A stretch of DNA of 64,000 bases from Macrostomum lignano (lineage: Eukaryota): contig NIVC01001255.1 in the NCBI GenBank assembly GCA_002269645.1, positions 1 to 64,000 of the forward strand, written 5' to 3'. Position 1 is the stretch's first letter, and every line of letters starts with the position of its first letter. Positions 1-64,000 of this stretch are shown here, piece by piece. The position numbers and the translations under genes are program-made. The notes below the pieces were generated by a model, which was not told where the DNA came from, searched no databases, and saw nothing but the letters and a program-made list of their open reading frames with translations.

Positions 1-720
1 TGATCACAGAGTATGTCTCACATGATTACAGAGAATGTCTCGCATGATCACAGAGTATGTCTCACATGATCACAGAGCATGTCTCGCATGATCACAGAGC
101 ATGTCTCACATGATCACAGAGCATGTCTCACATGATCACAGAGCATGTCTCGCATGATCACAGAGCATGTCTCACATGATCACAGAGCATGTCTCACATG
201 ATCACAGGAGCATGTCTCGCATGATCACAGAGCATGTCTCACATGATCACAGAGCATGTCTCACATGATCACAGAGCATGTCTCGCATGATCACAGAGCA
301 TGTCTCACATGATCACAGAGCATGTCTCACATGATTACAGAGCATGTCTCGCATGATCACAGAGCATGTCTCGCATGATCACAGAGCATGTCTCACATGA
401 TCACAGAGCATGTCTCACATGATCACAGAGCATGTCTCACATGATTACAGAGCATGTCTCGCATGATCACAGAGCATGTCTCACATGATCACAGAGCATG
501 TCTCACATGATCACAGAGCATGTCTTACATGATCACAGAGCATGTCTCACATGATCACAGAGCATGTCTCACATGATCACAGAGCATGTCTCACATGATC
601 ACAGAGCATGTCTCACATGATCACAGAGCATGTCTCACATGATCACAGAGCATGTCTCACATGATCACAGAGAATGTCTCACATGATCATAGAGAATGTC
701 TCACATGATCACAGAGAATG
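1..720. repeat. 22-bp minisatellite (GCATGTCTCACATGATCACAGA)n, about 32 copies, runs off the left edge
   Basis: Period-22 tandem array read directly, with few substitutions. Confidence 0.97.
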
Positions 721-1058
721 TATCACGTGAACCCATCCGCTCTTAGTTTGATCATTGCAGTATACTCTTGTTATACGTTTCTCGTAGTATTTTTTTGCAA
801 AATTGTTTCTTTCCAGACTGTAATCGTCAGACAGACACTGCAGAGCCATGCAACAGATGGTTGGAGATGTGTTGAATGTTTAACTATTTTAGCCATCGCT
901 AAAAAGGTAAATTATTTGGATTTCAATGCAATTCAATTGTTTAGTAAAACCTGAAAATTGCAAGTAGATCGCATAACCTATGCAATGCATTGCAGAGCCA
1001 TATTTTGCATATGCTGTCCGATTTCACGGTCGATGAAAACATTTTTTACTTTTTACAG

Positions 1059-1147
1059 GTGCAAAAAGCAGTGAGTCAAGCAGATCGGCCGGAGCTGGGC
1101 CGCGGGCGCCATCCCGGTGGGCTGCGCAGGGCAACTCCGTAGCCTGA
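1059..1147 (+). CDS. Possible terminal exon of a gene lying left of the window
   Basis: Polypyrimidine acceptor TTTTTACAG ends 1058; GC-rich block stops at 1140-1142 or 1145-1147 depending on phase; AATAAA at 1155-1160. Product unknown. Confidence 0.3.
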
Positions 1148-2200
1148 TCTAAAAAATAAAAAGGCCATCCTGAGAAAGCTGAAATAGAAAAAAGAAGTGA
1201 TTACCTATGTTCTCCGCATCTGGAATTATTGTTAACGTTTTCTTTAAAGTTTAGTAGAATTCTTCTTAAATCTGGTTTCAAGCCTAACGGCTTTTTAAAA
1301 ATAAGAAAGTTTGAATAGCAAAAAACCTAAAATAACGAGGACATAGACGCGGTTAATCCATGGGTGTTTATAAAACTAAAAAACGTATTTTAAGCATCTC
1401 AGAGGCTGTCTTTTTACAGTAGGTTACGTAATGCAACCTCTAAAACGAGGTTGTTGACGATGACATGATAATTTTGAGCCTTATCTTTATTTTGCCACTG
1501 TTATTCAGTTTCTAAAGCTATTCATTGTATCAGTGACGGGATATGCTCGAATAATCCGATACGGATTTTCGATTGAAGATGTCTAACTTTTCAGATACGG
1601 TCATATGATTAATCTTGCGATACAAAATGCATAAATTGTCAAATTGAATTCCACGTTCGAATGAGGTTCTGTATAATTAGGTTTTAAATGTACATTTTGC
1701 TCGCACGCTGGGATAGATTTTCCTAAGGTAGCGTGTCATTGATAAAAATATTTTCTTGCGGTTTTAAGTTATTTTTGTCGGTGTTTTCACTTAGGCACCC
1801 ACAGTTGTTAATAGAAACAGTAATCCTATTTTTGGACTTGCGAATATCTCTAGAATAACCAAAAAAATCGAAAGATAGATCTGTCGATTTTTCTGTCGAT
1901 TTTAAATTTTAAATTTTAAAATTTTAATTTTCTGTCGATGTTTAAACTTGTTGATTTTACGAGCTACTTGCAATGAGCGCTTAAATTCTATATTTAGACT
2001 TTCTGTTCAATTGTCAAAAAATTAACTGCACATGCCCAAGAAATTTCATACTCGTATTTCAACTTTTGCATCAAATTTTAATGCTGCAACGATTCTGTTC
2101 CTTTCAGCAGTAAAACCTCGGAACTGAGGCTTAGCGATTCTTTAAGCAAAATATTTTGGTTATTTCATCTTGCGCTGCAAAAAGCGGTTATTTCATCTCA

Positions 2201-2967
2201 ATGGGCAGCTCAAGCAGCCAGCTGAAGCGTTCCAGTTCGATGTCTTCACGTCACAAATCCCGAACGTCAGTTTCTAGAACGTCATCATTGAATAATCGGC
2301 AGATGTCACTCACGTCCGCTGCAAGACCTGCACAAGCAGCCGCGTCTCGTCGGCCGCCTCCAAACGCCTGTTGGTCCGGCGACGCTCTCGACTCTTTGCC
2401 GAAACAAAAAGTCGCAGCTACGACACCGGAATTACGTCATGTGATCGAAGAATTTCGGTCTAACTGGACTCTATTCAACGCTAATATGCTAGAAGACCCC
2501 AATTCGGCTGGCAAACTTCTCCGGCCGCGCCTTGTCAAGAAGATGGAGCCAAGGCTTTTGGATTTGCCTCATGCAGATGCCAGACGATGGAAGCACGTAA
2601 AAGCCAATCTAAATAGACTTCGCTCGAATGTCACGTCCGAGGATATTGAGCTTGCCATATATTCCTTTGGCAATCTAGACCACTTTCACCGACCAAAGTT
2701 GGATGTGCTGCATCATTTACTTAATAACCATTGGCCTCGGGAGAAAGTAGAAAGATTCTACCGGGATATTCTACCTGGAATGATACGTCTGGCACTCTCT
2801 CTGCCGGACCTTTTACCTGAGCAGATTCCGTTGTTAAGCCGCGGTCGACAAGCTGGTTGTCGTCCGTTGAGCTTCACTCAGCAGCAAGTTGCCAGTCTGC
2901 TCACTCACGCTTTTTTTTGCACTTTTGTCTTCCAAGGCGGTCAATATCCAAGTATCAATTTCAATGG
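2201..2967 (+). CDS. PARG: PARG exon 1 (N-terminal disordered region and start of the PARG accessory domain)
   Basis: ATG 2201 (MGSSSSQ); FYRDILPGMIRLALSLP, FTQQQVASLLTHAFFCTF and YPSINFN match PARG-family motifs; donor GG|GTATGA at 2968. Confidence 0.9.
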
Positions 2968-3049
2968 GTATGATTTTTAATTTCTTTTCTTATGTGATTA
3001 ATTTTACTGTTTAATTATCAAGTCTTTAATATCACCTATTAAATTTAAG

Positions 3050-3144
3050 AATATTTGTGTCTGGCGAATATCAAAGGCCGTGCACTCGTCGGATTGAGAA
3101 GCTGAAGTGCATCCTGCACTACATGGATCGCGTTGTTACTGACG
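3050..3144 (+). CDS. PARG: PARG exon 2
   Basis: Acceptor TTTAAG|A; phase-consistent translation GIFVSGEYQRPCTRRIEKLKCILHYMDRVVTD matches the PARG EKLKCxxHYF motif; donor G|GTATGC at 3145. Confidence 0.88.
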
Positions 3145-3231
3145 GTATGCATTGATCCGCAGTATACCGTATAAAGGTCGTCTTATGCCATGGGTTTAGT
3201 TGACGAATGTACGTGTAAAATAGCTGTTTAA

Positions 3232-3822
3232 CAGTAGGAATACCAAGCCATTTTTCCGCCCGTCGAACTACCAAGAGGGGGGGGGATCCCCCCCTGACAA
3301 TTTTTTTGCTGCGCAGGAACGGAGCAACGCAGGCACACGAAATTCAAGAACACGGGCTGACTTTTTGTTGTGCACCTTCTCAAACAAGAATCAAGTCGCC
3401 AGTCCTCCGGACCGTCGAAATATTCGACGATTCTGCCAGAAAGTCTGATTTTTCCCATAAGCGCTAGTGTATTCAGTACACCCCTGTGCGCCAATTAGCA
3501 CTGCGCCTCAGTGCAGCCTTGCCAAGTCTCCAAATTTCATCAGCACGTCGACCACATGTGTCTGCATCAGCTCTGACTTCGTTGGTCACTAGCCTTCACC
3601 CAGGTGGAGCTTCTGGACCCTCAACAGCTGTGGCACCAGGTGACTATGGACACCCTGATGCGGATTTCTCTAGTTTCGCCGATCAAGCCTCGACAGTGGG
3701 CAAGAATCAACCGTCAGACATTCTCAGCTAGTCTCTCAAGCATTCCGTCATCATCCCGACGCCGTCGGCAAAAAATTGTCAGGGGGGGAATTTCCCCCCC
3801 GCCCCTCTTGGTAGTTCTACTG
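3232..3822. mobile_element. Non-autonomous TIR DNA transposon (MITE) in PARG intron 2
   Basis: Ends CAGTAG...CTACTG; subterminal inverted repeats GAACTACCAAGAGGGG..CCCCCCCTGACAATTTTT; flanked by TTAA at 3228-3231 and 3823-3826; internal part recurs at about 15785-16077. Confidence 0.8.
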
Positions 3823-4057
3823 TTAATGAGAAATGGGGGTGTCGTTGTTACTAGCTATTTAAATTGTTAACAAATACAATAAGCTAAGACGCAAAAGTAC
3901 AGACAAGAAGAAAAATTGTCGGTAGGGAAGTGCCGCGCGAGTGTGTCTATCTAGAACCTCTATAGGAGGATAGGACCTACATGTATAAAGCTACGAGTGT
4001 AAGCACGATATTTCATTGTTTTTTTTACAACTCCAATACTTAATATCGCATTTTCAG

Positions 4058-5091
4058 CACCGCTAGGAGTGATCACAATCAGCCGGAAATGCCTTCGACA
4101 CGGAGTTAATTGGTCGGAGAGAACTGAGCCGATGCCTGACCGATTGCACGTTTCGTCCACTGGGACAATTGAAGACACAGGTGGTGGCTTCTTGGAGGTT
4201 GATTTTGCAAACAAATTTCTTGGCGGAGGAGCTCTTGGACACGGATTGATGCAGCAGGAGATCAGATTTATGATTAGTCCTGAGCTAATAGTGACTAGAC
4301 TAGTTACCGAGTGCCTCGATGACAATGAAGCCCTACTAATTGAGGGGTTCGAGAGATTCAGCGACTACTCGGGCTATGCAGACTCTTTCAGGTGGATCGG
4401 CGATCACAAAGATTCACGACCGGTTGGTTTGGACAGACGGCGTTCATCGCACCTGGTTGCCATGGATGCGGTGTGTTTCCGAAGCTGGATTGAGCAGTTC
4501 AGTGTCTATAACATTGAACGAGAGCTCCACAAAGCTTTGGTAGCGTTCGGCGATGTAAAAGACAATAAGAGCGGTGCGCAGCAACATGGCGCAGTTGCCA
4601 CTGGCAACTGGGGTTGTGGCGCGTTCAAGGGTGATGTCAGGCTGAAATTTCTCATCCAGTTGATGGCATGCTCACTCGCCGGGCGGCCTGTGGCGTACTT
4701 CACGTTCGGTGATCAGCTGCTCCAAAAGCGCCTCGTGGAGATGCATCAGTTCCTCATAAATAATAATGTTACAGTGGGTGGCGTCTACAACGCTCTGATT
4801 GCCTACGCAGATGAACTAACACTAACTGTAAGGTCCCATCATACTCGACGCCAAGAAATGACTGCCCAGTCTGCGCCAGACTTGTTTCAATTTGTGATCT
4901 ATTACGTCCAATCAACGCGCGGTCCTTCTTTTTACGATCCAGCTGCGAATTCCAATGTTCCAATGCTGTCGACCAATGGGAAGCATCCAGAACGCATAGC
5001 GAAAACTGGTCAAAGTGGTGAGCGACAGAATTGGCAAAAGTCAGCAAAGATGTCAGGACAGTGGATACCAGAGCAAGTTCAGCACACATGA
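4058..5091 (+). CDS. PARG: PARG exon 3: catalytic macrodomain-like region, to the first in-frame stop
   Basis: Acceptor TTTTCAG|CA in phase with exon 2; motifs EVDFANKFLGGG..QQEIRF, GFERFSDYSGYADSF, AMDA, ERELHKA, ATGNWGCGAFKGD, KFLIQLMACS. Confidence 0.93.
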
Positions 5092-5793
5092 TGCCACCAG
5101 CTGGACAAAGCGGTGAGCATCAGAATCGGCAACAGCCAACGGAGATTTCAGGACAGCAGACTGACCCGAGAGCGAACGTCGGGACACATGGTGCACCAGC
5201 TGGACAAAGCGTTAGACAACACAATCAGAAAAATAAGAAGGCTAGTAAGTCAAATGGGAAGAAGAGAGGCAATGCAGAGAGTCAATCTGAAGCATCTGTT
5301 GGCTGTTTCGGCAAATCTAAACAAACAAATGTTCGTCGTAGTGTTTCTCCAAAAAAACCTGGAAAAGGTAATTGCTTAGTTGATTTTTGCATTTATTTTT
5401 ATGGATTAATTTAGTTATCAATGTGATCAATTCTCATTTTTAGCCATCTTTGCCTAAAATATAGATTTTAGCGCTCAGTTAAAGAAGTTTTCTGTACCAT
5501 TCAAGAATCTCTTCTCTGTATTGGTTTTTTCCGTCTGTTACCATGTTGATATGGCAAAAACTGTTTTTGCATTAAACTAAAGTATTTTCACACCCAGTTA
5601 AAGAAAAATTTGCTGCCTAAGACACAGAGTTTTTTACGAGCTAACTGCTGTAACAATTGGTCTGTTCAGAAAGAAAAAAATAATGCTCTGCTTTGAGTGC
5701 TCAAGAACGCTAAAAACTATATTAACTCAAGTACAGGTGAACTCAAAGCTCATATATAAATCTAAACATAATCTTAACATTTATGTTTTTTAG

Positions 5794-5960
5794 ATCGGCC
5801 GTCGTCGATTCGAGAATCGGGTAGATCAAATCCAAGCGATCGAAGATCAACAGAGGGGGAAAATGCCAATCTGGTTTCAAGTAATACGAATTCTGCAGCC
5901 AGGAGAAGAAGGCGTAAGGTTGAAGCAAATAAGAACTCTGCTTATGTTACAGATGTGTAG
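5794..5960 (+). CDS. PARG: Probable PARG last exon, reachable only in the frame shifted at about 5062
   Basis: Donor AAAG|GTAATT at 5368 (phase 1) joins acceptor TTTTTAG|AT in an open frame DRPSSIRES...RRRRRKVEANKNSAYVTDV*. Confidence 0.6.
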
Positions 5961-6895
5961 TCTTCACTCGAGTTATTAAATGTTATTAATTCAAATTATT
6001 AAATGTGATTTTACAAACTGAACACAAAGACCAACAGTAACTTTTTCAGGAACAAACGTGCAGAGTTGTTTGTTTTTTATTCAATTTGAAAGACGAATCG
6101 ATTCTGTAAGTTCAACTTTTCGATAGTTTATGCCAAAAAAGATATATAATTTCTCTTGCCGTTTTGGCGGAATTGTTTTCAACTTTGCTCAACTTTTTGC
6201 TGTCTTAATATATCCAAGCTGTTTTATTGAGTCACGGAGTTTTAAGTAAATGATCTGGGTGGAAACTGACGCTTATGAAGTTTAAATTCTAATAAAGAGA
6301 GAGTAAAAACTATCTGACGATAAGATTTACAAAATTCAGGTGCTCCGGGCTCAGCGGTGTGGTCATGCTTGAGTACCTTATTGCTGGCTATAACACTCAC
6401 ACCGTAAAAAAACTAATTAAAAAATAACAAAAAATAACATGTGACATCTGTGATCCTTTTCATCAGTTTCGGGACTGCCATTTACTTGTCGCTTACAGAC
6501 AGACCGATTGTGCCCCGCTATTAATTTTACTGATGCCGCTGTTCAGATGCTGGATGCCGGCCATAAAGTATTCCAACTCGTTTATCCCGATGTGATTTTT
6601 CTTTTGGAAGGCCTAATTTTTTTAAGTTCTTAGCCAATTTGCTAATGCAGATTTTTGTATAACATTTTCTTGCTTCAACGACCAATTTTGATAAGTTCTC
6701 TTATTACCAAGTTATACATGTAAAAAATCTTTGAGACATTCCTTTTGTTTTTTTAAAGTGCTTTCGTGTTAATTGTAAAAAGTTGTAACTAAAATAACCC
6801 TACTTTTTTAAGATAAAAATTTATCTGTTTTTCTACCAAGCATTTTGTGACTCGTCTTCTTCAATTTCAAAAACATGAAATTCAAGAAAAACAAT

Positions 6896-7325
6896 GATGT
6901 CTCACATGATCACAAAAGATGTCTCACATGATCACAAAATATGTCTCGCATGATCACAAAGTATGTCTCACATGATCACAAAGGATGTCTCACATGATCA
7001 CAAAAGATGTCTCACATGATCACAAAATATGTCTCACATGATCACAAAATATGTCTCGCATGATACAAAAGATGTCTCACATGATCACAAAATATGTCTC
7101 ACATGATCACAAAGTATGTCTCACATGATCACAAAAGATTCTCACATGATTACAAAAGATGTCTCACATGATCACAAAGTATGTCCCACAATGTCACAAA
7201 AGATGTCTCACATGATCACAAAAGATGTCTCACATGATCACAAAAGATGTCTCACATGATCACAAAAGATGTCTCACATGATCACAAAAGATGTCTCACA
7301 TGACACAGAGAATTTCTCACATGAT
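6896..7325. repeat. 22-bp minisatellite (ATGTCTCACATGATCACAAAAG)n, same family as 1-720
   Basis: Period 22; shares the ATGTCTCACATGATCACA core with the left array, same orientation. Confidence 0.95.
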
Positions 7326-7551
7326 CTGTCTGACATGAACCCAGACGATGTTTCATAGATCCCTTAGGACGTTTCACGTGTACCCAGAGAATTTCTTTTA
7401 TGATTCAAAAGAATGTCTCTCTTAGAGCTCTTTGGCCTGTTCAAATTGTATTGCAAGTGTATTTGTTCAGAAATTTGAGGTTTCTTTACCCCATCTTTCA
7501 GTTCAGCCTAAAGGCAATCTACCTCAGTCTCCAGGGCTCTCGCAGACAAAG

Positions 7552-8109
7552 ATGACGGGCAAACGGCAGCAGCCCGACCCGTTTGACTATCCGTCTTCTC
7601 TAGCATTCGGCATTATTGTTGGCTACGCGTTGGCTCTACTATTCGCGGTAATCATTGCTGCAATTCGACGCAAAAACTGCTGCAAAATTGTCGGTCCTAG
7701 CAGCGACAACTACCACTTGGTCCGCTTGGAGAGAACCGAGGTGGAACCGCTAACCTCGACGCCCGGTCGTGAAGTAGAGAGCAACACTGACTCACCAACC
7801 AGAGTTGCTAACATCGCTGTCGCCCAGACAACAGAGCCTACGGTCGCGAATGCAGATATTGTCACGGTAGAACTCGCACTCACTGGGTCAGAAACGGAGC
7901 GAGAAACTACAGCGGCAGCTGAGCCTGACGAAGTTGAAACAGAAGATGAAGTTAAAAGGCTGCGTCGCCTGACGGAGCAGCTGGACGCCATTTTGGACGA
8001 GTTCAACGCTGATGAGACAGACGACCGAATAGTGCTCGAACTCGCGCAGGAGATCGTGTCTACAGCTATACGTCAAGCTGTTGAAATTTGTCACGCCGAA
8101 AGCAATTAG
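7552..8109 (+). CDS. Single-pass membrane protein (185 aa) with a C-terminal AKAP-like amphipathic helix
   Basis: ATG 7552 inside ORF 7432-8109; TM LAFGIIVGYALALLFAVIIAAI followed by basic RRK; acidic Thr/Glu-rich linker; IVLELAQEIVSTAIRQAV near the C-terminus. Confidence 0.7.
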   Translation: MTGKRQQPDPFDYPSSLAFGIIVGYALALLFAVIIAAIRRKNCCKIVGPSSDNYHLVRLERTEVEPLTSTPGREVESNTDSPTRVANIAVAQTTEPTVANADIVTVELALTGSETERETTAAAEPDEVETEDEVKRLRRLTEQLDAILDEFNADETDDRIVLELAQEIVSTAIRQAVEICHAESN

Positions 8110-8329
8110 TTTTTTTTCTACGCAAGTACAATGGGAAGTGGTGCTCAATTTTGGATTTTTTTGTTTTGATTTTGACTTCTGTGTCAAAGCGACTGCACGG
8201 CGCTATGTACTGCTAGTCTCTTTAACAGTTGCAGAGCCTGGCCATCTTTCTGTACTTTTTTATGCCAGAAATAGTGTTTTATTAATTTTGTTATTAATGT
8301 TACAAAGGACTCGCATTCAAAGTGTCGAA

Positions 8330-8955
8330 TGACTGTCAGGGCCAATTGACTGTCGGTGACAATTGTCTGTCAGTGCCAACTGACTGTCAGTGCCAATTGA
8401 CCGTCAGTGCCAATTGACTGTCAGTGCCAATTGACTGTCAGTGCCAATAGACTCAGTGACATTTGACCGTCAGTGCCAATTGACTGTCGTTGACAATTGT
8501 CTGTCAGTGCCAATTAACTGCCAGTGCCAATTGACTGTCGGTGACAATTGACTGTCAGTGCCAATTGACTGTCAGTGTCAATTAACTGTCAGTGCCAATT
8601 GACTGTCAGTGCCAATTGACTCAGTGACATTTGTCTGTCAGTGCCAATAGACTCAGTGACATTTGACCGTCAGTGCCAATTAACTGTCAGTGCCAATTGA
8701 CTGTCAGTGCCAATTGACTGCCAGTGCCAATTTACTGTCAGTGCCAATTAACTGTCAGTGCCAATTGACTGTCAGTGAAATTTGACTGTCAGTGCCAATT
8801 GACTGCCAGTGCCAATTTACTGTCAGTGCCAATTAACTGTCAGTGCCAATTGACTGTCAGTGCCAATTGACTGTCAGTGCCAATTGACTGTCAGTGCCAA
8901 TTGACTGTCAGTGAAATTTGACTGTCAGTGCCATTTTACTTCTAGTGACAATTGT
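8330..8955. repeat. 17-bp minisatellite (TTGACTGTCAGTGCCAA)n
   Basis: Period-17 tandem array. Confidence 0.95.
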
Positions 8956-9537
8956 TAACGCCATAATTTGCTAACCATAAGAGCATCAGCTAGAAGTTCC
9001 GATTCTTCGAGATTTGTTTTAAACGGAAGCTTTGTTCATCATGCAACATTATACATTCGTCTTCTTATTATTGTGCACAGAATCTTTTTTGTGTCTTCGT
9101 ACTGACTGCATGTTTATTTTCAGTAATAATTTCTAATAGCTTGAAATGCCATCTTTTTGGGTATTAAACTTTTGCAAAAAAAATAAATAAAATCAGCTGA
9201 TTGTTGTCCTATTTATTGTACAACATTTGTGTGCCTTGTTAGCTTGTTTTGTTATATTTGCTTTGTGCTTTTAAAAACTAAATTTGTGCTTGATGCTACT
9301 TTTGTCAGTAGCGTGACGCGATTGCTCTATAGATTTTTTGACGCAGGTTTTTTTTGACATGCGCGCTGGCGGCTGTCGCACCATTTTAATAAAAACTGCT
9401 TTGCCTGGCTTCCTGTGTAGACAGAGGTTTATTGCACAATCCATTATTGGCTCAAGATTTACGAGTATTGATCATTGATGATTTTGTTAAGTTTATTGAA
9501 TTCTTTAATATAATGACACCATCTGCCGCAAGCGCAA

Positions 9538-10143
9538 AGACCATCTGACTAAAATCCCATAAGACCATCTGACTAAAATCCCATAGGACCATCTGACTAA
9601 AATCCCATAGGACCATCTGACTAAAATCCCATAGGACCATCTGACTAAAATCCCATAAGACCATCTGACTAAAATCCCATAGGACCATCTGACTAAAATC
9701 CCATAGGACCATCTGACTAAACTCCCATAGGATTATCGAACTAAAATCCCATAGGACCATCTGACTAAAATCCCATAGGACCATCTGACTAAAATCCCAT
9801 AGGACCATCTGACTAAAATCCCATAGGACCATCTGACTAAAATCCCATAGGACCATCTGACTAAACTCCCATAGGACCATCTGACTAAAATCCCATAGGA
9901 CCATCTGACTAAAATCCCAAAGGACCATCGAACTAAAATCCCATAGGACCATCTAACTAAAATCCCATAGGACCATCGGACTAAAATCCCATAGGACCAT
10001 CTGACTAAAATCCCATAGGACCATCTGACTAAAATCCCATAGGACCATCTGACTAAAATCCCATATGACCATCTGACTAAAATCCCATAGGACCATCGGA
10101 CTAAAATCCTATATGACCATCTGACTAAAATCCCATAGGGCCG
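9538..10143. repeat. 24-bp minisatellite (GGACCATCTGACTAAAATCCCATA)n
   Basis: Period-24 array; explains the repetitive ORFs 9452-9952 and 9733-10182. Confidence 0.96.
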
Positions 10144-11151
10144 TGCGATCAGATTTAAGTCCATTTTAATATATTTCGACATTAAAATGCTAAGAAAACT
10201 CTAAAACATTTAAAAATACTACTTTAAGTAAGATACAGTATATTTTAACACCTTCAATTTTTCTGCCCAATTTCTAAAAAATGAGTTCCTAAATGTTCCC
10301 AAAAATGTTGAAAAATTGACGAAAAACTTTTTACCATCTTTAAAGAAGTGATAAAATTCTACATCCAGTTCCGCTACTTTTTGCTGAGTTCCCTCCGAAG
10401 ATCACGGTTCACTCGTTTTGCCAGAATGAAGAAACTCCCAAAAGAAAAAGTCTTTAGGAATAAAATTTCCAGGATTTTTTTGTCTATCTGGGAGCCCGAG
10501 GGAAAGTTCAGAAATTTGACAGGTGCGAAGGCATTGAGAAGAATTGAATTAGGGGGGGGGGGGGGTAGCGAGGGCGTGACGGCCCAGTGCTGCCGAACCC
10601 AGCCGGTTTTGCATGCATTTGTAATTAGCCAAGCCAGCGACAAAATTTTGGCTAGCAAAGTCAAACAGGCTGGAGGGAGCTGAGGGCAGTGCAAATACCT
10701 GATGCCTCAAAATGCGCCTTGAGTACCTTGAGTACTACTCAAATGCTCGTATGGATGAATACAGTCAATACGGAACCGATTCAACTTGGGTTCTGGTGTG
10801 GTTAAGTGTTAAATTTTCTTTTTATTCAATTTCTTTTCGGGAGGGCTGCGGGCACCCTGAAGCCTTCGGCGACATTGTCTCACAACCAGGGATGAGGCGA
10901 TTCTGGCCATTCAGCTGCCTCCTGAGCACATGCAAGCCCGCCAATACTGTACACACGCTCACACACGTGCCCTGGGGTTGGACCTCACTGGTATGAATCG
11001 CATGGCAGACCTCAGCCACTCTTCATGCAAATTAAACTGGGATTAACATAGACTCGAAATTCTCGAATATTAGGATGAGTAAAGATTGGATTAGTAGAAG
11101 GGATATTGCTAGTTGAGGTAGGGAGTTTTCATGGGAAGATATGGGTCGGGG

Positions 11152-11485
11152 CAGGCGCGTCGCCTCCGGGGGGGGGGGGACAGGGGGGCCATGTCCCCCA
11201 GTAAAAACTATGGGGGGACATTCCAATGCTTTGTCCCCCCACCCTACCTTGTGACCCGTTGTGGTAATCAATATGAGTGCCTGTGGCGCCAAAAGTAGTG
11301 CCTGCGGCACCAAAATGAGTGCCTGTGGCGCCAAAAGTAGTGCCTGCGGCACCAAAATGAGTGCCTGCGGCGCCAAAATGAGCTATGACAACGCGATTCT
11401 CAAAATAATGGAGATGTAGAAATTTAGTCATGTAGAATTCTTGGCTTTGTCCCCACCCACCATAAAATCCATGGCGACGCCCCTG
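11152..11485. mobile_element. hAT-type MITE carrying an internal 21-bp tandem repeat
   Basis: Left end CAGGCGCGTCGCC, right end reverse-complements to CAGGGGCGTCGCC; 8-bp flanks GGTCGGGG / GGTCGGGT (7/8 TSD match); about 5 copies of ATGAGTGCCTGYGGCRCCAAA at 11272-11380. Confidence 0.8.
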
Positions 11486-12274
11486 GGTCGGGTGACAAGA
11501 AATTGGTAGATACTTCACAACCGACAGGGACGGGAAACAACAAAAGTTTGAGGCCCATCAATCAATAAATTAGTCCTCGAAAAGCATTACTTGGATAGGT
11601 TTTTACCACAGACAAAAACTCACTGATTTAAAGGGAATACACTAAGAAGATAGCAGCTCATCGGCCTCCAAATTTTGTTGTTTCACGATGGGAGTTCTAT
11701 CCCATTTCTCATCCAACGGAGGAGTTCCACTCGTATACATTAAAGCTAGCATGGCCATTATGACACTTTGGGCCGCCGCTCTCCCAGATCTGGTGGCGAA
11801 TGACGCAACCTGTTGCGAGAGACGCCTTTACTGAGTTATAGTCTATGGCCCAGAGTTGGTTCACAGGGCCCTGGCAGATTGGGAGATGGCCAAGTGAGGT
11901 CAGACAAAGTCAAGGGGGCAGCTGGGGCTGGTCGGTTCCATCCACGCCCCCCGTGTCCTACGGCCAGGATTGATCATTGTAAAAGTTCTATGCTCATAAA
12001 ATTCAATGATAGCTGGCTGCTCCAGTATAACAATTGACTTTGACCAGCATCAGTTTAGATTGCGCGTTGAGGCCGCGATGGTGTGTGGTGGCGCAAGCGG
12101 TTGCTTTTCAATTTTAATAATCACTTTCAAATTTTGCAGATTTATAAACGATTTTGCTGGCAGCTGTGCATGGCAACTAATGTAAATTCGAATTTATTTA
12201 AGCAATTTTGGATTCAATTTTACCAATCCTTGAGATTTGATTTTTAAAGGAGCGATTGAGTTTCAGATAGTCAC

Positions 12275-12527
12275 TCTTGTGCCAGTCGCGCCTATTAAAC
12301 TCCGCGCTTGTACCAGTCGCGCCTATTAAACTCCGCGCTTGTGCCAGTCGCGCCTATTAAACTGCGCACTTGTGCCAGTCGCTCCTATTAAACTGCGCGC
12401 TTATGCTAGTCGCGCCTATTAAACTGCGCGCTTATGCTAGTCGCGCTTATTAAACTGCGCGCTTGTGCCAGTCGCGCCAACTGAACTGCGCGCTTGTGCC
12501 AGTCACGCCAATTAAACTGCGCGCTTA
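12275..12527. repeat. 31-bp minisatellite (CTTGTGCCAGTCGCGCCTATTAAACTGCGCG)n, about 8 copies
   Basis: Period-31 tandem array. Confidence 0.92.
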
Positions 12528-13419
12528 ATCAGGCATCCGTTTCAGTGGTTGATTCTCAGTGTGCTTCTTGAGAATAATAATCGCTAATGGGGATGCAATT
12601 AAGGTCGGTATCTCATGCTTTTTAAAATGCTAAAAATTTCTATTTTCAAAATTTCTGTCGAGTGCTTGCTTGGGTGATTAAAAAATCGACCTTCAGGCTA
12701 CCTGGCACAAAGCGGCTCAAAATTAAAGACGATTAATCACACAATACTACAACAATTGTCTTCAATAGATGCCATCGACAAACTCGGCCTGCAGTTGCTC
12801 CTTGAGTAACGCAGCAAATCGTTCTGAGTTTTGTTTGCCAACAACGGGCATTTTTTATGAAATTTTTTAATCCCCTGTCCTCCGGCCGGTGTTTAAACTG
12901 CGGCTCCCTCAATTTCCCATTTAATTCCGGCGCTCGAAATGAATTGAAGGAGGGAATGGGAGAGGCAGACAGGAAAGGGTTGAGCGAATATGAATTTCTG
13001 TGGCGGAAGGGGCGCTGAAAAAGCCGGCAAACAGAATTTAATGGCGGCAGGCAGAGCCAATGAATAGACTCGCTATAGAGTGGAGCACGCCGTGTTTGTC
13101 CAAGCCTGATGAGGCTGGGAAGCTGACTTCAAGATTTCGCTTTTTAACTCGAATTGCCCCGAAGTGGATTTATAGAAAGCAAAAAAACTCATTATTCAGT
13201 TCGGGACACGAAAGCCGTCGCTCTATTTACGTGTATTGCTATATTTTTTGTCATGCCGAGCTAAGGGGGTCAGTGAGCCATCCCAGCCCTTTCTTCAGGG
13301 AAATTTTATTTTTGTTAGTGGGACTAAATGTTTCTGAAATCGGTTTTTCTAATTTAATAGCAATTTTTCTGTTTCTGATTAATTGCATGTAGCAGGAACT
13401 GTTTTGGACCCTCCAGAAC

Positions 13420-14295
13420 AACTTGGCGCCCCAGGAACTGACTTGGTGCCTCAAAACCTGACATGGCGCCTCAAGAACTGACATGGTGCCTCAAAACCTG
13501 ACATGGCGCCTCAGGAATTGACATGGCGCCTCAAGGACTGACTTGGCGCCTTAGGGACTGACATGGCGCCTTAGGAACTGACATGGCGCCTCAGGAATTG
13601 ACATGGCGCCTCAAGGACTGACTTGGCGCCTTAGGGACTGACATGGCGCCTTAGGAACTGACATGGCGCCTTAGGAACTGACTTGGCGCCTTAGGGACTG
13701 ACTTGGCGCCTTAGGGACTGACTTGGCGCCTTAGGGACTGACTTGGCGCCTTAGGGACTGACTTGGCGCCTTAGGGACTGACTTGGCGCCTTAGGGACTG
13801 ACTTGGCGCCTTAGGGACTGACTTGGCGCCTTAGGGACTGACTTGGCGCCTTAGGAACTGACTTGGCACCTTAGAGACTGACTTGGCGCCTTAGGGACTG
13901 ACTTGGCGCCTTAGGGACTGACTTGGCGCCTTAGGGACTGACTTGGCGCCTTAGGAACTGACTTGGCACCTTAGGGACTGACTTGGCGCCTTAGGGACTG
14001 ACATGGCGCCTCAAGAACTGACATGGCGCCTTAGGGACTGACTTGGCGCCTCAGGAACTGACTTTGTTGGCGCTTCAAGAACTGACATGGCGCTTCAATA
14101 ATTAACATGGCGCCTCAGGAATCGACATGGTGCCTCAGGGACTAACATGGCGCCTCAGGGACTGACATGGCGCCTAAGAAACTGACATGGTGCCTCAAGA
14201 ACTGACTTAGCGCTTCAAGAACTGACTTGGCGCCTCAAAAACTGACATGGCGCCTCAAAAACTGACATGGCGCCTTAGGGACTGACTTGGCACCT
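13420..14295. repeat. 20-bp minisatellite (ACTTGGCGCCTTAGGGACTG)n, about 44 copies
   Basis: Period 20; homogeneous centre, diverged edges. Confidence 0.97.
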
Positions 14296-14494
14296 TGGAA
14301 ATCTATTTCTTGCTCCGTTTTGTGTCCCATCTTATTGACAATTAAACGCTGCTAAAAATTTCGCGTGAATTTAATTCTATTGGTTAGCTGAACTCAAAAC
14401 TTTCTCTGATGTCAGATAAATTATAATTCACTAAATAGTCGTTAGGACCTGCTCAATCTTTCAATCCATCCAGGAAGCTTTCTCAAACTCATCG

Positions 14495-14705
14495 ACAGCC
14501 AATGGGAATTGCGGAGGGGCGGCGGCTGAGCGGAGCGGGACTGCAGGGGGGGGCGGGACAGGACAGCCTCCATAGTGAAAACTGTAGTTTGAGTCATCCA
14601 ATCTCGATCCACATCATCTACAGCCGTAGCCCATCCATTCATCCATTGTCTCATCTGCAAGGGAGGTGGGGGGTTATGCTTGCAAACTAACTAGTTTAAA
14701 TACCC
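14495..14705 (+). promoter_or_regulatory. Putative Uncx core promoter
   Basis: CCAAT at 14499-14503, GC boxes (GGGCGG) at about 14518-14560, TATA-like TTTAAATA at 14695-14702, about 90 nt before ATG 14794. No TSS data. Confidence 0.35.
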
Positions 14706-14793
14706 AGCTAAAAGCAGGGACTGCTCGAAAGCGATTGTCAATCGAACTGAGCGACCGAATTAGCAGTCAATTGTTTGCCAATCTCGGTGCGGC

Positions 14794-15202
14794 ATGGAGT
14801 TGAATCCTTTCAGCGCTGCCGCGGCCGGCCTGCCGCCTCTAAGCTCGGCCGCTGCCGCCGCTGCTGCAGCCGCCGCTGCCGCTGCCGCTGCGGGCGCGCG
14901 GCCTGAGCAGTCGCCGCCTCAGCTGTTGCCATTTAACAAAGCTCTGCAGCTGTCCTCTTGGCTTTACTTCAAGTCCGGCCTGCCGTACCAGCAGATGCTG
15001 CAGAACCATCACCAGCAGCATCATCAGCAGCAGCGTCTGTTTCCCGACTTGCATCTCCACCTGGAGGAGCAGGTGGTCGCATCCTCCGGGATGACTTCCA
15101 GCGCGGCCGCCGCAGCGGCCATCGCCGACGCCGCCGCCAATGAAGATGACGACTGCAGTCCCACGGATCTTAGCGGCTGCTGCGCCTCGTCCATCATCAA
15201 AG
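14794..15202 (+). CDS. UNCX: Uncx/unc-4 exon 1 (poly-Ala, His/Gln-rich)
   Basis: ATG 14794; donor AAAG|GTGAGG at 15203 (phase 1) is compatible with the homeobox exon; the three exons total 1101 nt (366 aa). Confidence 0.72.
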
Positions 15203-15784
15203 GTGAGGCCAAGTTTTAATTATAAGGCGTCGCAACACAAATTGAAAATTTTGTTGACGTTGGGGCCGGTGTGCGCAGCAAAATGCAAGATCTGAAACAA
15301 AAATTAAGTAAGTAAATGTTGTTTAGCTGCAGTGTCCACTTGTCCACTTTGACTTGTCCCGGTCAAATATGTCGATGGTCTGGTATTGAAAAAATCATTT
15401 CGAACCTTAGGCTATTGAGCCAGTCTATATACAGCACTACATTCGTACTTCAATTACAAATAACTTTGACAACAGAAACTTCAGAACCGATTTGCTTATC
15501 TCATGCAGCTCCTTGAGCACCATCAATCCACGTCGATCACTGTCTCGTCTTCTCGTGCCATTCCGTCAACGTGTTGATTATTCAAGTAGCTTTCTTAGTA
15601 GCTTCTGGCACACAGCCATGAGCTCATCTTCTGACGTAAAATCGACGTGAGGGCTTGTGAATTTCTCCGTAAGGCTTCCGTCCGTAAACATCAAATCAAC
15701 AAATCTCGCTATATCAGCGTCAATAGTGGCAAAGTCGACAGTCACATTTAGTAAATTTTACGCTTCGTGCACAAGCAATTTAAT

Positions 15785-16077
15785 CCCCCTCCCTGACCAT
15801 TTTTTGCTGCGCCGGACTTTTTGTTGCGCACCTTCTCAAACAAGAATCAAGTCGCCAGCCCTCCGGACCGTCGAGATATTCAACGATTCAGCCAGAAGGT
15901 CGGATTTTTCCCATAAGCGCTACTGTATTTAGTGCATCTCCTGTGCGCCAATCAGCACTGCGCCTCAGTGCAGCCTTGCCAAGTCTCCAAATTCCATTAG
16001 CACGTCGACCACATGTGTCTGCATCAGCTCTGACTTCGTTGGTCACTGGCCTTCACCCCGACGGAGCTTCTGGATCT
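15785..16077 (+). mobile_element. Truncated second copy of the element at 3232-3822, in Uncx intron 1
   Basis: Collinear, highly similar to about 3290-3620 (shared CACCTTCTCAAACAAGAATCAAGTCGCCAG and CAGCTCTGACTTCGTTGGTCACT). Confidence 0.85.
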
Positions 16078-19000
16078 AGAATTAGAGACTAGAGAAATTC
16101 GCATAAGGGTCTTCAAATAGTTATCTGGTGCCATCTGTTGAAGGTCAAGAAGCTCCGTCTGGGTCAACCTTGATTTTGGATTTCGGACTGAGAGGGCGCA
16201 AAACCAGGGGCTTACTGATAAGGCTCTTATTTGGTTAGAGCATCGCTCTGTTAGACAAAAAGGCGACAGGCTACAAGTGAATTTTTATTAAATTGTGCTC
16301 CCCCAAATTTTTAAGCTATTGGCTTCCAAGATTGACACTTACACCTAATTAGAGCTAACACAGATCTCAGCTATATTCACGCATTCACCCATCTTCTGGT
16401 ATTAACAAGACTGCCCTTAGCCCCGTCACCCCAGGGCCCGTGCTGTGCTTGCTAAAATAGACACAGCTCAGCTTCCATTGTTGCGCAGCCGTTGCAGGCC
16501 TCACTCAACATCGCGGGGTTGTTTTAACTTTCCCCCCTTTTTGCATCCACTTAACTTCTTTTACGACGGATGAAATAATAAGACGTTAAGCTGGGGTGGG
16601 TGGCAGCCACGGCTTAGTAACAATTGGCCTATAGCAAGTCTTGCCGCTAACAGTTTAGGCAGAAGAGGAATGCTTCAAGAATTGAGAAAACAAGAGAGAA
16701 AAGAGGAGGGGCAAAACGACGAGAATTAGAAATCCTCTCCACTTGTTGGTTCTTCAAATTGCTTCAATTAGCGGTCCCGTTTGGAAGCGCGGCAGGAGTC
16801 CCCCAATTGACTTACCTGCCACCTACCCTATGCAGTGCAGGGCTCAGCAGCCCGCCCCCTAAGCAAAATTTACAATTGACAAGCTGATCAATACCATCAG
16901 CCCGGCCTCAACCCCCCGCTCTCCAAAATCGATACTTTAATTAGGCCTGCCCGGTGCAACAGAGAATTTATTTGCTGGGCCATCCAGCCCACTGAATGAG
17001 TTGCTGCTGCTGCTGCCGCTGCTTCTTGCGGCAAAAAATTCTACTGAAACCCCCCAAGGCAACCAAGGATAGGGAGCTGCATAATGAAAAGCTTGAGCAG
17101 GGAGAAAGCTGTATTAACGGCGTTGAATTAGAAACTCAGGGGATTAGTGCCTCGTAGTAGTATAATTCTACTTTGAAATTGAAAAGCAGATTTTAACAAA
17201 GCTTCCTTAATTCCGTTTGATTTAGCTACTTCCTCGGAGCTATAATAGTCTTGAGTCATTTATCTGTAGCCAAAAGCCTCCCAAAGTTTTCCCAACAACA
17301 ATGTCACCTTCATTCAACACAAGCACCTCTTAAAACTGTTTTTCAACCAATAATTATACAGAAAAGAAGACGTTGCATTTGATATTAAGAGGTGTCAAAA
17401 TAAAAAATCTGATCTAATTAGGGGGAGGTCGCGGAGCTCATTGACAACTCGAAAGCTTGAGAAAGCCAGATACCCCCCTAAGAGAGACAAAGAACGACAC
17501 AACAATGGCCGTGACTTACTCATCACCCTATAAGAACTAATTTCCCTCACTGAGGTCTCTGATCGGGTCGCAATTAAACAATTGCTGCCACCTGAGTCCG
17601 GTATGGAAACCTTGCACTGCCGTCTCTGCCATGTGTGCAGCTTGGTATCGAGGACGATTGAACGTGAGACGAGGACAAGTGTGTATGTGTGTGTGGCGCG
17701 AGACATGAGTCCCATTTATTCCATCTAAAACATTTTACATCTATAAAGGAAAAAGAGGGGTGCAAAAAAACGTGCTCCCAGTTCCCTCTTATTCTATTCC
17801 CATCATCTTCATGCTCTTCTTTTAATTTTCCATTTCCGTCTGCTCGGAAGGAGTAGGGAAGAAGTTCCTGCGGAGTGGCTTGGAGGAATTGACGCTCTCA
17901 GACACGTGGCGAGCCGTGCGAACTGCGAGACCTGGTGACGTCTGCTACCACTCTCTTCTTGTCAACAGCGTATCTCTCTCATTTTAATTTTTTCTCAACC
18001 GATTATTGTCTGTCAACCCTGCGGGACATACTCCTCCCCCCCCACCGCCAACTTGGCTCACTCAATCATCAACTCCATTTTCACTTCCAATTCTAACTGA
18101 CCCCAGTTTACAATGGATTAGATTATGGGGACTTGTAGTTATTAATCCGTCATTGGGAATTGAGTAAAAAGCTTAATGATAAGAAAAGAAGCAGAGAAGA
18201 AAGATTTAACTTTTTTCATCACCCACTTTGTCTCGCGAATCTTCTTCCTCCTCCTCACCCTTTCTCTTTCAGCAGCAGCAGCAGCCCCATCCTCTCATCT
18301 CATCTCTGAATAAAACAGGCGACCCGTTACTCCTGGGGGGTCCTAATTACCCAGGCATGAAGAATCACCTTCGAAGCTTCACCGTCTCTCACTCCCCCCC
18401 CACTCAGTCCCATTCACAGTGACTTGTCACTCTCGTCTTCAATAACAGGTGCGCCCGATTCCCCTTCCCCCAGCTTTCTGCAATTGTCAAATAGCTAGTG
18501 TGTCTCTGGACAAAAAATTGGTGGGAACTCATACGGAAGAAGGAAGGTAAGAACGAAGAGAGGCGCGATGAGGAACATGACAAATACATCAGAGTAAGAA
18601 GAGAAGAGAATTGATATCAACAATGCATTTTTTAAGAAGAACGCCGGCCCCAACCTGAGTGATTGGCGCCCAACATGGAGGCGCTCGTATTATGAACCAT
18701 TATTGGCAAATTAGAAGACATTCCGCGACTAAACTGACAGAGCTGTATAGATAGAAGGCCTCAGACCTGACCTCCTTAATGGCTAAGATGGGGTGCTTCA
18801 ATATTGGATCAGTAGCGCATCATGGATGAAATAATTGTCGCTTTAAGAGTTTTTCTGTAACAGAATGATAGACAAATTCGTATCTCTGTTGTCATGCAGG
18901 GCAACCACCCCGAGAAACCCACTTAAAATCTGTCAGAATTATTGTTTGCTGCAAATGACGTACGCTGGAATGCCGGATACGCTCAGCACTATATTGTATT

Positions 19001-19521
19001 TCTATATTATAACGTTACTCTAGTTTAGTGATGCAATAATAAGTCTCAGCTTATAGTCTTGCATATACGCTGAGAATGTCTATGGCCAAGAGACCACTAA
19101 TTGATTGAGTGCAAAGGCAGCGGGTGTGCACAAAACGCCCGCCGAGAACTGTCTGTGGTAATTCCTCACTTGGCACTATGAGCAGCCCCCTGACTGAAAG
19201 CACGAGAAAAGTTTGGTTCTTTAATAAATTTCAATATATCTGAGGTGTTGCCTCTGCTTAATAGCTACCAGTGGTCCTTGAACCAATGGTGGCAAGCCCT
19301 TTGAGCTCTGAGCACAAGCTGGAATCCAAGGACAACTCAACTAGAAGGAGGAGAAAATACGTCTCTTAGAAAAAGTTAAGGAGGCTGGTTTTTACCGAAA
19401 AATACACTACGGAGATGGGAACTTTTCACTTTTTTCAGATTAAAAATTGTTATTGCTTTCGATAGGAAGCAGACCCAATGTTCATCTTTTGATATGTTTT
19501 GCCTCGCCTCCACACTCGCAG

Positions 19522-19797
19522 ACTTATCAGATGAAGTGGATGGTCAGGCAGCAGCCGCTGCAACCTCGGCCACCGGCGCCGGCCTGTCAGGCTCCGGTGG
19601 TAAGCGCCGTCGAACGCGAACGAATTTCACAGCCTGGCAGCTGGACGAGCTGGAACGTGCGTTCAGTGACAGTCACTACCCGGATGTGTTCATGCGTGAG
19701 GCGCTGGCCCTGCGTCTGGAGCTGGCCGAGTCGCGGGTTCAGGTCTGGTTCCAGAACCGGCGGGCCAAATGGAGAAAGAAGGACAACACTAGGAAAG
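19522..19797 (+). CDS. UNCX: Uncx/unc-4 exon 2: paired-class Q50 homeodomain
   Basis: [65 protein letters not shown] is the UNC-4/Uncx signature; acceptor CGCAG|AC, donor AAAG|GTGAGT. Confidence 0.96.
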
Positions 19798-20583
19798 GTG
19801 AGTCTTCGCGGTGGAATTAAATAGGGATTTTTAACTGATTCAATATTATCTAACAAGACTCGCCACGCATTTTATGGTAAGGAGTATAAAGCACTATAAA
19901 TTTGCGTTTGTCGTCAGATCACAATGAATCTTTAAGGAGCGCAGGTTGTTATCGATGGCGCTTTTAATTTTTTTCCGCAAACAAGTGGTAAGACCACTGA
20001 GGTGACAAAGCATAAAAGCTGCTGCTCATACCACAGTTTTAGGCTTCAACTTATCCAATGTAAGGCACGCGTGAACTTAATTTTAAACTGTACCTTTAGA
20101 CGCGTCAGCTGGACAAGCATCTTAAAAGTTAGCAAAAATTCATTCTGAGAATCAATATCTGCTTTGAAAACCAAGACCGGTTTTTGCTGATAAAATGCAT
20201 TAGCGAGAATACGGCTCGTAGTAAGCTTGATCATAAAGTTTCTTTAGAACTTAATTGACAAAGTATCTTAATTTTCTACTGAATTGCAAATGAAGCAGAG
20301 GTGCAGTCAAGTTTATCAAGCTACCGGATGCTACCAGAGAATGGCAAGCAAGAAAAGTTCCGGCAAAAGCTCAATTGTTCCTGTCTTTTGTGCATTTTTT
20401 CTAGACGGAAATTTTCTTGACACCGAATTTTTCTATGGCAAATTCCCATTCGGCCCTATGCAGAATACAATTTGCTCCGAAAATTGGCCTTCAGCGAAAG
20501 AGAAGAGCTGGAACTCTAGATTCTGGTTCAAAGCCTCGTTGGTTTATCACAAACACGAAAGCCAAATCACTGCCCTCACGCAG

Positions 20584-20999
20584 GTCCGGGCCGCCCAGCG
20601 CACAACGCCCAACCGCGCAGCTGTTCAGGCGACCCAATCGACCCCGAAGAGCTGCGGCGTCGCGAGGCGGAACGCGAAGATCGCCGCAGTCGACGACGTC
20701 AGCAGCAACTGCTGCTGCAACAGCGGCAGCAGCTTCAAGGCCAACAGACAATCGACGAGGCTGATGCGCTGCTGTCGATGACCTCCGAGGAGGACAGAAA
20801 GGACGGAGAGGACGAAGGTTCTCTATCTAACAGCGGCTCCGGCGAGGCTGGGAACCAACCACAGCCGCAGCCGCAGCCAAGCAGTCGCCCATTCAACGGA
20901 AGCTGCTTCACCATCGAGCGGCTTCTGCTGATGTCTCCGTCATCGAATTCGAAGGCAGCCGGAAGCGGCGGCACCTACGACAACGAAGGCCAACAATGA
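20584..20999 (+). CDS. UNCX: Uncx/unc-4 exon 3
   Basis: Acceptor CACGCAG|GT; GPGRPAHNAQPRSCSGDPIDPEELRRRE is the Uncx post-homeodomain motif; eh1-like FTIERLL; stop 20997-20999. Confidence 0.93.
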
Positions 21000-22339
21000 C
21001 TGCTTAGAGTTGAATTCACTATATTAACTTGAAAGCTTGCATGTTCATTGTGAATTATAGCTTTGCAGCCAAAAGTTGGACATGAAAACGAACTGAATTT
21101 AATCTTTCAAGCTTAGCCCTCCCAACATGCATTTAGACAACAACAACTAGTTAGCTAGTTTTTGTTCGTTCATCGCAGTGTTTTCCCACCTTGATAGACA
21201 GTAAAAGAACTCAAACTGGAACAACTTAGATTAAATTCAATGCGTAAGAGTCCAACCAAAAATATAGATTCAAAAATCTATGTTTAATCTGTCTGCCTCA
21301 GCGCTATAATTCTACTCAATTGATCTGATTAACAGCAAAGTAATATACAATTTATGAAATAATTCAACCATGTTTTTTGTGAAATCATTGGACTATAAAC
21401 CTTTCAAACACTAACTAAACTGTGAAAGTGTGCACGCTAGCCAACATACAATTGGAAGTCTTAATGCTTTTTACTTGGTAAAGTGACCTACTGAATCGGC
21501 AAATATAGTGTAAAAAGTCGAACTACTCCTGCCAGCAGCGCTCTGTTGGTACTCTCCCCCTCAGCTCAGCCTTATACCAATGCTTAAAGGATTCTTGGTT
21601 CACAGAGAAGGCAAACACAGCCAGGCAAATGAAAATTGGCATTCAGACGCCTCGTGCAGAGCCCCAAACTTAGACAGATCCTGGACTGAAGTAAATGGGG
21701 AAATAAGCGAAAGTTCTGAGCGATAGCCGGGTTTGTCGTGGGGAGAAATTTGAAGCACGATTTGAATGAGGACACATAATCCGTGACCAGGAATTAACAG
21801 GTGGCCTGGTACCCCCACCAGCCGGATAATCCTCACTCCTAATTAAATATTCCCGGCAATTGGGAATATGATTTTGAACAGGTTTTATAAGACAATCAAA
21901 GCTGCTGGATGGGAAGCGGAGGGTTGGCCGGGAGATTTAAGCAAACAGTGCAGCTGGAAATTTCTTCTGCCAACAAGAGGCAACTTTAAAAAAAGGGGAG
22001 ATTGAGAGCCCGAACAGCCGATTGATGGCGAAATAATTTTTCCTATTCACGATGCCCCTGCGCACACCGACCCATACGCGGGGAAGTGTGCTCGCGAAAA
22101 TCAGTGTCACGTTGGGCAAACAGAATTTGGTTGGGGGGGGGGGCGGGTGCCGTGGGAAGGGAGCGCACGAGCGCGCATCATCTTATCTTTCTCTCCCCCC
22201 ACCCAGCGATAATGAATTGATAATGATGATTAAGATGAAGAGTAGAAGCTGGGCTATGAACTGCTAAACCCACAGGTTCTACAATTTTTTGTTGCGAGAA
22301 CGAATTATCATTGCCAGACTAATGGTCTCGCTTAAGAAT

Positions 22340-23170
22340 CTGGGAGGCTGGTCTAGCAACTGATGATCTGGGAGAATGGCTCAGCAACTGAGGATCTGGT
22401 AGGCTGGCCCAGCAACTGAGGATCTGGGAGGCTGGCTCAGCAACTGAGGATCTGGTAGGCTGGCCCAGCAACTGAGGATCTGGGAGGCTGGCTCAGCAAC
22501 TGATGATCTGGGAGGCTGGCCCAGCAACTGATGATCTGGGAGGGTGGCCCAGCAACTGATGACCTGGGAGGCTGGTCCAGCAACATGATCTGGGAGGCTG
22601 GCACAGCAACTGAGGATTTTGGAGGCTGGCACAGCAACTGGGGATCTGTGAGGCTGGTCCAGCAACATGATCTGGGAGGCTGGTCCAGCAACATGATCTG
22701 GGAGGCTGGTCCGGCAACTTATGATCTGGGAGGGTGGCTCAGCAAAATGAGGATCTGGGAGGCTGGCCCAGCAACTGAGGATCTGGGAGAATGGTTCAGC
22801 AACTGAGGATCTGGGAGGCTGGTTTAGCAACTGAGGATCTGGGAGGCTGGTTCAGCAACTGATGATCTGGGAGGCTGGCCCAGCAACTGATGATCTGGGA
22901 GGGTGGCTTAGCAATTGAGGATCTGGGAGGGTGGATCAGCAATTGAGGAGCTGGGAGGCTGGTCCAGCAACTGATGATATGGGAGGGTGGCCCAGCAACT
23001 TATAATCTGGGAGGGTGGCTCAGCAACTGATGATCTGGGAGGCTGGTCCAGCAACATGATCTGGGAGGCTGGTCCAGCAACATGATCTGGGAGGGTTGCT
23101 CAGCAACTGAGGATCTGGGAAGCTGGCTCAGCAAATGAGGATCTGGGAGGCTGGCCCAGAAACTGAGGAG
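22340..23170. repeat. About 28-bp minisatellite (CTGGGAGGCTGGCCCAGCAACTGAGGAT)n with shorter variants
   Basis: Tandem array; explains ORFs 22381-22830 and neighbours. Confidence 0.95.
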
Positions 23171-23501
23171 GGTGCTAAATCAGACTTAGATATAGGAAAA
23201 TAAACTTAAAAAATTGCTAGAACTTGATAGATAGGTTCACATTAGGTTCACTATTCCAGTAAAACGAGGTACAATAAATAAATAACACGTGAAATAGCCC
23301 GTCAGCATCAATTTTCAAAACGGAACAGACACAACAAAAAGCAAGGAAGACATTCTTACCACAGCATGTGTATTCTTACTCATGTTTAAGTAGAGACTTT
23401 ATAAATACCTTCAAAAAATTTCCAAGCTAAAAAACTACTGAAAGTAAGCAGTAAAGCATATAGCTATAAAATATTAAAATGCAAAAAAGAGTTCTTATTG
23501 C

Positions 23502-24089
23502 TCAGATATAGTCAAAATCTAGCAAATCGTTAAAGTGGTTTTCTTCCCCAATCCCAAAGTCGGATACGAGACATTCCGTAGGCTCTTGAAAATCAGTTTG
23601 AGCAGTCGGATTAGGCGGAGCCAAATGAAAGTGCGCGCAATCAGCGCAGCGCCAGCTCAGAGTTGGAGCTTCACTGGCCAGCGCCAGGCCGTTGTGCCGA
23701 CCGCAGTTCTTGCAGAGAAGCGCCTTTGGCGGTTGAAGCTCTAAGCGACGTCCAGCTCGACAGCCAATCAGAATGCGCCACAGATGAGATGCTATTCGAT
23801 AGATCAGTGAGCCGAATTTTTCTTGGCCAATCACAGATCGACCTGGTTTATCTTGGCCAATCACAGACCGACCTGGCTTGTTCTGGCCAATCACAGACCG
23901 ACCTGCTTTGTCATGGCCAATTACAGAGCAATTAGTCTGATAAAAACAATGCGACGCAACAAACAACATCAATCCAAGTAGAACTGGAAAATAGATGAGT
24001 TTGAAGTAGCCATGCAAAGCCAGTGCTAGAGAGATAACTCCAAAACTGATAATAACAAGAACAATAGAAGTCTTGGATGGCCAGGTCAT
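23502..24089 (-). CDS. LNPK: Lunapark-like protein (two TM helices plus C4 zinc ribbon), compact and divergent
   Basis: ALLCKNCGRHNGLALASEAPTLSWRCADC matches the Lunapark CxxCxxHNG(L/M)A..RCxxC motif; two N-terminal hydrophobic helices; acceptor AATTAG| at 24093 just before ATG 24089, so an upstream exon may exist. Confidence 0.78.
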   Translation of the reverse strand: MTWPSKTSIVLVIISFGVISLALALHGYFKLIYFPVLLGLMLFVASHCFYQTNCSVIGHDKAGRSVIGQNKPGRSVIGQDKPGRSVIGQEKFGSLIYRIASHLWRILIGCRAGRRLELQPPKALLCKNCGRHNGLALASEAPTLSWRCADCAHFHLAPPNPTAQTDFQEPTECLVSDFGIGEENHFNDLLDFDYI

Positions 24090-25610
24090 ATCTCTAATTT
24101 GAGAGAAAAGTACCAGCATAGCAATTTGCTGAAATAAAAATGGAAGTTTAGACGGTTTGTTTAATATCTGAAAAAACCATTTAATAGCATATACAGCAAT
24201 TTTATAATCTGCATAAAGTTGTTACAAAAAATTAAAAGAGGATTAAGCAACTTTGCCCCATATCAACTTCATTTTTTGATATATTAGGCCTAACCTATAC
24301 TGCTTGTTTTATACAAAAACTTGATCTTTGTTTAAGAATACAATAAGATACTATTAGAAAATATAAAAAATTAAAAGCTTCTACTATAATAATGCATCTA
24401 ACTATGCTAAATATTCAAATTCAAGAAGATAGAGCTTTGATTTGAATAAGAAATTTCTATATGCATAATGGTACAAAAATAGATATGCACAATTAATAGG
24501 ATGTGAAAATATATAGAAATTTGGCCTAGTATGACAAAAATATATATAAAAAATACAAAAATATAATATATTATACAACTTATAATAATACTTACACTCT
24601 GACACAATTGAGCATGTGGATTGTGACCCTTTGATCTTGAAAATGCATCAACTAGAAGTACATATAGAGGTAGAATAGCTAGGCTTAGTGGATAAGATTA
24701 AAAGAGAAACAGTGAAAATAGAATGAAATTATAATTTATATATTAGAAAGACAATATAGTATTACTTAGGCTACTATTGCAACTAAGGGTCAAACTGCAC
24801 AATACAGTTCTTCAGGTATGCTAGAAAAAATGCTTTTTTCATTTGCTACAGATATTTAAGCCTTGGAGTCCAAGGACTTGGTATACTAGCATTTTAAAAA
24901 TCTATGTTGGATTGAACTGATGTCTGCAAAAACATTCCTTGGCTCCCCAGGCTAGAATAAAAAGACAGTATTAAAATATATCATAGAACAAGAGCTACAC
25001 AAGGTTAAAAGGACATCAAAACTGAAACAAATTAGTGTTACTGTTAGTGATATTAATTACTATAAATATGAGTTATTATTATTAGACAAAGAACAGCGAT
25101 TGTTTGAAATTGTTCTTATTAGGATTTATTGAAAAGATAAAACTAACTACCAGCACTTATTTAGGGTATTCTTGTTTAGAATATTATAACCACTGAGAGC
25201 GTCAGAGACATGCATGATCATCATATGATCAACGGGCTGGGCTAGCCTAGCCTTGCTAGCACGCACGCACGTGGGAACATTTGAATAGGCAAGTATGCAA
25301 TAAACAAAATTGTGAAATAGCTTTAAGCTCCTTCAATTCAAAAAAGTTTTAGCTTCATTTAGAAAATCTGTGTTCTATACGTATTCTCAATTTTTTAAAG
25401 CTTTAAATTCTACACAAAAAAAGAAAAGCGTTTTGAAAAAAACTTTTGTTTAATCTCAATAGAACGAAAATATACTGGCACTTTATTTGATAAACGAGCG
25501 TACGTTCAAAACAATAGCATATAGGCTTTATATATATTTTGGCACCTTAAAAAACATTAATCAAGCAAAACTTCGATATATTTATTCGATTTATTCTTAA
25601 ATAAAACACA

Positions 25611-27035
25611 TGTGATGGGTTTCGACCTTTCAGCCCCCTTGTGGGGAAGCCTTCGGGCCTCAGGCCTCAGAAATAAATCAATTAGAGTCCTGGCCCCCAC
25701 TCCTGTCAGATGGTCTGCCCCATGGTAGCTTGATCGTGTGGCGAGCAGTCTAGGTCCTATAGCTAAGAGAGGGACAGCGAGAGACAAGCAGGGGGAATTT
25801 TGAAGGTAGAAATTAGTTAACCCGCAGGTTAGCTAACTCACTGCCACCAGCCCGTACGTCCTGGCTCACCACACCGGGACTCTCGAAATCGGGCTTCCGA
25901 CTAGAAGGGGCTTTGCACTTACCTGCCAACTAGGGTCTTTTTGCTGTCAATCTCGAAGTCATAGCCGATGATAAGGGACACTGCTGGGACTAGATCGCAT
26001 TGGCCATGCAGGTACAGAGGGGACTTGTGCAGGGGATTCTTGCAGTGGCGAGTCTATGGGGTAGCTACATGTACTATTACATTGCTAAATACGAAGATAT
26101 GTACTTTTGGCCTTCAACGCGCCAACTAGCCTCTCCTAGCGCTGATGATAGGCTAACTCGAACTTCAGAGACCGCATGATTCATTACCCGAGCCGCTTGG
26201 CTAACCTAGAGTGCACAAAGTACATCTCTGGCGCCGATTCTGTACTTCTAGCAGTTTTGCTCACTGATTTGAATGATTGATCGACTGAGAACTGCCTTGC
26301 CATTGGTCCACTGTGACCGGCGCCTACTAGCTTAGCTACTCATCTGAGCCATCGGCGAACAAAGAAATAAAACCGATAAAAATAACTGTTAGATTTAACC
26401 TTCTCCTTAAATCACTTCACACCTCAGATTGAATGGGAGTTTCAGACTACTAGCAGTATTATTAAGTGATTTCTGCCTCAGCAACAGCACTACTGAACAA
26501 AATGAGCAAAAGTGTGCGCCTAATTCAGCTACTGAAACAGGGGACAGATAGGGGATCACCCAATCAAGCAAGTCTAGGTAGCCTCTCACCTAGCCAATCA
26601 GAAACTCAGCAGCCGGAGACCAGGTAATCCACAGTGACCGAATCGGCTTGATGCTCTGTAGCTGTAGACTCGGGATGATGCTTTCACAGTCTTCGCAGAT
26701 AGCTAGCAGGTGATGATCTTCGTTTGAAGTTCGCTGCTGATGACCGGGGGATTCGTCCTTGATGATGATGGGGGGAAGTCGCAATCCGGGGATCAAGAAA
26801 CGACGGTCGCGCTCCGGGATGTCCCAAGCTAGGCTAAGGTCCCAGGAGGTTGAGGTCCGAGCGGGCCAAAAACACCGGTTTAAATAGCCGCCAACTGGAC
26901 CGCAGTTTGTTATAATGGAACACGTCGATTCTGATTGGCTGAGCCGTTTTGTTAAAATGAGCGCCGAATTTTCTGATTGGCTAAGCTTGTTGCTACCCAG
27001 AATCACGTGACCGGGAGATCCTATCAGTTCCCACA
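25611..27035 (-). mobile_element. Possible solo LTR
   Basis: Minus strand starts TGTGGG and ends CCCATCACA; two AGCCAATCAGAA boxes precede TATTTAAA; no matching TSD found. Confidence 0.3.
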
Positions 27036-29907
27036 GGGTCGTAAAAAGATGACAGGTGCGGCCATAAATCAATCAAAATCGCAACAAAATGATTTATGAC
27101 TTTTCGCGTAGGATTGACAGAAATTAATGAAAAAATATACATTAGAAAGCTCTTATTAAATAGAAAGTGAATATAATGAAGAGAAATTGCTAATCGCTAA
27201 TCCCAAAGTACTTTTAGGGGTAAAACGCATAGCTGTCAAAGCTGTCACACGCTTGAGTGAATCCTAACAATAGGCTGCCTATTGGAACAATAGGCATCTT
27301 GATGGCCTGTCAAAATGATGAGAAAAAAGCTACCGCCCGCATCCTCTCAGACCATCTGGCGCCCGTCTCAACACTGAGTGAGGCGCAGGTGGCTGTCAGA
27401 CCAACTTTGAAAGCGATGATTTACGACCCAAAAAGTTACGCCTTATGTTATTATGACTACTAGTATGACCAGACATTATAACTAGTATAGATTCTATGAC
27501 AATTTGCAGAAAAAGGATAAAAATGCCCATTGCCTACTGTTAGTAGGCTAGTAAGTTTAGAGCCCATGTGCTAGCGCGGGATTTGGGAAAAAGTGCGTCC
27601 TCATCACATGACGTACATGTATTTGATTAGGAAGATCTTTTTCTCTTGCTATAACAGCACTTTAATTTCTTGGTCTGTGCTTCTAGTATTCTCCCACGCA
27701 CTAAGTTTATTCAATATCTCTTTCTCTTTTTCTTAAATAAAAACCTAATAGTTACTCTATTCTATTCTTTTATTCTCATCTTATTTCAATTTTTCTAGGT
27801 TTCTTAACGCCATTTATGTGAGGCTTGCCCATTGTTCTCGTTTTATCAGACGCTTGACGGAATTGATAGCGATAATTACCTCTAACTTCAAAAAGTATGT
27901 TGGGATTGTCTCGATCTTGCCTTTCCTTACCGTTAGATTCCCCAGCGCTTTGTGTTGAATAGTTTGGCATATTTCATCGATACTGCTATGCTGAAACTCG
28001 TAAGTTAATGACGAGTGTATCTGTCACTTTTTAACGATTTATGCGCACATTTGTCATCTTTTCGTGATCCCGGGTGGCAAAAAAGATCTTTTGGTTGGAC
28101 TGGGTTTGGGTAGCAAAACGATCGAGCTCAGACAATCAGAAAATTTAACGTGCGTTCAACAAATCGGTTCAGCCAACCAGAATCGACGTGTGAAATAACG
28201 CATCGTGGGCCAGTTGGCAGATATTTAAATCGCTGATTTTTCCCACTTGGAGCTGCTCAATCCTCTTTCGGCGTACGGCTCGATTCTTTGAACTACGTAC
28301 ATTTACCGCTTTCCCGACGGCGACACATAACCTAGCTTCAATTGTTTTCACGTACTCGACCCCCTGATTCGACTATAAATTACGCAGGCACGCAGGCACG
28401 CAGGCACGCACTCTACACACGCGCACACATGGTGTACAGAGGCCCTGACTTTCTAACCGTCAGGCATGTACAGTCTCTGTGCCTTTTGGGTTGGCCTTCA
28501 TGTGTATAGATCGCACGAGAACCCCCGACCAATTTTCTGGCACAAGCCCCCAGGTCAATACTAAAAGTGAATTTTCGATTCGCTCCAATTAAATCTTAGG
28601 AGAAGTGAGTGGATTTAGTGAGAAAACGAAGGTCCTTTACGCTATGAAAGCTCACATGATGTGCTAAATTAGTAAGCAAAGACAAACGTTAACCAAAGGG
28701 AGAAGCTCTGTCCTCTAAGGCTCTGTCTGATCTGTCTACATCAGCGCTGCGAGAGGTTGATTAGTGTATTTTCGGTGAGAAAACCGTTTTACAAAATTCA
28801 GTGAAGTAATAGTACATTTAAGTAACCTAAAAACTCGCCAGCTTAAGAAACTCATGCAAGTTTTCTCAGATTTCGAAGGAGCTGGTTTGGTGAACCATTT
28901 CGCACGGCGCGTTGGTGGCGGCAGGTCAGCTTAAAATATCTTGATTAGCTAAAGTCCATCTTTCAAATTCGGTCTCTGTCTCGTGGCAGAGACAGGACCT
29001 ACTCGTGATGCCCGCCACATCTTTGCTACCTTGGGCTGCAGTTGAAGTGGACAAAAAGGCAGACAGCACCTGTCCCTGCGCAATCCTATGCGGGAGATGT
29101 TGTAGCTATAGTCTTTATTTGTATCTTTGCACAGCTTATTTCTTTCTATTTTACTGGGGTATAGCTCCTGTATCCATGCAATGCTCGAATCGAATGTGAT
29201 TTTTGTCAGATAAAATTGACAATTATAGTTAGCGGGCAAGAAACCGCGTTTCACGGCCCGCTGAGACTGTCTATGGTAAAATCCCACTTACTCCAATGCA
29301 CTCAGTCGGTTTCACGGCCCGCTGAAAATGTCTATGGCAAAGTCAGAAGACAGCAGGGTCAAGGGGGCGCTTAGCACACCAGCACTCGAGAGAAAGAAAG
29401 AGTGCCAATTCAGTACCTTCCTTTTACTTCACATGTCCATGAGCATAGAATTTGCTGTAGAATTGCAGAAAAATTTGACACAGAATTTGACCATAAGACA
29501 CAGCTTGGCGTAATGACAAACTCAACTGGCCATTATTTCAGCTTTAGCAGGCGTTTGAACCATAGACGATTAGTTAACTATGCATTTATTAACTGACATA
29601 AGGGAATAATGTTCGCAATAAAAGTAATAATAATAACAATAATAATAATAGTGAGAAGAAAAAAAGGATATTCAAATCAATTTAGCCACCAAAAAATGGA
29701 AAACGCGCACATTAAACACAAAAACAACACAGTAGTCTTAGACGGTTCATCAGAAGTTGCTCATTAAAAAAGAAATGTACAATTCTTAAAGTGGCATTTC
29801 TCGAAGAACCGAAATGCGCGTTCCGAATCCATCCGACCTGCAGATAAATGGGCATTGTAAAAAAATTCAGAGTCTCTATATAACCATTAGTATAGCCACT
29901 AAGTTAC

Positions 29908-31239
29908 TTACAATGTTGACATATTATACATGTACTTAACATGCTTCACCCGCATCTCCTGTGTCACCTCCACTGAAGCATAGGAGGTTGCACTGCTAGT
30001 TGTGGCAACACTTTGCTCATTTTCCAGTGTCTCATGCTGCTCAGGTGCTCTCTTCAGTGCACTGCTGATTGCTGTCGAGGCTGCACGCACGGCTCGGTCC
30101 CGTTTATGTGACAAGTACCTACGGACAGTTCGCTCGCTTTTCTGGCCTGTGATACACATTATGTCGCTCCTGTCATGTCCACCATCACCGAGATCTGATA
30201 TTCTGGTGACCCGAATGCAGTGGTTTGAGTAGACACGGTATAGAGCGCATGCTCGGCTTAATTGCTGCATGAAGCCAGCCATCCAGTTCAATCCTCGAAC
30301 CATCTAGTCTGAGAAACGAATTCCACCCGTTGAATAATCGTTGGCTAATGGTTTAGGGGAAAAGCTGTTGTCCCTCGTGTTCTCCGGCAGCAGGGCAGCG
30401 TACCGCAGTACAAGATCATGTTGCTCGCCGTACAATCGAGACTGCTTTCGGACGTCATCCTTGCAGCGGTTGGGATCAGCGGACTGGTTCTTCGTAGGCA
30501 TGGCAGGCAGCTCCAAATAAGGATTTCCATCGGCGTCAGTCTTTTCCTGTAGGGTTCCCTTTGTACGCATCTGCTTTAGGTGCTCCTGCCCCCTTTCACC
30601 AAACACGTAGAGGACAGTAAATAGAACTTCATTTTGCAACTTCTCACCCGTGCTCCTGTCGAAGTAGTCTCGCAGCTTCTCTAAATCTCCTTCATTGATA
30701 GGCTCGTACTGAGTGGTCACACCGCCGCTGTTGTGGAACTCACGAACATCAACTTTCAACATTCTGTTGGCACTCTCAAAATCACTTCCATTCACCAAAT
30801 TGATAGCACGATGCTTGACCAGATGGAGGTACAGTTCGATGCCTGCCCGAACGCATACAAGAGTAGATGGAGCATAGGGCTCTCCGGTCGTTTTCTTCAA
30901 ACCGAAATAGTATGAGTAGTACCGAAGGTACTCGTTAAGCTTCCAGGAAGGCATCGTCACGCAATTCTCTGCAGTGTTGTCCTGCAAGAACTTCTTCAGG
31001 GCTCCACCATGTCGCATCATTTGCTCCCTAGACGTCCTAGGCAGCGACTGAATTTCCACGGCATCAAGGTCGACTCCATCTTTGGCGGGAGGCAACTCCG
31101 GCAAGTCTCCAGAATCAGCCAGTGGATCTTCGAGCCACTTGATAAATGAACTCAATTCTACATCGTGTTGATGCTCCTTTGCACTTAGGTCAGATAGTAG
31201 TTCTAACTCATTACGAGTTACTCCGTTAAGGCTTTCCAC
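29908..31239 (-). mobile_element. Crypton-type (DUF3504) tyrosine recombinase ORF interrupted by one in-frame TAG at 30304-30306
   Basis: ORFs 30304-31239 and 29908-30303 are the same frame; motifs LKKTTGEPYAPSTLVCVRAGIELYL, LQNEVLF..FGERGQE (R), TKN (K), YSNHCIRVT (HxxR), IMCITGQKSERTVRRY (Y). Confidence 0.85.
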
Positions 31240-33424
31240 AGGAAGATGCGACCAATTGATAAGCGACTTAGTCGAACGAAGAAAAAGACAAAGCTCTGTT
31301 AATCCTCGCTCTCACTCATCTCCTCTACTTCTCGTCAGCTCAATCCTATCAACAGCTTATTCATTTATAGTCTATGGCCCAACAGCTTATTAATTTATAT
31401 TCTATGGCCCAACCACCGCCCTATCTATGCAGTCGCACGCACGCTGACTCTTACCCTGAAATAATGACCGCTTCCGGCATGCTGAAATAATGGCGGCCAG
31501 ACTACGCTATGCTGAAATAATGGCTTCTATGTGTCTTACAGACAATGACGTTGCTTATTTCAGTCCCTTACCTACTACGCAATCTACCATTGTTCCTTTC
31601 AGAATAAATATTGTTCCTTCAGTATAAATACGGTTGAACAGCAGCTTAATTTCTCTGATTGTGCTACGTTATTTTTGTTTTGAAAGACTAAACGGTGCTT
31701 GGAAAGTTCACAATACGCACAGTGTATTTCGCTTTCGAATATAATTACCAAAATGATAGTTGTAGTCATAGCGTTTTCTTGCTGCGATTAAAATATTCAC
31801 CAAAAATTGTTTCTTTATGCATGTCAGTAGAATGAGTTAAAATTCGCAATAAGTTCACTTTAAAGTCTGAGAGTACAATTAATTGACAAGAATGAACAAA
31901 TTAAGCAGCAGACAAACCAGGTAAGGCATTTTGATGATCTCTCTTATTTTTATTTTGAAGTTGCATTTCTCCCCGGATTTTGCTCTGTGGCAATCAGTTT
32001 TGCCTTTCGCCTGTCTGCAATGCCGGTCTTAGCTGTAGACGCTGCTGGCAGGCGTCGAATTGGCACCGGGATGCGACTACCAATGGCACTTGGTCTTGAA
32101 AATATACAAATGGTTGTTTGGTGACGCTGTAAATTCTGTTGCTGCTGTTGCTGCTGTTGTAGAGGCCTTGCTGACAAAACTCTTACTGGCAGGCCCGACT
32201 GATTTGACGCCTGGAAATAGATCATTACAGCTGATTAATATCTCAACTTCTCAAGAGGTGCTAATTAAAAATAATAACAACGTTGCATAAAAGCAGCCAT
32301 CAAGCAATAGTTGCGGAAATTGTAATTTTTTTCTAAAACAAGCAAACAAAGCACATTCATAGACAGTAACTTGGACGTTCCTGATTTTTTACTTACAACT
32401 GCATAATCTCTAATCATATTCCATGCACTGATAGCCGCGCAACCCTCAGTTTACATGATTGACAATGGTCTGTTACAACTGATCGAGTTTCATCCAGCCT
32501 GTTTAGTAGCGGCGAAGGTTGCAGCAACAACCTATTGAACAGTCTAGTATCGACTTTCGCCGCAGCTTCTTCTGACCAGCAGACCTTCTGGAGAGTCGCG
32601 ACCAAAACTTGCTAAACCCTGGAACTGTCTCTCTCTCAACTCAGAAAAATATCAAACAGATATTTGCTCTACACTTCGTGTTTCTTTGTTAACTGATACT
32701 TCATCGCAAACTTCACTCTTTCATCAAACGTGATATCCAGAACCTACGAGTATTTAATCGATTTTGTGCCATCTTGCACGCGACAGCTATGCCAAGTAAC
32801 TAAGTCTCTGGGCTTTTTCCCTAAAAGTCTGTAAACTTCCGCGAGAACTCTGATTATGGCTTATCATGGTCTCTAATATGATTAAAGTAATTTTTCATTT
32901 ATGCAGTTGCTTATAGCATTTCCTATTCTGAGTAAATGTAAAACTGTTGGCTAATACGAGCTAATCTACAATGAGGAGGTTACCAGCTACGAGTATAACA
33001 GATGCTTTTTATGGAATTTGCACCGAAAATCTCCATACCTACTAGCGTTGAATTGTAGTTTTCTAGAAAATACAAGTTAAAGTATTGATACAATTCCTAG
33101 ACACCTAGTCTCTCAGTTGGAGACACTAAACTAATGCAGGGCCCGTGTTTCCTTTTTCGCGTGGACCTTTGGATTGAAAACAGCGCAGGGATGTGTGCAG
33201 CATTGCCTTCGGCAAGCTTATCCTAAAATAACTAACAAAGGGAGGCGGCCAGACGGATCTAGATTAGATCTAGATTTCGGCCTTTTAGCATTAGGTCAGA
33301 ATGAAAACTATACTATGTGTGCCGAGAACACGTATAACCCTTGGCCCATATGGTGCGCAGCGGCTCTGTCTCTCAGGAAATGCATTTTGCGTAAATAGAC
33401 CCCGAAACAGTGAATTAAACGTCG

Positions 33425-33704
33425 GGGTCGCTTCACAAACTCGAAATTTTACAACCTCGAAAAGCACTTCCTTCACAAACCCGAAACTTCATAAGCTCGA
33501 AATTTCATATCCTCGAAAATTTTAGCAGGCGACTTCACAAGCTGCTAAAATGGTTTTCGAGGTTGTGAAATTCCGAGCTTATGAAGTCGCCTTCTAAAAT
33601 TTTCGAGGATATGAAATTTCGAGCTTCTGAAGTTTTGGGTTTGTGAAAGTGGCTGCTAAAAAGGTTTTCGAGGTTGTGAAATTTCGAGCTTGTGAAAGCA
33701 ACCC
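33425..33704. mobile_element. Foldback-like MITE built from modular inverted repeats
   Basis: Ends GGGTCGCTTCACAA.. and reverse-complement GGGTTGC..TCACAA..; internal CGAAATTTCACAACCTCGAAAA modules in both orientations; flanks AATTAAACGTCG / AATTGAACGTCG. Confidence 0.82.
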
Positions 33705-34984
33705 AATTGAACGTCGTATTCTAAATTGTTGATCGGAACGTCTTTATCTGCAGAACATGTACACTACAGCAGAACTTCCTTGAAAATCGTATTCATAGAA
33801 AAAACGTATAATTCCCGACTGAGATACTGGAGAGGACATCGTTGCCTACAGTTTGTCCCATTTGATGCTTTTGTGAATGGAACTCTATACGAACGTATTG
33901 TACTGCTTAGAGAACACGCATAACTGATTGAAATGCATATCAAATGTGTCAAATTTTTAGAATGATATAAAATCTCTATGTTTTTACTTGACTTTAAAAA
34001 TTTTCCTTAACAAACCTTTGTTGTGTTCGTTTTCTGATCGCCTGAAAGTGCCGTCATTGTGACAGACTGGTCAGCGCACAGGTGCACAGACTCGAGCAGC
34101 ACAGAGTACAGATGATAGCATGCCAATCCGTCCAACGATTTGTTCACGAGTTTATAGTGAAAGTCAATCTGCTGACAAAGCAACTGCTGGGCCGCGGACC
34201 GAACTACACGACGCAGTATGTGGTGCTGCAGCTGCTGCTCCTCCAAGGACTGTCGCTGGTCACTTTGCGAATTCGAATCGCTTGTAGCTTGCCAGGAAAC
34301 TATGCCCAAGGAAAAAGACCTGCAGACAGGATTTTTACGAAAGTTTGATCAAAGTTGGATTTCAGAATTAAAGCACTGCACAGCATATAATGTATTGACC
34401 GACATACCTTTTGCTGACTCTGTGTTGCTGCTCTGCATTCCGCTTCATTCTTGATGTAGATGCATCTACACCTGCCATCTCCAAAGCGGTTCAACATTTG
34501 ATTCGCTTTCTTTCTTAGTGTTCGGGAAGGCTTTTTAAGTTATATGTTAATTTAGTAGGCTGCTCAAAGGTGGCAAATAGGCCATAGACACTAAGGTAGC
34601 CAGAGAACGTCAGGCTTTGAATCTATATAACTATAGTTGCGCTTCAAAACTTAATTTCTGAAAACCTTTTGAATAATCTATCTTGCGCAAGGAAAGCAAA
34701 AGTATTGGCACACTATATTTTTATTGAAGACCAGTAAGGAAAGCAGGTATGGCGTTCTACACGCAACCGGCCATGAAGTACATGACCACTAAGACTCCAG
34801 CAAAATTGATACGACTGCAAGAGTGGCATTCCGTGCATCCAGTAAAAATTTTATCAGTGAAACTTCTGTTTGTTCGACATTATTTTAGCTCCTATATCCA
34901 AAATCTTCAAAATAATGGGCCATAGTCTAATAACCTTATTTCTGTCTTTTCAGAAAACACTACCTCTAGATTTAAATATATGGC

Positions 34985-35180
34985 CTGCTAGAAAGTAGAT
35001 AGATCTGCAAGAAAGTAGATAGATTTGCTAGAAAGTAGATAGATATGCAAGGACGAAGATAGATTTGCAAGAAAGTAGATAGATCTGTTAGAAAATAGAT
35101 AGATCTGCTAGAAAGTAGATAGATCTGCTAGAAAGTAGATAGATCTGCTAGAAAGCAGTTAGATCTTCTAGGAAGTAGCT
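34985..35180. repeat. 20-bp minisatellite (GATCTGCTAGAAAGTAGATA)n
   Basis: About 9 tandem copies. Confidence 0.9.
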
Positions 35181-36678
35181 GAATGAACTGAAGTGACGGT
35201 TGATTGGGTTGTGAGCTGAGTAACTGTGGGGGGTTTGTTTGTTTAACTTCGCTTAGTCACTTTGTTCGCAGCTTGCGATCTGCGTGTACTCAGTAAATCA
35301 TTGTGTACTCTATGCGTACTCTACTCTGTTCCATGTGCATCATAGCGCTAGCTATTGCCTCGCCCCTTAATCTCTATCATTTTGTACTCTCTCCCCTCAC
35401 AGTGCCACTGCATCAGTGAAATTCAATATTTACAATATTTTAAGCTATTTCTCTCGGTCTTTAACTCGTCAAGTAACTTTGGCTATTCTACAAATATATC
35501 GCAAGCATTCACATTGTTATTAAGCAACAATCAGCTCCTGACTTTCGCGTCACGTCATGAACGACGGTAATTTTTTCTCTTTTTGTTTTACAAGACTTTT
35601 AAAAATAATAATGGGCTTGAAGTCAGTAATCTTACAATTGGGTTTTAGAAGATAGCTAAGCTGCTAAAATGACCCATTGAATTCGGGATCTGTGCTCAAA
35701 TCTTTAATTGTTGTGTTGCTACACGTGATCGAACAGCCCCCTAAGATTGTTCTGCAGCGAACGAGCCTGGAGATGGCGTCAGCCCACTGACCGGACTGAC
35801 TCCGCTACTGAGCGTGGGATCGCGTCGAGGTAAGGCAGTCAGTCCGTCCCTAGAGCGTACGGTACCCACTTTGCTCGAGACCCAAATGATTAATGAACAC
35901 AGACGCGAGTCTTACTTTGACTTCCAATCGGCACGGCGGTGAGCAAGGCAGCGAGTTCGTCAATTAGTAGTATTGAGATTTCGATATTGAAGTTTGTTGA
36001 TTCTGTAGAGTCTAGTGTCAGGTGTCAACGGGCACACGCTCACCCTGCCCACCGCCAGCAGTTCTCTATTTATTTAGGCTGCCTGGCGTAAGCCCTAGGG
36101 TCTCACGCCAGACAGCATTATCAACAACCAACTTGTTGGCCAATCACCAGTTGACAAGGGACAAGGGAATTGACAAGTGCTAACAAAAAGGGGGAGAGAG
36201 GGGCCAGGCCAGCCAATCCGGCTGGGTACGCATAATAAGAAAAGGGGGCAGAGAATAAGGGCTGATACAAAACTGGGGAGGGGGGTTTAGCGCAGTCAGA
36301 AATGGGGGGGGGGGCTGACGCAAACAGAAAAGGGGGGTTGGCGCAGGCACGCGGCCAGGAGGGGTGGGAGTGCAGTGCCGGGCACACTTGACCGAGAGCC
36401 AGAGATTGCTCATCGGTGCAAGTGCACCCGGGCACAACATAATTAAGGTAGCTACTGAACTTCAACTCAAGGAACTCACCCTTACAACAGGCAACGCACC
36501 AAGAGAGAACGCCGGAGCAACCCTTGAACGACAACTTATAGTTTTCTGATACCCTTCATTTTCATAAAATGAATGAACGTTACGGATGAAAAGAATAAAT
36601 TGCTAGCTATAAACATTGCTGCAGAAAAGAAGAGCAGAATCCTCAACAGAGCTTAAGCATGTATTGAGGACGGGGGGT

Positions 36679-36838
36679 TATTCCCCACTTGGGCCTGGCC
36701 ATAAACTACCGAAACGCATTCATTCCCCACTTGGGCCTGGCCATAGACTACCGAAACGCATTCATTCCCCACTTGGGCCTGGCCATAGACTACCGAAATG
36801 CATTCATTCCCCACTTGGGCCAGGCCATAGACTACAGA
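36679..36838. repeat. 42-bp tandem repeat, about 4 copies
   Basis: ATTCCCCACTTGGGCCTGGCCATAGACTACCGAAACGCATTC repeated. Confidence 0.9.
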
Positions 36839-37429
36839 AGCGTACAAAAACTTCTCTAAATGTAACTCGGTTGATTAAAGCAGTGCTATAAAGTTACTAT
36901 TTTTGTTTAAATAGACAAGGATTCATTCCTGGATCTATTATAGGATCTTTACAGGCCATCGAATGTTTCTTCAGCATAGAAATTATTACCCGGAAAATAG
37001 AAAGGCTCATTTATACACAAGAAACTTCGTCAAGCTCAGGTGAGAACTTTTTTTAGGAAAATAACCCACTCATGACTCTTCTCTTTAGATTGCGTCGAAA
37101 TACGAGAGCCGGCACGTTCTGTCTACCGGATAAAAATATTGAATCTCTAGCCAAGGATAAGACTTGACTTGCATGACTTGACGAATTCGAATACAACGAC
37201 GCGAAGGAAGAAAAAATGAAAACTGTTACACTGATTTTAAAACATGGCATTAATTAAAGCCAAATATGTATCTGCTCAGTGTAAATGTTTTGACTGCAAT
37301 ATCCTTATTTTTATCATAACTATTAACACTGCTCAAAGACTAAGAATCGGCAAAGTTTTTACCTCAAGGGTTCGATGAAGAATCTAGCTTACGAGTATGG
37401 CTGCTAATGGCTGCTCATACCTCATGACC

Positions 37430-37650
37430 AGATGAGAGAGGAAAGGAGGGGGATTAAATGGGAGAGAAGAGGAGGAGATGAAAGATGAGAGAAGAGGGGA
37501 GAGTTAGGAGAGGTGATGAGGGGAGAAGTAAGATAAGAGGATAAGAGAAGAGAAGGAGAGGAGAAGGAATGTGAGAGAAGAGAGAAGATTAGGCAGATGA
37601 GTGAGGAGAGGAGAGTGAAGAGAGGAGAAAAAGAGAACTGAGGAGAGACA
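37430..37650. repeat. GA-rich polypurine low-complexity tract
   Basis: Almost exclusively G/A on the plus strand. Confidence 0.85.
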
Positions 37651-40600
37651 CAAACCTTGAGCAGGCCGGATTGCTATTGTGAAGTTTCTGGTTTGAAGAG
37701 TAAAGGTTTGTTTATTTTATTGTACGTCTACTATTACTCACACTCAAGATCGCCTATTGCACCTGCCCCCCCTCCGCGCCTCACGCCACCTTTTCTCACT
37801 CCCTCCATTCTGATTGGTTATAACATACGAGTACATAGCAAGTCATGCGCACATACAACCCCCCCCCCCGTTAAAGCCTGTATCAACCCCGCCTTCTAGT
37901 AAATTGATAATAAATATACTAGCTCAAGACTAGACTGCGCTCCCCTTTGAATTTTGCTGTCTAGCTACAATTGCAAATGCGAGGTTAGCCGCCAAGTTTT
38001 GAGTGCTCGGTTCTTAGGATTCTCTTGTTAACAGTTTCAAAGCACCCGGGGGATAGAGGCTTCGAGGGCCGCATTTGGCCCGCGGGTCGGAATTCGGACT
38101 ATTTTATTTGGTTATTTTCTTTTTAGTAATATTGAATGAGGTACTAGCATCATTGTCCCCCCGTTCCATCATCTTATTCGCCGTGTTGATCATCATATAG
38201 AAACAAACTACTTTCTGTGAGTTTCTAAAAGCGATATCGTTAGATTCTCAATATAAAATTAACAAAGAATAAAACAAAGAAGTCAAGGCGAATTCTGGAA
38301 ACTCATCTTGTGATGCGATGCTACCATAAATTCGCCATATCATCAACCTGCTGCTCAGCGCCAACTCCCAGCGTTTAACAGCAGGACCATCTCAACCACC
38401 GCCTGGCAAAACGCGGTCAACTAAAAGCAACCCAGACCAGCCGCAGATTAACCAACGTGACGAGGTAGACGAACTGCTGATCTCGCGGCAGTTCACCTGT
38501 CCGACAGCGACTCGGAACCAAATTGCTGCCTCGATGTGGTCCGGCAAACAGAGCACAACTGTCTTCTGCAAGTTGATTATCAGAGCTATTATAGCTGTTT
38601 CTGGGTACCCTCGATGGTTAGAGGCAGCAGGGCGAGATCGTCGGCGCTTTACCGCAGTAGAAAGCCTTCGTCATTGGTTGGAAGAGCAGTCCACAGCACC
38701 CAGGCACCAAAACGAACAACTGAAACTCTCCTCTGCCAGCAATGACAGCTTCGGCGGCAGCGTCAGATTGTCTGGCAGCAGGAGTGGTGACGCATTCACC
38801 ACTGCGCTCGTCCCCAGCGTCGCTAATTACCAAGTTCAGCGGAACGCGTCGCTTTCGTCCCGTCAGAGTGGTGGCGGACAAGGCCACACGCCTCCTGGCC
38901 CAGCGGTAGAGACAGCTTGAATTGCGTCATCAGGGCCTCCCCGCCTCTCAGGTTGGTCGCCAGCTCAATCGGAACCTACCTAGCGCTTTCCTCTCTTGCT
39001 GAATGCCAAGAATGCCAAGTTCTCGCATCAACCGCACTGCCTGTTTGACACGTGTTCCGCGAACTTGGACACCGAGAGCAGCGGTGAAGCTGTTGGCAAA
39101 GTTGGCAAAGCAGATTGCGTAGACGAAAGTCAATGATTTTGGCCTCAAAACCAACGGTGTGGTGGAGCGGGGCTCACGAAAGCCGTCATTGAGCTTGTGT
39201 TTTTGCTTGAGCTCGAGCATCTCACAATGCGTTCGCATATTTTTCCTACGTCTATTCACATACTACTATGGCATAAAAAAACCTTCAATAGCCCTTTTCA
39301 ATTGAATGTAAACAGAATTTTTATTTTTAGACCTGCTGAGCTGTCAACCATACAATCGATGAATCAGTTTTCACATTTTTATAAATGATACAGACAGAAA
39401 AGACTTATTTTCAATTTCTCAACCTTTATTCTCAGATTTTGTGGATCTATGCTTGTACAGTAGAATTCCTCTTAAGCCCGCTATATCCTTGAAGCAGCGT
39501 TATAATGTCACTTGACCGAAAAGCGTGAATGGGGTGTTCGTTTTCATAGATAGGAGAGCTTTTTCAGGCCCCGAATCAAGGAGTCCTAGAACAAGAACCT
39601 GGAGCACGAGCTAACAACTCTTCCCGGAAAACCAACTTTTCAGACAACTGTAGACTGGACGCAGTTTTCCAGCTTTTACTAAAGTCATTCATAGCTTCGG
39701 TTTGTATGAACCGAATTTTTGTAAATTTGGTCTAATTTACTTGGTCTCATTGTCTTCTAATCTGAGTAAAAATTATCGTAATTTGTCTAGATGTAGTGTT
39801 GACGGAATTAAAAAATACTCAATATTTTACACTTTCTGAACTAAAAATGAAAATTGGAGCTTCAGAAAAGATTTTCTTTCCTTGACCGACTTTCAATTCA
39901 GTCTCAGAGCTGGTGCTGGTCGTTTGGCCAAAAATGAAACTGTAGTGGCTAATCACAAAAATCGGTTCTACCGTAGGTCTCCTGGCTAAGCACAAGCAAT
40001 CAAAAGGGAACAAAGAGCAAGCAGGGCTTTGCGGGACAGGCTCTTCCACCAACGCCTCGAGCGGCAGTGCTGTACAGTCCATCTCTCGGAAGACACTGCT
40101 ACATTTGAGGTAACTGCCGGAGCGAACTGTGACTGTTTGTTTCCTAGAAAACGAAGACGCTACATACTGCCCAGCCTTCACCAGGGCCACAACCACAAAT
40201 CGATAAAACGTGCCAACCCGAGAACATTCAGGTTCCTCCAGATCACGAGGCGAGCCTCCATCTTCCCAACCAAAGACACGCAGTAGGAACGATTGGCAGA
40301 CTTCCCTGATCTGCCTCTCCCCAAGTTATTATAACTTCAGACAGCGACAGCGGCAGGACCTCTTGCACTGGCTGTGGGCAGTACAACTCGGGACGAATAT
40401 TGTGGCCTGCCAGCTGGAGTCGCCTACAACTGTCCATAGCCTTATCAACCTCACCTACGCGCTCGTAATTCATATCATCCCCACTTTGACTTCTTTTTAA
40501 AGGTGAATGAGCTAACTAGCGTCCTTTCTTATTTTGAAAATCGGCCTTCGTCTTAGGTTTCCATGACGATAACTTAGTTTGGATGGGGCAGCTGCCGAGT

Positions 40601-41628
40601 TCATCAGTGCGCAAGGGAAGCTCTAGCAGTTCGCAGCACGATTATTCATCAGTATTTCTTCTCCTGTCCGGGTAGCTCCATCCGCAGCTGCTATGGGTTC
40701 AGTTAATGCAAGAAGCGATATCAAATTCAATTCAACTCCCTACAATGGAAGCTTTTTCCTTTCATAGTACGAATTTTGAGCCGAAAATTTTAATTTCAAA
40801 GAAAATTAATCCGAGAGCTGCTGGCTTGATGACGTGTGAATCTTAGACAATATCTTTGGTACATAGTGTACGCATTAAAAAATTTTCTGAACTGGGCAAC
40901 GATGAACCTTTGCCTAGGAAACTCTATTAGTGAAAGTTACAAAGTCTTTAACGAGTCAAGTACACTATGGCTAAGCAGTGAATTCGATGCCATGCATATT
41001 GCTTAAGGTTGTTTGCAATAAAGTACATCAAAGGCGAAAAAGTACTTTAACTGCGCGCTGGTTGTAAATTGTTGGCAATAAATATAGTGCTGCGAAATTT
41101 CCGTTGCTGAGAAAATACGTGTAGAAACACCGAAATATCGCATAGAGGCTCACAGGGTTTCTTGTCGACAGATCCTGAGTCATGAGACAGGAGAAGAAAT
41201 ACTCGATGTTATTTAGCTCTGGTAGATCTTATCTCCAGCTCTTGCATAAGCGTCACAAGAGTCGTCAATCATGAGAGAGAGGAATTATTCATAATTCATA
41301 AACTGTAAAAATTCACATAAAATAAACCTTTTTTCTTTGACTAACTGACAGGTTACGCACAAGGCATAATCGAGACTCACTTTCAGTTTCAGTGCCTCTG
41401 CTCCCAACTCATCTTAGCTAATTGCTCAGTAATATGGCGCTGATTGGCTGATAGCTCGGCTCGAATCGTGGCCACTCACTATTTATTATCCACTCTTGCT
41501 CAGAGGGAGAAGCAATAGTCGATGCTATTTATCTAGCTCCTGCAACCTTATCTCCATCTCTTGCGCTGAATTGCAATTACGAGTACAAAAAGCCTAAGCA
41601 AGGAAATTGTATCAAGAAAGCAGAAGTC

Positions 41629-42723
41629 ATGTCAAGCAACCTCTCAAATCGAAGCAACGTCAGCCGCCTTGGCGACCTGGGTCTCGCAGAACCCGACGCT
41701 GGCGGCCTGGCATCTGCGGGACTGTCTCTGACGTGCTCTGGAGTTGCTCTGCTGCTGAACAGCTTGCTAATGCTGGCTCTGGTTCGGGGCAAAGTTCAAG
41801 AACGATGCAGCGGCATGGTCGTGCTCACCGGGACTGAGCTGTTGCTCAACCTGCTTCTGCCCGTATTCCTGCTCAGCCAGATGCTCATGCCGCTAAACTC
41901 TGAGATTGACACACTTGGCGTCGGCGTGCATGCCTCCCAGGCTGTCCGCAACTGGTGGATGCTGGTCCTCACCGCCTACAGAGCTGTCATCACCACCAGG
42001 CCGCTGCTGGCTGGTCAGCCATGCCGCCAGTTCCCCGTCCGCTATCAGGCCTGCCTACTGCTGGCCATTCTGTGCCTCTGCGGCGGGGAACTTCTCGTCG
42101 CCAGAGTCTGGAGCTTCACGGAAGAATCCGGGATGGCCGAGAACGCCACCGCCAGCGACAAGCTTGAGGCCACAATGCAGACAATTCGAGTGTACTTGTG
42201 CAAGAATCTCAATTACGCTGTACTTGGCACCCTGTTTCCGGGCTTCTGTGTCCTCTGTCTGGCCTGCAAAATCTCTCAGCACATTCGAACTCGCTACTCG
42301 AACCACCGCGCCTCTCGTCGGGCCGCTCGCACCATCCTGCTGCTCTCTGTCGGCTTCGTGTTGCTTGAGTTTCCCTACGCACTGCTGAACTCGGCAGCCA
42401 CCATCTACCTGTTGAAGCGGCTGACTCAACTACCGCTTAATGAGGCCGACTTCCGCACTTTGGGCCAGCTTGAAAATCTGCTCGGCTGGGGCATGGCAGT
42501 TGTTCCCATCAACTCCTGCTTGAATTTCGTCATTCTGCTTCGCTACAGTCGCTCCTTTCGTCAGCTGCTGCACCGGGGTGGCCACCATCAAAACCAACAA
42601 CAGCAGCAGCGGCAGCGGCAGCGGCGGCAGCAGCAGCGGCAGCAGCAGCAGCGGCAGCAATGGCAGCAAAGAAGACAGCATCTTCCGCGACAGCAGGTCG
42701 TGGTGATGCTTGAACGGTCGTGA
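41629..42723 (+). CDS. Intronless orphan rhodopsin-class GPCR with poly-Gln/Arg tail
   Basis: Seven hydrophobic segments; TM3 LTAYRAVITTRPL (R3.50 kept), TM5 LFP, TM6 FVLLEFP, TM7 INSCLNFVIL, helix-8 SRSFRQLL; CAG/CGG-repeat C-terminus. Confidence 0.88.
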   Translation: MSSNLSNRSNVSRLGDLGLAEPDAGGLASAGLSLTCSGVALLLNSLLMLALVRGKVQERCSGMVVLTGTELLLNLLLPVFLLSQMLMPLNSEIDTLGVGVHASQAVRNWWMLVLTAYRAVITTRPLLAGQPCRQFPVRYQACLLLAILCLCGGELLVARVWSFTEESGMAENATASDKLEATMQTIRVYLCKNLNYAVLGTLFPGFCVLCLACKISQHIRTRYSNHRASRRAARTILLLSVGFVLLEFPYALLNSAATIYLLKRLTQLPLNEADFRTLGQLENLLGWGMAVVPINSCLNFVILLRYSRSFRQLLHRGGHHQNQQQQQRQRQRRQQQRQQQQRQQWQQRRQHLPRQQVVVMLERS

Positions 42724-43661
42724 TTAAACATTCGCATACAATGCACTATACTATATGATGTCCTATTCCCTTGTTTTAGTGAGGCGCCAGACTATTTTTA
42801 ACTCGTGTTCACTAACATTCTTGATCCACGCCAACATCTTGATGAATATCAAAAATCAGTTTTGGCAAATATATAACGACAACATTACAATACGAGCGAA
42901 TATGCCAATTTTCTGAGACGTTGATTTTACTACTCAAGTCTTTCTACTTTGATGTTTACTCTATCGGTCGCTCAAGGTTTTCACAACTAAGCTCATTTAA
43001 GCAAAGCTTGACTGAGAGGCCAATTAATGGTGCCGGCACGGCAGAACGGAAATTCGAGAACTAAGGGTGGATTTGAGGAAGGCGGCAGTCCAGTTTTCAA
43101 CCCCCGCATTCACTCTCTCCCGAAGCACGTGCAGCTGCCCACGCAGTATAGTTATAAATAGAAATTGAAATTAAATTGATAATACGAGCTACGAGCGTAG
43201 ATACGAGCTAAGGCATGGTATGTTCGATTCAGAAAAAAACCTCTGGTCAGTAAGAAAAAAGCAGAGGATATCGAGCGCAATAACATTTTAGCTCTATTAC
43301 TGAAGGTAATTTGATGCATTAAACCCAAATTAATCAGGCTGATGACAATATTGAAAAATGTCCGTCATAGATCTTTCTGAATGTTTTTGATGTTTATTGG
43401 TAAGCTGTGCGAATGCATGACTTTTATTTAATCAACTTTGCCTGTTCGCCTTGCCTATGTCCCTAGTGTTAAGCTCGCGGAGATTATTGGTAGCGTTAAC
43501 TCCGCTACCATAGACAATACAGGGAGCGGAGATTTAAATCTCCGCCGGAGATTAACTCGTGCTAAATATAGATTGCCTCGAGGCTTACAGGCTGTTGATT
43601 AAATTAAAATGTGTAATAAATACAATGTGTAATAAACCACTGAAACGAGGAGATACTCTAT

Positions 43662-43854
43662 GGGCCGTATGCAGAAAGCCTAGTCCAGACTAGCTAGTCC
43701 GGACTTGGGTAGTTCAGTCTATAGTCTATGGTCTAGCTACCCTAGTTCTGCTATAGTAGACTGGTCTAACTTTGTGTTTCTGCATACAAAATCCAAGTCC
43801 AGACTAGCTTTTCAAGACCGGACTACCCTAGACAGAGCTTTCTGCATACGGCCC
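43662..43854. mobile_element. MITE, PIF/Harbinger-like
   Basis: Perfect 18-bp TIR GGGCCGTATGCAGAAAGC; 3-bp TAT on both flanks (43659-43661, 43855-43857). Confidence 0.82.
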
Positions 43855-43918
43855 TATGCAGAATCTCCGAGGCGAAGCGTATTTCCGAGGCGTATTTCAG
43901 TGGTGTAATAATTCAGTA

Positions 43919-44653
43919 GCTTTTTGCAGTCCATTTGGGCTAACGTTTACATTGAATTTAATCTTAGATACGTTTACCAATGTAACGGAGCTTTTGTCTA
44001 TGGTAGCAAGGCTGGCACAGCGGCATTTGATTTGGTCCAACAAGCATCAATTTGGTCCATAGCTTCATTCACAACTACTGCAGAGGAGCAGATCAGCCAC
44101 AGAATTGTGGACAATATGCTAGGCTGTCGAACGAATGCCATTGCCTTGCGATCGAAGCGCTCGACAGAGGTGAACACCCAAAGGACATTGCAAGGTTGCT
44201 GAATGTAAAAGAAAAGATGCTTTACAGCATCCATCAGTGCGTTGAAACCCTGCCGGCAATCGCCAAAGCAAGTTGCTAGAGCCTCAGGTCCAGCTGCTAC
44301 TCGATGCAGTTGAGAAACCCTTTTTTGACGTTGCAGAAAATGCCGCAGAAGTTGAAGGAACAGCTCCAGTTTGTTATCAGATTTCAGATTATCAGATCAG
44401 CAGAGCTCTGGAAAAGCGACTGAAAATTGGTGGTAGACACGCTGACGTTCCAGCAGTACGCAAAAACCCACAGACGGTTGCGAGAGGGCAGGAGTTTGTC
44501 CAATGGCTCACGAGCGTTTGAACCAAATTGATGCTTGTTGGACCAAATTAAATGCCGCTGTGCCACCCTTGCTACCATAGACAAAAGCTCCGTTACATAG
44601 GAATATCTTGGATTTAATTCAATGTGCGTAGGTCCAAATGGGCTGCAATAAGC
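43919..44653 (+). mobile_element. Internally deleted Tc1/mariner-IS630-like element with remnant HTH DNA-binding region
   Basis: About 135-bp imperfect TIRs, TA on both flanks; remnant RLSNECHCLAIEALDRGEHPKDIARLLNVKEKMLYSI (HTH-like) and QISRALEKRLK..RKNPQTVARGQEFVQW; no DDE domain. Confidence 0.78.
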
Positions 44654-45844
44654 TATTATACGAGTAATTGTATTATAATATTTTCGCGACTTTCCTAGTC
44701 ATTTTTTAGTTCACCTTCACTTGTCTCTGTTTACTCTGTTTTCTCTCTCTCTGTCTAGCTCAATCTTGCTATTCTTACCTCTCTCTCCCTTGCTGCCTTC
44801 TGATTGGCTCGATCCTTTCTCGCCTCTCTCTTTAGTCGCGCACTCCACCCCTCCTTTTATTATACTGGAGTCAACCCCCCTCTAAGTTAGTCATATAAAT
44901 ATACTGGTTTGGGCCCTGCGCCCACTTACTGCTCCTTACTGCTCTTCTATCTCTGCAATTAAAATATAGTTTTGTTTATACTATTATTTTCTCTACAAAT
45001 ATAAATAATAAGCTTAAAAATTGATCACAATACTTCAAGTATTTTTACTTGGTAAGAATTTAATTGCTTTTAAAAGTGCATTTTGTCTGCCTCGATTGGC
45101 GGAACTGGGTATTTTTTGCTGCGATGGAAGCAGTAAGGAAAGAGGGGTAGAGGCAGGGAGTGGGCAGGGCGGGGCGCAGGGTGGGGGAGCCGACATCGAT
45201 TCTGATCGGACATTCATCTGATCTCCAAATTAAACCTATTGTAAGTTGAATAGTAGTATTGGTAATTGGAAACTGAATTTTACTTTTCTCTATCCGTAAC
45301 GTATTTTTTACTTTACCTTATCAATTTATTTTTTGTTTAAAAGAATCGATAAATTCGAGTCATTTTCGCATTTAAAAAAACTTATAAAAGTCCGCGTCAT
45401 TTTCAATTTTAGTTCGGGCTTGCGGTTTGGGGTTGAAAATCTAGAATCGAAAAACAATTTTTTGAATAGCAAAAACAAATGCGGATAGCAAGTTTTGTTG
45501 TTTTATTAATGGCCTTTCAACATATCAATTACAAAGATTCCGGGATTTTTTTCGATTCTCCTGTTAATAATGTTCAGCTTTTCCGCTTTGTCAAGGCTTT
45601 TCAATCACTTTAGACAAAGGAAATTGTTTTTTAGCCAATTTCTGGTACTCAGTCAAATAGAGGTCGTCACTGAGTTTATTAGTACAAGGGGATTGGGATT
45701 GCTGTCGGAGCCTTTCTGAATAAGTCAAAAGGGAATAAATTTGTCAAAAATCGCGAGTGAAAAGGAATAGACCGTCCAGAAATGTAAATTCTCCTGAAGC
45801 AACAAATGAAAAAGAATGTGAGACACACCTAATAACCAAGAAGA

Positions 45845-46050
45845 GGCGAGAGCGACGCAAAGAGAAGAGAGAGTGACGCGGAAAGGAGAGTGACGCGGAA
45901 AGGAGAGTGACGCGGAAAGGAGAGTGACGCGGAAAAGAGAGTGACGCGGAAAGGAGAGTGACGCGGAAAGGAGAGTGACGCGAAAAGGAGAGTGACGCGG
46001 AAAGGAGAGTGACGCAAGGAGTGACGCGGAAAGAGAAAGTGACAAAAGGA
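45845..46050. repeat. 17-bp minisatellite (GAGAGTGACGCGGAAAG)n
   Basis: About 10 tandem copies. Confidence 0.92.
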
Positions 46051-46709
46051 AAAGAGAACCCATAGAAATTTTTTCAAATACAGCATGACAGAAGCAGAGG
46101 AAGAAGCACAGCTTAAATTGCTCAGTGGTTTATCACAATCGTACCGGGTCCAAGCCCTGCATACGCAAACAGCATGCGACGATACCTTGTAAATTTTTAT
46201 TTTATCTTCGGCAAAAATCCAATGCAATCGAAAGCTGGGCAAAAATATTTTGCAAAGTTTTATAATAAGATTAGCTATACATACAGAACAACATACAGTA
46301 TCATATTGTGCCAGAACTTGCGAGCATATGAAGACTTTGCTGGTTATTAACCGACTAAAATCTGTTTACGAGTAAAAAAATCGCTTTGACTTTCAGAGCT
46401 TCTAAAAGTACAAAAATTACGTCGCAAACAACTAGTGCACTTCTTTGTAGAATAACATTTTGTCAGCAGCTTTTATTAATGCGAATCGTTAATCATTTCT
46501 AAAAAATAGGTGCTGTGAGTCTGCATTGAGCGGTTGGATAATGAAAGTAATTATCAATCAGTTGAGCCAGACTCATTTACTCGTAATTAAAAGGAAAATG
46601 TTTTTGTACAAGTGTAGGAAGACAAACTTAATTGAAATACGCGATGCTAGACAAAAGGGTCAATTAGCCATAAAAATGAAATAAAAATATGTTTAAAATT
46701 GACACTTAT

Positions 46710-47463
46710 TCAGGCATCCCTCGCATCCTCCTGCCGCTGGCACGACTGCTTCTGCTGCTCGATGTCTTGCTTGTCTTGCTGAACATCTGGCAGTTGTTGT
46801 TGTACTGGCGGCTGCTGCTGCTGCTGCTTCTCTTTATCGCACTTTTGGGATTGCGGAGGCAGCGGCGGCCCAACCTGAACGAAGTACGATGACAAACACG
46901 GAGTCCGTCGTCGATTACTTTGCACCGCCGCTGGAATGTCAGCGTCAGAGCCGAACCGGACCTCCACTGTCTTCCAAAACCGCGGCCGGAAGCCTCGTTT
47001 CGCAACAGAGACCGCGTTGTCGATGCAGCCGCCGACGTCTCCTGCTGAAGCGACTCGACGAAGCGGCATTGGCGATGACTTGACGACAACCTCTTCAGTG
47101 CGCTCGGTGGTGACCGCGACCGACTCCTCCTCGGTGCCAAAGCTATTGTCAGAGTCGCAGTCGCAACAGCTGTTGTCAGATAAAGCAGACGCGTCGGATA
47201 ACAAACAGGCCGTGTTGTCTGCGGAGCGAGACAGCATCTCGCCGGGACCGCTGTGCTGGGACGACATTGTGGCCGCTTCGTCCTCAGCAGGTCGAGCCGA
47301 CCGTGGCGACACCCAGAGCCAGAGCGAGCTGCTTCGCTCATTGTCGTCTTCGGCGCTGGAATAGTCAGAGACTTCGGCGTCCTCTTCTTCCTCCTCGGTT
47401 TCCAGGTTGCAAAGGATGAATTTGGTCGATTGTTGCTGAGCTGGAGAGCTCGAAGCTGATCGG
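46710..47463 (-). CDS. Probable last coding exon of the large disordered minus-strand gene
   Basis: ORF 46710-47477; acceptor TTTAACAG|C at 47463 is phase 2, compatible with the donor at 50531; acidic/Ser/Gln-rich. Confidence 0.6.
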
Positions 47464-50229
47464 CTGTTAAATGGCAAGCAAGGTTTGTCGGATATTTTAT
47501 CTATTTTGTTGTAGCTGGGGGAGAATTAGTTCGAAAAGGAGAATAGACAAGAGGGCCTAGACTCGATTCTTGACCCTAAGGTCAGATTATTTTGATTGGT
47601 TTCCGGCTGGTGCAGCTTGCTTTCGATTTTGCAAAGAACGTATCAGTCATCTGATCAGTCCTGATGCAATCATGCAATCGGATGATCATGCAATTTAAGA
47701 GTCAAAGCCATAATAATAAAGGTCTCTGTATGCACGAACCAAGGACCGTAGACCCTGAATACGTTCGTCTGAGTTCTTTCCAATAGTTGGAAGATCAAAT
47801 GGTTAGAAAGTATTAATAAGCGAAGTCGGGATAAAAAAAAATTTGGCTTTTTATCTTAAAGAAATCCTTGGAAAATCATGCAAAAGATGTTTACCTGGCA
47901 ACCAAAGCTACGAGCTAGTTCTGCAACCGTGTGCTCCTCCTCGACAGTGGACTCGTCGAGCAACCAAGCACAGCAGTTCAGCATGCAAGCGATGGCGATA
48001 TGATGCAGGTTGAAAGATACTGTTTGTACAAAGAATAAAGAATTGAAAAAAGCAAAATGATGCACGCAAAAGGTAGGAAACAGGTGAATTAAGATAGATC
48101 AGGATCCAGATGGATCAGACAGTGACTCAGATGATCATTACAGAATCACAACTGGACCAGACTCCGACTCGCCAGGCTCCAAATACGGCCCGCTGAAAGA
48201 CGGGAACGATGAAATCGCATATTAGCGCTACGGTATTCGACATTCGAGGTAATTCGAGGTATTCGACAAAAAAACTCGACACAGCAAATGCAGTTCAAAG
48301 GTCAGATAATTTTGTCGTGACCGAAAAGGGTAAACAAACAAACAAGTCACATGCTAGGAGGTGGGTGGCTTTATGGTTTGGCCAGAGAGACCTTAATCTT
48401 GTAGACTCTAAGACGCCGTTTAATCAGACTAAGAGTTAATTAATTTGACTTTGACGCGAAGATGTCCAGAAGGGTGTAGTTAAGGTTATTTTGTGCACAG
48501 GTTTCCCGAATCAACTATATACTCGTAGAAGTCTCTAAGCACACAAAAAGATTTTTTGTACTACACCTGGATAAGCTTTTAATTCCAAGTACGCTCGTAT
48601 TTTGTTGTTTGTTGTGCCCAGTAATCGTTTGATATCTAGATAGTATTTAATTCAATTGACCTTAAAATTTAAGTTCTCAGTGTTAAGGAGCGAGGAAGCA
48701 TCCCTTCCCTCTCTGCAAGGTCAGCAAGTGAGTGGCCGGCCGTCAAAGTCAGTCTATGTTTCATTTCTCGGGACTTCCTCGGGGTGCACAGTTGCAAAAG
48801 CCCCAAGCTGACTTACCTGCTTGGCACAGCCTGCAGAGCGGTGCGACTCTCTAAAATAAAAAGATTGCGTGGGGTGGTCAAAGTCGCAATACTGTTTGAA
48901 GACTTGCAAATCCAAAGTACCCCCCCCGCACTGGGGAGGCGTGAGGCTTCCTAAATTTCATCTCAAATTAGGGCAGTAACTTCTAGCGCTCTATTTAATT
49001 TAGACTTAAATCTCCATTAGAGTCACTGCAGATAATAAGGAGTTCTTTCTATAGAGCAGTTTCTATAGAGCAGTTAAAATGAGTTAACTGAACTAATGCT
49101 GCAAGGAATCTACACAAATATTCAGAAGTGTCTTCGTTGATGAAAATTTTCCGATTTTGGATAAAATCTGACGTTCGCATGTTAAACAAAACATGCTTAG
49201 ATTCTATTCGACCATGAGCACGCAGCTTCCCGAGCTAGCAATAACTTTAGAAGGTTGCTCGTAGCTTAAAAAGGGATTACCGGTACAAGCAGTCCTTTCT
49301 AGAAGCAAGCAACGCCGAAACAGCAGACAAAAAGAATTCTAGAGAACAGCCTGCTGAGCTATGAGGCTGAGAATTACGTACTAAGTGAAGGAGAAAAGCA
49401 TTCGAGCCGGGAAGGAAAAAGGCAGAAGAGTTTTGCATGACCGAATGCCCGATGCGAACTTGGAAAAGTGCAGCTTTCAAAGTCTGTATAAGTGGCTTCG
49501 TTAAGTTCGGATATTTCAAATCCGGAAGCTTAGCTCGACAAGGCAACTTCATTTCTAATCCGTCATTATATTAGACGTTTTTTAGACCCTGTCCTAACTT
49601 ACTTTGACTTAGCTGCAGGGGGCTCCGTGCGTCGGGAAACAGCGAGGAGGCGTTGCCGCCCATTTCGCTAACCCCTGGCCTAAAGGCATACGTATGGAAC
49701 GCGGTTACTTCAGAAGGAAATTAATGGACACAAGGTGAGATGCAGAGAAGACGATAAATCGAATAACTGATTCAGAATGCAAACCGAACTCAAAAACAGT
49801 TGCACAAATACGTCATTTACCTCGGTTCTAACTAAATAACAACCAATGAACGTAACGTACAAGCCCTGAAGCCTAAAATTAGTGAGACAAAGCTACGAAA
49901 AAAACTGACCGCTTGATGTTGGCGCCGCATTAACGGACCAGCCGATCTGATGCTGGCTATGGTGCAGCGACTCTGCAGGGCCGCCGTACCTTCTCTGCGA
50001 ATCGAGCCGATGCCGCCTGGCCTGATCGTCCAACTCTTTGTCTGGGAAGGCGCCCCGGTGCTGCACAAAGTAGGCCGCCCTCTGCTGGCCCTGGCCGGCC
50101 TGCGGCCTGTCGATGGCGGTGAAGTTCAGAGGGCCAGGTTGCTGCATCTTGTTGGCTCAGAAATAGCAAAGTTAAATCGAAAATTTGTGTCATCTCCTTC
50201 TAATTTTTTTGGATATGTGCGCATCCCTA

Positions 50230-50367
50230 ACAACAATATATGGCGCCCCTGGTGCTGGCGCCCCTGGTGCTGGCGCCCCTGGTGCTGGCGCCCCTGGTGC
50301 TGGCGCCCCTGGTGCTGGCGCCCCTGGTGCTGGCGCCCCTGGTGCTGGCGCCCCTGGTGCTGGCGCG
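50230..50367. repeat. 15-bp minisatellite (GGCGCCCCTGGTGCT)n, intronic
   Basis: About 9 perfect copies; adjacent AAAAATCCTGGCTAC resembles a hAT-MITE end. Confidence 0.92.
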
Positions 50368-50530
50368 CCATCTCCCGACTGCAATGAAAAATCCTGGCTA
50401 CACAATCTACTGAGTACCGCGCACATTCTACAACCTACGGGATAGCTGAATTTTTTAGAAGGCAACATACGAGCGTAAAACTTGAATTTACGGTAAAAAG
50501 CATCTCAGAACTGTACTACACTGGCTGTAC

Positions 50531-53500
50531 CTTGCTGGCGACAGTTGCTGCTGCTGTCGATGAGAGCCGGAGCTAGCAGCGAAGACATCGTCCTCGTCCC
50601 CGCCGCTGGACAGCTTTGCCAGGCGAGTCTGCACCCGAGCTAGCGTGTCGTGCCGCTCCGCCCCGTCCAGCAGGTCGTCGTCCTGCAGCTGCATTTGCCG
50701 GCAGAGGTCTTCGATCTCGCTGACCGGATCGCCTGCGGTTGCTCCGCGGGGACTCAGCAAGGATTCCCGCTTGTTGCGGCGAAGGCTGGCTGCCCCAGTT
50801 GGAAGGACTTTCACCGCGTTGGAAGGCAGCTTCAACGCTGCGCGGTGACGCTCGTTGATTGGGTCATCGGAGTCGTCCGTGTCGGAACCGCCGATGCGGC
50901 CGTTTCCGTTGCTACGCCGCCGGTGCCAGTCAAGCCGCTCTTCCAGTTGCTTCATCAAGTCCCGCGACTGCGGATGCAACTGGTTTCGCTGCTGCTGGTG
51001 ATGCTGCTCCTGAAGTTCGGTCTGGCGCTGTGCAGAGTGCTGATTTGATTGCTCCTTGTACTTGTAAGTCTGCTTCGGCTGGTACTGATAGCGTTGCCCG
51101 TGGTGCGAATTGCTCTGATTGCTCGGCTGCTGGGTATTTGGTTGAGTTTCAATGCGATGCTGATGGTTAGGATTTTGATACTGCTGCTGAAGCTGCTCAT
51201 TTTGATGCTGGCGTGGATGCTGGTGCTGATGCTGGTGCCGAGTTGGAGAATGGTACGGCTGTGACTGCGGCTGAAGAACTCCGATTGATAATCTTGCTGT
51301 GGCAGTCTGAGCAGCACTCGGGCCAACGCTAGAGTTGTCGGGAGCCCCCGGCATGTGAGTCTGAATCTGCGTGCGCGTTCGCGGAGTCGATGCGGCGGAT
51401 TTCGTCTCGTTTGCTCGCTGGATTTGATGTCGCAGACACAGGAGAGCCTCCTGAAGTTACCAACGCTGCAGCGGCTGCGGCTGGCACCTCCATTGGCCGC
51501 TGACGATACGTCGGCTGCTGCTGCGACTGTTGAATGGACGACAAACTATTCGATCGCTGTCGACTGAGTGATGATTCGGCGACCGCTGCCGGCTGTTGTT
51601 GACCTCGGTTTCCGCGCGATATTGGGCGATGCTTGCCCGACGACCAGAGCTGGTTCTGCTGGTCCTGCTTTCGCGGCCGCTGAGGCTGCTGGTGGTGGTG
51701 GTAATTGTGCAGATGGTAATGCTGCTGATGAACTGGCGGCGGTGGTGGTGGCGGTTGCGGCGGTGGTGGTGGCGGTGGCGGCGGCGGCGGCTGCGGCGGC
51801 GGCTGCGGCGCTGGAGGAGGTGGCATGAATTGCTCCTTCCTCTGGATGGGCACCACTGCAGGCGCTGGGGAAACCTGGATCTGCTTGTATAAATGGTCAG
51901 CAGAGGCCGCCTCACCTGCACTGCGCCGCTGCCTTCGTGGAGGCACTGGAGGTACCGGTGACGTTAACTGCGGTGGCTGCTGCGGCGGTGGCTCCTGCCT
52001 CTGATACTGAAGATTGACTTGCGCAGCGTAGCGATCAGTGCTAGGTCGATACCTATAGGCATCAGTGAGGGTCTCGCTGCCTTTCGGGTAGAGGTCGCTA
52101 GTCCGAATGGATGTCGGCAGCGAAGAGCTCTGGCTGTTTGCCGCTGTTGAGTCGCGCTGCTGCTGGTTCTGATAATGCTGGTGCTGCTTGTGCTGGTGCT
52201 CGCGCTGATCTGGCTTCTGCCGCCGAGGCTGATGGTTTGAATCTTGATATCGGTGCTGGTACTGCTGCCCGCGTTTCGGCTGGTGCTGGTGATGATTCTG
52301 GTGCCATCTGTCGTCACCAACGAGGCCGTCTACCGCTTCAAACACAGCGTCGTCATCGTCATCGTCGTCCGCTTCGTCAGCGCTGACGCTGACTAAACGC
52401 GCGGTGGCCGTTGCCATGGCTGCAGAGTATTCCGGCGCAGGCGGAGGTAACGGGCGCTTCTTTCTTTGCCGAGAAGAGCGCTTCCTGTGCGGCAGGTATT
52501 TGTACACGTCCTCGCCTTGCTGATGCAGCTGCTCCTGCGGCGGCCTTTGAGTCTGATAACCGTTGCTACCGCCAACTGTAAGCGGACTGTTTGAGTAAGT
52601 AAAAAGTTGGCGCAGCTGCTCTTCAACTTGCGACTTTGGCTGCTGCTGCTGCTGCTGCTGCTCTGCCTCCCTTTCTGGTCTGCTTTTTCGCCGCTGTGGC
52701 CATAGTTCATTATTTTCGCTTGAGTGTGCGGCTGCACCCAATTGTACTCTGGCAGAGCTGAGGTGTACACCAGCATGGGCCGAGCTCTGCTCCGCGGGAG
52801 AGCCAACACCCCACTCCGCAGCCACCTCGAGCCCCCACTGAGCGTCAGTCAACGGTCCTTGCTCACCCGTTGCGCGAGTGGGTCTCTGGCGCTCCGGCGG
52901 AGGTGGGTGGGGCAGCTTTCTGCGCCTCGCCGCCGGCTCCTCCTCCAACTCCTCCACCTCCACCTGCGGCCCTCGCTCCGCTACCGCAGGCTGTCGCCAG
53001 TTAAGCGACATTTGCACATGCAATCGAGTCGCATTCGCATCTTGCTTTTCCATTTCAGCTGCAGTTGCAGGTGCCTTATGTTCTGTGAGCACTGGCGGAA
53101 GCGGCTCGGGTTCCAGATCCGGCTCCGGTTTTGGTTCAGATTCCAGTTCCACGTCCGGCTTCATCTCTGAGCGACTGCCGCCTGAGCTTTGCGATCGCCG
53201 GCGCGGCCTCAGCGGATCTCGCGGCGGCCCGCGCAGCCGCTCGAGACTCGACAGTTTGCCGCTGGGTTGCTGCAGCTGCGCCACGGGCAGGAAGGCCTCA
53301 GAGTCGGCCTGTGCTGCCCACGAGCCGTGCCGGTCCACGGGCGCGGCCGAGGAGGAGCGCGATCTCGATGGCGATGACGACGCGCGACTGCGGTGCCGGC
53401 TCCGACGTCGCGGCGTCGACTCACCGGAAGACACGGCGGTTCGAGAGCGCGAGTCGATGACTTTGATCTTGCGTATCCGGCTAAAACGACTGGGAGCGCC

Positions 53501-54133
53501 GGTCGTGGCGGCGGCAGCACAGCGGCTGACATCAGCGGCGTTGTCTTTGCCGTCGTCGGCATCGCTGTTACCGGTGCTGGCGCCACCGCCGCAGCCAACA
53601 TCGACAAGCGCATTCGGTTGCAGCTTGTCTTGAATCTGGCGCCCAATGTCGCTGAGCTGCTGCAGGTAGCGCCGCTGATCCTCCTGGCGATTTTCGCGCT
53701 CCAGGGTGTCGCCAAGGCTCGAGCTCAGCTCGGCGGCGTCCGGATCGTCGCTGTCTGCCGGCAGGTTGCCGCGGTATATCGCGTCGAGCTGGGAGGAGGC
53801 CACGCTGCTGGCTGACGGGCTGTGAGGTCGGCTACTGCTGGCCCCAGAGGCAGCCTCGTGATGGCTGACTGCCGTCATGCTGACGTGCCGGGAGCCTCTG
53901 CGAATAAATGGAGCGGATGGTTTGGCGGCACTTTGAGACGAAGAGAAGACGCTCGAAAGCTTTCGAGCTTGGAATTGCTCAGCGCCAGTGCACACAGGCC
54001 TGAACTTCGAACGGGACCAGAGTACAATAATGGCGATATGAGTGCAGTGAACTTCAATAGCTCGCTTTTCTTTCAACCTTCTGACCCCCCGCCGTTGCGG
54101 TTCTGCCAGAAAGCACTTTGGAAGCGTGCGCAA
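50531..54133 (-). CDS. Giant exon of a disordered Pro/Gln/His/Ser-rich protein, split by a 1-nt frameshift at 51345-51349
   Basis: ORFs 51329-54133 (934 aa) and 50488-51354 (288 aa) have the same composition and join if one base of a G5 run is removed; donor GCAAG|GTACAG at 50531; true start unresolved. Confidence 0.72.
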
Positions 54134-55469
54134 GCGAGCCTAATGCCTCTCACCCCTTACTTCGTTCGCTCCTGCCTACTGGCACCCGCTTTTAGTGTTA
54201 AACTGCATGCTTGTACTGGTGGACGGGAGCCACCGCAGGTAACCAGGGGCAGAGAGAGAGAGAGAGAGAAATTCTCGAGTAGCTCATGACTAATAGTCTC
54301 TCTCGGCAGCATTCTATTCGCATTAATGAGAAAATCGAAAGAGATTTCATAGTTTCTTCTGTGCCCCAACTTCTCTCTCTCTCTCTCTCTCTCCTTCTCT
54401 TCCCAGTTTGCACGGCGCCGCCTACCTTTCTAATTTGCAATTAATTATTCTATAGCCAAGAATTTGTACACCTTCACACCAAATTCACGGTGCACCTCGA
54501 TCGTTTTAGATTCGTTATTGAAGCAGAATATGTCAGAAACTCTCACAGCTGTCTGTCCGGTCCGACATGCAGCAACTTTGCCCAGCTGTGGGCGGTAAAC
54601 TGCAGGATGTGCCGGATGTGCCACTGACGGGAGGATGCATGCAAGGAGCTGGCGCTAGGGGCTGCTAGGCTAGGGCTACGTTCCGGCTTTGAAATGCGTA
54701 GTTTCGCGTGGCTTGGACGGGTTTTAAAGCCCCCGAGATGGAGAGCGAGCGGAGAGACTGGACAGGGAGGGTATCCAGGAACCAAACCGAGAGAGATAGG
54801 GAGAGAGAGAGACTGGCACCCAACGCGAGACACGGAATCCCGCAACGCCCCCGATTGCACCTCTTCCCCTTTTGTGTCATGCAGCCCCCCTTGGATTTAG
54901 CGGCAGTAGCTGAGCGCCTCTCCTAAAGCCGCAGGTGAATATTTTTCTTTCACTTTGTCGCGGGCCCGTCTGTTCGCGAAATCATTAGCTCTGCGCGGAA
55001 AAGCCGGCCTTCAAGACCAGATGACTTCGAAAAAAACAGCGTTTGCGTACACTAACTGTATTTATGCAGACTGAAACTTTGGAATTGCACCTGCTAATGC
55101 ACACAGCCCCTTGTTATTTTTGCCTTGAGCACCCAGTGCAGTAGGGAATCGTCTATATTGTCAAAACAAATTCACTAGAAACGTCTTAAATAGAAAAGTC
55201 CTTCACGAACGAACAGAAAAATTGAGGGCATTGATAAAAAACTTATAATACCATACTTTTAAAACTGAGCCAGGAAGCTCTTCAGCCCACATATTTCTTA
55301 CCTTGCCAGACTCAATTATTGCTCTAATCCTTCAATTACTACCCTGTAATAGAGTAGTTTACTCCCCAACCTTCTGCAGTCTTCATGGCTGGGATATACT
55401 GGAGACAAAAAGAGGAAAGAGGGTTGGCTGAAGATCGCTTCCTGCCCTCTCATCTTCTTTAACTTGCAG

Positions 55470-55822
55470 CCTGTCACTCACTGACCTTCTGCAGTCCTCA
55501 ATCCTGCAGCCATGTCACTCACTGAACTTCTGCAGTCCTCAATCCTGCACCAATGTCACTCACTGACCTTCTGCAGTCCTCAATTCTGCAGCCATGTCAC
55601 TCACTGACCTTCTGCAGTCCTCAATCCTGCACCAATGTCACTCACTGACCTTCTGCAGTCCTCAATCCTGCACCAATGTCACTCATTGACCTTCTGAAGT
55701 CCTCATTCCTACAGCCATGTCACTCCCCGAACTTCTGTAGTCGCCAATCCTACAGCCATGTCACTCACTGACCCTCTTTAGTCCTCAATCCTGCAGCAAG
55801 GTCACTCCCCGAACTTCTGCAG
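55470..55822. repeat. About 41-bp minisatellite (CTGCAGTCCTCAATCCTGCAGCCATGTCACTCACTGACCTT)n
   Basis: About 8 tandem copies. Confidence 0.9.
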
Positions 55823-56883
55823 TCTCAGACGTAAGCGGAATGACAGGACTCCTTGTCTCCTTGATGGTAGCTTGCCTTCTATCGCCTTGATTTGCGGTGT
55901 CCAAAGCCCCGCCCCTGCAAACTAACTGACACTCCCTCACACCTGTATACCTCTCTGACCCCCTGCACCTGACCCTTCACAGTGAACTTCGCACCACTCT
56001 TACCTCTGAGCCTAATTAACTATCTGACGGTAACGAAGCGGCGCTTATGTAAAAACATTTCAGAGGTGGGAATTTGAGAATGTTTATTCATAGCTTCTTA
56101 GTTAATAGCTCGTACGTCGTAAGTCACAGCTCGAGTGCAAACCCACTTTGACCGGCAGAATGCAAATCTGATAAACTGCGCTAAATAAACCCTTGGAGAG
56201 CGCGGAACGAAAACTCGAGAACAGAATATTCCAGCGATTATTGTCGACAAAAGAAAATAAATTCAACCAAAACTGGCCTTTCGTACGAAGGCGCAGTGAA
56301 GGTGAAAAATAAACAAATTTTCCCACAGTTCGATAAGACACAGACGTCGATCAGTTTATCAAGATCTTAGAAATGCAACGAACCTTTTTCGGCAGTCTCA
56401 AGAAAGTGCAGGCTTCGGTGGAAGTGCTACAGGTTGATTAAGGCTGGCTGACGTAGCAAGCTAGACGAAGCACTAAGCAGGTGTGTACGCTGCAACTGCA
56501 CCAATGGAGCCGACGATGCACTAACCGGATTTGTGACCCTCGGGCGGGCAAGCAAGGCACAGATGGGATGGAAAACGCAGGATCCCCAACTTTCTGTTTA
56601 TCCCCTGGAAAGACTGGTGCAGAACAGAGTTTGGGGGGAAATTTTCCCTACCTCAGTGGAAAACAACGACAGTCCGATTCAGTTTTGGATTATTTCGGAG
56701 ATCCACCTGACTTTATTTAAGTTTGCTTATAAGGTGTGTGTAGACCTGGCAGAATGCCAGACTCTTATTGGATCGACGAATAGTTCCCTTTTAACTGACC
56801 GTGTTGATTTTTATCGTTATAGATCGATAGATATTTTTTGCTGAACATTCAGATTGTGAAATCAGCATAAGATGGGACATTCA

Positions 56884-57395
56884 GGTTGTCAAATTAGCTG
56901 GAGACGGGGTCTTTGGGTTGTCAAATTAGCTGGAGACGGGGTCTTTGGGTTGTCAAATTAGCTGGAGACGGGGTCTTCGGGTTGTCAAATTAGCTGGAGA
57001 CGGGGTCTTTGGGTTGTCAAATTAGCTGGAGACGGGGTCTTCGGGTTGTCAAATTAGCTGGAGACGGGGTCTTCGGGTTGTCAAATTAGCTGGAGACGGG
57101 GTCTTCAGGTTGTCAAATTAGCTGGAGACGGGGTCTTTGGGTTGTCAAGTTAGTTGGAGATGGGGTTGTCAAATTATCTGGAGACAGGGTTGTCAAATTA
57201 TCTGGAGACAGGGTTGTCAAATTAGCTGGAGACAGGGTTGTTAAGTTAGCTGGAGACAGGGTTGTCAAGTTAGCTGGAGACGGGACCTTCGGGTTGTCAA
57301 GTTAGTTGGAGATGGGGTTGTCAAATTATCTAGAGACAGGGTTGTCAAATTATCTGGAGACAGGGTTGTCAAATTAGCTGGAGACAGGGTCTTCA
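56884..57395. repeat. 32-bp minisatellite (GGGTTGTCAAATTAGCTGGAGACGGGGTCTTY) with 24-bp deletion variants
   Basis: Tandem array, long units on the left and short units on the right. Confidence 0.94.
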
Positions 57396-58075
57396 GATTT
57401 AGGCCTGCAGCAGTTTTTTTTTCTCAGGGGAGAGTCTGCAGAAGAGAGATAATTAAAAGTGAAAAATTAAAAACGACTTGATTAATTTTTAAAGAGCTTA
57501 GGACCTTGATGTACCGTTTCATAAAAAGTCTAAAGGTGTTTGACTCTTCACTCACGGTTAATCCTCTCGGATGCTGCATGGTGAATAAGCACAAACAGAA
57601 TGCTTTTAAAGCGCCTTTGCTACTTTTTGATTCGATGAGAAATTCTTTCAATCTCTTTGCAATCAGATGAAAATTTCCCGTGCTTCACAAGGCGACTAGC
57701 TTCGAAGGTTGCATAAGCAGAGCTTGCAATAGAGAATTTGTAGTTGCTGCCTCTAAATTTTGACAACAAAACAAGGCGAAAGAAAAGACAGGTAGCTATG
57801 CCGAATGCCTGCTTTATTGCTTTATGGCAGGAGCTCAAGCACGAAAGACACTTTTTAATGCCAGCTACATCTCTCGTAGTCCAATGTTATAGAATTGCGC
57901 AGGTACCAAGAAGGTATTTGCGGGTGGGCGGTTAGCTACGAACGAAATGCTTGTCAGGGACTGAGAACGCATTCTTTAGTCACAATATTCTCTCCCTCCC
58001 TCACTGTACACTTTCACAGTGATCAGGCCAGTGTGTCAGGTTGGCCTCTCTCTCCTATTCCTTGGTCAATATTCC

Positions 58076-58108
<33 letters not shown>

Positions 58109-60313
58109 GCATTCTTGTTTTATTCTATCTGAACTCAGCTCAATTGTCTATAACATGAGCTGCTTTATAACAACAGCCAAAGGAGAACGATGTTTCTATG
58201 TCTCAATTCAGTTGCTTTGCGTCTTCTAAAATTCTTAGAGAATTGGAGATGGCTCGAATATTTAAGACAAAATGATTCGCACGTGGATGCGCTGCCAGAT
58301 ATAATGGGAAATCCTATGTAATCTGAGTTCCATCTTTTGCCTTCGTGTCTTAAGGGAGGTTTGGAGTTTCAGGACACTACTTCGTAAAAGAGGGCTATCT
58401 ACCAAGGCTGAGCCCTTTGTCAAACCGTTGGGATCTGATGCAATGAGGTTTTATAACTAAAATATTAACGAAACTAAACTAGCTTGAAATGGAAAAGTTA
58501 TTTTTTTAAAGTGATGATAGTAAGAGTGAGAGAGAGTGAGGGAGAGTGAGGGGGGTGAGAGAGGGAGAGTGAGGGAGAGCGGGGGGAAAGGGGAGAGAGA
58601 GAGGGAAAGAGAGGGGAAGTGAGGGAGAAAGGGAGAGTGAGGGATCAGTAACCATATTGGATAGATTGTAGTAATGTAACATTATTAACAACTGTCGTAG
58701 GGAATCCAAATAAGTACATTTTGTATTTCGTTAGCCTTTTTAGAAACTCTTTAAGTATTGCCCTCAGCACTCTGCCTGTTTCGTTCCCTCTCTACTATAT
58801 CTGTTAGTGCCAGCAGCCTCGCGCAATATCTGCCATTTTGACACAAGAAAGTACAAAAATTTTGCTTTTTTGGCCCGCATTCTTTTCAGCTCGGTTGTCA
58901 ATCAAACTTCTAGATTTTTTTGTTCAAACATGCACTACTTACTGAACGCCAAAAGTAGTTGACTGCAAATATTCTTCTAAAATGCACGAAAAGGTGCAAA
59001 TAAGAGCCGAGAGCCAGATCATGAAAAGCCAGTGATCTGGATGCATATTTGTGGTATCCGGCCGGTGTGTCTAGTATTGCCATAGACAAATTCGATTTCT
59101 CGAAAGCAAAGAGATTTCTAAGAAAATAATGTGTAGCGCCACTTTCTACTGAAGCTGTCCATGGGCTGTGTTGAAAACTTGAAAATTCAAACTTGAGACT
59201 AAATTCGAATTTTAGAAGCTCAAAAAATGTAAGGAAGCCGTGAAAATGCTTATAAGTTTCAACTTTTTTCAAGGTCCCATTCGTCAAACTGCAGATAGCA
59301 AGGTCTTAAGGTGACACTAAAAGTTTCTATTTTTAACTCCAACTGTTATATTTAAACACTGGAATGCGTTTCAGTCAATATTAGCGATCCATTCAGAGTT
59401 CAGACCCGGATCACGTGATTTTTGAGGGTACGCGTTGTTCAGGACGGTTCTCGAAGTGTGACTCAGTAAGCCAATATTAGAATTTTAACCGAAAAAAACT
59501 TCGTAGGGGGTTGGTATTTTTGGCAACAACATTGTAGATTATTGAAGCAACTGCAATCCAAACGGCTTTAGCAGGGGATATTCAAGAACTGCTACGGCTA
59601 TGGTCTGCCTTTCTGACCGTGTCTGAGGGCAGGATAGGAATTCTGAGCAGTTGAAGGGAAGTGTTTGCACAATTGTTGGGCGGATTGGGGCGGATTCTTA
59701 CCAGTGAGGCGGGTTGCCAGGCTGGAGCCGCATGGCTGGAGTTCGCACAATGCGACACATTTTTTAAATCTCTTGCCCTATAGCAGAACCCCTGGACCCG
59801 CTTCTATCGATCTCTGTACTCTGATCGATTGGCGATTTCTTCTCTTCCGTCTCTCCCCAAAGCCCCTTGCACTGTACACGTTGCTTCTAGAAGGGGAAAA
59901 CAGTGTTGACCGCGCCCAGGGCTTTGACAGCCATTACAATTCGTGTCTGTTTGTCTGCGGAGTTTCGAAAAAGGAAGAAAGAAAGGACGAAAGGAAGCAA
60001 GGAGAGAGAGAGAGTAAATGACTCCCAGATATTAGGGAGACGCGGACTCCCGATTTCTTCTTTCTGTCAGATCCCCGCGCTGCCGCAGACCGACCGACCG
60101 ATCGATCCAATTCTATTTTGTTGTCGTTGGCCCATTCTATCTATTATCCTCACTAGCTGCTCACCCCTCTGCTACCGCCCCACCGACTTTGCTCTCGCCA
60201 TAACTCGCCTTTGCTGGTTTAGCAATGCCCGAACCCTATTTGGTTTGATCTCGCTATCCCACCAGACGACAGCAATTTAACACTTCCGGGTAGCAACAGT
60301 TGAGCGCCAGCCG

Positions 60314-60610
60314 ATGGAGCGCGCCAAAGTGCCTCAAGTAGCGGCGCCCGCCCAGCTGCCAGCCGGCTTCATCGTGCTAAGCGGCGGCACCGATTTCAAA
60401 GGCCACCAGATTGCCTGCTTTCCGCCCAAGAATCTCATCCGAATGCATTTGAACGGCGTGACCAGCGCGGACTTGGTGGCTCTGGTGGAATATTACATCG
60501 CCATCACCAAGCCGGAGCAGCGAATGAGCGGCCTGGCGTTTCTGGCCGACTTCCGGGCCTGCTCTCAGTCTATTTTCCGGGTTGTTGTTGACGCGCTGGA
60601 GTTGCTGCAG
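60314..60610 (+). CDS. SEC14/CRAL-TRIO plus spectrin-like protein (SESTD1/PLEKHG4/MCF2L-like), exon 1
   Basis: IVLSGGTDFKGHQIACFP..LVEYY..GLAFLADFR matches the Dbl/Trio-type CRAL-TRIO N-terminus; the in-frame join to exon 2 is best explained by donor CAG|GCAGGT. Confidence 0.8.
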
Positions 60611-60641
60611 GCAGGTGTTTCTAGGAATCTGGCAGAGAGAT

Positions 60642-61123
<482 letters not shown>

Positions 61124-61200
61124 GTGAATATCCCTCCAAGCAAGTACTAATGACTGCAGCAATCAAAGTCACATTCCTACATTAACTTTGTCTCTTCCAG

Positions 61201-61353
61201 CAGCAGAACCGCGGTTGTGTAGCCGTCTTCTACGTCCTGACGCCCAAGGGCAAAGAGCTGGTGAAGAGTTTGCAAAAGATGCTCGGCCTGTACCAGAAGA
61301 AGAGCTTCTTCGGTCGAAAAGCCGCTGATCCGGCTCAGGCAAGATCGTTTCAC
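61201..61353 (+). CDS. SEC14-spectrin gene exon 2
   Basis: Acceptor TCTCTTCCAG|; QQNRGCVAVFYVLTPK..; donor CAC|GTGAGT (alternative GC donor at 61339), both phase 0. Confidence 0.82.
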
Positions 61354-61448
61354 GTGAGTACTCGTAAAAGGAGTTTTTTAACTGCGCTGTAGTGGCTTTA
61401 TTCCTAAAATTCTCGAATACTCATCCCCATCCCGCATAATCTCCGCAG

Positions 61449-61565
61449 AGCATCTTGCTGTCGAGCTCACAGGAGCTCTACCAGTTTGTGAGTAGAGACC
61501 AACTCGTGTCAGATTTTGGTGGAACGCTCAACTATGATCACCAGGCCTGGATGAAGCTACGAACG
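61449..61565 (+). CDS. SEC14-spectrin gene exon 3
   Basis: SILLSSSQELYQFVSRDQLVSDFGGTLNYDHQAW is the CRAL-TRIO C-terminal QLxxxxGGTLxYxHxxW motif; canonical AG/GT. Confidence 0.88.
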
Positions 61566-61728
61566 GTGAGGACAATAGTACAGCCGCAGGTCACTGATTG
61601 GCGCACACTACTCACTTTCCTTTTTTCGATTTTTTAGAGTGTGTTAGCTGCGTTACAGTCACACAGTATTGACTTTTGTACATAAATTTTACCTCCATCA
61701 GACACACTGCAAACCCAAACAATTGTAG

Positions 61729-62499
61729 TCATTCGACGAGGTGCTCACGCAGGTGAACAGCATCACAGAGTCCGTGCCGGAAGCCCTCAGCCGACTAGAG
61801 ATGCTTAAGGAGTTTGAAAACCCAGTCGACGAAGAGGAGTGTCAAGAGATGGCACGCTGGATGCAGAACCGATTCCAGGAGGTGACAGCCGGGCTGCTGC
61901 TGGACGCTGCAAGTCAAAGGGCGTCTCGTCTCGCCGAGGCCTGTCGGCGACCCGAGCTCAACGCTGACCTGATGCCGCTGGCCAAAAATCCCCAGTTGAC
62001 GCCGCATGCCGACAAGCTCGAGCGACTCGTTGCCAAACTTGACGAACTGCGTCAGCTGTTGCGCCGGAAGTGGCGCGAAGCCGAGCAGAAGCTCATTTGC
62101 GTCGGGCAGCTCGGCGTCTACCGGAGCGCCGCCGAGGCCACTTTGGAAGGCCTGGAAAAAGCGGCAGCCGCTGCCAAGCGCATCCGATCCTCGTGTGCCC
62201 ACATTGCCAGCCAGCAGGCCGCTGAAGACGCCAAGGAGCGGCTGCGGCTGCAGGCATCGGCGCCGGCCGCGACTCGTCTGGCCGAGGGTCGCGAGCTGCT
62301 CAAGAAGGTGCGCCGGTTGGCAATGTCTACAGACCCGGCGACGGAGCCTCCGACTAGCGGCCGGGATGACTCGCTGCGTCAGAGGCCGGCCAGCTACGCG
62401 GCCGAGCTGGAGTCCCGTTTGACCAGCTGCTCCGAGACGGTGCGGACGACCGAGGACTGGCTCGCCGGGCTGTGCGGCTTCTTTGACTGCTGCGCCGCG
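61729..62499 (+). CDS. SEC14-spectrin gene exon 4 (helical, spectrin-like)
   Basis: Acceptor TTGTAG|TCA, open frame of ORF 61741-62529, donor GCG|GTGAGA. Confidence 0.82.
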
Positions 62500-62631
62500 G
62501 TGAGAGGCCAAGTCTACGCCCGATTTTAGTTGTTAGATGCTAAACCAGCTTAAAAAAGCAAGTTAAAAAATGTGCAATCATAAGTCGTCATCACTACAGA
62601 CTGGCTCAATTTTCTCAATATCAATCAACAG

Positions 62632-62867
62632 ATGATGCGTTGGTATTCGTTATGCCTGGAGCAGCTACCGGTTGAACTGCTGGAGCATCATCAGCGAATG
62701 CGGCCGGCCCAGTCGCTGACCCTGACAAGCCGCTGGGTGGAGGCAGTCCGGCCGCTGCTGTCCAAGTATCCGTGTCCGAAGCCGGCCCAGCTGGACGAGC
62801 TGCGCCAGGCGATGGAGCCGGTTGAAAGCAGGGAGGCGCGGAGAGAGGCGGCGCAACTGCTGCGCAG
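62632..62867 (+). CDS. SEC14-spectrin gene exon 5
   Basis: Acceptor CAACAG|ATG, donor AG|GTGAGA (phase 2). Confidence 0.8.
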
Positions 62868-63181
62868 GTGAGACACACTTGAAACCAATCGAACCAGTGA
62901 CTGCCTTGAGGGTTGATGCGAGCATATTCATCTGCGTACTAACCATGTCCAGCTCTGCTTAACTTGCCCATTGGGCTAGTGAACAGCAAAAAATATGTGC
63001 GAATGTCGCACCTTCAAAAACTATAGTGGTCGACGTAGCGCTGAACTTATGGCAAAGACGTCTAACATGAATTTCATGATAAGCGGACCTAATTTGGTGC
63101 TAAATTAAGCATGGCAAAGGTGAAGCTTGCAGTCTCTTACACAAATTTTAACGCCTCAGCCAAACCCACTCCAAATCGCAG

Positions 63182-64000
63182 AGTGGAGCTGCTGATTCGG
63201 CTGCTGGACAAGCGGAGCATCACAGTGGGCGAATTTCGCGAGTTGCTCGATTGGCGCAACAAATCTGCCTCGTCGCAGGGCGACCCCGACTTGGCCGGCC
63301 TCGACCCAGGGCCTGGCGATGGCTCTTTCGGCGACGCGCAAGACGGCGGCGACTTCTTCGAGGCCGAGCTGCGCGATCTGGAGGACTCGATTTCTCAGCA
63401 CAATGCTCAGCCCGGCGCTAGCGGAATCGGCGGTGGAGGTGACACCGGCTCGAACTTGACCACGGGATCCTCAGACACGCGCAAGTACAGGAAGAAGCGA
63501 GAAACCAAGCCACAGCCGCACCAGATGCAGCAGCCGCCGCAACAGGCGCAGCAGCAGCCCGCAGTTCGCGAGTACCGCCCCCGATCGAATCTGGGCGTCG
63601 AAATCGACGATGAAGTTCGTGGAGGACCGCATGGTGTTTCGCTGGAGTCACAACCCAAGGCCGAGACTGTGTGGAAGTTCCTCGAAAACATGGCCAGTCC
63701 GCACTCGTCGGATTCCCTTCCAGCTTCATACAGGACCGATGAGAGAGACGACTCACTGAACCAGCCGACATCGTCACTTGAGTATCCATTCGGCAGCTAT
63801 GTCAAGCGCGACAACCCCGCCGCCGCGGCCGCGGCCAATTCCACTCGATCGGCTGCTCAACCAACCAGCGGAGTGCAACCTCGAGCAGCTGGTGGGCCCA
63901 GATCCGCTCGCAGCCTAGGCAGTGGGTCCCATGGTGCGCGGTCGCTGTCTGACTTAGTTGGCGAGCTAAAGGAGCTTGGCGATGCACTGTTCAGCGGCGG
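63182..64000 (+). CDS. SEC14-spectrin gene exon 6, open to the window edge
   Basis: Acceptor TCGCAG|A (phase 2); RVELLIRLLDKR then disordered sequence with no stop before 64000, hence absent from the ORF track. Confidence 0.8.

Follow-up and report, generated by a model that had tools for sequence, protein, structure and literature searches.

A natural glutamine at the first signature glutamate in a poly(ADP-ribose) glycohydrolase paralogue from a tandem gene array of Macrostomum lignano

Introduction

Poly(ADP-ribose) glycohydrolase (PARG) removes poly-ADP-ribose (PAR) from proteins and is usually encoded by a single, essential gene. To our knowledge, natural variants of its catalytic signature are rare. 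A PARG gene of Macrostomum lignano, a flatworm known for regeneration and radiation tolerance, presents such a variant, in which the QEE of the signature reads QQE. The locus raises the question of whether this substitution is real, when it arose, and whether its product is still a glycohydrolase, a protein with a new role or a duplicate in decay. We address this question for the gene found in the window, the whole stretch of DNA analysed, which corresponds to the first 64 kb of contig NIVC01001255.1 (assembly GCA_002269645.1). Coordinates are those of the window, and all coding features described lie on its forward strand.

The role of the affected residue is known from mammalian enzymes. E756, E755 and N740 of human PARG make contact with the distal ribose through its 1''-, 2''- and 3''-hydroxyls, respectively (PMC3519477). 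E756 is the proposed catalytic acid/base; the 2''-OH donates a hydrogen bond to E755, which D737 holds, possibly within a proton relay (PMC3519477). The bovine equivalent of E755N abolishes catalysis and leaves the binding of an ADP-HPD derivative unharmed, while both catalysis and affinity are lost in E755A (PMC3519477). Mouse E748N is dead as a result of a distorted loop, while E748Q keeps the wild-type active-site conformation and displays residual activity only (PMC3897571). Human E755A no longer degrades PAR and still takes ADP-ribose off RNA (ADPr-RNA de-capping) with reduced efficiency (PMC11920425).

A search of the literature revealed neither a natural Gln at the position of the first Glu nor a description of the M. 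lignano PARG array presented below. M. lignano and PARG were found together in incidental mentions only, and nothing was found on the locus tags Mlig006718, Mlig006438 and Mlig023323.

Results

Structure of the gene and predicted fold of its product

The PARG gene of the window, hereafter C1, comprises three exons separated by two introns with canonical GT-AG boundaries. Exon 1 (2201-2967) runs from Met1 to the first two bases of the Gly256 codon, ends at the donor GTATGA, and encodes a low-complexity N-terminus followed by the PARG helical accessory domain. Exon 2 (IFVSGEYQRPCTRRIEKLKCILHYMDRVVTD; 3050-3144) is bounded by AG and GT, and its sequence is common to all five copies of the B/C type (see below) without a single difference. 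Exon 3 (4058-5091) contains the catalytic core of macrodomain fold and the beginning of the C-terminal tail, with the annotated stop codon at 5089-5091. The 631-residue product of the three joined exons is 100% identical to the M. lignano protein PAA70250.1 in GenBank.

A preliminary description of this DNA had assigned a PARG catalytic domain to the gene, and the domain searches bear this out. The helical accessory domain PARG_cat_N (PF20811) is present N-terminal to the macrodomain with a Pfam E-value of 7e-18, and the macrodomain-type catalytic domain PARG_cat_C (PF05028) with one of 2.1e-77, covering 204 of the 207 profile positions. Crystal-structure chains of human PARG match C1 at 1e-93, with QQE aligned opposite QEE. 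A Pfam scan of five other open reading frames of the 64-kb window gave no match.

An AlphaFold model of C1, built with an alignment of 60 sequences (alignment A1), has a pTM of 0.80, and its target-normalised TM-scores against the human and mouse enzymes are 0.86-0.89; the predicted fold matches that of the solved PARGs. Canonical metazoan PARGs (human, PDB code 4B1H and others; Drosophila, PDB code 8ADJ) share with C1 both Pfam domains, the fold, the GGG triplet, the signature Gln, the second Glu, the diphosphate loop, the Tyr and the YFTFGD motif. They differ from it at the first Glu, which is Gln in C1, and at the Val two residues upstream of this Glu, which is Met. The N-terminal regulatory region of C1 is unrelated to that of canonical metazoan PARG, and several conserved residues of the helical domain are lost in both the B and the C copies (see below).

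The catalytic loop and the surrounding active site

The signature loop GGG-X7-QQE-IRF encompasses residues Gly343 through Phe358 (4222-4269), and its direct translation is GGGALGHGLMQQEIRF. The QQE triplet lies inside exon 3 at 4252-4260, as the preliminary description had read it, with the variant codon CAG at 4255-4257. The glycine triplet and the spacing of the canonical GGG-X6-8-QEE signature are retained (residues 343-345, seven intervening residues, Q353), and the departure from the signature is found at its first Glu. This position, human E755 and mouse E748, is occupied by Gln354, which aligns to the first Glu of QEE in the human and mouse structures. The second Glu (human E756) is kept as Glu355 (GAG, 4258-4260) in an invariant column. 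The codon of Gln354 had been explained by one G>C change; this is incorrect, as the ancestral codon is GAA, found in the paralogues A, B, B' and BC3, and the passage from GAA to CAG takes two base changes. The remainder of the fold motifs had been described as intact, which is true of the other catalytic elements and overlooks a second replacement in the same loop, V352M. Met352 (ATG, 4249-4251; ancestral codon GTG) occupies the place of a Val, V753 in human PARG.

The other elements of the active site are preserved. The Asp336-Phe-Ala-Asn339 segment (4201-4212) provides the equivalents of human D737 and N740, of which, in alignment A1, D336 never varies and N339 reaches a conservation of at least 90%. 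Tyr394 (4375-4377; human Y795, mouse Y788) is kept and falls in an invariant column of the same alignment; in the mouse enzyme, Y788 sits at the tip of a beta-hairpin (PMC3897571). The diphosphate-binding loop G-N-W-G-C-G-A-F-K-G-D-V (4603-4638) contains seven residues that are invariant in A1 (G470, N471, W472, G473, C474, G475 and G479) and includes the GxGAF residues G473-C-G-A-F477. The YFTFGD motif, whose Phe is another supporting residue of the active site, is also present, including Y501-F-T-F504. The supporting active-site columns are mostly invariant in A1, and all of them are kept in C1. Judged from its translated sequence, C1 possesses every canonical PARG feature that could be checked except the first Glu.

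Conservation of the two altered positions was analyzed in two sets of homologues. Among the 119 nearest, the first Glu is E in 119/119 and the residue 352 column is Val in 119/119. When the flatworm copies are considered together with these 119 sequences, V352 and E354 are the only family positions with at least 90% conservation that are altered in C alone. The second set derives from 1.84 billion 50%-identity cluster representatives, which were scanned in full with HMMER and gave 845 proteins at E <= 1e-30. The best 150 of these 845 were examined, and 143 cover the motif, 128 by pattern match and 15 by local alignment. The first Glu is E in all 143 motif-covering representatives, one of which reads QED. 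None of the 262 other PARG sequences examined (119 plus 143) thus alters the first Glu, which argues that Gln is not equivalent at this position.

Tandem arrays and the origin of the substitution

C1 is the third member of a tandem array, A-B-C, in which the neighbours A and B have QEE. A complete array is found at a second locus, contig NIVC01000420.1, which harbours the PARG trio A-B-C2 with the same three-exon structure as in C1. Here, the loop of copy A reads GGGVLGHGFVQEEIRF, that of copy B GGGALGHGLVQEEIRF and that of copy C2 GGGALGHGLMQQEIRF, and the protein identities to C1 are 61% in the catalytic exon, 86-91% and 96-98%, respectively. The C2 region is 97.9% identical in nucleotides to positions 388-8903 of the window. 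The A and B copies that belong with C1 are found on the preceding contig, NIVC01001254.1, which ends with A' and B', both with QEE. The last 55 bp of that contig are those of window positions 1-55, within a tandem array with a 22-bp unit that was delimited by tandem repeat finder at 1-730, between B' and C1. The shared end and the presence of A' and B' indicate that C1 is the third gene of a second A-B-C array whose assembly broke at the repeat.

A third locus, NIVC01003597.1, carries A'' and a single B-like copy, BC3, with QEE and no C copy. BC3 is directly followed by a 201-aa gene, and the same gene lies 3' of C at the other loci; C is therefore dispensable at the third locus at least. The canonical multi-exon PARG of M. 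lignano occupies three further loci, where it adjoins a cysteine synthase gene, and has QEE.

Paralogues B (NIVC01000420.1 and NIVC01001254.1) and BC3 resemble C in exon structure, are identical to it in exon 2, and share 86-91% of its protein sequence, with C about 90% identical to B. They differ from C in keeping GTG CAG GAA (VQE) and in lacking an insert in intron 2. This insert (3228-3826 in C1) is about 600 bp long and has terminal inverted repeats; C1 and C2 carry it and B does not, and intron 2 measures 303 bp in B and 913 bp in C. A partial second copy of the element lies at 15815-16074 of the window.

In the loop, the codons GTG CAG GAA GAG are shared by A, B, B' and BC3, and ATG CAG CAG GAG by C1 and C2. 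The alignment of paralogues that the preliminary description had proposed thus places the Gln in the C copies specifically, with GAA in A, B, B' and BC3. C1 and C2, whose loci were assembled separately and are told apart by 20 other coding sites, share ATG CAG CAG, which makes a sequencing error very unlikely. The neighbour-joining topology is ((((C1,C2),B),A),canonical M. lignano PARG), and this group sits within the animal PARGs, a placement that identifies the array as a lineage-specific expansion. Because A, B and BC3 have QEE, QQE is derived and younger than the B/C duplication. Between the three array loci, A and the downstream gene diverge by about 1%, against 5-7% between B and C, so that the B/C duplication, and probably QQE too, predates the split of the loci. 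A recent whole-genome duplication has been reported for M. lignano (PMC5704211, PMC10733133), and the split of the loci fits this event. C is the youngest-looking member of the array.

The copies do not share one history along their length. Exon 3 is identical in B and B'. In its catalytic half, B and BC3 are separated by 0 non-synonymous and 4 synonymous changes (dS 0.02), and C by a dS of about 0.15 from both of them. Exon 1 presents a three-way split with a dS of about 0.065. These patterns clearly point to gene conversion or unequal crossing-over among the copies. Given this mosaic history, no single tree and no branch-specific dN/dS was trusted; paralogue A is saturated at synonymous sites and served as an outgroup for amino-acid changes only. 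Clustering of the loop substitutions was considered and discarded: there are three within 9 bp, and at 6% divergence exon 3 would be expected to contain about two such windows.

Selection and integrity of the C copies

Codons 1-625 are open in both C1 and C2, the two introns have GT-AG boundaries, and all indels between C and B are in frame. In neither C1 nor C2 is the conserved coding region interrupted by a stop or a frameshift, or a splice site broken, as could be expected of a pseudogene. The dN/dS comparison named in the preliminary description was carried out. Over the 625 codons, C and B differ by 49-54 non-synonymous and 37-40 synonymous changes, with a dN/dS of 0.36-0.43 (p about 6e-6 against neutrality) and of about 0.3 in the catalytic core. 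Amino-acid replacements polarised with A are about equal in number, with 7 on the B branch and 8 on the C branch. Together with the open frames, these values indicate that, for most of its existence, C has been under a constraint similar to that on B.

The comparison of C1 with C2 is the sole one that covers the time after the change. It comprises 13 non-synonymous and 7 synonymous differences, with a dN/dS of 0.56 (p = 0.16 against neutrality). The ratio of non-synonymous to synonymous differences is 2:5 in the catalytic half of exon 3 and 11:2 in exon 1. Divergence between the two copies is 0.7% in exon 3, 0.33% in intron 2 and 0.83% in the downstream flank.

C1 and C2 differ further by three single-base indels at 5067, 5078 and 5094, within the stretch 5067-5094, that result in a net -1 frameshift and in the stop at 5089-5091. 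The frameshift removes the Lys/Arg-rich C-terminal tail from C1 and is absent from C2. The tail coding sequence is intact in the window at 5070-5366, in another frame than the upstream coding sequence, and is 93% identical to the tail of PAA83400.1 by tblastn. The last tail exon, DRPSSIRES...AYVTDV (5793-5957), is likewise intact by tblastn and 100% identical to the C2 model, and is unreachable from the C1 frame. The indels are either the first lesion of a decaying gene or an error of the long-read consensus.

The exact C1 protein is on record from the genome assembly only. Read-derived assemblies yielded no high-identity fragment of C; since the canonical M. lignano PARG is absent from them as well, this absence is uninformative. 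One GenBank model is a B/C chimera. For a fusion model of the WormBase type, no gene with that exact product was found on record.

Discussion

C1 is a signature-variant PARG paralogue, a kind of protein that is known, and its Gln at the first Glu appears to be new. The closest counterpart is engineered: mouse PARG E748Q (PDB code 4N9Y; Wang et al. 2014, PMC3897571) carries the same substitution at the same position, has the same fold, and provides the best PDB sequence match to the segment, with a loop that reads GLVQQEIRF against GLMQQEIRF in C1. It differs from C1 in being a mutant made in the laboratory from a vertebrate enzyme, with an overall identity of about 45%, in which the neighbouring Val is kept, whereas C1 is a natural variant of a duplicated gene.

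The closest natural precedent is PARG2 of Arabidopsis thaliana, a tandem neighbour of the active PARG1 that reads GGL-X7-QEE, has no detectable glycohydrolase activity and has been retained; restoration of its motif does not rescue activity, and new functions in plant immune responses have been proposed for it (PMC4287526). Like C, it is a lineage-specific duplicate that adjoins a canonical PARG and bears a natural polymorphism of the signature. Unlike in C, the altered residue is the third Gly rather than the first Glu, and other inactivating differences are present. The two Arabidopsis proteins are about 52% identical, whereas C and B share about 90% identity, and at conserved positions C has no specific departures other than those of the loop. 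Partly degenerate signatures have also been noted in bacterial-type PARGs of eukaryotes (PMC4245714).

On balance, we favour the reading of C1 as a hypomorphic, ADP-ribose-binding PARG paralogue that was probably made redundant by its canonical neighbours. After the B/C duplication, C gained Val352Met and Glu354Gln in the catalytic loop and kept everything else that ADP-ribose binding requires, namely GGG, Asp336/Asn339, Glu355, Tyr394, the G-x-G-A-F loop and YFTFGD. By analogy with mammalian PARG mutagenesis, the first Glu would accept the hydrogen bond of the 2''-OH of the distal ribose and help set up a proton relay to the catalytic second Glu. As Gln has the same shape as Glu, the pocket and ligand binding should survive the exchange, and the same mammalian mutants suggest that PAR turnover by C would fall to a small fraction. 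V352M could either worsen or compensate the effect of Gln354. The canonical A and B, together with the separate PARG of ancestral type, would perform the bulk degradation of PAR, and the change in C may have persisted because of this redundancy. The preliminary description had arrived at an impaired enzyme with possible binding capacity, which is plausible in the light of the published mutagenesis; its further suggestion, a PAR-binding pseudo-enzyme that protects or reads chains, is speculation.

We consider it rather unlikely, and still a reading of weight, that C is a redundant duplicate in early decay, in which the loss of the catalytic Glu was neutral and no function of its own exists. The recent record agrees with such a course: dN/dS between C1 and C2 (0.56) is not distinguishable from 1, the changes in exon 1 stand at 11:2, and the coding divergence of the two copies is no lower than that of nearby non-coding DNA. 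The tail of C1 is frameshifted, the third locus is devoid of C, and the transposon-like insert in intron 2 occurs in C only. No separate transcript-based support was found for C, and one of the GenBank models fuses B and C. Decay does not, however, account readily for the canonical splice sites and the 625 open codons of both C copies, for indels that are all in frame relative to B, or for a dN/dS of 0.36-0.43 between C and B with polarised replacements not clearly more numerous in C. Beyond residues 352 and 354, no position with at least 90% conservation is altered in C alone, the catalytic exon differs between C1 and C2 by 2 non-synonymous against 5 synonymous changes, and errors of the long-read consensus could explain the three indels found within 28 bp.

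An unlikely alternative is that C has been kept for a new role, as a reader of PAR or ADP-ribose, a shield or substrate trap, a slow trimmer or eraser, or a hydrolase with a shifted substrate such as ADP-ribosylated RNA or DNA ends. Both C-specific changes fall at conserved positions of the catalytic loop, the binding elements are untouched and the open reading frame is maintained, all of which would suit a protein of this kind. The mammalian mutants indicate how it might operate, as human E755A loses PAR hydrolysis and keeps a reduced ADPr-RNA de-capping (PMC11920425) and the E755N equivalent keeps ADP-HPD binding (PMC3519477), and the inactive tandem paralogue of Arabidopsis, with its proposed immune functions, offers a parallel (PMC4287526). 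Against this, the comparison of C1 with C2 gives no sign of positive selection or of constraint after the change, and three substitutions in 9 bp are, by our estimate, not unusual at 6% divergence. Moreover, C is missing at one locus and truncated at another, and the change is very young and known from one species only.

That C is a normally active PARG, with Gln354 near wild-type and perhaps compensated by Met352, appears improbable. Mouse E748Q is not dead and retains residual activity, Gln can still form a hydrogen bond with the 2''-OH, and the paired V352M might compensate; yet the first Glu is E in 262/262 other PARGs examined, and its substitution by Ala, Asn or Gln strongly reduces PAR hydrolysis in every case tested. 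Finally, QQE can hardly be an artefact of assembly or sequencing, in spite of the single-base indel discrepancies nearby (5067-5094), since the codons are identical in two contigs that differ elsewhere, the difference from B consists of three substitutions rather than indels, and C departs from B at about 6% of exon 3 positions, as expected of a distinct gene and not of a miscalled B.

The QEE neighbours and the separate canonical PARG lower the stakes of the altered motif of C. If C is merely drifting, it would represent a first step of PARG pseudogenisation in a neopolyploid genome, of local interest only; if it has acquired a new role, it would be a neofunctionalised PARG born in the expanding array of a regenerating flatworm. 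In either case, the adjacent sister genes B (QEE) and C (QQE), about 90% identical, constitute a natural experiment that reproduces the very substitution engineered in mouse PARG. A comparison of the B and C proteins would show the contribution of the first Glu in a native background, and whether a duplicated eraser of ADP-ribosylation can become a reader, a course already suggested for Arabidopsis PARG2.

Organization of the PARG array

The first 55 bp of the window overlap exactly with the last 55 bp of the preceding contig, NIVC01001254.1, which ends with the paralogues A' and B'. The two contigs therefore join, and C1, the three-exon PARG gene of the window, belongs to a single A'-B'-C1 array. 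The assembly break point is a 22-bp tandem array (window 1-730) that comprises 33 copies of the unit TGATCACAGAGCATGTCTCACA.

Proteins deposited for this array are accordingly unreliable. The 807-aa GenBank model PAA83400.1 (positions 6001-16076 of NIVC01000420.1, the contig carrying paralogues A, B and C2, the sister copy of C1) is a chimera that combines exon 1 of paralogue B with exon 3 and the tail of C2, skipping approximately 6 kb between the two parts. In the UniRef models A0A1I8H247 and A0A1I8G9J8, paralogues A and B are merged with the 201-aa gene that lies downstream. In the upstream part of paralogue A (positions 1-1580 of NIVC01000420.1), a 24-aa repeat (ETAKPGPDSAECAGSSSNEKVGEP) forms a long array at the N-terminus, which is absent from paralogues B and C.

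Structure of C1

Intron 2 of C1 harbors an insert of about 600 bp (window 3228-3826), flanked by 20-30-nt terminal inverted repeats with many G and C runs, which resembles a MITE. The insert is shared by C1 and C2 and is absent from paralogue B; a partial copy of 260 bp, 93% identical, is located at window 15815-16074.

Relative to C2, the frame of C1 is shifted by three single-base indels at window 5067-5094, which cut the annotated protein to 631 aa. The exons that encode the Lys/Arg-rich tail (5070-5366 and 5793-5957) are intact, but lie in another frame. The indels represent either a real truncation or an error of the assembly consensus. The 3' tail of C1 and its flank (window 5079-6118) are 97.5% identical to the corresponding region of paralogue B (positions 8569-9614 of NIVC01000420.1), whereas the catalytic exons of the two genes share only ~92% identity. 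This disparity in sequence points to gene conversion, or to a duplication unit whose 3' end has a younger history.

Other features of the window

A 201-aa gene (window 7504-8109) lies downstream of the PARG array and is 99.8% identical across all three array loci. A Pfam scan of this gene returned no match; the translation suggests a hydrophobic segment that is probably membrane-spanning. A 934-aa ORF on the minus strand (window 51329-54133) was likewise without a match in the Pfam scan. Further tandem arrays have periods of 22 bp (window 6896-7326), 17 bp (8330-8954) and 24 bp (9539-10139), the last of which gives rise to artefactual long minus-strand repeat ORFs (MVLWDFSQ...).

Signature variation in a distant PARG

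Among the best 150 of 845 cluster representatives from the HMMER scan (E ≤ 1e-30), the distant PARG P0217 reads VQEDVLF, the second, catalytic Glu being replaced by Asp. P0217 is a further natural variant of the PARG signature.

What the first reader, a model, noticed from the sequence alone, without database searches (positions are those of the whole stretch)
7552..8109. Candidate membrane-anchored micro-AKAP
Seen: 185-aa single-TM protein whose last helix (8029-8082) is IVLELAQEIVSTAIRQAV. Known: PKA R-subunit anchoring helices follow L-A-x-x-I-V-x-x-A-I-x-x-A, e.g. the designed AKAP-IS peptide QIEYLAKQIVDNAIQQA; all core positions L, A, I, V, A, I, Q, A match. The RRKNCC after the TM suits a cytosolic C-terminus and possible palmitoylation. 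Inference: a lineage-specific small AKAP that homology search would miss.
Basis: partly seen in the sequence, partly recalled or inferred. Interest (0 to 1): 0.72.

Follow-up and report, generated by a model that had tools for sequence, protein, structure and literature searches.

The report
Flatworm membrane protein with AKAP-like helix
A small, flatworm-only membrane protein ends in a helix that copies the contact surface of the best-known protein-kinase-A anchoring peptide, which makes it a reasonable but unproven candidate for a new kinase anchor.

Summary
Window 7552-8109 (+) is a 185-aa ORF in Macrostomum lignano (contig NIVC01001255.1). GenBank annotates it as hypothetical protein Mlig016373, from RNA-seq-built models.

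Predicted layout:
- 16-aa N-terminus and one TM helix (17-38)
- RRKNCC next to the membrane
- an 85-aa acidic disordered linker
- a C-terminal helix-loop-helix

Residues 160-177 place V-L-A-I-V-A-I-A on the eight contact positions of an RII-docking helix; AKAP-is has I-L-A-I-V-A-I-A. Seven of the eight outward-facing residues are polar. That combination was rare in a prokaryotic control set.

The AKAP reading remains untested:
- No homologue exists outside M. lignano, so conservation cannot be judged, and the three genomic copies are too alike to show selection.
- Pfam's RII-binding model does not detect the helix.
- Its nearest PDB sequence matches are designed helical-repeat proteins.
- AlphaFold packs it against the preceding helix as a hairpin.

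My best single mechanism is membrane docking of an RIIa-type D/D dimer (PKA-RII or an R2D2 protein), at about 0.35. Coincidental hairpin and non-functional orphan gene are close rivals. The N-terminus weakly resembles FXYD/phospholemman; this is a lead only.

The parts
7500..7551 (+). AG acceptor (7500-7501, after a tttc tract) and 5' leader of the annotated transcript. The GenBank partial CDS opens at 7504 (QPKGNL...). The first ATG is at 7552, with A at -3.
   Evidence: The exon boundary is inferred from the start of the annotated 201-aa partial product and from the TBONE trans-splice-based boundary method.
7552..8109 (+). Coding sequence of 185 aa plus stop, for hypothetical protein Mlig016373 (copy g? 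on NIVC01001255.1).
7552..7599 (+). Residues 1-16, a short N-terminal (predicted extracellular or luminal) segment containing DPFDYP. This is a weak likeness to the FXYD motif.
7600..7665 (+). Residues 17-38, the single transmembrane helix LAFGIIVGYALALLFAVIIAAI, with a GxxxG motif (G20-G24).
   Evidence: KD 2.75; helix 15-46
7666..7686 (+). Residues 39-45, RRKNCCK. This is a positive-inside signal with two juxtamembrane cysteines (C43, C44) that are candidates for palmitoylation.
   Evidence: charge +3 against 0. Palmitoylation is inference only.
7687..7941 (+). Residues 46-130, an acidic T/E/A/V-rich linker (net charge -12) predicted to be disordered. It contains YHLV (54-57), a YxxPhi-type motif.
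   Evidence: pLDDT below 50 for residues 41-129
7942..8010 (+). Residues 131-153, amphipathic helix 1 (hydrophobic moment muH 0.64). It contains RRLT (138-141), a PKA-type RRxS/T site. The only difference among the three genomic copies, G7975A = E142K, lies at the +1 position of that site.
8011..8022 (+). Residues 154-157, the acidic loop (DETD) between the two helices.
8023..8103 (+). Residues 158-184, the terminal amphipathic helix 2.
8029..8082 (+). Residues 160-177, IVLELAQEIVSTAIRQAV, the AKAP-like core. Its contact face is V161 L164 A165 I168 V169 A172 I173 A176.

Best explanation
Shown: this is a transcribed gene, restricted to Macrostomum, for a 185-aa single-pass membrane protein.

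Predicted: it has a short N-terminus outside, one TM helix with GxxxG, RRKNCC on the cytosolic side, a long acidic disordered tether and a C-terminal helix-loop-helix.

Inferred mechanism: the last helix (residues 160-177) serves as a docking site for a dimeric RIIa-type docking/dimerisation (D/D) domain. Its ridge of alternating large and small aliphatic side chains (V-L-A-I-V-A-I-A) would lie in the groove of the D/D four-helix bundle. The protein would then tether PKA type II, or a non-kinase R2D2 protein such as a ROPN1L/SPA17 relative, to a membrane on a flexible leash of about 85 residues. It would be a membrane-anchored micro-AKAP. It lacks the F/Y-A start of RI-selective helices, so an RII-type or dual partner is expected. 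The RRLT site in the preceding helix could be a local PKA substrate.

The combined non-AKAP alternatives are together more likely than this reading. It is only the most likely single specific mechanism.
For: - All eight contact positions defined for AKAP helices carry residues found in high-affinity RII binders, and 7 of 8 are identical to AKAP-is (Kd 0.4 nM for RIIalpha).
- The opposite face is 7 of 8 polar. Among 120 prokaryotic sites with the same face, only 2 are that polar. Among 591,462 residues of unselected prokaryotic frames, the 14 class-pattern hits are all hydrophobic and TM-like.
- The segment is predicted helical, with no Pro or Gly.
- It sits at the end of a disordered tail on the predicted cytosolic side of a membrane anchor. 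This is the layout of the small lipid-anchored AKAP7alpha and of smAKAP.
- The gene model derives from RNA-seq evidence.
- RI and RII subunits date from the metazoan ancestor, and D/D domains occur in invertebrates.
- Non-kinase D/D proteins also bind such helices.
Against: - There is no binding, localisation or expression data.
- There is no homologue in 1.84 billion representative proteins, so conservation of the helix cannot be tested.
- The three genomic copies are as alike in their flanks as in the CDS, so they give no signal of selection.
- Pfam RII_binding_1 gives no hit at E<=10, while Ht31 scores 29.3 bits and AKAP-is 16.3 bits. The known binder AKB-RII is also missed, so this model has limited reach.
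- The best PDB sequence matches are designed helical repeats (E 8.5e-4) and uS10.
- AlphaFold (pLDDT 75) and Foldseek neighbours (Rop, EsxA, designed hairpins) indicate an antiparallel hairpin in which the docking face packs on helix 1.
- Membrane topology is predicted only.
- The motif was recognised after the fact, in a scan covering many motif types.
Confidence: 0.35

Rival explanations
1. The likeness is coincidental. The two C-terminal amphipathic helices form a self-contained antiparallel hairpin, with the large Leu/Ile/Phe face of helix 1 packing on the small Ala-rich face of helix 2. The hairpin may pair into a Rop-like four-helix bundle, helped by the GxxxG motif in the TM helix. The hydrophobic ridge would then be structural, or would bind an unrelated partner, and no D/D domain would be recruited.
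For: - AlphaFold on residues 125-185 gives two helices at pLDDT 75 and pTM 0.42. The structural neighbours are helical hairpins (Rop TMq 0.55-0.6, EsxA 0.70), though none is significant.
- phmmer against PDB aligns both helices and the loop to designed helical-repeat units such as ...TGDPEVRELARELVRLAVEAAEEV.
- Helix 1 is strongly amphipathic (muH 0.64) and needs a partner.
- The same face occurs in proteins of organisms without an AKAP-PKA system.
Against: - A two-helix hairpin is marginally stable on its own.
- Single-sequence AlphaFold tends to collapse amphipathic helices onto each other.
- No Foldseek hit is significant (best E 0.96).
- A hairpin and D/D docking need not exclude each other, because a nanomolar partner could open the hairpin.
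Confidence: 0.3
2. This is a young orphan gene with no specific molecular function, or a transcript whose ORF is not translated. The features are by-products of sequence composition, in a locus squeezed between satellite arrays.
For: - No homologue was found anywhere and there is no Pfam domain.
- The gene lies between tandem arrays at 6896-7396 and 8330-8954.
- About 0.3 ATG-ORFs of this length are expected by chance in 64 kb (own estimate), and 12 ATG-ORFs of 185 aa or more exist in the window.
- The protein cluster has only NCBI members and no independent transcript-assembly (Logan) source, although such sources exist for other eukaryotic proteins.
- The gene is not named in the supplements searched.
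Against: - The annotation rests on RNA-seq, and the ORF fills the transcript from an AG acceptor.
- The protein has an ordered, non-random layout of TM helix, basic-Cys cluster, linker and two capped helices.
- It is kept intact in all three genomic copies, though that is weak evidence because the flanks are equally alike.
Confidence: 0.2
3. The N-terminal module (DPFDY, TM helix, RRKNCC) is a divergent FXYD-type accessory subunit of a P-type ATPase. The tail would then act as a regulator. This reading is compatible with, but does not depend on, the AKAP reading.
For: - Phospholemman chains are the only PDB sequences hit by residues 1-60 at E<=10 (E 1.6).
- hhalign against 15 FXYD1-type sequences gives probability 39% and P 3e-4 over 41 columns.
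- An HMM built here scores 10.2 bits, and only 1.65% of architecture-preserving shuffles reach that score.
Against: - Pfam PF02038 does not hit, and no score is significant.
- The D of FxYD, the second conserved TM glycine and the boundary serine are missing.
- All 120 FXYD relatives listed are from vertebrates.
- Short TM proteins readily give spurious similarity.
Confidence: 0.08

Closest known systems
AKAP-is / Ht31 (RII-anchoring helix peptides)
   Same: The same 3-4-spaced ridge of aliphatic and small residues is present. The contact face is VLAIVAIA, against ILAIVAIA in AKAP-is and IAAIVVIV in Ht31. The flanks are acidic and polar, and there is no helix breaker.
   Different: AKAP-is is a designed consensus and Ht31 comes from AKAP-Lbc. 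There is no homology to the query. Pfam's RII_binding_1 model scores those two peptides but not this helix.
AKAP7alpha (AKAP15/18alpha) and smAKAP, small membrane-attached AKAPs
   Same: These are very small proteins that consist essentially of a membrane anchor plus one anchoring helix near the C-terminus.
   Different: They attach through N-terminal lipid modification rather than a TM helix. Both are vertebrate inventions. smAKAP is RI-selective through an F/Y-A start, which the query lacks because it begins I-V. There is no sequence relationship.
D-AKAP1 and GPR161 (membrane-integrated AKAPs)
   Same: Both are integral membrane proteins that present an anchoring helix to the cytosol (the D-AKAP1 TM anchor is from my own knowledge).
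   Different: They are large multidomain proteins conserved across animals or across vertebrates. The query is 185 aa and is an orphan.
RSP3 (radial spoke protein 3)
   Same: It has an AKAP-type amphipathic helix that binds RII in overlay assays.
   Different: In vivo its partners are non-kinase RIIa- and Dpy-30-domain spoke proteins (PMC3494852). This shows that an RII-positive helix need not anchor PKA. RSP3 is axonemal, not a membrane protein.
De novo designed helical repeat proteins and Rop-type hairpins
   Same: These are the best sequence matches in PDB (helix, acidic capped loop, helix with LAxxLVxxAVxxA) and the closest fold neighbours of the model.
   Different: They are artificial or bacterial soluble proteins. 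The similarity reflects idealised helix packing rather than descent.
FXYD1 / phospholemman
   Same: It has a short ectodomain with PFxY, one TM helix with a conserved glycine, a juxtamembrane RRxxC(C)K, and a cytosolic tail with PKA-type sites.
   Different: The family's invariant residues are only partly present, and the Pfam model does not match. The known family is vertebrate, and its tail is short and basic rather than long and acidic.

Membership tests
AKAP (functional class: A-kinase anchoring proteins) | A 14-18 residue amphipathic helix with hydrophobic side chains at helix positions 2, 5, 6, 9, 10, 13, 14 and 17 | tested here: met
   The positions carry V161, L164, A165, I168, V169, A172, I173 and A176. 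The positions are as defined in PMC12083921. The segment is predicted helical.
AKAP (functional class: A-kinase anchoring proteins) | Direct binding to the D/D domain of a PKA regulatory subunit, competed by Ht31 and lost on a helix-breaking proline change | not testable with these tools
   This is the operational definition of the class.
AKAP (functional class: A-kinase anchoring proteins) | A targeting element that places the helix at a defined cytosolic site | tested here: inconclusive
   There is one TM helix with flank charges of 0 (N side) and +3 (C side), which predicts a cytosolic C-terminus. Topology has not been measured.
AKAP (functional class: A-kinase anchoring proteins) | Anchoring helix conserved among orthologues | tested here: inconclusive
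   There are no orthologues in the databases. The three in-genome copies are near-identical in the flanks too.
Pfam RII_binding_1 (PF10522) | Score at or above the gathering cutoff of 18.8 bits | tested here: not met
   The query helix gives no hit at E<=10. Control peptides: Ht31 29.3 bits, AKAP-is 16.3 bits, AKB-RII no hit.
RI-selective AKAPs (smAKAP type) | F/Y-A at helix positions 1-2 | tested here: not met
   Positions 1-2 are I160-V161.
AKAP7 / smAKAP / other Pfam AKAP families (by homology) | A significant match to the family model | tested here: not met
   The whole-protein Pfam scan at E<=1 returned only noise: Mistic, DUF768 and AJAP1.
FXYD (PF02038) | A match to the Pfam model | tested here: not met
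   No PF02038 hit at E<=10.
FXYD (PF02038) | The P-F-x-Y-D signature before the TM helix | tested here: inconclusive
   P10-F11-D12-Y13 is present, but the signature D is replaced by P14.
FXYD (PF02038) | Two conserved TM glycines and a serine at the cytosolic boundary | tested here: not met
   Only the first glycine (G20) aligns. The second is V/A and the serine is R/I in the hhalign alignment.

The most novel reading that the evidence does not exclude
A flatworm protein joins a divergent FXYD-like pump-docking module (PFxY, TM helix, RRxxCC) to a built-in PKA-anchoring helix and an RRLT substrate site. One 185-aa polypeptide would then do what phospholemman plus a separate AKAP do in vertebrate heart. 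It would also be the first FXYD-type regulator outside vertebrates, and an AKAP that arose de novo in one lineage.
Probability: 0.04. Interest if true: 0.8.

Novelty: new member of a known kind. Interest (0 to 1): 0.38.

Why it matters
AKAPs are defined by a short helix rather than by homology, so lineage-specific members escape sequence searches. Few are known outside vertebrates, and my one literature search (AKAP plus flatworm terms) listed no flatworm AKAP paper among its top results.

A confirmed transmembrane micro-AKAP in M. lignano would show that anchoring helices arise de novo in orphan genes. It would also give a minimal, genetically tractable anchor, because transgenesis exists for this worm. 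If the helix binds only in vitro, or not at all, the case becomes a calibrated warning. Here a match to all eight contact positions of the anchoring consensus (7 of 8 identical to AKAP-is), with a cleanly polar opposite face, sits beside equally good matches to designed helical bundles.

Tried and rejected
- **Homology.** Three searches found only M. lignano: the search for homologous proteins with the full protein, an exhaustive phmmer against 1.84 billion representatives, and the C-terminal 53 aa at E<=10 (which returned nothing, not even the self-cluster, so the word index failed on the short query).
- **Selection from paralogues.** The three genomic copies differ by 0-1 nt in the CDS, but the flanks from 6300 to 8350 are just as alike. 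This is uninformative.
- **Pfam, whole protein and pieces.** Only noise was returned.
- **PDB sequence search for AKAP peptide chains.** None was retrieved.
- **Foldseek of the tail model.** No significant hit.
- **Genome-wide rate of the AKAP-is-like face in prokaryotes.** I used the sample and its flanking ORFs instead.
- **Expression.** The gene id is absent from the full text of the library and from the held supplements of two M. lignano papers.
- **Published prediction rules and peptide-array papers.** McLaughlin 2011 and Alto 2003 are not held. Searches for THAHIT and for the Hundsrucker pattern string found nothing usable.
- **Co-folding with an RII D/D domain.** Not attempted, because the structure tool takes one chain from this window only.
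- **Signal peptide instead of TM helix.** Rejected, because the hydrophobic stretch is 22 residues long and starts at residue 17.
- **RI-selective AKAP.** Rejected, because there is no F/Y-A motif.
- **Rfam scan of the window.** Nothing found.

Full report
**What the window is.** The 185-aa product has one database relative at 99% identity: GenBank PAA83401.1, 'hypothetical protein BOX15_Mlig016373g3, partial [Macrostomum lignano]'. Looking up the contigs that encode it gave three loci in assembly GCA_002269645.1. One of them (NIVC01001255.1, positions 1504-14109) is identical to window 1504-14109. The window is therefore the first 64 kb of that contig, from a free-living flatworm. Upstream lies a poly(ADP-ribose) glycohydrolase gene (Pfam PARG_cat_C, 2e-77).

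**Checking the observation.** The ORF runs from 7552 to 8109 on the + strand and gives 185 aa plus a stop. The quoted helix is residues 160-177, at 8029-8082.
- A single 22-residue hydrophobic stretch (17-38, Kyte-Doolittle 2.75) is followed by RRKNCCK.
- AlphaFold on the full protein gives a helix at 15-46, no confident structure at 41-129, and two helices at 131-153 and 158-184.
- Using the contact positions 2, 5, 6, 9, 10, 13, 14 and 17 reported for AKAP helices, the query reads V-L-A-I-V-A-I-A and AKAP-is reads I-L-A-I-V-A-I-A. Ht31 reads IAAIVVIV.

**Is the gene real?** The GenBank annotation of this assembly was built only from RNA-seq. It used StringTie/TACO assemblies cut at experimentally mapped trans-splice and poly(A) sites, with non-coding transcripts removed.
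- The annotated 201-aa partial product starts at codon 7504, three bases after a tttcAG acceptor at 7500-7501. The first ATG (7552) has A at -3.
- This indicates transcription, but I could not see reads. The gene id appears in no paper or held supplement.
- The protein cluster has no member from an independent transcript assembly.
- Two UniProt models from the older ML2 assembly instead splice the PARG gene (donor 5019|5020) to an acceptor at 7534|7535 and stop after codon 32. I treat these as prediction artefacts.

**Relatives and selection.** Neither the indexed search nor an exhaustive phmmer against 1.84 billion representatives found anything outside M. lignano. Pfam finds no domain. The gene is an orphan as far as these collections reach, though other Macrostomum species may not be in them. 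The three genomic copies differ by one base (G7975A, E142K) or none. The non-coding flanks from about 6300 to 8350 are equally invariant, so nothing can be said about purifying selection.

**How unusual is the helix?**
- A class pattern drawn from known binders ([ILV]xx[ILVA][AS]xx[ILV][ILV]xx[AV][ILVM]xx[AVIL]) has an iid probability of 5.9e-6 per residue. It occurs once in the 42,708 residues of open frames in the window, in this ORF.
- The AKAP-is-like face has an iid probability of 2.9e-9 per residue.
- Shuffles of residues 128-185 give a class match in 0.05% of trials.
- As an empirical null I back-translated the face into a DNA pattern. It hits the window once and hits prokaryotic genomes, which lack an AKAP-PKA system, at least 120 times.
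- Most of those sites are all-hydrophobic, TM-like segments. Only 8 of 120 have 6 or more polar residues at the eight non-contact positions, and only 2 have 7 or more. The query has 7.
- A few are strikingly AKAP-like, for example DELLDQLATQIVDRAIDQA. The pattern can therefore arise without PKA.
- In 591,462 residues of unselected prokaryotic frames, the class pattern occurs 14 times (four times the iid expectation), and none of these hits is amphipathic.

The combination of a full ridge and a polar back is therefore rare. The criterion was chosen after the match was seen, and a scan over a whole genome and many motif types reduces the weight of these figures.

**Evidence that cuts the other way.**
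- Pfam's curated RII_binding_1 model scores Ht31 at 29.3 bits (cutoff 18.8) and AKAP-is at 16.3 bits, but reports nothing for the query helix at E<=10. It also misses the nanomolar binder AKB-RII, so its reach is limited.
- phmmer against all PDB chains returns no AKAP peptide. The best hits are de novo designed helical-repeat proteins (E 8.5e-4 for the 54-aa tail). Their repeat unit aligns with helix 1, the acidic loop and helix 2. With the helix alone, ribosomal protein uS10 also appears.
- AlphaFold on residues 125-185 alone gives two helices at pLDDT 75. The nearest folds, none significant, are antiparallel hairpins such as Rop and EsxA.
- Helix 1 is strongly amphipathic, with large Leu/Ile/Phe residues (muH 0.64). 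It would pack well on the Ala-rich face of helix 2. If that hairpin is stable, the docking face is occupied.

**Mechanism.**
- Shown: the sequence features and the predicted helices.
- Predicted: an N-out, C-in topology from the charge difference (0 against +3), a disordered acidic tether, and possible palmitoylation at C43/C44.
- Inferred: the terminal helix docks an RIIa-type D/D dimer.

Several points favour this inference. The ridge is that of the strongest known RII binder. The helix sits at the free end of a flexible cytosolic tail. AKAPs arise readily by small sequence changes and differ between lineages. RI and RII, and many non-kinase D/D proteins, are present across animals. The missing F/Y-A start argues against an RI-selective anchor. 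The RSP3 precedent shows that such a helix may serve non-kinase D/D partners. My judgement, not a computation, is as follows: the isolated peptide is more likely than not to bind an RII D/D domain in vitro, and the probability of a physiological docking role is about 0.35. The rivals are a coincidental structural hairpin (0.3), an orphan gene without specific function or translation (0.2), and an FXYD-like accessory subunit (0.08, not exclusive of the other readings).

**Side observation.** Residues 6-45 (QQPDPFDYPSSLAFG...RRKNCCK) resemble the core of FXYD/phospholemman (DPFxYDYxSLRIGG...SRRCRCK).
- Phospholemman chains are the only PDB sequences hit by residues 1-60 at E<=10 (E 1.6).
- hhalign against 15 vertebrate FXYD1-type sequences gives 39% probability.
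- 1.65% of architecture-preserving shuffles reach the query's HMM score.
- Against this, Pfam's FXYD model does not match, and three family invariants are absent.

This is a lead, not a finding.

**Comparison with known systems and novelty.** Functionally, the nearest known proteins are the very small membrane-attached AKAPs, AKAP7alpha and smAKAP. Both are lipid-anchored and vertebrate-specific, and neither is related in sequence to the query. Membership of the AKAP class is defined by binding, which I could not test. The sequence-level criterion is met, the one curated model is not, and conservation is untestable. If the binding is real, this would be a new, lineage-specific member of a known kind with an unusual transmembrane anchor. 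I score interest at 0.38: it is a clean and cheaply testable candidate, but it currently rests on one motif in an orphan protein.

Noticed in passing
window 7567-7686 (residues 6-45): The N-terminal module resembles FXYD/phospholemman: PFxY, a TM helix with an aligned glycine, and RRxxCCK. Phospholemman chains are the only PDB hits (E 1.6), hhalign gives 39% probability, and 1.65% of block shuffles score as well. Pfam FXYD does not match and three family invariants are missing.
   Followed up: partly
window 5019|5020 donor, 7534|7535 acceptor, 7647|7648: UniProt models A0A1I8H247 and A0A1I8G9J8 (older ML2 assembly) fuse two tandem PARG paralogues in frame to the first 32 codons of this ORF, and end at a GT inside the TM-coding region. 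The RNA-seq-based GenBank models keep PARG and this gene separate.
   Followed up: partly
window 7963-7977 (residues 138-142): RRLT is a PKA-type RRxS/T site in the helix that precedes the AKAP-like helix. The only difference among the three genomic copies (G7975A, E142K, in NIVC01000420.1) changes the residue just after the threonine.
   Followed up: no
window 6896-7396, 8330-8954, 9539-10139, 11269-11382, 12276-12526, 13421-14000: The gene is wedged between satellite arrays with periods of 22, 17 (37 copies), 24 (25 copies), 21/42, 31 and 20 nt. The 24-nt array produces the long repetitive ORFs (MVLWDFSQ...) on the minus strand.
   Followed up: partly
window 1-5091 (+); loci L001-L003: A multi-exon PARG gene lies upstream (catalytic domain in ORF 4069-5091). 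The assembly holds three copies of the whole PARG-plus-Mlig016373 block at about 98% identity, and the copies carry different PARG gene models (631, 807+ and 843 aa).
   Followed up: partly
window 50000-54200 and 62000-64000: There are blocks of about 60% GC in a window that is otherwise about 44% GC. One carries a 934-aa ORF on the minus strand (51329-54133), plus others of 260-300 aa. None has a Pfam match.
   Followed up: partly
window 7711-7722 and 7609-7623: YHLV (residues 54-57) fits a YxxPhi sorting signal 16 residues after the TM helix. GIIVG (residues 20-24) is a GxxxG helix-pairing motif inside the TM helix.
   Followed up: no
L082, L069, L020, L046 (prokaryotic loci): Some bacterial ORFs carry amphipathic helices with the same AKAP-is-like face, for example DELLDQLATQIVDRAIDQA in a Sphingomonas contig. 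They could serve as natural negative, or unexpectedly positive, controls in RII-binding assays.
   Followed up: no
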